A DNA stretch of 42,768 nucleotides from the NCBI GenBank assembly GCA_002104905.1, contig MCFE01000713.1, positions 1 through 42,768 of the forward strand. The letters run 5' to 3'. The translations under genes and the position numbers were made by a program. This document shows, one piece after another, positions 1 through 42,768 of the stretch. This DNA is from Basidiobolus meristosporus CBS 931.73. Its lineage: Eukaryota; Fungi; Basidiobolomycota. The notes below the pieces were generated by a model. It was not told where the DNA came from. It did not search any database and worked only from the letters and a program-made list of their open reading frames with translations. Position 1 is the first letter of the stretch; each line of letters opens with the position of its first letter.

Positions 1-1360
1 AGGGGACATTTATTTGTGGTGGCCTTCTGATGGGTTCATGCCAATGATTTCTCATATTTTTTTGGCTACATTCTCATCTGCTGAAGTATTGTGGGCAGCT
101 TACAGATGCACAGATATTCTCAATTTCCAGCTTGACAGAGAGCTGCAGGAGTGCATTGTTATTTTTAGTGGGTACACTGTCCACATGGCCTTTTGGTATG
201 TAACCCTGCTTGTTGTACTGAATGAGAAAGTGAGGTGTTTTCCCACCATTCTTCTGTTGCTGTTAGCAGCAGGATTTGGTTGGGAAATATACTACTTTGC
301 TTTATTTTCTAGTGGCATGTATATGGAAGCAATTCAAATCAAAGGGGACAGGGTGCAACAGATGCAGGTGTATGTGGTTCCTCAACTGTCTTGAAAATGC
401 TTACCATGTCAGGTAATTGTGGATTCTCACATTGATGTAGCTGCAATATCCCAAATTCATGACTGTCTTAAGTTCACATGAGTATTAGCAAATAAGTGAA
501 ATAACAGTATCATTATGTTGAGAGGCAAGTTGCTTGCCCCATGGAGAGTACTATTTGACTTCATCACCTTAAGAGACGCAAAAATGTCCATGGACAATTG
601 TAACAAGCCTCTCAGCCATGAAGTACACAGACAGCCTAGGAAACATTGCACATATTGCAGCAGTGTTTTCCCACTTAAGTTTTATTTGACCCTTCCTCAG
701 TTTCTACTCTACAAACCATATCTTGCCAGCCACTCAATACATGTATAATGGCACCTAGTAGTTCTTGTCATCTTGCACAAGCTGAGTTGGGTGTGATTTT
801 GATGTCTTTAGGCACACTTCAGCCTTCTGAATACTGTACACTGTATGAATGCTTTGAAGATCAAGACTCACTGATAGGTTGAGAGCCTATCTTCTCTATC
901 AACAGTACCCTATAAGAGCCTGGCAAAATCCTAATATGCAATGATATAACACTTGTGGAGAAAAGCCAAGATTATTTTATTGAACCAAGTGAGCTCAGAA
1001 ATCCATCTAGTTGTGAATGATGTGATCTTGTGGCTAGAGAAGTGATGTGTTTCCACTAATGTCAATTAATGGGGGCTTGGAGGATTTACAACTACTTCTT
1101 GCCATAATCATTCTGGGATGCAACTATTGTATTGATGGTGCAAATGTAAAACCTTTCTGAGGTCGGCAACATATGGCCTAGCAACCATCTTGATACCAGC
1201 ATTTGTTAGCAGTTGCATGGTATTCACATTGAAAGGTTCCTCCATTGCAAGGTGTCCAACTTGCCAAGAGTCCACAGCCATGAGAGGAAAATATTGTTCA
1301 CACTCCAGATATATTTCAGTAATACCCTTTCTAAGGAAGCTCATGTAGTGCAACAAATAA
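1..1360. mobile_element. Degenerate CACTA/EnSpm-like DNA transposon relic, copy 1: unknown ORF2 relic on minus (~560->1) and transposase N-terminal relic on plus (~730->1320)
   Basis: 60-560 is colinear with 10380-10860 and with the reverse complement of 14030-14480. 690-1320 is colinear with 11040-11660, which encodes the C-x-N-x-(C/Y)-M...CxxC region typical of fungal CACTA transposases. Many stops/frameshifts, almost no CpG. Boundaries approximate. Confidence 0.65.
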
Positions 1361-1364
1361 TGTG

Positions 1365-2233
1365 TGTGGTAAAATTTGTAATTCCACCTAAATATTCTGC
1401 TTACTTAGTCACTTAGATCATTAGCTTCAAATCCTAGAGGATACTGACCAAATTTGTTGTGAGATTTACTTGGAAAATTTTCACAAAAATATCTGGTACC
1501 CTGATCATGAAAATCCTGAAAGTTATCCAAACAGCCCCAAACCTTGCACACATGGTCCTGGGACCTTCCTATGCCTATTCTATGTGGTGCTTGTGTCAAG
1601 ATCATTTACAAGTACAAATACTATTCTTACATTCAATAAATCATTGAGTGAAGATCACTTAATCTACTTGTTCTCCCATTCACTGCCAATAACTCCAAGA
1701 CTTTTACAGCAGGTTATGAGCCCCAAGCTATTGATCTCTGCAGTATTTACTACTGCCATTACCGGAATTTTTACTCTGCTGAAAAGTTAAATGGATCCAA
1801 CTACTAAGTGTGAAGGTGAAGACAAAGATGCTCCTACAACAAAGAGGCCTTTGGGATATTTTCAGGGGAAAAGAATGCCCTCCTAAAGTGTGGGAGAGGA
1901 AACCTCAGAGTGCCAGAAGAACAAACATGGTGACTTTAACTGCATTTGCCTTAATGTCAAAGACAAATTGCTAATTCAATGTGCAAGTGTAAACACAACA
2001 AAGAAGGCCTGAAAAGCATTAGAAGAAATGTACCTGTCAATTTCTGCTGCCAAGAAAATATAATTTAGTCCAAAATCCTTTAATACAAAGATGTTGCTGG
2101 GGGAAGAAATGAAAAATCAAATTAAAAGAATTACCCTGCTGGTCAATGAGATGGAATTTATGAGCATACCAACTATTGCTGATGATGCAATAACAACTAT
2201 CCTGAATAGCCTGACCAACAAGTCCCAGGGCCA
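1365..2233 (+). mobile_element. Ty1/copia relic copy A: 5' LTR (1365-1711), PBS (1712-1724), decayed gag (~1746-2233)
   Basis: LTR begins TGTGG and ends CAGCA (cf. TGTTG...CAACA in copy B). It is followed by GGTTATGAGCCCC and by gag that aligns with 13036->12540 but carries stops and frameshifts. Confidence 0.85.
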
Positions 2234-2259
2234 TTTGGAAAGATAGTACACAGTGTTAG

Positions 2260-3590
2260 CTGCCCAAAGTATATCTTGGCCACAGGTCATTAATTTTGTG
2301 AAGACCTATTAACAGGATCTTCATGACTATATCTTATAAAAGCTTACTAACTTCAACATATATACATCCTTGCTGCAGTTGTCACATCTTTATCACCCAT
2401 GCTTGACAGCTTCTCTACAGGATATCTGCAGCGGTGCCATATAACACATATTGAGGTAACATAAGCATATGCATGGCTGCTACCATTTTGGCCATGCATA
2501 CCTCCTGAATATCCAAGAAATACCTCTTAGTACTTGAACTGCATGTTACTTCTCCCTGCTGGATTCTAGTCCCCATATATGTACACTCTAGCTCTTGATC
2601 ATTAGAATATTGTACTGAATTCTTAAGAAATTGCTTTGTACCTAGGAGGAGCCCCACATACTTTGGTAAAGTAGTTCTAACTAAACTTTGTTGCTTGCTG
2701 CCTTTAGCTTAACCTAGCATTAGCTAAGTGGTTACTCACACATTGTGGCTGCTCAGCAATCTTGATACCAAAGGCAAAGATGTCTTCATGAGCACATCTG
2801 CCCAAAGAACTTTTCAACCCATTCAGGCTGTCATCCATGTGCCAACTCATCACATCCAAACAAGCTTGAGGGCTATATTCTTGACTAGATTGGTATATGG
2901 TAGTACCTGCACCTTGACTTGCTTTCTTATCTCCCCATACATGTGCTCCATAGGAAACTCCCAATAGATGAAGCAAGGATCAATATTCCTCACATACCAC
3001 ACAATATGGAGCAGAGAATGGCTGCAATTACAGCAGAAATCTATATATTCTGCTTATACTAGTATAGCTGCTTAAATCCTGCCATAACTCCTCACATAAA
3101 AGCTGTAGATGCATCAAGCAGCATTGGTAATTTACTTCTGATAATTATTTTTACAATGTTAGCATTTGATTCTCAATGCTACAATGTATTCTTGGTAGAA
3201 ACCGCTCCTGAAGGCCACTCAAGAAACACATATCCAACTCAATCAGCCCTTACATTTGTATATTTACATATATATATGTATACTGACTGAAGCCTGTGCA
3301 AAGTACTTTGAGCAGCATATACACAATAACATTTTGCCAATTCCTTCAAGTTTCTCTGGTATCTCAAAGTGCTTATTCAGATCAAAGGTTACCATCCATT
3401 GTGCTCAGAAAAGCTAGCTAAGTTGCTGATGGCAGGAGCATCTCCAATGTAAATAAAAATATGCGCTTTGATATGGCAGCCATTTACTAGTATCCCACTT
3501 GAAAGCGTACAGAATTTAGTCAGCAATGGATACAGGTAGCTATACAGGTTGAACAGGGATTCAGGCCCAGACATCAGTGAGACCACCATC
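2260..3590 (-). pseudogene. CACTA/EnSpm (Transposase_21-like) transposase relic, central and C-terminal part
   Basis: Minus strand encodes IGDAPAISNLASFSEHNGW (~3390-3460; GDxPA...GHNG motif) and IYWEFPMEHMYG (~2930-2970; W-x-F-P-M-E-R motif). Reading frame is fragmented. Confidence 0.7.
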
Positions 3591-3599
3591 AGATTATTG

Positions 3600-6030
3600 T
3601 TCTGTTACCGTAATATGGGTAAGTTCTCCACCATTGGCAGAGTATATTTTCTTGATTTTTCACCAGTATCTTTCTCCATCATTTCTTTAAACTCCTTGAG
3701 CACTGACAAAGCTTCTTCCTTGCGCTCCATGAATTAAACCACATGTATTTAGTATCATCATCATGAAAAGTGATCAAACACTACATCCTGCCCAAGGATA
3801 GATCTTGCATAGGTCCACACAGATCTGAGTGCACAAAATCTAATTTTTTTTTAGTTTTGATTAACCCAGAGCTCTTGAGCAATTGTATGGCTTGTTTCCT
3901 AAGTATTCAGGCTTTTGCATCCAGACTTGTCAAACTTGAAGCCAAGTTCTTCTGCTGTGGCTTTGTTTACAGATAGTAGGTTTTGGGCTATTTCTGGCTC
4001 ATAGAGTACTTGTTGAAAGGTCAATGTATGGCTTTCTTCACTGCCTTTAAGGTTTATTTAAATAAATCTTCCTCCTACTGCATCAGTGTTCTACTGACAC
4101 CCATGAAAATCTTTGTAGTTAGAATTTCATGCGTTAGGAAAACACTTACTTTGGTGTGTACAGTGTTGAGATGTCTAGAGTGAATATACTATGTTGAAAA
4201 ATCCTTGTTTAAAGTCATTATTAGTGCAGATATGAATAGTCTTTCTTCAGATGTTGCAGTATTTCCTTCTTCAAGCTTTTCTGCTGACTACCTCTCTCTT
4301 CCAAGCACTGGTCTGAAGTGTGCCCTTTCTGCTCAAATATTGGACTATTGGTATAATTCTGCAGCTAAAGATTTACTTAGCAATTCTGGACTAGTGTTGA
4401 TCACTGTGGGACTAATTTACAGCTCTAACTTTGCCACTTTTTTCAGATCTATGATCTTATGATAATTCCCCTATAGGCAGGATCAAAGTAGCACTAATAC
4501 TGATTATTATGTACTAACCCTGAAACCGTTACAGAATGCTCCTGAATATTGAGAAACCCTCCTTACTTAATGTCACAGCTTTATTACTTCTGCAAATGTA
4601 TAAATACTGAGCTTCTTTATCAATAAACAACAATTCAGCTATTATCACTATTTCTTGATAAGTTCCTTAAATACAAATAACTTCTTATATTGCAACACTT
4701 TCCATTTGCAGTAATTGCACAACAGATTAGTATAGACTTTGAAAGGCTTTAGGCATCTCCTTAGTTGGTTATCATTGCATATTAAGATATTTTCTTCTTC
4801 CTTCTTGTTGGTGCTGTGGAGGTGTATAGGTCCAAGGGAGAGATACGTCCAACACTTCTCAAGTGATTTGAGTGTGGGGTGTTCACTGGGTGCAATAACC
4901 TCTGGCAAAAGCTTGCTAGGAATACTTGGGTTCTGTCTCTAATCCAATGTGAAGGGGAATAAAGCCACAAGCTTGTCAAGGGAAAACTATTGAGCTACAA
5001 TCCCCAACTTAGTTGGCGTCTTAACAAAAGTATGTGCTGGGTTCAGTGTCCTTTGAGATGACAATGTACTAAAGCTTCCAAAGTCAAAACAACTGTAAAT
5101 TCCACCAGCAGGGACTTGATAAGAATGCAGCTGTGTTCAATAGTTACAAAGACAGAAAAGTATCTTTGCCTGTACAAGAACAAACTTGGGAAAGAATCAA
5201 ATATAATAAAAGTTACCTACTCTGCAACAAGTTGGAATATTGCTAAAAAGGGATGATCATTTGTTGTTGGGGGCAGCCTCCCTTATATACTTTTCTTACT
5301 GGCAAAGTGGTTACTAATCCTGGTGTTCCAGGAGGTTCCAGATATCAATAGAAATCCTGATGACATCAGAATGACCCAAGAAAGTTCTAAGTAGGTGCCA
5401 GGAGGTTCTAAGAGGCACAGCACATCCAACCAATCCGGAATCAGTATTCTGAAACCTGTGTAACATAGGGATACCATATATGGTATGAAAATGGTAGGGA
5501 TGGTGTCACAGGTTGATTATGTGTCACAGGTACTGGTGCAGGTACTTGCCTAATATAGAAGCACTTATAGCTAGTAATCTTACATAAAGTGAGGGGTAAC
5601 TGATGCAATAAGGTAAGCAAGTGTGATAGTCAACCGGCTTATGGCATAGTACTGATCAGGTAAGACAAATGGGATAAAACTAAAATAAGTGTAGTAGAGA
5701 TATAGGGAAGTAGAAAATAAGGGAATGAGCACATCTGTTAGTGGGTGTTACTGTCACCCTGCTACAGCACTTGATTTTCTTAACTTTTTATCCAGGAACC
5801 TTCCATATGTGTGATTTAAGGTCAGATCTGCAATTCTGGACTCTAGAGCTGATAATTCTGTCAAATTTTTCCGCTATTTCCAAGGGCTCATTTTGGCTCA
5901 AATGCCTCATACAAAGTTTGGTCACTAGTATAGGGATATTGAAAAAGAGCAAATATATTGGTTACAGTGGAAAGCTTCTGCTCTTACAGACTCCATTTAT
6001 CTTAAGTATACTCAGTTTTCACTAATACCC
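3600..6030 (-). mobile_element. Ty1/copia relic copy D (gag, zinc knuckle, protease, GAG-pre-integrase, start of integrase), interrupted by a gypsy-type solo LTR
   Basis: 5767-6030 and 4640-4814 align with copia B gag (LRKSS|ANKKEEEN, LLCNYCK). 3640-4340 aligns with copia B 12330->11800 and continues into an integrase-like stretch, FKEMMEKDTGEK...NGGE. Confidence 0.8.
4815..5766 (-). repeat. Solo LTR (952 bp) of a Ty3/gypsy-like family, with a 4-bp target-site duplication
   Basis: On minus it starts TGTAGCAGGG (5766) and ends ...CTCCACA (4815), colinear with LTR 7742-8987. It splits copia gag exactly at tcaaGTGC|caa. Flanks read GTGC and GCAC, consistent with one GCGC site after CpG decay. 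Confidence 0.85.
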
Positions 6031-6099
6031 TATCTACGCTAACAACTTATAGCTTACCAGCTTTGTTGCAAGTACAAGTTGACCTCTATACATCTTCAC

Positions 6100-7080
6100 T
6101 GTGGGACACTGATGTTCTTAGTGTTGGTGTCTGGATAATAGTGCATGTGAGCTATGGATAAATTCCCTGTTTCTCACACATTTGAAGGCAATTCCATCCA
6201 TTATGCCTAGATATGCCTGCTATCTTGCTGATGGCTGGGGCGTCTCCAATGCAGATAATACTATGTGCATTTATATAAAAGTAACTGACTGGTAATCTGC
6301 TAGATAACATACAAGGTTCATCCAACAATATACACAGGTAGCTATCCAGGCTCAACAGTGATCTAGGCCCATATATATGTGAGCCAAGCATTAGATATTG
6401 CTCTATGGCTGTGTAATATTTTTTGGGCTAGATGAGCTTCTGTAGACATAGTATTAATGAATACTTATAAAATGTGAGTAATCATTTCCTCCTATGGTGG
6501 TATATTCCTGGCAAGCTTAGCACCTTGCAACAATATTATTACTGATGTGAATAACATGCAACCGTTAGCAAATGCTGGAATCATAATGGTTACTATATCA
6601 TGTGCTGCCAGCTGCATAACAGTTAATCATTTCCACCATTTGCATTGTCAATTGTATTTCAGGATGATTTTGGCAAGAAATATCAGTAAACCCTTGAGGC
6701 TACTTTTACTAGCATTGGAGGGAGCACACCACTGCTCAAGCCACAACATCACAGTATTCTCCACTAAGTGTGTTACTGATCTCACTTGGCTCCATAAGAT
6801 AATACTCTAGTTATTTCCTTGGGAGTTATCACATCATATATTGAGACTTTGCTGGTCACATGCAAGGTACTGTTGTGACCATCAGTAAGCCTTCTCCTAC
6901 AGTGCTATCACTGTGCAAGCTACATTTAGCACCATAAGGTCAGCCAAAAGGCATCACAAGCTCACCTGATTCATCTTACCCAAGGTAAAATAGGTGGCTA
7001 GGGGCTGCAACTGAAGTATCAAATGGCCAGCAGGATATTACTGGTATATGAGTGACTGATTAAAGCTCAAGTATGACTTG
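6100..7080 (-). pseudogene. CACTA/EnSpm transposase relic
   Basis: Minus strand encodes GPRSLLSLDSYLCILLDE...IGDAPAISKIAGISRHNGWNCLQMC (6152-6391; GP...DxxL and GDxPA...HNG...CxxC motifs). 6450-7080 is the reverse complement of the region shared with 11040-11660. Confidence 0.75.
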
Positions 7081-7109
7081 AGCAGCAAATGCATGCTGCC
7101 TAGGAGAAC

Positions 7110-8987
7110 ATGTTTCATCTCTGCAAAGCATGGAATGCAAGACTTGTCATCCTTAGCTGCATGTATGTCAACTTTCCGTGCCTAGTCCTGGGGAGGCCCT
7201 TGTACAAGGTAAGTTTCATGGTAGACTCAGTTATTGCCTGGGACTCTAGGAGTGGCTTGGCCATGTCTTCATACTGTTGACTGAACTTTTCAAGTGGTAG
7301 CTTGGAAATTTCAGTCCTTTCAAAGTGTTTGAGGTCTTCAATTCCATAGTACATCTGGGTATACCATACTTGGTTTGTAGGTAGGTCTTCATTAATGCCC
7401 AGTCAGTGAGATTGTCTCCTTGTGTGAGGAGCTTAGTGGTAATATCATTGGTGCATTAGTAGGGGAAGTCTTCAACCATTTCATGCTCAGATAGCGTGCA
7501 CATCTTGCAGAGCTTCTCTCATTTGAATATGAAGCTCTCCACATTCTTTCCATCAAACTGTGGGGCTCCATGTGAGAGTGGTAATGGCATAGAATTCAAT
7601 TTGGGTAGGTAGCTTGGTGTTGTAATCTTGACAATATTGGTAGTCTGTTTTCAATGAGCAAATAATGGCTCAAATCCTCTGGTAAATCTTGTTTGGTCCT
7701 AGGGAGCTTGTAAGAACCCCCCCCATGTTGGGTGCCAAATATGTGGTTGTGTATAAGTCCAAGGGAGAGATATGTCCAACACTTCTCAAGTGTGCAGGGT
7801 GTTCACTGGGTGCAATAGCCACTGGCAAAAGCTTGCTTGGAATACTTGGGTTTTGTCTCTACACTAAATTGTAGGAGAATAAAGCCACAAGCTTGTCAAG
7901 GGAAAACTATTGAGCTACAATCCTAACTTAGTTGGCATCTTAACAAAAGCATGTGCTGGCTTCAGCGTCCTTTGAGATTACAATGGACTAAAGCTTCCAA
8001 AGTCAAAGCAACTGTAAACTCCACCAGCAGGGACTTGATTAGAATGCAGCTGTGGCAAATAGTTACAAAGACAGAAAAGTATTTTTGCCTCTACACAACA
8101 AATTTGGGAAAGAATATGATAAAATAAAGTAGGCCTACTGCAAGTATTCCTTACAAGTAATGCCTCCAAGGTCAGTTGGCTGTCTGTGTAGTCTCCTGGG
8201 AGTGTCCTGTGGTCTGAAATTGGTAGCTTAGGTTGCAGCAGATAGCAGTCATCACACTAATTAACAAGTTGGTATATTGATAAATGGGATAATGGCTTAT
8301 TTCTGAGGGACTACCTTCCATTTGTCCTTTTTTCACTGGCCAAGTTATTTTTAATTATGGTGCTTCAGAAGGTTCTTAACTCAAAATGTCCTGTGGTCTG
8401 GGGTTGGAAGTTCAGGTAGCAGCAAGTAGCAGTGATCACACTAATCCACAAGTTGGTATATTGATAAAAGGGATGATTATTTATTGTTGAGGGATTGCCA
8501 CCCTTATATACACTTCTTGCTGGCTAAGTAATTACTAATCATGGTGTTCCTGAAGGTTCCGGAGATCAATTGAAATCTCTATGACATCAAAATGAGCTAA
8601 GAGTACTCTAAGTAGGTGCCAGACGGTTCTAAGTGGCACAGCACATCTAACCAATCAGGAACCAGTACTCTGAAACCTGCATAACATATGGATACCATAC
8701 ACGGTATAGAATTGATAAGGATGGTGATACAAATTGGTCATGTGTCACAGGTACTGGTATGTGTACTTGCCAAATATAGAAGCACATATAGGTAGGAATC
8801 TTATATAAAGTGAGGGATAACTTATGCAATAAGGTAAGCAGGTGTGATAGTCAGCCTGCTTATAGGATAGTACTGATCAAGCAAAACTAATGGGATAAAA
8901 CTAAAATAAGTGTAGTAGAGAAATAGGGAAGTAGAATATATGGGAATAAGCACATCTGTTGGTAGGTGTCACTATAATCCCATCACA
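7110..8987 (-). mobile_element. Truncated Ty3/gypsy-like retrotransposon: 5' LTR (8987->7742), tRNA-Lys-type PBS (7737->7720), gag relic (7590->~7110)
   Basis: LTR runs TGTGATGGG...AACCACA and is colinear with 4815-5766. PBS is TGGCACCCAACATGGGGG. Gag starts MPLPLSHGAPQFDGKNVESFIFK*EKL, resembling the AP-x-FDG-x-N motif of fungal gypsy Gag N-termini, with nonsense mutations. Confidence 0.8.
8203..8560. repeat. Internal tandem duplication (~184-bp unit) within the gypsy LTR
   Basis: TGTCCTGTGGTCTG...CACACTAAT...CAAGTTGGTATATTGATAAA.GGGAT recurs at 8203 and 8387. The solo LTR at 4815-5766 lacks this duplication. Confidence 0.75.
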
Positions 8988-11660
8988 GCAGGAACCCAAC
9001 AGTTTTGTGCCACTGGTCATTCACTGGATCCCACACATCCTGGTCTTCAGTTGGTACTGCAAGGTCTAGTACCTCATATACCAGTCCTTGCAATAAATTG
9101 CTGCAATATTCAAGTGCGTTTTCTTGAGCACTGCTCTTGATGAAGTGCTGCAATCTCTTGGTATGCCTATTGACATTCCAAAATTCAACCAAAGCCATTT
9201 TGATAGTCTTTCAAGTTCTTGAAGTTGTAGCCTTGTTTGTCAGTGAGATCTCCACTGTGTCAACAATGGAGGATCTGGAGGCTGTGGCAGACAAATTGCC
9301 TTTCTTTGAAAACTCATATACTTTGCTGGAGTGTAGTTCAGCTGCCTCCACATCCAACTGTTGTGTAAGCAGCTGTTTGCAGGTTGGTAATTCTTCTTGG
9401 CTCTGATGGAATTTAGTCTGTTCTGTGCTCACAGCGTTAATTGACAAGAACTGCAGTTCTCTTTGTATGCTTCTCTGTCTCAGGCTTGGGTAGACATATT
9501 TCCCTCTACTTCTTCCTTTATCACTGCCAGATCTTTCACTGCTACTTTGACTGGGTGCTTCTTGAATGGTAATAAGCTTTCCTTGATAAATGCTATGCTG
9601 GTGCATCTGTATCTGCCTGCTTATCTCTAATTGCACTCTTCCAGCTACCTGACATCTCTTTGACACTTGTTTTGAGCTTTTGGCCCTGCTTGCAATGGGC
9701 ACTTGAGGAAGCCACTGGTTTTTAGCCATGGCACCCTTGTTCTTCTGCCTTTGATAGTTTCTGCTATTCTAAAGATACTTTCTTAGCATGCCAATACTGG
9801 CCCAAGTTCTGTTTGCCTGTTTTAATCCAGAAAAATGCTCATGGTACAAGTCAAATTCAATCTGTTTGGCCTTGAGTTCCTGATGGTCTCATGGTATGCC
9901 AGCCTTAAGGTGATGTCAGCTTCTGACAGCCTCTTGAATATTAGCCCACTCTTCATTATTGCATTCAATGGCTTCACAGATCTACAATGTCTTTTGACTT
10001 TTAGGCTTTGGTACAAACACCACACTGTCTCTCTCCAATGCTGTGTTGGGCCTTTCTGTGGGCTTTGTCATTGGGCACTGTTGTTGTGCCTCAAAGATTG
10101 TACAGTGTTCCTCTGTTGTTACATAAGGAAATGGCTCAAATGTTGGCTGTAACATTGAGCTACTTGAGTTCCTTCTTTGCACCAAAAATATTGCTTTCTC
10201 TATCTAGGATATTAGTTGCTCTACACACATTATCTGCTAATCTTGTTTCTGGACTATTTCCTGATTTCTCTGGGCCATTGCATCTATCCTAGCAGCCACT
10301 GCACCCAATTGCTTCATTAATGCTTTGGTATGAGCTGACAACATACTTGCTAATATGGGTGGTGATGATATTATGACAGCCACTTGTTAGTCTTCAGCTG
10401 AAGGTACTGCATTTGCTATACTCTCATGTGCCTGAGCATAATGGTCAGTTTTTGGCTCTACAGATGTTCTCAATTGCCTACTTGAATGAGAGCCTGAGGA
10501 GTCTGCATTATTACCTTCAGTGGGGAATCTGTCATCATGGCCTCTTTTGGATGTAGCCCTACTTGTTGTACTGATTGTCAAAGTAAGCTGTTGTCCAGCT
10601 GTTTTTCTGCTGCTGTCAGTGGTAGGTCTGGTCAAGAACCAGACAACTTTACTTTATTTTTTGGCGGCATATATATGGCAGTGAGTCAAAGCAAAGGGGA
10701 AACAGTGTTACATATACATGGGTATTTGGTACTACAACATTATTTATAATGCTTACTATGGCAGGTCATCATTGAATCTTGCATTCATGTAGGTGCAATG
10801 TCTCAAATACAAGACTCCCTTAATTTCACATTAGTATTGACCAAAAGTGATGTAACTGTGTTAAATTGTTGAAGGTCTAACTGTTTGCCCCCTGGTCAGG
10901 ACTACTTTGATTCAACACCAGAAGAGAAGAGAAAAAAGACCATGTGGCTATTGTAGCAAGCCTCTCAGACATGAAGCATGCAAACAGCATAAGAAGTATT
11001 ACAAGAATAACAGCCAGTGGTTTGCCACACAAGTCAAATTCAACCACTCAGCAGTCACTGCTGTACCAACATTACCTTGCTAGCCAGTTGATACTTCTAT
11101 ATTGGCACCTGGCCATCTTTGTAGCCTTACAGAAACTGGGTTGGGTGAGCTTGTGATGCATTTGGGCTCACCTCAGCCTTCTGAATATGGCATGCAGAGT
11201 GATAGCTCTGACAAAGAAGGCTCACAAACGGACTGTGAGCTTATCTCCCCCAACAACAGTACTACACATGAGTCTGGTTATGTCCCAATATGCAATGAGA
11301 TAGCACCCATTGAAACAAATGCTAAGGATACCTTATGGAGCCAAGTGAGCCCAGTGATCCATCTACTGGTGCATGATATATTGTGGTGGCTAGAGAAGTG
11401 GTGCATTTCCACTAATATTAGTAATGGGGGCTTTGAGGTTTTACCACTACTTTTTGCCAAAATCATTCCAGGATGTAACTTACCATGTGCACAGAACAGG
11501 TGGACAACCATCATGCAGCTGGCAACATATGACCCAGAAACTGTCCTGATTCCAGCATGTATTAACAGTTACATGGCACTCACATCCAAAAATGCTACCA
11601 TTGCAATGTGTTCTAATTGTCAGGAATAGCCACCATTGAGGGAAAACACTGTTCACACTC
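8988..11660. mobile_element. CACTA-like relic copy 2: ORF2 relic on minus (~10900->8988) divergent from transposase N-terminus on plus (~11100-11660)
   Basis: ORF 11102-11629 ends ...PACINSYMALTSKNATIAMCSNCQE*, the CACTA Cys cluster. ORF2 fragments (9211-9729, 8983-9198, 10387-10635) match 14100-16100 and 41280-41970. Confidence 0.7.
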
Positions 11661-11661
11661 T

Positions 11662-13393
11662 GGATATATTACCCATATATGCAGGCTTCACAGTGCTCCA
11701 AATTGGCGGGGGGATCAATTTTCACTCCAGAAATTAGCTGATCTTTGATCATTTTGCGCAAATAATCAAAATTGATGCGTCCAAATCTCCTGTGCCAAAG
11801 CATTGGTGTTTCTTCATTTAAGTTACTTATATTGGCTTCCAGATATGATGGAATATAAGTCAGCTTGTATAGATTCTGATCTCTGATGCCCAAAGCAATA
11901 TGGGCACCATTTTGATCAGTGATCCTGCATCCAGAATTGTCAAAACTGAAACTGAGTCTTTCTGCTGTGGCCTTACTTACAGAGAGTAGGTTCTTGGCTA
12001 TTGCTGGTACATAGAGTACTTCTTTCAAGGTCAGTGTATGGCTTCCTTCACTGCTTCTAAGGTTTACTTGGATAGTTCCTTCTCCCACTGCATCAAGTGT
12101 ACTATTGTCACCCATGAAAACCTTCTTAATTGGAATTTCTTGATATTGGGTAAAAAGTTCTTTTTGGTATGTAAAGTGTTGAGCAGCTCCAGAGCCAATA
12201 TACCATGTCTGAGAATCCTTGTTTGTGGTCATATTTAGTGCAGATATGAATAGTCTATCTTCAGTTGTGGCAGCATTTCCATATTCAGGCTTCTTTTGCT
12301 GATAATCTCTCTTTTTGAGACACCGGTCTGATGTGTGTCCTTTCCTTTTGCAGTAGTTGCAAAATAGGTTGCTGTTGCCTTTGTAGTGTCTTGGGTACCT
12401 CCTTTGTTGGTTATCATTGCTTATTAAAGCATTTTCTTCTTCCTTCTTATTGGCACTTGATTTTCTTAATTCTTCATCCAGGAGCCTTCCATATACGTAA
12501 TTCAAGGTCAAATCTTCAGTTCTGGACTCTAGGGCTGATACAAGGCCCTGAAACCTATCTGTCAGGCTATTCAGGATGGTAACTATCACATCCTCATCAG
12601 TAGTTGGTACACCCACAGATTCCATCTCATCTACCAGCAGGGTAATTCTGTTATTTAGATTTTTCATTTCTTCTCCTGGCAGCATCTTTGTAGTAAAGAA
12701 TTTTTGTCTCAGATACATCTTCTTGGCAGCTGAACATGACTGGTAGGTGTCTTCCAATGCTTTCCAGGCATTCTTTGCCGTTTTTGCACTGGAGCATTGA
12801 ATTAGCAATTTGTCCTTGACATTAAGGCAAATGCAGTTAAAGGCACTTTGTTCTTTCTTCTGGTACTTTAAGGCTTCCTCTCCCACGTTTTTAGGAGGGC
12901 ATTCTTCTCCCATGACAATATCCCAAAGGCCTCTTTCTTGTAGCAGCATCTTCATCTTCACCTTCCACACTTGGTAGTTAGATCCATCCAACTTTTCAGC
13001 AGAGGGAAATATTCCAGTAATAGCAGAAGTAGACATTGCAGAGAGTGACAGCTTGGGGCTCATAACCTGTTGTAAGAGTCTTGGAGATATTGGAAGTGAT
13101 TGGGAGGACAAGTAGATTATGTGGTTTTCACTTAATGATTTATTGAATGTAAAAGTAGTATTTATACTTTTACCTGATCTTGGCATTACAAAGAATAGGC
13201 TAAGGAAGGTCCCAAGAACATGTGTGCAAAGTTTGGGGCTGTTTGGACAACTTAGAATATTTACCCAGAACATTAAAATTCTCAAAGTAAATCCCAACAA
13301 GGAATTTGGTCAGTATTCTCTAGGATTTGAAGGTAATGATCTAAGTGACTAAGTTAGGTGAATATTTAGGTGGAAATACAAATTTTTTCAACA
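11662..13393 (-). mobile_element. Ty1/copia element copy B, 3'-truncated: 5' LTR 13393->13068 (326 bp), PBS 13067->13055, gag-protease-preintegrase ORF
   Basis: LTR is TGTTG...CAACA, followed immediately by GGTTATGAGCCCC. Best-preserved TE in the window. It breaks off into CACTA sequence near 11660. Confidence 0.9.
11669..13036 (-). CDS. Copia Gag-Pol, N-terminal 455 aa (Gag/UBN2-like, CCHC knuckle, aspartic protease, GAG-pre-integrase); truncated, probably non-functional
   Basis: Motifs: KLDGSNYQVWKVKM; CNYCKRKGHTSDRC (CX2CX4HX4C); WYIGSGAAQH (the DSG catalytic Asp is replaced by Gly); KEVLYVPAIAKNLLSV; LWHRRFGRIN...CEAC. First ATG 3' of the PBS motif is 13036; the track start at 13300 lies inside the LTR. 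Confidence 0.9.
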   Translation of the reverse strand: MSTSAITGIFPSAEKLDGSNYQVWKVKMKMLLQERGLWDIVMGEECPPKNVGEEALKYQKKEQSAFNCICLNVKDKLLIQCSSAKTAKNAWKALEDTYQSCSAAKKMYLRQKFFTTKMLPGEEMKNLNNRITLLVDEMESVGVPTTDEDVIVTILNSLTDRFQGLVSALESRTEDLTLNYVYGRLLDEELRKSSANKKEEENALISNDNQQRRYPRHYKGNSNLFCNYCKRKGHTSDRCLKKRDYQQKKPEYGNAATTEDRLFISALNMTTNKDSQTWYIGSGAAQHFTYQKELFTQYQEIPIKKVFMGDNSTLDAVGEGTIQVNLRSSEGSHTLTLKEVLYVPAIAKNLLSVSKATAERLSFSFDNSGCRITDQNGAHIALGIRDQNLYKLTYIPSYLEANISNLNEETPMLWHRRFGRINFDYLRKMIKDQLISGVKIDPPANLEHCEACIYG

Positions 13394-13399
13394 GTTAAG

Positions 13400-16100
13400 A
13401 GGGTCGTTATTTCAAAGCTGCTGGTATAATGAGGGTCTCCAAACAGTATCCAGAGGGCTGATCTGGATTGAACCCACCTGTGGGACCAAGTTGCTTTTCA
13501 TAAGGATTCTCTAGCCACAACAATATATCATTCACCAGTAATTGGAATACTGATCTTGCTTGGTTCCATAAGTGTTCTTGGTACTTTTTCTATGGGTGTG
13601 CCTCATCATACATTGGGATTCTACCAGGCTCATGCAGTGTACTGTTGTGGGAGGAGAGAGGCTCATAATTCATGGGTGAGCCTTCTTTTTGAGAGCCATC
13701 ACCCTGCAGGCCATATTCAGAAGGCTGAGGTGAGCCTAAAGGCATCACAAACTCACCTGAATCAGTTTGGCCAAGGTGACAAGTATGGCTAAGTGCTGTT
13801 ATGAAAAGATCAACTGGCTGGCAGGATATATAGGTGCAGTAGTGAGAAATGAGTACTCAAGTATTACTTGTGTTGCAAAATACTGGCCATGTTCCTCAAA
13901 TACTTCCTCTAGAATCTGCATGTTTCATGGCTAGGCGGCTTGTTACAATGGCTGCACTGCCACTTCTCCCTTCTCCTACAGTGTTGATTTAAAGAAGTCT
14001 TTTTCATTGGGCAAACAGCGTCACACTCAACACTGTAGTACTATTATATCACTTTTTTGTCAATAATCTTGTGAATTTACAACAAACTTACCTTTGAGAC
14101 ATTGTAGCTGTAAGAATTTAAGACTCAACAATAACCCACCATTTTAGCATTATAAATAAATTTGTGGCATCACACACACATGTATATGTACCACTATTCC
14201 TCATTTGGTTGGACCCACTTCCATATATATGTTGCCAAAAATACACCAAAGTTGTCTGGTTCCCAACCAAACCTACCACAAACAACAGCAGAAAAACAGC
14301 TGGAATACAGCTTGCTCCAACATTTAGTGTAACAAGCAGGGCTACATCCAAAAAAAGGCCATGTTGATGGTGTTCCCACTGAAGGTAATAATGCAGACTG
14401 CTCATGCTCTCTGTCAAGTAGGCAATTAGGAATCTCTGTAGAGCCACAAGCTGACCATAATGCTCAGGTAGATGAGAATGTAGCAACTGTAGTACCTGTG
14501 GTGGAAGACCTGCAAGTGGCAGCCATAGCATCACCACCACCAGTATTAGTAAGTTTGCTGTTAGTATTTACCAAAGAATTGATCTGGAAACTAATTGTGG
14601 TGGCTGATAAGATAGATGCAATGGTCTAGCAAAATTAGGAACTTGTCTAGATACCAGACGCATGGACAATTTGTGTAGAGCAATCAGTATCACAGGTAGA
14701 GAACACAGTATCTATGGTGTAAAGAAGGAACACATGTAGCTCAATGTCACAGCCAAGAATTGGGCCATTTCCTGATGCAACAGTAGAAGAACACCATACA
14801 GCCCTTGGAGCACAACAGAGGTACTCAAAGATTAAACCCATAGAAGAACCTATCACAGTGTACAAGGGAGAGACTGTGATGTTTATATGCAAGACTAACA
14901 GTCAAAAGATGTAAAAGATCTGTGAAGCTGTTAAGTGCAATGATGAAGAGTAGGCTAATACTCAAGAGGCTATTAGAAGTCTAGAATTGCATCTCCTCAA
15001 GGTGGGCCTACCATAGGACCATAAGGAACTCAAGGCCAAGCAGAATGTGCTTGACCAGGTCCACAAGCATTATCTTAGATTCAAGCAAGGAAACAAATTT
15101 TGGGCCAGAATTAGTATGCTGAGAGAGTATCTCAAGAATAGCAGAAGCTGTCAAAGATAAAAGAACAAGGGTGCCATGGCTAAAAACCAGTAGCTTCCTC
15201 AGGAGCTTGTCACAGGCCAGGCTGAAAGCTCCAAACATGCTGCAAAGCAGCATTAGGTTGCCAGATGAGTGCCAGTAGGGAACAAGCAGGCAGAAACAGA
15301 TGAGAATGTGTAGCATTTATAAAGGAGACACATAGTTCAATACACAAAGCACTCAGTAGCAATAGCAGTGAAGGACCTGAGAGTGATAGAAACCTGCAGC
15401 TCTCTTAGGAGCCCATTGAAAGCAGGGCTGAAAGCTCCAAACAAATGGCAGAGAAATGTCAGGTTGCTGGGAGAGTGCTGGTTAGGGACCAGCAGCAAAA
15501 ACAAGTGCACTAGTGCAGCATTCATGAAGGAGAAAATGTAGTAAAATACAAGAAGCCTTAGTCAAAGTAGCAGGGAAGACTTGTCAGTGAGAAAGGTAAA
15601 GGTAAAGAGAAAAAGTCTACCCAAGCCAGATACAGAGAAGCATAAGAAAAATGCTGGAGTTCTCACCAACTAATGCTCTCAGCCCGGAATGGGCTGAATC
15701 CCATAATTGCCAAGAAGAATTTCCAAGAGTAAAATAGCTGTTTTCTCAAGTGTTGGAACCACAGTCAGTTGAGCTACACTCCAGTGAGGTATATGAACTT
15801 GCAGAGAAAGGCAATTTGTCTACCACTACCTCCTCATCCTCCACTGTAGACAGAACAGAGATCCCACTGATAGGCAAAGCAACAAAATCAAGAACTCAAA
15901 AGACTAGCACAGTGCCCACAGTGGAGTTTTGGAACATTTACAGGCACACCACGAGGTTGCAGCACTTCTTCAAGAGCAGTGCAGAAGAAAATGCACTTGA
16001 ACATTGCAAGGATTTACTGCAATGACTGGGAAGTGAGTTGTTAGGCCTTACAGTGCTGGCTGAAGACCAGGAAGTACAGGAACTAGTGAATGAACTCTTT
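13400..16100. mobile_element. CACTA-like relic copy 3: transposase relic on minus (~13850->13420) divergent from ORF2 relic on plus (~14030-16100)
   Basis: 13500-13850 is the reverse complement of 11040-11400. 14030-16100 is the reverse complement of ~10860->9000. ORF2 has two ~205-bp internal repeat units (~15183 and ~15388). Confidence 0.7.
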
Positions 16101-16285
16101 GTCATGGGATTTTCATTTTGTGACAACCTTTTGACAGGATCATCATGAATATTTCTCATAGGTGTATGCTGGGTATCTCCTGAGTAAAAGCCAACTTATA
16201 TGCCTTTCAATATGGAATTCACAGAGACAAGAACTGGTATGCACCTACAAGAGGGGCAAATATCTCACAGGGAGAAAGAATATAT

Positions 16286-17020
16286 TAGACTTGTTCTATT
16301 GGATAGTGCCACATTGAGCCATCAGTGGCAAATGATGCCATAGTGTGCCAGGGAGGCCAAGTGAACCTACACCTGGCCACAGAGTGTGCAGTACAGCTCT
16401 GCATCTTCATGCAAAGCAGCCCTTGTGTTTCACTCATTGTGATGGAGAAAATCCACCTTTGACCTTTTTTTTAAGGTAAATGTTGTACAGGATGTGCAAG
16501 TGCACTGAAGGATTAAAGATATGCATCTGGTACTCAATACCCATGGCACTCTGAATCTAGCTCCTGTGGCTTGTAACATGTCACAAAAATGCATGGCACT
16601 ATCTTGGTCCACTGGTACTATCTGGCACTATAAGTGCTTTGTATTGATCTTACTTTAGGGCTAATATTTAAATATAGTGCCAGATAGTACCAGTGGACCA
16701 AGATAGTGCCATGCATTTTTGTGACATGTTACAAGCCACAGGAGCTAGATTCAGAGTGCCATGGGTATTGAGTACCAGATGTATATCTTCAATCCTTTAG
16801 TGCTCTTACACATCCTGCACAATACTGATCCACAAAAAAACATCAAAAAATGGATTTTCTCCTGCATCATAGATGAAACACAGGGGCTGCTTTGCATGAA
16901 GATGCAGATCTATGTTTCCCACTCTGTGGCCAAGTATAGGCTCACTTGGCCTCTCTGGCACACTATGGCATCATTTGGCACTCATGGCTCAATGTGGCAC
17001 TATCCAATGGAACAAGTCTA
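16286..17020. repeat. Foldback inverted repeat: arms 16286-16632 and 16673-17020, 40-bp spacer
   Basis: 16524-16632 is the exact reverse complement of 16673-16781 (109 bp). Outer arms still align but are diverged. Ends read TAGAC...GTCTA. TGGCACT/AGTGCCA motifs recur in both arms. Confidence 0.95.
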
Positions 17021-17375
17021 TTGGCCAAAGTATTTTGGGGATATTCATGAGGTATTAATGGTAACAGTGGCAGTAACCTAGCATATGTTTGCAAGACACA
17101 TGTGTTACCAGCATTATAATACATATGGCAACTTTGCAAGTATCACACTGACAAGTCACAAAGTTAAGGTGATATATATATAACAATTGCAATAGGTATA
17201 TGTTTGTAAAGGTTGGTAAGCCAGAGGCCATGGTTTCTTTTGATTTGAGCTATATATAGGATACATGTGATAGTATTGGGTAATCAAATACAGAGGCATG
17301 ATTCCACTGTGGAATTCATGAAAGGCATAAGCAGGGGTAGAGAAATGAAATACCACTGGGTAAATTGGTACAGTG

Positions 17376-17760
17376 TCAATTGACAGGACTAGCTGCAGGC
17401 TGCTGCACTGCTATACTGATATCAATAGATGTATGCATAAATACTGACAGAACACCATGCAGTTTTTCACCATCTAAGGCACCCACTTGTATATGGCTGT
17501 TAGGTCTGCTCAAATAAATGTAGACCATGTCAGAGCCACCTGAATGCCATACAAACCCTGCTGGAAGATCATCAAGCGCTGTCAAGTCTACTACCATATT
17601 TGGTGGTAATTGCAGCAAAACACTGTCACAATTCCACCAAAAGATTGTAAAAAGGGTCAGGAATTCCAATCTGCTGGCATTATGGAGCCTCATTGAGGGA
17701 TCCTGACAGCTGATCCAGATTGGATCCACCTGTAGGACCAAATTAGTTTTCATAGGGTAT
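17376..17760 (-). pseudogene. CACTA transposase relic
   Basis: 17690-17760 matches 13430-13510. Minus strand encodes LFTIFWWNCDSVLLQLPPNMV, similar to the W...NLPP region of Transposase_21. Confidence 0.55.
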
Positions 17761-18229
17761 AAGGAGCATGGTGTAATGGACTCATGCTTTGTTCCATGGA
17801 TTTTGTAGATGGAAATGAGTAGATTTGTTCTATATTGTCATTGAGGCTTGAGCATGTTTTCTTGTTTTATCATCATTCTCTTTCTTGACCACAACCTTCT
17901 GTTCACTGAGCATGAAAGTATTTCCCCAATTCCTTTGGATCTTTGACAATCAGCAATATGTATGATTAATTACAACCTGCTGCCTGAAGATACACTACAA
18001 CTATATTCACAATGATCTGACTGAATAACTGCAGTGCTCTGATGGTCTTGTTTGCCCCAAACTCTCAAACAATGGTCTGGCTTGATTCCCATATGTCCGG
18101 TGGACTCATGGGGCTGTAGCACAGCTAGCAGATCTATATTTGCCTTTGAAACTAATGTATATGATCTTGCTTAAATGGTGAAGGCATATATATATAAATA
18201 TACATATCTATATATGTTTTGACTGGCAA

Positions 18230-18570
18230 AGTGTTAGCATATGCTTCTTGAGGCCACTGATTGTTTCCGATTGTTTTACTCAAACAATCAATATTGATAT
18301 GTCCAGATCTCCTGCACCAAAGCATTGGTATTTCTTTATTCAAGTTAATCACATTGGCTTCCAGATATGGTTGAATGCAAGTCAACTTGGATGGACTCTA
18401 ATCTCTGATACCTAGGGCAAGGTGGGAGCATTCTGATAGATGATCTGGCATCCAGAATTGTCAAGACCACCACTGATTCCATGTGGTGCAGCCTTACTAG
18501 CAGAGAACAGGCTCCTGACTATTTTTAGGGCATAAGGCACTTCTTTGAAGGTTGGTATATGGCACCAATC
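18230..18570 (-). pseudogene. Copia pol relic (end of protease to GAG-pre-integrase)
   Basis: Minus strand encodes KEVPYALKIVRSLFSASKAA and YLEANVINLNKEIPMLWCRRSGHINIDCL, matching copia B 11780-12030. Confidence 0.8.
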
Positions 18571-20470
18571 AGTACAATTTGGACATACCATGTTAGTTCC
18601 TGGTCCAACATTGCCAGATGAGCTTTAGTGGCTATTCAGTGGGCTACTAATGAATCACTGTCAAATCAAAGCATATGTTCCCATCTGCATGGAAAATACA
18701 CCAACAAACAGCTAGATTGCTGGTTTGGCTCAGAGAAAGAGCCATGGCCAATTTGATACATCTACCCCTATTATGCAAGAAGCTTGTGATTGGGTTTGAG
18801 TGGCTCTTGTGAAAGCCCAAGTCTGAGTGTGCAGAGATTGTATGGTAGTGCTTTGGGAGTTCTCTATGGAGTGAATGTGTGAGGAAATAAGAGGAAGCAT
18901 TAAATTGCAGCCACCACCAGGTCCAAATCTCATCAAGAGCATGATATTCCAGTCCATCATGAGTGTGCTGAGGTGGTATATGGAGGACAGCCAGGAAGAG
19001 TTGGAGATTAGCAAACATGGATGTGTTCATGGAGACATGTATGCTATGGTACTTGGAAGTTAAGCAGTCCAAATACATGGATAATAAGTTGAATAAGAAA
19101 AGGCAGAGTTTGACACCAGAAGCACCGAATTTATTCATAGGAAATCTTTGCCGAAGTATGCCAGGTGTCTGTTGGGTGCAAGCCAAATTGTATACCTTTT
19201 GGTATGGAGTTCACCCAAAGAAGGAAGGAAACGCACCCACGAGAGGGACTAGAACCCAGCCGGGCCAAAGAAATGTTGACTGAGTAGTGAGAGGCATTTT
19301 GCGGATATTCAAGAGATGATCATGCCAAAGGTGGTGGCAACGGAGCATATATAAAATGTCCCAAGAACACGTTCTGGTAACAATTCAATGCCAAACCAAG
19401 GATCTGTAATCCAACGTGGGAATACCAGCAAGAGAATCCATACTATCTATGGCCTGACCGAGGGAAGGATGGGCTATTCTGCTGCTGGGCCAACCGGGAT
19501 CCACGGTGGAACGGTTCACGTACTCATAGTAGAGGCGGTATTGAGCAGGTGGGGGATTTCAGGGTAGGCCCAATGACAATTGGCCTCTGTGCACCGCTCT
19601 CCAACACCTCGCGCTGCTCGTCCTCATTACTGGTGCGGGGAAAGTTCTATCGAAGCGCCGCTTCCCATCCAAAAGATAGTCCATTTCAGGGGATGTGATT
19701 CTCGGGTCACGAGAAGCAACTGGACTCCTACCCGATCACGAGCATGGTTCCCTCCAGTCATCATAAATCCTCACAGCCAGGTGGGCTTCCTCTAGTGCTT
19801 GGGGAATCTTTGGTGCTGCCCAATCGCCTGCCGACCGCGGAAAGGATCCTTCGGCCAGTTTAGCCAGTGAAGCCCGAATGGACCCCTGGACCAAAGCCTA
19901 TGATGCAGACAGTGATGGCGGGAATGATGAGGATGAGGATGAGGATGACGATGTGCTCCGTACATGGACACAACCACGGGACCAAGTCATTCCCCCCCCC
20001 ACCCAACTCACCTCCCTAATCCCGACGGTCAGAACACAAAAGGCAGAACCGCAGCGGGCGATTGGCGTGAAGAAATACCGGATTAGGGAGATGGGTGAAT
20101 GCGGAGTGGACCCAAATCCGGTTGGGTGGTGGTTGGGAATTACCATTACGAGCCTCGCGCTACGACACGAAGCGACTGTCCCAACGGGATTTGCCTCGAG
20201 TGTTTGGGATGATGCCATCCGGGTGAGGGAGGTGGCGAAATTCGGTGGGTGCACTAACAGGGGATCCTCACTGGGCTACGGGAGAAGGGTGTTCCATTTA
20301 TCATACATGGTTTGGCCAGCTGACCAGTAAATTCACATTACAGAGTGGAGAAGGACAACAATTACAAATATAGATATGATACAGCTCAGATCAATCTGGA
20401 CGTCCGCTTGAGAAGGGGAGGAAGGGGGGCGGGGACCTGGTGGAGGGGGTGAGGGAAGGGGGGTTCAGCA

Positions 20471-21052
20471 TCAGCATTCCAACAATGCGTCCAGGGTCAC
20501 AAAGAATGCCGCCATTAAAACAGATTGGAATTTCGGGTCGCGCATGGCAAGATCGCACAGATGGAGATCCCCGATGTTTTTCAACTGAGGCAATATCGCG
20601 GTTCGCCACCGGAATTCCGCCACGAGAGATCCGGTTCGGGGACAGATGCAGGCCATGTTCAGGTTCCCATACTCGTGACGCTTCCACAGGTACGTCTCGG
20701 CGTTCCACACGAACGAGTATTTCGTGGAGAACATGGACACCTTGGAGAGCTCCGTATGGAGGTTGATTTCGGGGCACTCAAGGCTGACCGCACGACGGAA
20801 CGCCCGTCGTCTGGCCACGATGGTCACCCCGTCGTTGGTCATGGCGAGATTGCGGTAGACCTGGTCGATTTGGTAGTAGATGTGGTGGGTGGTCTTTCGT
20901 TTGAGCACGTAGGTGGGCTGGGAGGGGTGAACTGGGTTCAGGAAGAGGTCGCGGGACAGAAAGGACTTTCTGTCCACGGTGAAGGCATGTTTGAGAGTCA
21001 ACTGCTTCTGGGCGAACGGCTCAGGAGCGGTGGAGCTACGGGAAAGAAACAT
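20471..21052 (-). CDS. Hypothetical 193-aa protein, probably tubby C-terminal/LURP-one-like (fungal DUF6593-like) beta-barrel
   Basis: Intact ATG-to-stop ORF with TATAAAA ~70 bp upstream (21126->21120). YSFVWNAETYLWK...GSLVAEFR...IGDLHL...VLMAAF pattern with a C-terminal hydrophobic helix. Family call is from pattern recall only. Confidence 0.7.
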   Translation of the reverse strand: MFLSRSSTAPEPFAQKQLTLKHAFTVDRKSFLSRDLFLNPVHPSQPTYVLKRKTTHHIYYQIDQVYRNLAMTNDGVTIVARRRAFRRAVSLECPEINLHTELSKVSMFSTKYSFVWNAETYLWKRHEYGNLNMACICPRTGSLVAEFRWRTAILPQLKNIGDLHLCDLAMRDPKFQSVLMAAFFVTLDALLEC

Positions 21053-21699
21053 TACTGGTGGGGAGGAAGTTCGTCGGTAACTGTACGCTGAAGTTGGTCT
21101 CTGGCGTACGAAGATCCCCTTTTATATTGGCCTCATTTATCCGAATGAGCCATTGGTGCTGCTAATTGGGGGTTTGCAGGCGAGCGGTGTTAGCCAACTG
21201 GTCTCGGCTGGAAAAGACCAGCGGGATTCCCATCTATGGTGAATCCCTGAGAACAATGGTCGGCTGGATATTTCCGGGCCGATCCTGAGGAGCCAATTAT
21301 GGTGGGTTGACAAATATACCAGCCTGGTTTGATCCAAGGGATTTCTCTAGTTTTATTCCAACATTTGGTGAGGCGCGGTCGCACTAAGATTGCGTTTCTA
21401 ATAGGGGTTTAGCCCCGATGTTGGTGATGGCTCAACTATGGGTCCACTGGATGAATCCGCAGACGGGAGGGGGTGAGACGCTCCGGAACCGTAGTCTCTT
21501 GACTGCAGTTCACCAGGCTGACGTTTCCTTGGGTTTCGAGATATATACAGCTAGTGGGATAAATGGCCCAACGGAATTACTTTGACCCTGCAGCGCCATG
21601 GGATTCCATAAATTATAGGATCCAACCGCTAGGGTGGTGGGTATCGGACGAATGGTTTTGTCAGGATTTGGTCTGTATCGAAATTAGTGTTGTGGAGAG

Positions 21700-23010
21700 T
21701 CAGAGCCTGGCCTCAGCCAAATTCTGTTGCTCCATTTTGAGAAATCGTGGGTAGGTATACCGGAACATCAGGGAAAATATCTCGTCAAAAGCTCGGTCGA
21801 AGATGTTCAGCTGGACGTCGTTGGTCTGTATTCGACGGCGTATCTCTTTCGCCGTACCTGACTCCAGGTTCAGCTCAAATTCAGAGTCGATTGCAATGAA
21901 TGCGCTGCAGATACTATTGATCTCCAGGATCACCCAGGTGGGTAGTGTTCCCTCGTCAATGATGTCCGAGGTGTGGAGACGGAACTTCTGGATCCGTTCG
22001 AAGAACAGGACATTCTCCACACTGAAGTCGCGCTGCGAGAACCGCTTGAACACCTCGAACTGCTGCGGATCCTCTACCATCGATTCGAACGAGGACATCT
22101 TTGTGCTCTTTGTACTCGCTGCATCGGTCCCGCGCAACGCATCTATGGTGGGGAGGATGACACTGAAGACATGGCTGATCATCAGTGCCACGACGCTCCA
22201 GTGTGCGGCTGGAAATATCTTGATCACCTCTTTCAGTGCTGGAAGCGCCGCAAAGACGACGTACAAGATGAAGGCAACGACACCCAACGTGAAGTCTGCC
22301 ATCAGCTCTCGCTTGATCCCGTACGCATCGTTGACCCCTCGCAGCCAAGTTATGAAGAGTGGGCACAGGATGAACACGTAGAAGGCCGAGGTCAGGAAGA
22401 CCGGGATAAACTCCCATCCCACCAGACAGTTTCCAACGGCCATGGTTGGTGTGATCTGGAACTTGGTGGTGAATGCTTGGACAAGCAAGCTCAGGCCCAT
22501 CTGCAAGGCTAACGCACCCAGGATCAATCGGACGATGTACTTGGTGGTGAACTTCTCCCGATGCCTATAGTACCAGTTCTCATCAAGCACCATGGTCGGG
22601 GCGGTGAAGGCGGCATACTGCCTAGGGCTGAGATTGGACTTCTCCGGGCTAACGTTTATGTACTGGGTTCCCTTTGAGCCAGCGACCAGCTTCGCTTGGC
22701 TGAAATGATACAGAAAGGCAAGCCGCATGAATCGCCCTGCGACTGAGGTAAGCCATAGCGGCATCCCGATCGATGAGACCCAGATATTGAGGAAGCAAGG
22801 GAAGGTGTTGTAGGTCGGCTCTCGGCCGAGATAGAGTGTGGTGACCAACGAGTTCCCGATGGCCATAAGCACGGTGAGAGTGATGCTACGGTAGCGTATT
22901 GCTGGAGATTGGTATTGGGCGACAAACAGGAAAGTGGTGGAAAGCAGAATGAAATTCCAACCAATCGCCACTGAGTAATAGAGTTTCTGTGATAAAGTCC
23001 AGTTATCCAT
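21700..23010 (-). CDS. 7TM-RGS receptor-like protein, paralog 1 (436 aa, intronless)
   Basis: Seven hydrophobic segments (approx. aa 11-31, 43-62, 73-101, 158-180, 201-223, 236-257, 270-288). Cys at the top of TM3 (FPCF) and in ECL2 (GNCLVGWE). C-terminal RGS domain: FKRFSQRDFSVENVLFFE...ELNLE...AFDEIFSLMFRYTYPRF. Confidence 0.92.
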   Translation of the reverse strand: MDNWTLSQKLYYSVAIGWNFILLSTTFLFVAQYQSPAIRYRSITLTVLMAIGNSLVTTLYLGREPTYNTFPCFLNIWVSSIGMPLWLTSVAGRFMRLAFLYHFSQAKLVAGSKGTQYINVSPEKSNLSPRQYAAFTAPTMVLDENWYYRHREKFTTKYIVRLILGALALQMGLSLLVQAFTTKFQITPTMAVGNCLVGWEFIPVFLTSAFYVFILCPLFITWLRGVNDAYGIKRELMADFTLGVVAFILYVVFAALPALKEVIKIFPAAHWSVVALMISHVFSVILPTIDALRGTDAASTKSTKMSSFESMVEDPQQFEVFKRFSQRDFSVENVLFFERIQKFRLHTSDIIDEGTLPTWVILEINSICSAFIAIDSEFELNLESGTAKEIRRRIQTNDVQLNIFDRAFDEIFSLMFRYTYPRFLKMEQQNLAEARL

Positions 23011-23055
23011 AGTAGTGGGAGGTAATTATCCATCCACCTACGAGTACCCCGCTAG

Positions 23056-23062
23056 TTTTATA
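23056..23062 (-). promoter_or_regulatory. Putative TATA box of 7TM-RGS paralog 1
   Basis: TATAAAA ~46 bp upstream of the ATG. Similar spacing is seen for several island genes. Confidence 0.4.
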
Positions 23063-24783
23063 GAGGAAGTTCCCAGATGCCATGCGCTCTTAACATTGCA
23101 AGTAAAAACAGTCACTGCGTTGGCATATTGATTAATGTCATCGGTATGTTAATACCTGCACTTACATATATCCCTTCATATTTTCTCAATGAACCACTTG
23201 ATGGGCTCACGAAATGCAATACGGCACCAACATGGTAGTGATCTAGAATATGGATGCACTGATATATGCAATGACTTACGCTAGTTAACAAATATCCATC
23301 CAGTCATCGCCCGACGGCGAAGATAGCATCGGCCTCGATGAGATTTGGTTTGCTGGCTGGCCTTCACCATGCACCAACGCTCAGTTACTTGTATCATCAA
23401 ACTCGGAGGGCACTCGATGTTTGTGCCCAGTGCACCCTTTGCTCTACAATGCATCTCGATACGGAGCCGGCCTCCTCATGGGAGCTAGGTTTTTATCACT
23501 ACGCTACACACTACACCGTAGTCGACAGGCTTCAGTGCCTCGTAATCTTAATTGCCCAATGCTCTCCTGCGATATACCATACGGCATGAAATGAAAATAA
23601 ATTAAACAGCCGCCCAATGGCATTCCTTGTTGCTCAACCAGAATCCACTAATCGCAGCAGGCAATGCGTGTGGGTTGGAAGAAGTTTTGCCTCCTGCTAG
23701 ATCAAGTGGTGACTGCGATGCATCCTTACGAAACCTCCATGAGTGGAGCAAACACATGCGGTCCTCCGCCTTGAGCAGTCGATACGTGCAGGTTTCGTGA
23801 AAGCAAGATCTGAATTAGATTGGAGACGTCTACGATGGCTGACCAGGCTAGCGATCAGCCAATCAACCCGCCATTGTCATCGAAGATCCTCCCCTGCTTG
23901 CATGTCTGAATCCACTGTGCACCACCAAATCCCTCGCGTCACAGCCAATGCTGCCGAGGGTATATTGCCGAAAACAGTCGACGACCGCATTGTTTCCTTC
24001 GCTAGCCAGCTGCCTGTTTTCCTTCGGCAAAGCAGCGCTACTGCCTCCGGCTCAGGCAGCAATTTGCAAGGACAGAGGCTACCTTTCCGGACGCTTCTGT
24101 GGATTTTGTCGATTCAATCAGTAACAGTAGAGGTGGCAAAGGACGAAACCCAGAGGATTAATTTCGCTATTCTTGGGTGAGCACCCCAACCAAGTAGCTC
24201 TGGTCAACCCAAAGCTCGCCAAAGGAAGCCCTGTCAGCGGTGATTGGAACCCTTTACACGGGATTTGTGGGTGGGTTTCTGAGGTGGAATCAGCCTTCCA
24301 TTGCTACATGGACCCTTCATATGGAATGGCTACTTTTGGGCTTGCTTCTCTCCAAACCCTTGGCCAAGGCAGCCAATAATCAATGCGCATTTACCCAGCA
24401 TGTAGATTGTACTCCATCAGAAGACGGGCTAGCAAATAGTCGCTTCCAATCTCGACATTTCAGACGATCTTCTGATGTTGATACTCCATCTCTTCGCTGA
24501 GTTGACCCTGCTCTCTAGGTAACATCGGCTGGGTCTTGTGTAATGCCAAATTGAGGAGACGGTGGTCATGAATTCCCTAATATGGGGGTCGGTTCAGTGC
24601 ATCCACTGATCTCCATGGATGTGGAAATTCGACCAAACCTAAATCCCCCTCCAATCATCTAGGTTGACTTCCATCGAACTTCCATAAGAAACGATGACAT
24701 CGGAGTCAACGAGGCCGCAACTACCTTTAGAAGAAGGCCAAAGCATAACAAATGGATCTAGAAGCGTGTAGTGGTGCTGCGAA

Positions 24784-24793
24784 ATTTATATAA
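24784..24793 (+). promoter_or_regulatory. Putative TATA box of the Cys-rich surface protein gene
   Basis: ATTTATATAA(A) ~35-45 bp upstream of ATG 24829. Confidence 0.4.
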
Positions 24794-24828
24794 ACTTGGG
24801 TGGAACCCTCCAGCAAGACACACATAAA

Positions 24829-25494
24829 ATGAAACTCAACCTCACCACCTTGTTGCTTGCTACTGCCTTAACCAGCCTCGCCAGTACTCGCGCGGAAGAC
24901 CGGAGCTGTTGGCGAAGTTGTAGTGGTGATGCCACCTGCTTAGCACAGTGTGATTCTCAGCTCCAGGGAATCGGGGATTGTAAGTCCAAGTGCAACTTCA
25001 GTAACCCCACTCAAGGGCGGGAGTGCATCCAAGCCTGCGTCCAACATCACGTACTGGAAACTCCTGGCGCCGGTGGTGCCTCTCAAACACCCACACCCAC
25101 CTCCAGTACCACGGGGACAGCCGGCCAGCTGCACCATACCGACAGCCATGGACATACCAACTGCTGGAGATCCTGTAATGGTAACAGTCAGTGCCTTGAC
25201 AAGTGCGACCAGCAAGTTGCAGGGATTGGAGAATGCAAGGCCCGTTGTGATTTCTCCAGCCCTGCAAAGGGTGTGGAATGCATCAAGAAATGCCGGGACG
25301 ACCACGTTTTCCAAAGCCCATCCGACAATGCCACTGGCGGTACTGGAGCACCAACAGAAAAGACCACCTCCTCTGGGGATCAGTCAAAATCTACCAACAG
25401 CGCAGCGGTCAGTCCGAACACTTCATCTACCCTAGCCATCTACTCCTCCCTATTAGCCGGATGCGCGCTTCTTGCCACCCTAAATGTCTTCTAA
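24829..25494 (+). CDS. Secreted, probably GPI-anchored Cys-rich protein (221 aa) with two 8-Cys modules
   Basis: Signal peptide MKLNLTTLLLATALTSLA. Two repeats of CWRSC-x5-CxxxC-x9-CKxxC-x10-CIxxC-x3-HV. Ser/Thr/Gly-rich linkers and a C-terminal hydrophobic tail (LAIYSSLLAGCALLATLNVF) after small residues (NSAA). The track start at 24796 is a TTG. Confidence 0.88.
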   Translation: MKLNLTTLLLATALTSLASTRAEDRSCWRSCSGDATCLAQCDSQLQGIGDCKSKCNFSNPTQGRECIQACVQHHVLETPGAGGASQTPTPTSSTTGTAGQLHHTDSHGHTNCWRSCNGNSQCLDKCDQQVAGIGECKARCDFSSPAKGVECIKKCRDDHVFQSPSDNATGGTGAPTEKTTSSGDQSKSTNSAAVSPNTSSTLAIYSSLLAGCALLATLNVF

Positions 25495-26511
25495 GTTGTA
25501 AGCCACCTAACCCATATAGCATATTTACAAATAAATCACTTGAACCCGAGTAACACGCAGCATCAGCAAATGATTGCCTTATTGGTGGGGATGCGGTTTG
25601 TGATGTCACGTTGTACGACTCCCATGTAGGAAGGATTATGCTTGTCGAGAGTGCGGCTTACCATTTGGGAAAGATTGACATCATTCGTGTTGGTTTATTT
25701 TGCCAGATTGGGGTTTCCTCATTGGAGGAGGAGTTAAGCTTCAATCAACACCCATATATATGGCTGCTTAATGACGACATCGCTCTAGAGCGTAGCTAGT
25801 GAGTCAACAGCATGGGATGAATGTATTGGTGTATGTAATACATACAACTCTGGTAAATCATTTTGGTGAACCAAAAGATGTCCCTAATTTGACTCCGAAG
25901 GGTTCCTTTTCTGAGCAGTCATCCAGCAGGGATATCGAGTGGGGCTGGGAGATTCAGTAATCGAATCCGGGGCAAGTTCAAGTAAGCCACCTTTTCCGAA
26001 CTCGCATATTTCTGGTGAGCCTCAACGGTCAATGGATGAAGTAGAGTTTCCAAAAAAATCGCCGATCGGATATTGATCCAGATACAGTTCCTTCAGGGAT
26101 GGCAATGCGCCTAGTTGAGAAATTGACCGATTATTCTACACGTAATAGGAATTCAGCGCATGTGCAGCCTAGCCAACAATGCCGGTGATCTAACCTACGG
26201 TTCCAGGGGGCACATGCATTCCATACCGTCATAACCAGCCAATGTCAGTGCGCGAAGGCAGTCGGAAGGGCACTTGAACACGGAGTGGGGATAGCAAATA
26301 GCGTTAGTATATGTCCAAGAGGAGTAAGCATCATTCTCCAGATTTCCAAGTCCCCTGCAGTGCACGAGTAAAGCAAACGGTAGTTACATAAACTGGTCAA
26401 CGGCAGCCTCAACAGGTTATCAGGCTACAAGCCAGTCCTTCTCGCCTCGATTCATTTCATACTATTACAGCTGAAATTAATCCCAACTGGGTATCGTAGA
26501 ATTCAGTGCCG

Positions 26512-27297
26512 ATGGAAAACTGGTCGATGTCACAAAGGGTGCACTACCCATTAGCACTTTTATGGAATATTGTTCTTCTTTCCACCACTTTCCTGTTTGT
26601 TGCCCAATACCTATCTCCAGCAATACGCTACCGTAGCATCACTCTCACTGTGCTTATGGCCATCGGGAACTCGTTGGTCACCACACTCTATCTCGGCCGA
26701 GAGCCGACCTACAACACCTTCCCTTGCTTCCTCAATATCTGGGTCTCATCGATCGGGACGCCGCTGTGGCTTACCTCAGTCGCAGGGCGATTCGTGCGGC
26801 TTGCCTTTCTGTATCATTTCAGCCAAGCGAAGCTGGTCGCTGGCTCAAAGGGAGCCCAGTACATACACGTTGGCCCAGAGAAGTCCAATCTTAGCCTTGA
26901 GCAGTATGCCGAGTCGATGGTAGAGGATCCGCAGCAGTTCGAGGTGTTCAAGCGGTTCTCGCAGCGCGACTTCAGTGTGGAGAATGTCCTGTTCTTCGAA
27001 CGGATCCAGAAGTTCCGTCACCACACCTCGGACATCATCGGCGAGGGAACACTACCCACCTGGGTGATCCTGGAGATCAATAGTATCTACAGTATATTCT
27101 TTGCAGCTGACTCTGAGTTCGTATTAAACCTGGAGGCGCTGACGGTGAGAGAGATTCGGCATCGATTCCAAACCGGAGGGATCTGCCCGGACATATTTAA
27201 CAGGGCCCTCAATGAGATTCGTACGCTGATATTTCGGTACACATACGCTAGATACGTCAGGCTGGGTCAACAAGGTCTCGCCAAAACCGTACTCTAG
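26512..27297 (+). CDS. Internally deleted 7TM-RGS paralog 2 (261 aa): TM1-3 fused in frame to RGS
   Basis: Aligns with paralog 1 aa 1-133 and 309-436, with a 525-bp in-frame deletion at 26910/26911. ORF intact, RGS motifs intact. Could also be a recent pseudogene. Confidence 0.8.
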   Translation: MENWSMSQRVHYPLALLWNIVLLSTTFLFVAQYLSPAIRYRSITLTVLMAIGNSLVTTLYLGREPTYNTFPCFLNIWVSSIGTPLWLTSVAGRFVRLAFLYHFSQAKLVAGSKGAQYIHVGPEKSNLSLEQYAESMVEDPQQFEVFKRFSQRDFSVENVLFFERIQKFRHHTSDIIGEGTLPTWVILEINSIYSIFFAADSEFVLNLEALTVREIRHRFQTGGICPDIFNRALNEIRTLIFRYTYARYVRLGQQGLAKTVL

Positions 27298-27651
27298 CCA
27301 AGCCCTTGACGGCAAATCCCTTTTTTAAGAAACCCCACACACCCACTATGCAAAGTTGATATTACCACTTGCTGAATCTGACCTACCGTGCGATCGTTGA
27401 TGTACCTTTGGACTGCTATACATGATAGAAGGGCTTGTTGGGTTCCTTGGGCTACCAGAGTATTCATGAAGCTATTTACAATACAGTATTTGCAAACAGT
27501 TGTATTTCATACTCGTTACACCGTAAATTCATCCGAGACCATCGAGTGCGAGTACCTCGATTTAGTTATGGAATGTCAAAATGTTTATTGAATGGGTTGC
27601 TCAGTCTAGCCAAGAGTCAGTCCAGCCTGTCCGACTCGGCTGATGGCCGGT

Positions 27652-29025
27652 TCAAAGTTTGTGGATGGATTTGCCATCAACAAACACCTGGGCGATATTA
27701 CGATCATCACCGTTGTTGATGAACTTCTCAAAGATAGTGTTGAGCTTGTCATGGTCAAACAGATCGATGGGTGATCCGCGAGTGCTGGGATTAACGATCA
27801 GAGCGTCAAATTGCTTGCCCACAACAAAGTTACCAAGCTTCTCCTTCATCCCGAGTACGTCGGCTCCACCGAGTGTAGCGATGTAGAAGATCTCGGGCAA
27901 CTTCAAGTACTTATCATCTGGATGCTCAAAGCTACGGGCAATCCCAGCGAAGTAGGCGTTACGGATGCTGTTGAGGATGGATGTTGAGTAGCCACCGGAA
28001 ACGTCAGTCCCAAGGCTGAGCTTTTGTCCATCTGTTAGCATCTGGCGAATTTTGGCTATCCCGCTGCGGAGACTCAAGTTGGAGTTGGGACAGTGGGAGA
28101 TGCCCGCCCCCCGTTGCTTGAGCAGTTTCTGTTCCGCATCGGTTGGGTAAACCACATGGGCCATGATGGTGCGGTTGGTTAGCAGCCCATGGGCATCATA
28201 AACCGATGTATAGTCGGGCTGATCAGGGTGAAGCTCTTTGACCCAAGCGATTTCGTCCAGGTTCTCATCCAGATGAGATTGGATAGGGAGATTATATTTG
28301 CTGGCCAATGCGGCAAGACCTTTCATCAATTCAGAGGTGCAGGAGGGTACAAATCGGGGAGTGATAATTGGAGTGACTCGGGAGTTTTTCTTGCCAAGGA
28401 CGTACTGAATAAAAGCCTCGGAGTCTTTCAAGCTTTTCTCGGTGGTCTCGATGTAGTAGTCTGGGGAATTCCTGTCCATGTTTACCTTCCCGACAAATGC
28501 ACGCTGGCCCCTACGCTCTACGATGTCGGAGAGGATTTTGCTTGCTTCAAGATGGATTGTGGCATAATAACTAGCCGCTGTGGTGCCGCCCCGGATGAGT
28601 CGGTCAACAACTTTCCCATATGCCTCCTTGGCGTAGCTGGTGTCGTTGAACCGAGCCTCACGAGGAAAAGTATATGTATTTAGCCAGTTGAGTAGCTGCA
28701 AGTCCATCCCAGATCCGGTGAATACGTACTGTGGAGCATGGATGTGTGTGTCGATTAAGCCTGGCATGATGAATTGTTGGTTGCCTAGACGAGTAACACT
28801 AGCTCTGTATTTTTCACGCATCTGATTGACTTGCTGCTCGGTCGCGTTTCTTTCCACTTGTATGATCTTTCCAGCGGTATCTACTACGATCACACCATTA
28901 CTTACATACTCGATGCTTGTAACGTCGGCGGAATGAACGAAGTTTCCGTAGAATATATCCCCAGCAGCAGCATTGGCGGAGGCTGCGAGTGCGGCAGAGA
29001 GCATGGCAAGAGTTAAGAAGCGCAT
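27652..29025 (-). CDS. GUD1: Guanine deaminase (amidohydrolase superfamily, 457 aa, intronless) with N-terminal signal peptide
   Basis: Motifs: PGLIDTHIHAPQY (HxH), YYATIH, GKVNMD, ITPRFVPSCT, IQSHLDEN, HCPNSN, LGTDVSGG. First ATG is 29025 (the track start at 29073 is a GTG), giving MRFLTLAMLSAALAASANA|AAGD. Confidence 0.93.
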   Translation of the reverse strand: MRFLTLAMLSAALAASANAAAGDIFYGNFVHSADVTSIEYVSNGVIVVDTAGKIIQVERNATEQQVNQMREKYRASVTRLGNQQFIMPGLIDTHIHAPQYVFTGSGMDLQLLNWLNTYTFPREARFNDTSYAKEAYGKVVDRLIRGGTTAASYYATIHLEASKILSDIVERRGQRAFVGKVNMDRNSPDYYIETTEKSLKDSEAFIQYVLGKKNSRVTPIITPRFVPSCTSELMKGLAALASKYNLPIQSHLDENLDEIAWVKELHPDQPDYTSVYDAHGLLTNRTIMAHVVYPTDAEQKLLKQRGAGISHCPNSNLSLRSGIAKIRQMLTDGQKLSLGTDVSGGYSTSILNSIRNAYFAGIARSFEHPDDKYLKLPEIFYIATLGGADVLGMKEKLGNFVVGKQFDALIVNPSTRGSPIDLFDHDKLNTIFEKFINNGDDRNIAQVFVDGKSIHKL

Positions 29026-29085
29026 TTTCGAGGTAGGATTGCTGAGAGAGCACCGAGAACACTTACTAGGCACTCAACTCCATGG

Positions 29086-29093
29086 TTTTTATA
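29086..29093 (-). promoter_or_regulatory. Putative TATA box of guanine deaminase
   Basis: TATAAAAA ~60 bp upstream of ATG 29025, supporting that start. Confidence 0.45.
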
Positions 29094-30600
29094 CGTTTCC
29101 AGGCCAAAACCATTCGCAGTTCCTAATTACTCTTAGGGCCTATGCGAATGCTTTCACCTGTCATGATATGATTTTGTTGTCGTACGGTGTTCAGACTTTG
29201 GGAAAAGCGTGGCAGATGATTGATAAAATAGCTAGCATTAAAGATAAGGCGAGATAAAGCGAAGTTTGTTTATCGTTTAATTCATGACGAGCTATATCCG
29301 ACTAGAGCTCCCAAATCCTGAGAATTACTCGAGAGCGATTACCGGATTCCCTATTTAGGTTACAGCAGGCTTCTGAATCTGCCCACTTTTGGGCACATTT
29401 ATGGTGTTTGGCTATGATGATGTAGTGTACTCCCTCCGAATAAATCACAGCATCCGTAGTCTCACCACTAATCCTTCTGCCTATTACCAGCGTCGTCACG
29501 AATTCGATATTACTCGCTTATAACTGGAGGAGTGTCTGTGTGGGAAGAAAGGCTACGGAACAAAACTAGGAATACGGAGACATATCTTGATGTAGTACAC
29601 CAATTCATTGGCTCAACTGCAGAGATTATCTCTGATACCAACCATCCAAGACGGTCAATTTCTCAATTGTAGCTATTATGGAAGCCCTCTTAATCAGGTG
29701 CTGTGATGGGAAACAATTCAAGGCAAACTGTTCGAGTCGGCTGCCTCTTGCTTATAGCCCGTGGCATAGCCTCCTTAAACAGAATGCCTCTTATTTAGAA
29801 AGTAGAGCTTAATAGGGCCGTTAGCAAGCACCTTGGCTCAATTAACGCTTGTTTGCCTAAATTCAGAGGGATTAAATACTGGCTATTAACATACTAAGTT
29901 GCGTTGGTAAATGCACACTTGGCAGCATAACTTGGATGTGATAATGCCTTACGTGGGATACAAGGGCCACATTTTCTACCCATGTCTAACCACGAATAAT
30001 GGAAAGATTCTCGTAGAAACCCTACATACAATTTAATCCATAACATCGTTGGTATTTGTGGAACTGTGTTGAATGCTTATTATATTGCCAAGTACCTGCA
30101 GTCAAGGCATGGCACCAAATGAGCTTAACTTGAACTCCACAAATACGCACTCATCCCAGGATATCCCGCACCTAAAGAGAGCATGCAGCGAGTTGTGGAA
30201 ATGGGTAGATTAATGAGCACCCCAGGTTCTAATTTCTCGGGCGTACAAGCTGCTAATCCAAAATCCCCGCAGCAAGGTCCATCGTGAATCGAAGTTTTGC
30301 CAAGTTATTACGATTCCATAACCCAAATCCATGTAGCCTCATCTAAAATGTTGGATTGACTTGACTACATTAATACGGATCAAGGTGGATCCAGGTTCGA
30401 AGAACTAATAATCTCTCCGATCGTGATTAAATTGAATTTTATGCTATCTTACTAGTTAGTAGTCGGGAAGAGAAGTGCAATGCTCCTGCTTTCGTGTTTG
30501 AACTCTGAGCCAGGAATCACTTAAAAGGATGGGAACTCTTCTCGCCAAAACCACAATCGACTCTCTCGCTTTGAATACACATTACTACAATACGCTCGAA

Positions 30601-31884
30601 ATGGAGTGGACTGTGTCTCAGAAGATATATTACCCGTTGACAATTATCTGGAACGTAATCTTGGTTGTTTCTACTCTCCTGTTCATATCTCAACGACACT
30701 CGCCGTCAATCCGATACCGCAGCATCACGCTCTCAGTGTTGATGGTCATATCCAACTCACTGGTGACAACGCTTTATTTGGGCCGTGAGCCTGATGTCGA
30801 GAGCTTTCCGTGCTTTTTAAATCTATGGATATCTTCTATCGCAATCCCGCTGTGGCTGACTTCAGTAGCAGGGAGATTCATGCGATTGGCCTTTCTTTAT
30901 CACTTCAGCCAAGCTAAACTCATGGCCGGTACGGGTAGTGCGAGATATGTTGACAAGGCTACGTTGGAAAACGGCGCTATCTCCACATACTTGGTGCTAG
31001 ATGAGAATTGGTATGCACAGCATCGCGAGAAGTTTACTACCAAGTACATCGCGAAACTCATTGGCGCGTGTGTAGCGTTCCAAACTGTGTTGACTCTAAT
31101 TATTCAGGTGTTCACTATCAAGTTCCAGATTACACCCAAGATTGCCACTGGAGGATGCCTGGTTGGCTGGGAGTTTATTCCGGTGTGGCTAACTTCGGCC
31201 TTTTACGTATTTCTGTTGTGCCCCCTCTTCATCACCTGGATTCGTGGAGTAAACGATGCATATGGCATACGACGAGAGCTGATTGCAGATTTTACACTTG
31301 GTGTACTCGCCTTCCTGCTCTATATTATATTCGCATCGTTCCCACAAATGAAAAACATACGCCTGATTTTTCCTGCTGCCCACTGGAGTGTTGTGGCTCT
31401 GGTCTTTAGTCATATCTTCAGCATCGTAGCTCCCACTATCGAGGCATTAAAAGGGGGCCCTAAGACACGAAAGTCTACAAGTCTAGCCTCGTTTGATTCT
31501 ATGGTTGAGGATCCCCGGCAGTTTGAAGTATTCAAACGATTCACTTTGAGAGATTTCAGCGTTGAGAACGTTCTCTTCTATGAGAGAGTTATTCAGCTCA
31601 AATTGAAATACCAGGATCTTCCATATAACCCGAAAGGCTCGCTGAGCACTGAGGTGGTCTATGAGCTTACTAACATCTATAACACCTTCATCACGACTGG
31701 TTCCGAATTCGAACTCAACCTTGAAGCGGCTACCATCAGCAGACTCAAGGAACGCTTCCAGAAAGAGTTGCGGCTGGACGTTTTCGACCAGGCTTTAATG
31801 GAAGTACGAAACCTGATGTATAGATATACCTATCCTAGATTTGTGAAGCTTAGCCGAAAGAATCTTGAAGAAACCATGCTGTAA
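30601..31884 (+). CDS. 7TM-RGS receptor-like protein, paralog 3 (427 aa; alternative in-frame ATG at 30529)
   Basis: Colinear with paralog 1 along its whole length (MEWTVSQK ~ MDNWTLSQK; GGCLVGWEFIPV; FKRFTLRDFSVENVLFYE; YRYTYPRF). Confidence 0.92.
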   Translation: MEWTVSQKIYYPLTIIWNVILVVSTLLFISQRHSPSIRYRSITLSVLMVISNSLVTTLYLGREPDVESFPCFLNLWISSIAIPLWLTSVAGRFMRLAFLYHFSQAKLMAGTGSARYVDKATLENGAISTYLVLDENWYAQHREKFTTKYIAKLIGACVAFQTVLTLIIQVFTIKFQITPKIATGGCLVGWEFIPVWLTSAFYVFLLCPLFITWIRGVNDAYGIRRELIADFTLGVLAFLLYIIFASFPQMKNIRLIFPAAHWSVVALVFSHIFSIVAPTIEALKGGPKTRKSTSLASFDSMVEDPRQFEVFKRFTLRDFSVENVLFYERVIQLKLKYQDLPYNPKGSLSTEVVYELTNIYNTFITTGSEFELNLEAATISRLKERFQKELRLDVFDQALMEVRNLMYRYTYPRFVKLSRKNLEETML

Positions 31885-32040
31885 GTTTGTTAAATAGCCT
31901 AAAGACTCAGCCATGGGGTGTGATGATGCTTTTATTTACTCTTCCCGTTTGATGACCAACGGTGGGCAGATATTAAATAAATATATGAAACAGGTATGTA
32001 TGCACGTATGCACATATAGCCTATCCCCAGAAGCTCCATT

Positions 32041-33395
32041 TCATTCTTTACCCTGTAAGTAAGTGAGTCGTTCATAGAATGTAGAGCAATGTGCTTGAAT
32101 TTCTGGTTTGAGAGACTCGTCAACTTTTGTTTGTTTATGCTGGACCTGGTTTGCCTGCTGTTGGTGCAAGAACTCCTGATAGTCCTTTGGCAGAGGGATG
32201 TTTAGTTTTGTGCAAATTTTGGATATGGCCTCTGGGATATTTTCAAACAGCTTGGCGAACTCGATGATCTGTACATGGCTTTTCTGATTTAGCAATCTCG
32301 TTATGTACTGAAGCTCCTCTTCGTGGGCACGATAGAAATAGCTCAGCATGATACTCCTGAATTCAGGCTTTGTAAACGGATCGTAATGGGTTGTGTGGAT
32401 GCTTATGCCTGAAAACAGCTTGACTAGGCTCGGTATGCTCTCTTCCGGCTGTCTGTAGATAAAAACAAATCTTGCGTCCGGATAGATCTCTTGAATTAGC
32501 TCGTATTCCCCCGTCCAGCACATGACCCATTTTGCCATGTATATGGACTGCGCGTTGCCCCGCTTATACAAGATTTTCTGGATCAATTTGCGATGGAAGT
32601 CGAACAACCTGGTGCGTAGGGACTTGTCTAATGAACGGAAATTCAAGAAATTGTTCATGCACTCAGGCGATGGGTATTGCTGGTATTGCGCAGCGGAGAA
32701 AGAGAAGTGGAACATAAAAGCGATGTCGTCTTCTTCCCAGTTATCCATATTCATCGGATGCATTTTGCTCACCTCGTCAAGTCCACTGGGAAGGGGATCA
32801 AAAAACGCTCGCAATCTGTTGTGGAAAAACCTCTCATCATACTGGCTGAAATACTCGGCTACGTATTGCACCCATAGAATCGGATAGGAGATTTCCCATA
32901 GAGTCAGTGCTACCACATGCTGTTCGTTGGATGCTAGGAAGTCCAATAGCTTGGTAGTGCCTGAACGAGGCTGTCCCAGAATAAACACAGGCTGGTTGAT
33001 TCTGGCCAAGTGATAGAGCGGAAACAGAATCTCGTCAATCCACCATGCAATGTTCATCGCTGGGTGCTTGATGCAGAAATTGTAGAACAACCGTGCGAGC
33101 CCACCAGTTCTACATGGGGCATGCACAGTGAGTACTTTCATCCTGTTCCAAGTAAACATGCTAAATACCTTATGTGTAAAGGAAGTGATGTGTCAGTCAA
33201 CGAATTCTTGATGTAGGTCCAAGCATATGGACCCAGCCAGAAAGGCGCAAAAAATGGAGAAATCAGATAAAAGGCAAGTAACCAGGTGGTCCAGCCAAGC
33301 CAATACACTACACTCCATAGAAGCAGCACGGGGCACACCAGAGACGTGAGTTGGTTGGCTATAAGGTCCGACCGCATGTTGGTGGATGAGCTCAT
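32041..33395 (-). CDS. PAPS-dependent sulfotransferase (Sulfotransfer_3-like, 431 aa) with N-terminal membrane segments; exons 33395-33169 and 33109-32041
   Basis: 5'-PSB loop FILGQPRSGTT and 3'-PB-like FIYRQPEESIPS. A 59-nt intron at 33168-33110 (GTATTT...TACTCAC...TAG) joins the two track ORFs in frame (HIR|TGGLAR). TATATAA lies ~45 bp upstream. Confidence 0.88.
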
Positions 33396-36026
33396 ATTAA
33401 CCAGCAGGGATGTAAGTGAGTAAGGCGAGGTTGGCTAATTATATATAGCCAAAAACTGAGAATATTGCGTAATATTGGGTAATCAAAAACGACACGTTTG
33501 CCACCTGAGAATCCGGTCAGCACATGGAGCTTCGAAATGGAGTGAAACAACCCCTAATCCATCAAGAATGAAGATCGCCGAGTTTGCTACTTCGTTAAGC
33601 GATCAGCATTGTTCTCATGGCCTCCTGCATACTTGATGGCATAGCTTTACTCATTCCTATCATTTTAAACACATCACACTGTTGTTGATGGGGCATCGTT
33701 GAGCAGATGCTTTCCTCTGGCCATGTAGCTATTTGCTTCTCAACACAATGATGCTACCACTAATTTGGCTTGATATCCGGATATACGGGGCAGCTCCCAA
33801 ATTAGTATGCCGAAATTGCCAAAGCTCGCTAATGTATTGACCTTCCAGGCCTCAATGCCGTTACAAGTCTCGATCTGGAAATGTAAATCCTTGACCAGTT
33901 GATTAGAGCGGACTCGGATGGCGTAAACTGATTGGCTTTGTTCAAGATATGGCGTTGTTTAAGCACCAATATTTGTGTACCGAGTTTAGATATAGGTTGG
34001 CGATTGTCACATTGTCCGCTTGAAGCTTGGCTATTGGCATACGAATAAGATGTGCTGAATTTTATTGTGTCATTGTCACACACAAACGTTGCTTGCACAA
34101 GCATAGAACAAGGTTTAAAGAATATCCACGTTAAATGAGTATAATTTGCTTCTATAACGTTGTTGGTATAAAATCATCGAGTTGGTTGATGAAATTAATC
34201 CGATTTGCAGTGACAATGCGTGAAATATTAGATGATGGATATTGCATGGACCTGTGGGACTCCTTTAAACCAGGCTGAACTGGGGCTAAATACTAATTCG
34301 GGTATCTCCCATTTATCCTCCTCAACTGAATTCTCTAACGTCGCTATTGTTGAGAATAGAAAGGCTAATTTGTAGAGATCGGGTCTAAAAATAAACCAAC
34401 CTTTGTGCAAACGTTGCTACTGCAGGGACGGGGATTTTGCTTGTTGCCTTGGGTGCAGTCATTCAAATGAAACCAGCATGCAAAGGGAACGTCGATCTAC
34501 TAGTTGGGACAAACAGAACAATGCCAATGACTACCAGGCACTTCATAAGCTTCAAACCTTAATAGCGTACTCCGTCCCTGATGGCCTTTCTTTTCTCTCC
34601 TTCAGATGAATTGCTTCGGACACCATTCAGACCATTTAAATTCAGTCACTTGTGATACAGTTGTACGGTTCACACGAATAGATCTATATAGGGTTACAAG
34701 GGGCTATGACACTTGTTGACTAATCTATCGATATTGGCCAAGTTACAACTTGACCAAATAAGACGCCTTTCCTATCCTGCTCCTTTGATCCCAGTTCAAA
34801 CCAATGTTACCATTGATACCAGTGTAGCAGTTGCCAGGTTTGCACACAAAACCCTTTATGACCATCATACCACAATCGCACGCCACAACGAATAGTTATA
34901 GGAAGGTGATTCCGAGTTAGAGGTCATCTTGCCATAGTGATGCATTGTGAATCCAGATATATCAGCTCTTGAAATAAGGCCATTTCAACCATTGAATGCC
35001 ATGCCAATCCCTCCCACCGCCCATTGCACCCTCATTCCTTGGAATTTTTCCGACCCGACCGTTTCACCGCTCGATCAGATTCTAGTCCACATGGTCATTC
35101 TGGGATATTTCCACTAGTGGTTTGTTTCTCACCAGCTACAACTCCATTGCGCCTCTTGAATATACGAGATGCTCCTGGGGTTATTCATCACATGGCTTCC
35201 CACAGACTCATTCTTTAATTAGGTTGCAGTCGATACATGTGCCATTGTGATTCAGCCACTATTGAGGTGGACTTGGGCCCAACTCCAAGGCTGACCGAAG
35301 GGCTGCTGCCACACGCATGCCGACCGCCCCATATAAACCAACAATCTACGACATATCGGCAATCTCATCCGACTGAACAATACAATCAGATGTATAACAT
35401 GGAAGCTCGCCCTTCCTGAGCAACCAATGCGAATACGAAGCGACAATTTTAGGTTGTATCATTTTGCTCAAGCTCCACAGGTGCCATGGCGAGATTCGTG
35501 ATTTTGCGGGTTTGTAGAGTAATATTGTGTAAGTGACACAAGAGCCTCACAGTGTCTCGTGTGTGGATAGGAAATATTGAGAATTGCTCCAATATGGGCT
35601 TCGAAAATCTGCTCTTACTAAATACCAAATTGGTGCCACCGAGTCCATGGCACAATATATATCTTCGAAATCATGAAGTTGACCTTGGATGTTTGTACAA
35701 CGATCGATTTCACGTATCACCATTCCTCCAAAATAGAGCTCTGCTCTTTGTGCAGATGGCCTTTATTCTCCTATACCTCCTACCACTGTAGCCATCATCA
35801 GGCATCAAGGGCTATGGTTGCCGAGTAGGAACACCAAAAATTTTAAGCTAGGTGTTCGTCAGGAGAGTTTCCCATCAATCTATTTCTGGATCAAGATCCG
35901 ATCAATCTTCAGGTATATAACAGACTCAGGCAGCGGCATTGCTGCCCAACTTCCCTCAGTTTCAGTCTCAGTCCACTGAACCCTTGGAAGTATCTGCTCT
36001 TGTCTTCCTTTTGTTGCACTTAACGC

Positions 36027-37865
36027 ATGTCGACCATAACTCACTGCAAGTCAAAGGTGTACATCCCCGATGAGCAGACGCCTCTTCTCCCAAAGAGCCT
36101 CATCGACGATGTGCCAAGCTATCCCAATTTCAACATCTGGTGGTCCGAATTCTGCTTGCTTGTAAAATCCTCGACCCCGGTAGTCTTGACCTATATGCTC
36201 CAGAACTCCATTCAGCTGGCCAGTATTTTCTCCTTGGGGCATTTGGTAAGCTTTCTGCTCGGCTTGATTCAAGTGTGCGTTCTATTGACCCATCTCTTGT
36301 TCTTAGGGATCAAATGGTACATACGATCTGGTTTCAAGTCAAATATTGCCGTTTTAACATCTCTATTTAGAGCTTGCGGTTGCTGCACTGGCAAATATGT
36401 TTGCTTCTGTCACTTGCTGGTCTGTCTCCATCGGCATTTCCACTGCCCTGGATACACTTGGAAGTCAAGCATATACTGGCTCCAATGATCCTCATGCATT
36501 AGGTGTATATCTTCAAAGGGCCATAGGGATTATGTCCATAATCTTCGTACCTATCTCCTTTTTGTGGTGGAATGCGGAATACCTGCTGCTCTGGTTACGC
36601 CAGGATCCTGAGCTGGCTGCCCTTGCAGGCCAGTTTTTGAGGTACCTTTTGCCAGGGGCATTCCCATTTGTATGCTTCGAATGCGTCAAGAGATATTTAC
36701 AAGCGCAAGGTAAGGCAGCGGATATTATCTGCAGTGTTGTGGTGATTCTCACTAATCAACCCTGCGCCCAGGCATTATGCATGCTAGCACATATGTTCTA
36801 CTCATCGCTAGTCCATTGAACGCACTTACCAATTATCTGTTCGTCTGGAGAGAGCCATTCAAGCTTGGCTTTATTGGTGCACCCTTGGCCACTTCCTGTA
36901 CATATGGCATCATGCTGCTACTGCTTGTACTATACGTGAAGTTTGTTGCCGGTGGAGATGCTTGGGGTGGTTGGAGCCGCAAGGCATTGCAAGGATGGTT
37001 GCCTTTCTTGAAACTTGGTAAGATTCCCACAGATATTAGATTTCCTCAGGCTGGGAATTAATCAATTTATTTCGTTCCAGCATTCCCAGGCACGATTATG
37101 ATTTGCTGCGAATGGTGGGCTTTCCAGGTATCTGGTTTGGCCGCAGCGTACTTTGGTACAGTTGCATTAGCGGCTCAGTCTATTCTCTTGACTAGCTCCT
37201 CTTTGTGCTTCACCATACCAATGGGTAAGCCGAGCTGAGTTCGTGCATCTAAATCACCCAACTAACCACAGGTATCGAAACGTTCTAGGGATCAGCATCG
37301 CCTCCAGTAATCGTGTAGGGAATTTGTTAGGGTCTGGCCGTCCAAACCATGCCAAATTAGCTGCATATTGCTCATTGATCCTGGCATTTTTGTTCGGGTC
37401 GCTCAATTCTACCGTGTTGTTCTCCCTTCGCAATGTATGGGGATATCTTTTTAACGATGATGAGAAAGTGGTTTCACTGGTGGCTCAGGTGTTACCCATT
37501 AGTGCGATGTTTCAGGTTCGCTTAATGATCAGGTGTCATTTTAATATCACATCTACTAATACAGCCTGATCTAGATCTTCGACGGACTTGGTGGGGTTAC
37601 TGGAGGTGTTTTACGCGGGCAAGGCAAGCAGGAGATTGGGGCTTATGTCAACATCGCGGCATATTACCTGATTGCACTGCCCATTGGTTACTGGCTTGTG
37701 TTTGTTCGGGACGGAAGCTTGCCAGGTATATGGTCTGCCTTCTTGATAGCACTTTTCGGTGTATCAGTTGGCCAGCTAACCTCTATACTTCGCACCAACT
37801 GGATAGAAGAGGTTCGGAAGAGCAAGGAGAGAGTCAAGATCGAGAGCGACTCCGAGACCTTGTAA
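36027..37865 (+). CDS. MATE-family efflux transporter (491 aa); exons 36027-36245, 36307-36316, 36371-36709, 36772-37017, 37081-37224, 37289-37515, 37575-37865
   Basis: Six GT-AG introns of 54-64 nt give a continuous frame. Motifs: GHLGSNELAVAALANM, STALDTLGSQAYTG, YLQAQG, CCEWWAFQ, SNRVGNLLG, QIFDGL...GVLRGQGKQ..GA.VNI.AYY. Confidence 0.92.
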
Positions 37866-40133
37866 ATCTGATCACCTGCTTCTGCTACTTACTATTATAG
37901 ATCTCTGCCAAGTTGCTTGCTCACTTTCATCTCGCCTTCTCTTCAGTACCCATCCGCTAGAGCGAATTCTGATCTAAATTCCCACACATTGCGAAACCCG
38001 GCATTGTTGGTTAAGCACCTTTAATATGCACGGTCAGGTTGTAGTCATATACCAAACTAAAGCGATCGACCCTTGCCTTCTCTCACAGTCGACAGTCATA
38101 TCTCCTAATGACCCTTACCTTACCCTATATAACTTTACTTCTGTCTACGCGAAATGTTAATATCTAGTCCCGAAGCATTCATTGCTGCCTCACTATCAAT
38201 AAATTCTCCTTCCACAGTCGGCGTGATTAAGTGGATGCATTGTTATCGTTGGATTCACCTTGGTAGGGTGGATCAGCCTAACCATATGGGGTTCTAGGAT
38301 AGCCACTGGCCTATTAGAGCATGCAGGCTTATATGAGTCTGCCTGCACAAGCAAATTGAGTCGCGCTGGATAGATACATGAGGAGGTGGAATTAGAATTC
38401 CCATTTGGGGCTCTTTTGTTTATGCAGGTGTAGTCAAGTTGTCAACCGGCACCGGCACCTATACACAGCCTGAGTCATCATTTTGATTAAATTCATTTTA
38501 CTTGTTAACCCATCGCCGTTGGAACAGCCGACATAAATGCTAGCAGGGAGAGTTGGGCATCATGTTTGGTAACATGGAGTTATGATCGTATATGGAATGT
38601 TTGCGCCCACGCTACGGAGCACGAAACATTGCTATGATGGACACGCGATTCACAAGCGCACATTCACCAGCTATTGAATCAGAATGACTTGCTGCTGGTC
38701 ATAGTCAGTACTCTGCATTGCAGAAAACCCCACGCTGAGCCTATCTTCCGCGTGTGAGCCCTGTTGACATTTTCAATTTAGAATCTTCGAGGGGTTCTAC
38801 GGTTTCGAGATAGCGGCACATTCCATATACGCCAGGCGATAGAGACAAACCACACTCTACTAGAAAAGAGGTGGCTAACCTCAGTAACCCATCTGTCCAT
38901 CATGTCATGCCAATTCCCATGCAGTCAACTTCATAGACTATCGTGGAGAATCCCTGAGCACATCCATTTGATTTGTCGATCATGTGATCTGCAGATGGAT
39001 GGGTTATTTGCTAGTAATTCACTAGTACGATAACTGGTGTCCAGCGGAATTGTTAAATGTGAAATATGCGCCACCTAGCACCGGTTTCATCCAGGTGGGA
39101 CCCAACCTTGGGTCACATGAGCGTAAGCAACTCTTTTGATATTGTGTGATTTCTGGGGCTATATCGAATACTTGGGATATCAATCATCTGACAATGGCAT
39201 GCGTCACGGTTAGTGCATCAGTGTCGATTCCACGCTTTCAAGAGTGATTGCAGTACTATTCATAGGGATTTATTCTCCTCCCGTTTGATTGATGCTGATG
39301 GGAGGGGGGACGGTGCTTTGGGTATACTAACGATGAAGTAGCATTGTTGAGCTGATACCCGTTTCATGACCCCATTTAATCCGTAATAGTTGAGTTTTGA
39401 TATTTATTTGTATATGAAGAAGTATATAGAGCGAAATATACCAATTATCTGAATAGTAATAGGAAATAGTATATTCTTTTTGCGCTACCTCTAGCCTTAC
39501 ATTATGCAAATCGTCTCCATGTTGGTTGAGACCAGTTGGAGCCCTTAGAATCCGTACGAGTTAACCATCAGTGACTTCATGCTTATTAGCCAGAGTGAAG
39601 CAGCATGAGTATATCGACAAATGTCAGTTCAAGCAGTTCCCAAATTCTTGTAAAGTGCACCAAGAAGTACCTTTCATATCGTCTACTCCTTCTAGAAATA
39701 ATAGGTTCAGCATTTATCTTAGTCATATTCTTTGGACAAAGTACTTCCTATGTTGTGCCATTATTGTTTAGTCACCTATAACTATTTCTGCAAGCCGTTC
39801 ACTGATTCTTGGAAATAGTGGAAGTAGCTAAGTTTTTCATATAACTCCAAAGGGCCTGACCTATGCTATGAAGTTTACATGGCACAATAAATAATATAGG
39901 TCAACTTAATACCAACAAAGCCGCGAAGCAATATTTTTTATGACAGTATTCCAAGTTGCTTCTAGGTACTTGATGCCGCTTTCAGTATAACAAACTACGC
40001 AGATACACTTTGATGGTGTAGGAAAGATATACTGCAGTATTGGAGAAGCAGTGTGTGTGAACTGAAATGCTCTATGACCCAAGGTGTAGTATTGGATAAC
40101 AGGTGGTGTTGTAGGGTATTTGCCTGGAGTATC

Positions 40134-40285
40134 TGTTAGGAATTTTGAAATTACACCTTAATATTGCATTAACCTACATTATAGCCTAGGAATGTTAGAA
40201 TATCTTGTCAGATTCTTTGTTGGGACTTATTTTAACTTAGCACAATGTTAGGTACCCAGAACATGAAAAATCCCAAGGTTGTCAG
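40134..40285 (+). repeat. 5' part of a related copia-type LTR, cut by the copy C LTR
   Basis: Starts TGTTAGG. Shares CACC(T)TAATATT, CTTTGTTGGG and GGTACCCAGAACATGAA blocks with the copia LTR. Confidence 0.55.
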
Positions 40286-40790
40286 TGTTGTAAGAGTCTT
40301 AGAGATATTGGAAGTCATTGGGAGAGCAAGTAGATTATATGGTTTTCACTTAATGATTTATTAAATGTAAAAGTAGTGCTAATACTTTTACATGGTCTTG
40401 GCATAACAGGCACATAGGATAGGTTAAGAAAAGTCCCAAGAACATGTGTGCAAAGTTTGGGCAGTTTGGACAACTTGTCTAATATTCATGTTCTGGATAC
40501 CTGATATTTTGGTGAAAATATTCCAAGAAAACCCCAACAGAGCATTGAGTCAGTATTCTCTAAGATTTGCAGGTAATGATCCAAGTGACTAAGTTAGTTG
40601 AATATTTAGGTGGACTTACAAATTTTGACAACACTCCCACTCAACTAAATGTTCATACTGACTAGTCCTAACTGTGACCTAAGATATTCAAATTTGTCTC
40701 TAGCAAGTAGTTTGGTAAATGTGACTGCAATCATTGCATTTGCAGGACAATAAACTAACCCTGTGAAAAATTATTGTAAAGAACCCATCA
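40286..40790 (-). mobile_element. Copia copy C, 3' end: RNase H C-terminus, polypurine tract (40644->40634) and 3' LTR (40633->40286)
   Basis: Minus strand encodes VYCPANAMIAVTFTKLLARDKFEYLRSQLGL*, then TTGAGTGGGAG|TGTTG...CAACA. LTR is colinear with copies A and B. Confidence 0.85.
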
Positions 40791-41269
40791 AAAGGCTGTC
40801 ACAAACTTAAAGTCCCATGACTAAGAGGTACTGATCCCATCAGGACACTGTCCAGAGACTGTTGAAAAATAATTGCACCCCAGATTTCACAAAGAACTTA
40901 GTCAAAATTTTTCATCACAACAATACATAAGTGGCTTTTGATTGGTTCCCTGCCAATTTGCTCACTTTCTGATCCCAGACACTCTATCACCTCCTATGTG
41001 TGTGTGAACTGATTGGTTATTGCCTCTTTTTCACCCTCCTTACTTCCTGACTTAACTGTTTCTCTTACTTTTTATGCATACAAATTGATTTATTTCCATT
41101 GAAACTTTAGTTGTACCTCAATTGCCAATTGTATTGACCTATACAAGTCCCTATACCCTACACTACCATCAAGCCCCACCCAACAATCAACAAGTAACTC
41201 CATTAAAATCCATCACTCAATAAGTATATCTGCTATAACACTCTGGTTCCACAACTTTGGTGGGAACCC

Positions 41270-41970
41270 AACGGCTTTATGCCACTGTTTGTTCACTGGT
41301 TCCCACATGTCCTGGTCTTCAGCTGGCACTGCAAGGTCTAGCTCCTCATCTGCTGTCTTTGCAATAAATCCTTGCAATATTCAAGTGCGTTTTCTTGAGT
41401 ACTGCTCTTGAAGAAGTGCTGCAACCTCTTGGTGTGCCTATTAATGTTCCAAAATTCCACTGAAGGCATTGTTATAGTCTTTCAAGTTCTTGATGTTGTA
41501 GTCTTGTCTGTCAGTGGGATCTCCACTCTGTCAACAATGGAGGGCATGGAGGCTGTTGTAGACAAATTTCCTTTTCTGCAAACTCATCTACCTTGCTGGA
41601 GTGTAGCTCAACTGGCTGTGCTTCCAGCTCTTGTGAAAGCTGCTGTTTTCTTGTTGGTAATTCTTCTTGTCTATGATAGGATTTAGTCTGTTCCAGGCTA
41701 GTGGTGTTAATTGGCAAGAACTGGAGTTTTTTTGCATGCCTCCCTGTCCCAGGCTTAGGTAGACATTTTTCCCTTGACCTTTTCCATTATCACTGCCAGG
41801 TCTCTCAATATTACTTTGTCTGAGTGCCTCCTGTAACAAACTATGTTTTCTCCTTGATAAATTCTGCTCTGACACATCTGTTTTGGCCTGCTTGTCCCTT
41901 GCTGGCAATCTTCTGGCAACCTGATGTTTCTTTCCTGCTTGTTTTGAGCTCTTGTTGTGCATCAACATTT
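41270..41970 (-). pseudogene. CACTA-associated ORF2 relic, copy 4 (continues at 42631-42768)
   Basis: Colinear with 8990-9700 and with the reverse complement of 15400-16050. 42640-42768 matches the ORF2 internal repeat unit. Confidence 0.7.
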
Positions 41971-42089
41971 AAAACTTAGCCAATTTCACTCCTTTAGAAA
42001 ATCTGGCACCCTAACTGATTTTCCCTAACCCAAACATAACTAATCCCTGTTATGGCTTATTTTATCACTTCTCAGAAGCTATTTTTAGC

Positions 42090-42630
42090 TGTCACACCTT
42101 ATCAATTATCATGTGGTCATTATGTCTTCAACTGAACTGCTAAGCCTTTCCAAAGGATTAGTCATCCGAGATCTATCCAGCCACTCAATAGTTGTCAAGA
42201 CCCCAGCTGATTAATGATGCAATTTTTCATTTATCTTATGCACCTATCAACACCCCAACAGATTTCAATTAGTCCAGTCTCTTGGCACTTACTAATTCAA
42301 CTTGATCAGAAAAATATAAACAAACATTATTGAACCTATTGGTTTAGTGTGTGTCTCAACAAAATTAAGATTGTGCCTCAGCAAAATTAAGAATTCAACA
42401 ATTCTGTTCTAGTTTCTGCCCAAGCCTAGCATATCTAGTACCCCAAGAGCACCAAGCCTAGCTTGCATAGCAAACCAACTCTGTTGCCTTTATAGCCCAA
42501 CTCAGCTATATACAAGACCAATATTAGACTAGAATCTCATTGCTGATATTTCTGTCACTCTTGACAATTCTAAGATTCTGCACTTAGTTGTCACTTAGGT
42601 TCAGTTAACTCATTCAAGAGTTTTGTTACA
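42090..42630 (-). repeat. Putative LTR inserted in ORF2 relic
   Basis: Non-ORF2 sequence that starts TGTAACA (42630) on minus, contains TATA-like motifs and has a possible end TGTGACA at 42090. No TSD found, so the end is uncertain. Confidence 0.35.
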
Positions 42631-42768
42631 CTTTTCTCTTGGATACAACAGCTCTCAACTGTAGTTGTGATGGGCTCCTGTAAAAGCTGCTGGTTTTTAT
42701 CACTGCCAGGTCCTTCACTGCTACTTTGACTGAGTGCATCTTGAGTGGTACTATGCTTTTTCCTTGGT

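Follow-up and report, generated by a model that had tools for sequence, protein, structure and literature searches.

Traces of gene conversion and of an in-frame microhomology deletion in a shortened RGS gene of Basidiobolus meristosporus

Introduction

The occurrence of 7TM-RGS proteins in plants (AtRGS1), in many protists and in early-diverging fungi is established (PMC3718340, PMC3971589). Among ascomycetes, RGS proteins with a 7-TM domain include class VI GPCRs such as AoGprK, as well as MoRgs7 (PMC6405168, PMC10794492). Like these proteins, the products of the genes P1 and P2 described here and their Basidiobolus relatives join a polytopic membrane part to a C-terminal cytosolic PF00615 box. 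The 7TM part of the Basidiobolus proteins shows only a weak class-C (7tm_3) resemblance (E=0.005), and their likeness to AtRGS1 and MoRgs7 is one of architecture. A third gene of the same locus, here termed SHORT, differs from all of them by keeping TM1-3 only. Since its predicted product has three helices, as against seven in P1, SHORT is to be regarded as a derivative of the 7TM-RGS family and not as a member of this architecture. The comparison with the known 7TM-RGS proteins argues against presuming that a truncated anchor would be enough.

Truncated GPCR isoforms with fewer than seven TM helices offer a second comparison; their predominant effect in vitro is the retention of the full-length partner in the ER (PMC3477067). 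SHORT resembles them in being a receptor fragment with the N-terminal helices. Unlike these isoforms, which originate from alternative splicing of one gene, it is a separate gene that carries a genomic deletion and has also retained the RGS effector domain. RGS proteins of the SNX13/14/25-Mdm1 type possess two N-terminal TM helices and a cytosolic RGS domain, so such a topology is viable; their domain context, PXA-RGS-PX-PXC, is ancient and conserved. SHORT shares with this type the short TM anchor and the predicted cytosolic RGS domain, but its domain context is unrelated, and it derives from a 7TM receptor and stands alone in the databases searched. As in interlocus conversion within inverted or tandem gene families, SHORT contains a tract with abrupt borders, near-identity at synonymous sites and a raised GC3 of the core. 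It deviates from the other 7TM-RGS arrays of this genome, in which homogenisation covers the complete coding sequence between ATG and stop, in that only its core has been homogenised, while the ends escaped, and in that a large deletion lies within the recipient tract.

Results and Discussion

Gene content of the locus

The window analysed, i.e. the whole stretch of 42,768 bp, is contig MCFE01000713.1 of the Basidiobolus meristosporus CBS 931.73 assembly GCA_002104905.1. Between 20 and 37 kb it carries a gene island with three intronless genes of the 7TM-RGS family, P1, SHORT and P2 (Table 1), in each of which Pfam detected an RGS box. P1 and SHORT are arranged head to head at a distance of 3.5 kb, with a small gene for a Cys-rich secreted-type protein in between, and their homology is limited to the coding sequence. 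Further genes of the island encode, in turn, a guanine deaminase of the secreted type, a sulfotransferase and a MatE transporter. Degenerate copia-type retroelements with a lower GC content make up the outer parts of the window. The relatives were all Basidiobolus proteins. A scan of the window for bacterial promoters and terminators yielded nothing; its models are bacterial and irrelevant for a fungus.

Table 1. Coordinates of the three 7TM-RGS-family genes and of the segments of SHORT within the window
Feature	Position	Strand	Evidence
SHORT, intact ORF of 261 codons plus stop; three TM helices, linker and RGS box	26512..27297	+	ORF list, Pfam, AlphaFold2
SHORT, old 5′-end (aa 1-22), outside the conversion tract	26512..26577	+	24/66 mismatches to P1; third-position 55%
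Putative conversion tract common to P1: TM1-3, half of ICL2, first half of the RGS box	26578..27088	+	18/511 mismatches
Deletion junction with CG microhomology, ICL2 (..QYA) to RGS helix 1 (ESMV..)	26910..26911	+	three-way alignment
Mismatch cluster beside the junction, 9/18 tract mismatches	26854..26913	+	codon list; binomial and Fisher tests
SHORT, old 3′-end (aa 193-261), second half of the RGS box and stop	27089..27297	+	82/209 mismatches to P1; third-position 52%
Public NCBI/JGI gene model (P0001), 213 aa, start at Met49	26656..27297	+	protein record and contig position
P1, full-length 7TM-RGS paralogue, 436 aa, likely donor	21700..23010	-	ORF, Pfam RGS, hydropathy, AlphaFold2
525 bp present in P1 only (aa 134-308): rest of ICL2, TM4-7, linker	22086..22610	-	boundaries slide 2 bp via CG
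P2, more distant third 7TM-RGS paralogue, 427 aa, outgroup	30601..31884	+	36-44% nt distance to P1 and SHORT in every segment

Evidence for gene conversion of the core

BLASTN and a repeat finder aligned positions 26512-26911 of SHORT with 23010-22611 of P1 at 90.5% identity without gaps. A second block comprised 26910-27174 and 22087-21823, which the repeat finder extended to 27272 and 21725, respectively. The alignment of the two genes does not contain a single small indel; its sole gap is the in-frame 525-bp segment. Counted base by base, the mismatches are distributed very unevenly, as 18 fell into the 511 nt of the core and 106 into the 275 nt of the two ends taken together. The corresponding protein identities are 160/170 in the tract, 10/22 at the 5′-end and 36/69 at the 3′-end. 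The contrast recurs at third codon positions, where 4.5% and 3.4% mismatches on either side of the junction are opposed to 55% and 52% in the ends, and is thus not a matter of constraint. Within the tract, dS and dN between SHORT and P1 amount to 0.060 and 0.029, respectively.

A GENECONV-like permutation of the variable sites gave P<=1e-4. In the maximum likelihood tree of the tract, SHORT and P1 are sisters with 100% bootstrap support, the branch of SHORT (0.024) being twice as long as that of P1 (0.012). The trees of the ends are incongruent with it: they recover a clade of SHORT, P1 and P0003 (89-92%) with an unresolved inner order and branches of 0.39-0.49 for SHORT and P1. P0003, the nearest other relative of P1, served as the reference for P1-specific states. 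SHORT carries 99 of 109 such states in the tract as against 28 of 82 in the ends. The distance between P1 and P0003 is even over the segments A-D (24, 23, 22 and 21.5%), including the segment absent from SHORT, and at the 5′-end P0003 is 24% distant from P1 and 39% from SHORT. Judging from these three sequences, P1 is the likely donor of the core of SHORT.

The ends of the two genes have reached synonymous saturation (pS 0.74) at a pN of only 0.28. When neutral drift was simulated at the observed branch length, the 91 codons stayed free of stops in approximately 5% of the cases. These two results indicate that over most of its history the recipient had been a functional gene. The GC3 of the core (0.68-0.78) exceeds that of the ends (0.46-0.62) in both P1 and SHORT, which fits repeated GC-biased exchange rather than one event; the two genes may have exchanged sequences recurrently and in both directions. 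We also considered that the ends of SHORT had been copied from another paralogue. This candidate was rejected, as the annotated protein closest to them is P0003, with a nucleotide distance of approximately 32%.

Altogether, gene conversion of the SHORT core is strongly supported by the sequence comparisons. The initial annotation of the locus had described an old paralogue that was overwritten by its inverted neighbour, with about 18 mismatches in 511 nt and abrupt switches to diverged ends, and had suggested a GENECONV or phylogenetic test. The recount reproduced its values exactly, and the test, together with the saturated but constrained ends and the recent P1-like core, corroborated the overwriting.

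The deletion junction and the predicted architecture of SHORT

The segment missing from SHORT comprises 175 codons. The CG at the junction matches P1 on its left side (..TATGCCG/CC..) as well as on its right side (..GTTCG/AATCG..). Identity to P1 reaches 11 nt to the left of the junction and, beyond one mismatch, more than 100 nt to the right. A microhomology of 2 bp is consistent with end-joining or slippage, and equally with template switching in the course of repair synthesis. An intron or the scar of a retro-copy was rejected as the source of the gap, since in none of the three microhomology registers does the missing segment begin with GT or end with AG.

Hydropathy analysis of P1 revealed seven peaks (13-31, 43-61, 72-90, 159-177, 202-220, 241-259 and 271-289), the first three of which are the three peaks of SHORT. 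The AlphaFold2 model of P1, which is of low confidence (mean pLDDT 58), places helices at 6-31, 43-60, 72-103, 156-183, 201-223, 232-258 and 268-293, followed by a disordered linker past TM7 and by RGS helix 1 from residue 308. For SHORT, helices at 6-31, 38-60 and 67-110 and a disordered stretch at 111-129 were predicted; this three-helix part reached a pLDDT of 50-69 only, compared to 67-87 in the RGS helical bundle (130-258). Pfam assigned residues 134-250 of SHORT to the RGS family PF00615 (E=1.7e-11, 44.9 bits at a cutoff of 23.9), and its structural neighbours in the Atlas were RGS proteins. The search against solved structures gave only a weak match, to RGS10, which covered the first RGS helices. 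An S-V-E-N motif in the box aligns with S-E-E-N of RGS10, and the asparagine of L-N-L-E is retained. At three positions otherwise invariant in the 7TM-RGS family SHORT exhibits replacements (D230N, P246A and E258K). At the junction, Ser307 and the family-invariant Phe308, situated in the first turn of the RGS box, were exchanged for Tyr-Ala; the box of SHORT is therefore nearly, but not fully, complete.

Arg and Lys are enriched in loops 1 and 2. Assuming the usual N-out orientation, the models therefore suggest that the RGS box of SHORT stays cytosolic on an N-out/C-in anchor of three helices. The same arrangement, with loop 2 fused to the C-tail after removal of exactly TM4-7 (aa 134-308) by an in-frame loss at a CG microhomology, had been put forward in the initial annotation. 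The three-way alignment, the reduction from seven to three hydropathy peaks and the AlphaFold2 helices agree with it, and the topology is likewise supported; the loss of Phe308 is a refinement. A conversion combined with a microhomology deletion that preserves the topology is thus a well supported mechanism for the origin of SHORT. The case is unusually clean, since the tract borders, the likely donor, the recipient and the microhomology deletion can be read to the base in a single pair of genes; moreover, neither the membrane topology nor the domain boundary happens to be violated by the deletion.

Selection since the conversion and possible function

The preferred reading, to which we assign a probability of about 0.6, is that SHORT is a young, lineage-specific, truncated and converted copy, which is neutral or decaying under relaxed constraint. 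P1 and SHORT would accordingly be an old head-to-head pair of 7TM-RGS genes, the ends of which diverged to synonymous saturation under purifying selection in both. Recently or repeatedly, the core of SHORT would have been overwritten by P1 through ectopic gene conversion, with an original tract of approximately 1 kb. Within this tract the 525 bp were probably dropped, either by later end-joining or slippage or through template switching in the repair synthesis itself. What remained would be an intact ORF that encodes the three N-terminal TM helices in N-out orientation, followed by half of loop 2 and by a cytosolic RGS box that is almost complete. If translated, the product could act only as a receptor-independent membrane-tethered RGS protein, or as a partner holding back full-length receptors.

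The substitutions in the tract suggest a relaxed constraint. Eleven of the changes between SHORT and P1 are non-synonymous and seven synonymous (omega 0.48), the norm of the family being 0.03-0.15. In binomial tests an omega of 0.1 was rejected (P=0.001), while values of 1.0 (P=0.11) and 0.55 were not. Family-level constraint is hence rejected, but the counts are compatible with neutrality, or with one neutral lineage combined with a constrained one. An intrinsically variable loop accounts for six of the 11 non-synonymous changes, and outside this loop omega is approximately 0.3 (P=0.07 against 0.1). Polarisation of the ten amino-acid differences in the tract assigned three to SHORT and three to P1, with four being unassignable. 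Because of this even split, the relaxed constraint is not attributable to SHORT alone; the substitution pattern suggests that the pair as a whole has evolved under relaxed constraint since the conversion. All three replacements derived in SHORT, Q34L in ICL1 and M83T and M95V in TM3, affect the retained membrane part. Counts of uniquely lost invariant residues, examined as a sign of decay, did not discriminate between the genes, with five losses in the ends of SHORT and four in P1. Four additional apparent losses at residues 129-133 of SHORT turned out to be alignment artefacts.

Concerning the shortened protein itself, the sequence evidence rather favours the view that SHORT is a young copy and that its constraint is relaxed. 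A functional new gene is possible, yet we consider it rather unlikely. Such a gene would be expressed, and its N-out 3TM-RGS product would serve as a receptor-independent tethered GAP for G-alpha or as a dominant-negative trap of the 7TM-RGS paralogues. In its favour are the intact ORF, the in-frame junction placed precisely at a domain boundary, the preserved topology, an RGS box that passes Pfam and keeps the motif aligned to RGS10, and the presence of a public gene model. In addition, most eukaryote lineages possess RGS domains fused to one or more TM helices (de Mendoza 2014, PMC3971589), and GPCRs with fewer than seven TM helices are often dominant negative through ER retention (Wise 2012, PMC3477067). 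Several of these points lose weight at closer inspection. From the P1-homologous ATG to its stop codon, SHORT contains neither a stop nor a frameshift, and its start is not lost. At a divergence of approximately 2%, however, a dead ORF would survive by chance with P about 0.6-0.8, so the open frame is to be expected in 60-80% of dead copies and is weak evidence of function. Similarly, the prior for a deletion being in frame is 1/3, which makes the in-frame outcome a weak sign. Conversion from the functional neighbour P1 would itself keep the frame of SHORT clean. In the public gene model, the protein does not begin before Met49, a residue within TM2. The omega of 0.48 after the conversion, the loss of Phe308, the three replacements in the retained membrane part and the low pLDDT of the three-helix part also speak against a working protein.

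The family searches bear on the same question. HMMER was run against 1.84 billion representative proteins at a threshold of E<=0.001, which approximately 200 proteins passed. Among the best 150 of these approximately 200 matches, there was no relative consisting of TM1-3 and RGS, i.e. no homologue of the same architecture. In the same set, every other protein with its best match on TM1-3 had at least 387 aa, and the 16 relatives of less than about 290 aa that were inspected were TM5-7+RGS pieces or contained RGS only. A word-index search with 11 matches at 90% clustering did not disclose another short relative. The 261-aa product occurred on no contig or transcript contig of the collection, a result that is uninformative since P1 as well was present on one contig only.

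The initial annotation had proposed a ligand-blind membrane-tethered GAP, acting as a constitutive damper or dominant-negative partner, and with it a route to the diversification of the receptor family. In a more far-reaching form of this proposal, a deletion in a fresh conversion tract would have created a working RGS protein anchored by three TM helices and expressed beside its full-length donor, which would quench G-alpha independently of a ligand or restrain 7TM-RGS partners. In this specific form the proposal appears unlikely to us. If it were true, conversion plus microhomology deletion would have given an early-diverging fungus new architectures of a receptor family in one step, and the product, if used, would be a natural minimal membrane-tethered RGS protein derived from a receptor and a handle on the coupling of sensing and GAP activity in 7TM-RGS proteins. 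If it is unused, SHORT documents birth and death in an expanding and homogenising Basidiobolus receptor family and is a warning that function should not be deduced from an intact ORF whose neighbour is a converting donor. SHORT can be attributed to known processes in textbook quality; its architecture is possibly new.

Two properties of the deletion run counter to decay: it is in frame and lies almost exactly at the boundary of the RGS box, and the N-out/C-in topology was preserved.

Age of the deletion

The mismatches of the tract are not spread evenly. Nine of the 18 are clustered beside the junction, within 60 of the 511 nt (binomial P=7.6e-5), and three of the seven synonymous changes fall into the same cluster (Fisher P=0.03). 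The mismatch density is 15% there and approximately 2% elsewhere in the tract. This clustering may be due to a lower constraint on the loop, to error-prone synthesis in a template switch, or to later conversion that halted before the heterology. In the last case the deletion would be somewhat older than the 2% divergence elsewhere implies. For the same loop, P1 and P0003 differ by 44-50%, compared to which the 15% between SHORT and P1 characterize the deletion as young on the scale of the family. As a yardstick, dS between orthologues of B. meristosporus and B. ranarum exceeds 1.

The crowding of mismatches at the junction, synonymous ones included, would also be expected if the deletion predated the tract and conversion tracts avoid heterology. 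SHORT would then have been a 3TM-RGS gene for a long time, and conversion by P1 would have proceeded on either side of the junction or across an unrepaired 525-nt loop, so that the low divergence would date the last conversion and not the deletion. The raised core GC3 of both genes, a hint of long-term biased conversion, and the recurrence of conversion in the family are compatible with this scenario. We nevertheless regard it as quite improbable: at 15% as against 44-50% divergence, the loop near the junction must have been converted fairly recently as well, identity reaches the junction from both sides, and no orthologous 3TM-RGS protein was present among the best 150 of approximately 200 matches. 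As for the order of events under the preferred reading of a young copy, overwriting followed by deletion, a template switch and continuing conversion flanking an older deletion are indistinguishable.

It is highly improbable that the gap or a chimeric core is an artefact of collapsed or mis-joined reads of P1 and its paralogue, for although the genes are 3.5 kb apart with a core identity of 96.5% and the draft assembly contains other suspicious lesions in this family, among them an indel of 1 nt that affects the inverted copy of locus L002, the 18 private differences from P1 spread along the core do not derive from P1 reads, the clean in-frame junction at a 2-bp microhomology is typical of a real deletion, and both genes reside on one 42.8-kb contig with unique flanks.

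Related loci in Basidiobolus

An orthologous position in B. ranarum or at a second B. meristosporus locus was sought among the loci L001-L005, and no syntenic match was found. The sequence of L002 breaks off within the inverted copy, L004 and L005 share synteny with L002 and not with the window, and L001 and L003 represent a different locus. In B. meristosporus, 11 proteins of the P0003 type form one cluster; they are encoded on three contigs, are near-identical where they overlap and include three anomalous gene models. Conversion, partial copies and lesions are routine in this family, which lowers the prior that one odd copy is an innovation. L002 harbors a head-to-head pair resembling that of P1 and SHORT, with 98.5% identity over 742 nt and a spacer of 753 bp, one member of which is frameshifted by the 1-nt indel. 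L003 contains two identical 7TM-RGS genes in tandem, and also an unannotated 5′-truncated copy, which begins in loop 2, as does the junction of SHORT, and soon runs into a stop codon.

Divergence of the RGS end of P1 and GC3 of the exchanged core

In the full-length 7TM-RGS paralogue P1, the probable donor of the core, the final third of its own RGS box (aa 368-436, window 21700-21909) was unusually highly diverged. Compared with P0003, its nearest other relative, a dN of 0.23 was determined for this part, versus 0.11 elsewhere, and P1 carries the exchanges Y368C, F394I and R412F at positions that are invariant in the rest of the family. Because of the diverged RGS end and these altered residues, drift or a change of function is conceivable for P1, too. 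GC3 was compared over window 21700-23010 (P1) and 26512-27297 (SHORT, the 3TM-RGS ORF). In both genes, the exchanged core revealed values of 0.68-0.78, against 0.46-0.62 in the unexchanged ends. The raised core GC3 is possibly a footprint of GC-biased gene conversion.

Other family copies and the surroundings of the inverted genes

Another head-to-head pair of the 7TM-RGS family was found in L002:1-2782 (B. meristosporus MCFE01001066.1), its members being separated by a spacer of 753 bp. The frame of the inverted partial copy is shifted in TM4/ECL2 by a 1-nt indel, which is spanned by an "intron" in the public gene model. The truncated copy in L003 begins in intracellular loop 2 at about aa 107 and comprises TM4-7 and part of RGS, running for 255 codons up to a stop; two identical tandem genes of 438 aa lie directly downstream. 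For the B. ranarum gene model K7432_002203, the annotated 437-aa product could not be translated in a single piece from its interval.

Coordinates of family copies and neighbouring features
Feature	Location	Strand	Remarks
Retroelement ORF	window 11669-13300	-	gag, beta-barrel, pre-integrase
Small protein gene	window 24796-25494	+	between the inverted RGS genes P1 and SHORT
P0003	L002 1496-2782		partner in head-to-head pair
Partial inverted family copy	L002 1-742	reverse	98.5% identity to P0003
5'-truncated 7TM-RGS family copy	L003:8513-9487 (B. meristosporus MCFE01000221.1)		unannotated
Gene model K7432_002203	L001:5147-8462 (B. ranarum JASJQH010006932.1)		covers two complete tandem family copies
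Tandem copies inside K7432_002203	L001 5147-6460 and 7146-8462

The product of the small protein gene starts with an N-terminus resembling a signal peptide and contains two modules of ~50 aa, each with eight cysteines. It also has a region rich in Ser/Thr, and its C-end is hydrophobic and GPI-like. It did not match any Pfam family.

The gene order from P2, the more distant third paralogue, to MatE (window 30601-37600) parallels that from P0009 to MatE in B. ranarum L004, which shares RRM and DUF7492 neighbours with L002. The window and L002 thus seem to have arisen by an old segmental duplication, with differential gene loss. In window 1-19000 and 38000-42768, an LTR retroelement of the copia type is present in several degenerate copies, and the GC content of the retroelement parts is 0.38-0.42, compared to 0.47-0.53 in the gene island.

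What the first reader, a model, noticed from the sequence alone, without database searches (positions are those of the whole stretch)
27652..29025. Guanine deaminase with a signal peptide: apparent extracellular guanine catabolism
Seen: all catalytic motifs are intact. The first ATG gives a textbook signal peptide (MRF, hydrophobic core, A-N-A cleavage) directly ahead of the normal enzyme N-terminus, and there are four N-glycosylation sequons (NAT, NDT, NRT, NLS). Known: characterised guanine deaminases (yeast Gud1, E. coli GuaD, human GDA/cypin) are intracellular; guanine is very poorly soluble, is the main nitrogenous waste of arachnids, and forms crystals in amphibian, reptile and fish iridophores. 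Inference: a secreted enzyme that releases ammonium and xanthine from solid guanine, fitting a fungus associated with arthropods or herptiles. I know of no described secreted fungal guanine deaminase but cannot search. The C-terminal HKL is a weak PTS1-like tripeptide, so dual targeting is possible.
Basis: partly seen in the sequence, partly recalled or inferred. Interest (0 to 1): 0.82.

Follow-up and report, generated by a model that had tools for sequence, protein, structure and literature searches.

The report
Guanine deaminase carrying a secretion signal
A frog- and lizard-gut fungus (Basidiobolus) keeps ordinary cytosolic guanine deaminases plus a separate, conserved set of copies that start with a secretion signal, so it probably breaks down guanine outside the cell; I found no description of this, and it has not been tested at the bench.

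Summary
Window 27652-29025 (-) is an intronless 457-codon gene of Basidiobolus meristosporus CBS 931.73. It encodes a complete guanine deaminase (GDA): TIGR02967 scores 449 bits, human GDA matches at E 1e-124, and the AlphaFold model superposes at TM 0.92-0.94.

Residues 1-19 (MRFLTLAMLSAALAASANA) form a signal-peptide-like leader immediately before the first strand of the fold. The leader is not a quirk of one gene model:
- All Basidiobolus GDAs form one clade, which splits into a leaderless cytosolic-type group and a leader-bearing group (both 100/100 support).
- The leader is present at all six leader-clade loci seen in two species.
- It evolves as coding sequence (pS 0.69, pN 0.10 against the B. 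ranarum ortholog).
- The leader clade has replaced five cysteines kept by its cytosolic sisters, retaining only the two near-invariant ones.
- It gained a sequon (N127) absent from 64 other GDAs.

Among 267 relatives, only one amoebozoan protein has a comparable leader. I found no paper describing a secreted GDA.

Still untested: transcription start, cleavage, final destination (outside the cell, cell wall or vacuole) and substrate. The public gene model starts at Met8. The conserved C-terminal H-[KR]-[LI] resembles yeast Eci1's functional PTS1 (HRL).

The scan had already noted signal-peptide GDA copies on other contigs of this genome.

The parts
27655..29025 (-). Complete intronless coding sequence, 457 codons, of a guanine deaminase precursor. 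The stop codon is at 27652-27654.
   Evidence: Searches give the reading frame. Identity: TIGR02967 448.8 bits, 2uz9 E 1e-124, AF2 pLDDT 94.7, Foldseek TM 0.92/0.94 to human GDA.
28969..29025 (-). Predicted cleavable signal peptide, residues 1-19 (MRFLTLAMLSAALAASANA). The n-region is Met-Arg, the h-region is about 14 residues, and the c-region is A-N-A.
   Evidence: Sequence. In the model it is a lone helix with pLDDT 61-68, outside a fold that starts at residue 21. It is conserved in P0002, P0003 and P0004 and in the decayed copies L004 and L005. Against the B. ranarum ortholog the leader shows pS 0.69 and pN 0.097.
27655..28968 (-). Mature enzyme, residues 20-457: a beta-sandwich plus (beta/alpha)8 amidohydrolase barrel.
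29002..29004 (-). Met8, the start chosen by the public (JGI/NCBI) 450-aa gene model. It would remove half of the leader.
   Evidence: P0001 starts MLSAALAAS. The B. ranarum ortholog has Leu (CTT) at this codon, so Met8 is not a conserved start.
29086..29093 (-). TATAAAAA box 68 nt upstream of Met1, conserved in the B. ranarum ortholog.
   Evidence: Its use as a promoter element is inferred.
29066..29083 (-). Five-codon upstream ORF (MELSA*). Its ATG lies 3 nt after the TATA box, so it probably sits upstream of the transcription start.
   Evidence: The CATGG is conserved in B. ranarum. The inference that it is not transcribed is untested.
28738..28746 (-). H94-I-H96, the first two zinc ligands (HxH motif). 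Q99 follows at 28729-28731.
   Evidence: Columns invariant across 68 GDAs; coordinates checked.
28264..28275 (-). H251-L-D-E254: a zinc ligand and the catalytic glutamate. D253 replaces the Cys found in the cytosolic sister clade.
28003..28005 (-). D341, the zinc-binding and catalytic aspartate (GTD motif).
28639..28647 (-). NDT sequon at N127. It is specific to the leader-bearing clade.
   Evidence: Present in 4/4 of the leader clade, 0/3 of the cytosolic Basidiobolus clade and 0/61 other GDAs.
28840..28848 (-). NAT sequon at N60, in a loop between strand 53-58 and helix 63-73.
   Evidence: Present in 4/4 of the leader clade, 1/3 of the cytosolic clade and 5/61 others. Secondary structure.
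28168..28176 (-). NRT sequon at N284.
   Evidence: Present in 4/4 of the leader clade, 0/3 of the cytosolic clade and 9/61 others.
28072..28080 (-). NLS sequon at N316, next to the active-site H311-C312. It is ancestral to the family and so says nothing about secretion.
   Evidence: Present in 32/61 other GDAs.
27655..27663 (-). C-terminal H-K-L, a PTS1-like tripeptide. The clade conserves it as H-[KR]-[LI].
   Evidence: -HRL is the PTS1 of yeast Eci1.

Best explanation
The gene encodes a catalytically competent zinc guanine deaminase (guanine + H2O -> xanthine + NH3) made as a precursor with a cleavable N-terminal signal peptide (residues 1-19).

It belongs to a Basidiobolus-specific paralog clade. 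That clade arose by duplication of the ordinary fungal cytosolic GDA, acquired the leader before B. meristosporus and B. ranarum diverged, and was then duplicated further.

Proposed mechanism:
1. Translation starts at Met1 and the leader directs co-translational entry into the ER, where it is cut after A-N-A.
2. The enzyme folds in an oxidising lumen. Loss of every non-essential cysteine would fit that environment, and N127 and perhaps N60 and N284 may be glycosylated.
3. With no ER-retrieval motif, transmembrane segment or GPI tail, the enzyme leaves by the default route to the cell wall, periplasmic space or medium.
4. There it deaminates external guanine, releasing ammonium and the more tractable xanthine for uptake.

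What is shown: enzyme identity, the leader and its conservation, the duplication history, cysteine loss and purifying selection.

What is inferred: use of Met1, cleavage, glycosylation, the extracellular end-point, and guanine from prey, excreta or nucleic acid as the natural substrate.
For: Enzyme identity:
- TIGR02967 scores 448.8 bits against a cutoff of 375.4, and human GDA matches at E 1e-124.
- All 46 invariant family columns are kept, including the zinc ligands, catalytic Glu/Asp and the guanine-binding Q99 and R224-F225.
- The AF2 model has pLDDT 94.7 and superposes on human and yeast GDA at TM 0.92-0.94 and rmsd 1.4-1.5 A.

Leader:
- Residues 1-20 form a separate helix of lower confidence, and the fold starts at residue 21.
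- The same kind of leader occurs in P0002 (MRFLSLALLSAALVASADA), P0003 and its inverted twin (MYLTSLAIISATLIGSISA), and P0004 (MHLYSLALISAALIGNISA). It is also encoded upstream of both frameshifted copies.

Phylogeny:
- Basidiobolus GDAs are monophyletic (100/97).
- The leader clade and the leaderless clade each have 100/100 support.
- Each species has members of both leader subclades, so the leader predates the species split.

Start codon:
- Met1 is the most upstream in-frame ATG.
- The ortholog has Leu at codon 8.
- Codons 1-24 show pS 0.69 against pN 0.097.
- TATAAAAA and the AAAATG context are conserved.

Selection: over the whole gene pS is 0.76-0.82 (saturated) against pN 0.06-0.14.

Compartment signatures:
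- The leader clade has 2 Cys per protein, against 7-8 in the sister clade and a median of 8 (minimum 3) in 100 other eukaryotic GDAs.
- The five lost Cys sit in columns where all three cytosolic Basidiobolus paralogs keep Cys and 28-66% of other GDAs also have Cys.
- The N127 sequon is unique to the clade.
- Mature pI is 6.7-7.4, against 5.3-5.6 in the cytosolic paralogs.

Cytosolic function is covered by the leaderless paralogs P0007 and P0008 in the same genome.
Against: - No transcript evidence: no RNA run was listed, so the 5' end of the mRNA is unknown.
- The public annotation starts at Met8, which would leave a marginal leader.
- No formal signal-peptide predictor was available. The call rests on classical n/h/c and -3/-1 criteria and on conservation.
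- Total sequon number is within the family's normal range, and the cytosolic P0009 has six.
- The conserved C-terminal H-[KR]-[LI] resembles a working yeast PTS1. A purely secreted protein does not explain it.
- A signal peptide shows ER entry, not the final compartment.
- The flanking genes are RGS-domain genes, a sulfotransferase and a MatE transporter. Nothing nearby links the gene to purine uptake.
- Xanthine, the product, is itself poorly soluble (my own knowledge).
Confidence: 0.62

Rival explanations
1. The leader takes the enzyme into the secretory pathway, but the destination is internal: the vacuole or another endomembrane lumen. There it would deaminate guanine released by vacuolar RNA and nucleotide turnover, rather than working outside the cell.
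For: Everything that supports ER entry applies equally here: the leader, cysteine loss and the new sequon. Many fungal vacuolar hydrolases also start with signal peptides (my own knowledge).
Against: There is no propeptide between the predicted cleavage site and the first strand of the fold; only 2-5 residues separate them, so there is no obvious room for a vacuolar sorting determinant. There is also no ER-retrieval motif. The absence of a known sorting signal is weak evidence.
Confidence: 0.15
2. The leader is not used, or not always. Translation or transcription starts downstream (Met8, as in the public model), giving a cytosolic enzyme, or a peroxisomal one through the C-terminal HKL. Alternatively, two isoforms are made from one gene, as with yeast invertase SUC2.
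For: The public gene model P0001 starts at Met8. H-[KR]-[LI] is conserved at the C-terminus of the clade. -HRL is the PTS1 of yeast Eci1 and is seen bound in the Pex5 cavity. Urate oxidation, a later step of purine breakdown, is peroxisomal in many eukaryotes (my own knowledge).
Against: Met8 is Leu in the B. ranarum ortholog and absent from the other paralogs, so no conserved downstream start exists before the fold. Codons 1-7 change mostly synonymously, and the leader as a whole is under purifying selection. His at position -3 is outside the canonical [SAC] of PTS1. A nascent signal peptide would normally engage SRP before the C-terminus is even made (established knowledge). Five parallel cysteine replacements are not expected for a protein that stays in the cytosol.
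Confidence: 0.13
3. After duplication the leader-bearing enzyme changed substrate, for example to a guanine analogue, pterin or other aminated heterocycle met outside the cell. It would then no longer be primarily a guanine deaminase.
For: Relaxed or new selection after duplication is common. The stem branch of the clade is long (0.47 substitutions per site). Amidohydrolase relatives act on 8-oxoguanine, isocytosine and triazines.
Against: The protein scores above the trusted cutoff of the guanine deaminase equivalog model. It keeps every invariant family column, including the purine-contacting Q99 and R224-F225. The nearest structures by a wide margin are true GDAs.
Confidence: 0.07

Closest known systems
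Eukaryotic amidohydrolase-type guanine deaminases (human GDA/cypin, PDB 2uz9; S. cerevisiae Gud1, PDB 6oh9)
   Same: Same family, fold and active site. Identity to human GDA is 46%, with TM 0.92-0.94. All zinc, catalytic and guanine-binding residues are kept.
   Different: Those enzymes have no hydrophobic leader and are described as intracellular (my own knowledge). This protein has a 19-residue signal-peptide-like leader, only 2 cysteines against a family median of 8, a near-neutral pI, and a short C-terminus ending in HKL.
Leaderless Basidiobolus paralogs (P0007 and P0008 in B. meristosporus, P0009 in B. ranarum)
   Same: Sister clade from a lineage-specific duplication. They are also intronless and lie in the same genome, at 55-57% identity.
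   Different: They have polar N-termini (MLQTPADFAANQ..., MNSSTTSRLFFG...), 7-8 cysteines, no N127 sequon, acidic pI, and C-termini without H-[KR]-[LI].
Secreted adenosine deaminases of the ADGF/ADA2 (CECR1) family
   Same: A functional analogy only: a purine deaminase that carries a signal peptide and acts on extracellular purine (my own knowledge, not tested here).
   Different: A different family and substrate, in animals rather than fungi. In ADA2, secretion is an ancestral trait of the family. Here it looks like a recent gain on a normally cytosolic enzyme.
Yeast periplasmic scavenging enzymes such as invertase Suc2 (secreted and cytosolic forms from one gene)
   Same: A nutrient-releasing enzyme sent out by a short cleavable leader. 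The Met1/Met8 arrangement in this one gene resembles the two-start logic of SUC2 (my own knowledge).
   Different: Met8 is not conserved in orthologs or paralogs. Basidiobolus instead covers the cytosolic role with separate genes.
Planoprotostelium fungivorum guanine deaminase P0073
   Same: The only other protein among 267 relatives with a comparable hydrophobic leader before the first strand (MIRQLRQALCLLFLVRFLAG...).
   Different: It is an amoebozoan protein, phylogenetically far from the Basidiobolus clade, so any leader there is an independent event. It is a single sequence and its gene model was not checked.

Membership tests
Guanine deaminase, amidohydrolase superfamily (EC 3.5.4.3; TIGR02967) | Whole-protein score above the curated cutoff of the equivalog model | tested here: met
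   448.8 bits against a cutoff of 375.4, covering profile positions 2-401 of 401.
Guanine deaminase, amidohydrolase superfamily (EC 3.5.4.3; TIGR02967) | Zinc ligands HxH, a third His and Asp, plus the catalytic HxxE glutamate | tested here: met
   H94, H96, H251, E254, H290 and D341 are all in invariant columns of a 68-sequence alignment. Coordinates were verified.
Guanine deaminase, amidohydrolase superfamily (EC 3.5.4.3; TIGR02967) | Guanine-contacting Gln after HxH and the Arg-Phe of the PRF motif | tested here: met
   Q99 and R224 are invariant and F225 is nearly invariant. They align with the corresponding human GDA residues.
Guanine deaminase, amidohydrolase superfamily (EC 3.5.4.3; TIGR02967) | Beta-sandwich plus (beta/alpha)8 barrel fold superposable on solved GDAs | tested here: met
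   AF2 pLDDT 94.7, pTM 0.92. Foldseek gives 2uz9 TM 0.92/0.94 at rmsd 1.5 and 6oh9 TM 0.93/0.94.
Guanine deaminase, amidohydrolase superfamily (EC 3.5.4.3; TIGR02967) | Measured deamination of guanine to xanthine | not testable with these tools
   Needs an enzyme assay.
Sec-type secretory proteins (cleavable N-terminal signal peptide) | Tripartite leader: short n-region, uncharged hydrophobic h-region of about 7-15 residues, polar c-region | tested here: met
   The leader is M-R, then FLTLAMLSAALAAS, then ANA. There is no charge in residues 3-22, and the best 10-residue Kyte-Doolittle window is about 2.1 (sequence). Paralog leaders have h-regions of 15-17 residues.
Sec-type secretory proteins (cleavable N-terminal signal peptide) | Small uncharged residues at -1 and -3 of a cleavage site placed before the folded domain | tested here: met
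   The site is A17-N18-A19|A20, and the fold starts at residue 21. Paralogs have A-D-A| and I-S-A|Q.
Sec-type secretory proteins (cleavable N-terminal signal peptide) | Positive call by a trained predictor (SignalP, DeepLoc) | not testable with these tools
Sec-type secretory proteins (cleavable N-terminal signal peptide) | No retention or anchoring signal (K/HDEL, further TM segment, GPI tail), if the protein is to be released | tested here: met
   The C-terminus is ...VDGKSIHKL, with no [KH]DEL and no hydrophobic tail. The rest of the chain is a globular GDA fold at pLDDT above 90.
Sec-type secretory proteins (cleavable N-terminal signal peptide) | Leader present in the mRNA and protein found outside the cell | not testable with these tools
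   No RNA run was listed. No Basidiobolus secretome proteomics naming this enzyme was found.
PTS1 peroxisomal matrix proteins | C-terminal tripeptide matching [SAC]-[KRH]-[LM] or a documented variant | tested here: inconclusive
   HKL here, and HRL or HRI in relatives. His at -3 is non-canonical, but -HRL is the PTS1 of yeast Eci1.
PTS1 peroxisomal matrix proteins | No competing N-terminal ER signal | tested here: not met
   A conserved signal-peptide-like leader is present.

The most novel reading that the evidence does not exclude
Basidiobolus has evolved a small family of truly extracellular guanine deaminases: three intact genes plus decayed copies in B. meristosporus, and two in B. ranarum. 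With them it mines the almost insoluble guanine in arthropod prey and excreta and in digested nucleic acids in herptile guts and dung, releasing ammonium and xanthine outside the hypha. This would be a first extracellular step of purine catabolism, which I found described for no fungus. It is possibly coupled to purine permeases noted elsewhere in this genome (unchecked lead).
Probability: 0.35. Interest if true: 0.75.

Novelty: new variant of a known kind. Interest (0 to 1): 0.55.

Why it matters
Guanine deaminase is treated as an intracellular salvage and catabolic enzyme. A conserved, selected secretion leader on a lineage-specific paralog family would move the first step of guanine breakdown outside the cell. 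That would give a concrete, testable link between a gene-family innovation and the unusual niche of Basidiobolus, which lives in the guts and dung of insect- and spider-eating amphibians and reptiles.

It is also a clean natural example of how a cytosolic enzyme is refitted for the secretory pathway: gain of a leader, purging of free cysteines, new sequons and a pI shift.

Practically, a cysteine-poor, secretion-competent GDA could be useful as an enzyme reagent.

It also flags a likely start-codon error in the public gene model (Met8 instead of Met1), which would hide this protein from secretome predictions.

Tried and rejected
- RNA evidence. The look-up of sequencing runs listed no run, so read laying could not be used and the 5' end stays unknown.
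- Literature. Searches for 'extracellular guanine deaminase', for guanine deaminase with secreted, signal peptide or secretome, and for Basidiobolus with secretome or guanine found no description of a secreted GDA. The zygomycete secretome paper does not mention it in the main text, and its supplements are not held. The paper on 19 Basidiobolus genomes has nothing on it.
- Retrogene origin of the leader clade. Rejected as uninformative, because the cytosolic paralogs are intronless too.
- Horizontal transfer. Rejected, because the clade nests inside fungal GDAs as sister to the other Basidiobolus copies.
- Upstream exon or 5' intron removing the leader. There is no in-frame ATG upstream. The GTAAGT...CAG stretch in the 5' region spans only about 25 nt, too short for an intron (inference).
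- Mitochondrial presequence. Rejected, since there is one Arg here and none in P0003 or P0004, and no amphipathic basic pattern.
- PTS2. The N-terminus does not fit the nonapeptide consensus (by eye).
- Signal anchor. The h-region of about 14-17 residues is too short for a membrane span and is followed by a good cleavage site.
- Purine-metabolism gene cluster around the gene. Not seen; the neighbours are RGS genes, a sulfotransferase and MatE.
- The bacterial promoter and terminator scan is irrelevant for a fungal gene and gave background-level hits.
- Sequon count as evidence. It is largely discounted because it falls within the family range.
Full report
**What is there**

The minus-strand reading frame from ATG 29025 to stop 27654-27652 is uninterrupted and encodes 457 residues. 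The window is contig MCFE01000713.1 of Basidiobolus meristosporus CBS 931.73.

The protein is a guanine deaminase (GDA) of the amidohydrolase superfamily by every test available:
- Pfam Amidohydro_1 matches at 6e-63.
- The NCBIfam equivalog TIGR02967 scores 448.8 bits against a cutoff of 375.4.
- Human GDA (2uz9) matches at E 1e-124 and yeast Gud1 (6oh9) at 3e-98.
- An AlphaFold2 model has pLDDT 94.7 and superposes on human and yeast GDA at TM 0.92-0.94 and rmsd 1.4-1.5 A.
- In a 68-sequence alignment the zinc ligands and catalytic residues (H94, H96, H251, E254, H290, D341) and the purine-contacting Q99 and R224-F225 fall in invariant or nearly invariant columns.

That covers the intact motifs, the leader MRF...ANA, the four sequons NAT60, NDT127, NRT284 and NLS316, and the C-terminal HKL.

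**The leader**

Residues 1-19 (MRFLTLAMLSAALAASANA) have the classical layout of a signal peptide. There is one basic residue, about 14 uncharged hydrophobic residues, and Ala at -3 and -1. They are followed within two to five residues by the first beta-strand of the GDA fold (DIFYGNFVHS). In the model, residues 2-17 are a detached helix of lower confidence (pLDDT 61-68), and the confident fold begins at residue 21. The segment is too short for a membrane span, lacks the basic amphipathic character of a mitochondrial presequence, and does not fit PTS2.

**The leader is not an accident of this one gene**

The closest relatives are all from Basidiobolus. Four intact proteins share the leader design while differing in sequence:
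- P0002 (B. ranarum, 88% identical): MRFLSLALLSAALVASADA.
- P0003 and its inverted neighbour on contig MCFE01000692.1: MYLTSLAIISATLIGSISA.
- P0004 (B. ranarum): MHLYSLALISAALIGNISA.

Two further B. meristosporus loci are annotated as truncated proteins (P0005, P0006). Both carry the same kind of leader (MYFSSLALISTALISAISAQNV, MYLSSLAFISTALISAISAQNVFYGSFVHS) just upstream, separated from the rest by a frameshift. They are either decaying copies or assembly errors.

By contrast, P0007 and P0008 (B. meristosporus) and P0009 (B. ranarum) start with short polar sequences, like GDAs of other fungi and animals.

A maximum-likelihood tree gives:
- All Basidiobolus GDAs in one clade (100/97) inside the fungal GDAs.
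- A split into a leaderless clade and a leader clade, each with 100/100 support.
- A further split of the leader clade into two subclades, each with members from both species.

So the leader was gained once, after a lineage-specific duplication and before the two species separated, and it has been kept in every descendant.

I also screened 267 relatives: 120 word-search hits plus the best 150 representatives of an exhaustive scan of 1.84 billion proteins. Only the Basidiobolus clade has a clean leader directly before strand 1. One amoebozoan protein (P0073, Planoprotostelium) looks similar, and two or three others have long N-terminal extensions of a different kind.

**Which start codon?**

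The public model (P0001, 450 aa) begins at Met8, which would halve the hydrophobic core. Four observations favour Met1:
- It is the most upstream in-frame ATG.
- The B. ranarum ortholog has Leu at codon 8, and no paralog has a Met there.
- Between the two orthologs, codons 1-7 differ by four synonymous changes and one conservative Thr/Ser change. Over the first 24 codons pS is 0.69 against pN 0.097. This is the signature of translated, constrained sequence, not of a 5' UTR.
- A TATAAAAA box 68 nt upstream and the AAAATG context are conserved between the species.

The only upstream ATG lies 3 nt after the TATA box and opens a five-codon ORF. I could not obtain RNA evidence, because no run was listed. 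This remains the main gap.

**Signatures of a change of compartment**

Cysteines:
- Every leader-clade protein has exactly two cysteines. The sister clade has 7-8, and 100 other eukaryotic GDAs of similar length have a median of 8 and a minimum of 3.
- The two that remain (C229, C312) are nearly invariant and invariant, respectively, in the family.
- The five that were lost (now S152, S162, D253, V291, A324) are Cys in all three leaderless Basidiobolus paralogs and in 28-66% of other GDAs.
- Purging free cysteines is what one expects of an enzyme moved into an oxidising compartment.

Sequons:
- N127 is present in 4/4 leader-clade proteins and in none of 64 others.
- N60 and N284 are present in 4/4 and rare elsewhere.
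- A fourth sequon (N34) occurs in three relatives but not in this gene.
- I give sequons little weight overall. The total number (4-6) is within the family range, the cytosolic P0009 has six, and NLS316 is ancestral and sits beside the active site.

The mature pI shifts from 5.3-5.6 in the cytosolic paralogs to 6.7-7.4.

The genes are under strong purifying selection. Synonymous sites are saturated (pS 0.76-0.82) while pN is 0.06-0.14.

**How it most likely works**

1. The precursor is translated from Met1. The leader takes it into the ER and is removed after Ala19.
2. The zinc enzyme folds there, probably gaining N-glycans at N127 and possibly at N60 and N284.
3. It has no K/HDEL motif, no second hydrophobic segment, no GPI tail and no room for a sorting propeptide. 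It would therefore follow the default route to the cell surface or medium.
4. There it would convert external guanine to xanthine and ammonium.

The same genome keeps leaderless paralogs for the cytosolic role.

The ecological reading fits the genus. Guanine could come from arthropod prey, arachnid and mite excreta, or digested nucleic acids in herptile gut and dung. Basidiobolus is described as an insect-dispersed herptile gut fungus (PMC9391592), and guanine is excreted in mite faeces (PMC10927894). This reading is inference only.

**Rivals**

- A vacuolar or other lumenal end-point cannot be excluded from sequence.
It is conserved as H-[KR]-[LI] across the clade, and -HRL is the working PTS1 of yeast Eci1, seen in the Pex5 cavity by cryo-EM (bioRxiv 10.1101/2024.06.02.597006).
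- A leaderless isoform from Met8 could in principle go to peroxisomes. However, Met8 exists only in this gene, and an N-terminal signal peptide normally wins because it acts co-translationally.
- A shift of substrate is possible after duplication, but it is not suggested by any active-site change.

**Surroundings**

The gene lies tail-to-tail with a small RGS-domain gene (26656-27297, +) and 1.6 kb from another RGS gene (30601-31884, +). Further out are a sulfotransferase, a MatE transporter and more RGS genes. Nothing nearby is purine-related, so I see no support in this window for a functional 'scavenging island' around the deaminase. The plus-strand ORFs overlapping the gene are antisense artefacts of a conserved coding region.

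**Comparison with what is known, and novelty**

The protein is a full member of the guanine deaminase family. What is unusual is its targeting. I found no paper in the searchable library describing a secreted or signal-peptide-bearing guanine deaminase in fungi or elsewhere. Among the nearest 267 relatives the trait is confined to Basidiobolus plus one amoebozoan candidate.

The nearest functional analogy is the secreted adenosine deaminase family ADGF/ADA2 in animals (my own knowledge). I class the finding as a new variant of a known kind. It is a solid comparative-genomic case for relocation of a housekeeping purine enzyme into the secretory pathway, but it awaits any experimental evidence.

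The scan had already flagged signal-peptide GDA copies on other contigs of this genome (s1-209774, s1-209858). It also flagged a permease-plus-deaminase locus (s1-197436) that I did not check.

Noticed in passing
L002:5659-9368 (B. meristosporus contig MCFE01000692.1): Two near-identical leader-bearing GDA genes lie head-to-head around a 974-bp spacer. They differ at dS 0.023 and by about three residues, so this is a recent inverted duplication. A TATATAAA box sits about 45 nt before the ATG of the right-hand copy.
   Followed up: partly
L004:3900-5254 and L005:3900-5046: The loci annotated as P0005 (383 aa) and P0006 (342 aa) encode an intact signal-peptide-like leader just upstream of the annotated start. 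A frameshift separates it from the enzyme body. P0005 also has internal deletions, and P0006 runs off the contig end. They are decaying paralogs or assembly errors.
   Followed up: partly
window 29002-29025 (-): The public gene model for this gene (450 aa) starts at Met8. Comparative evidence favours Met1, so the annotation is probably seven codons short. That would weaken any automated secretome prediction for this protein.
   Followed up: yes
L006:3001-5132 (B. meristosporus contig MCFE01000155.1): The leaderless GDA paralog P0007 lies tail-to-tail, 190 bp away, with a 160-aa CDA-fold deaminase gene (dCMP_cyt_deam_1 / MafB19-deam). Two unrelated nucleobase deaminase folds are adjacent.
   Followed up: no
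P0073 (Planoprotostelium fungivorum guanine deaminase): This is the only non-Basidiobolus relative with a signal-peptide-like N-terminus (MIRQLRQALCLLFLVRFLAG...). It may be an independent case in a phagotrophic amoeba, perhaps lysosomal or phagosomal.
   Followed up: no
window 26656-27297 (+), 30601-31884 (+) and further RGS genes in L003: At least three RGS-domain genes flank the deaminase within about 10 kb. This looks like a local RGS gene family expansion unrelated to purine metabolism.
   Followed up: no
window 29066-29083 (-): A five-codon upstream ORF (MELSA*) has its CATGG conserved in B. ranarum, immediately after the conserved TATA box. It probably lies upstream of the transcription start, but it could matter if transcription starts further upstream.
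   Followed up: partly
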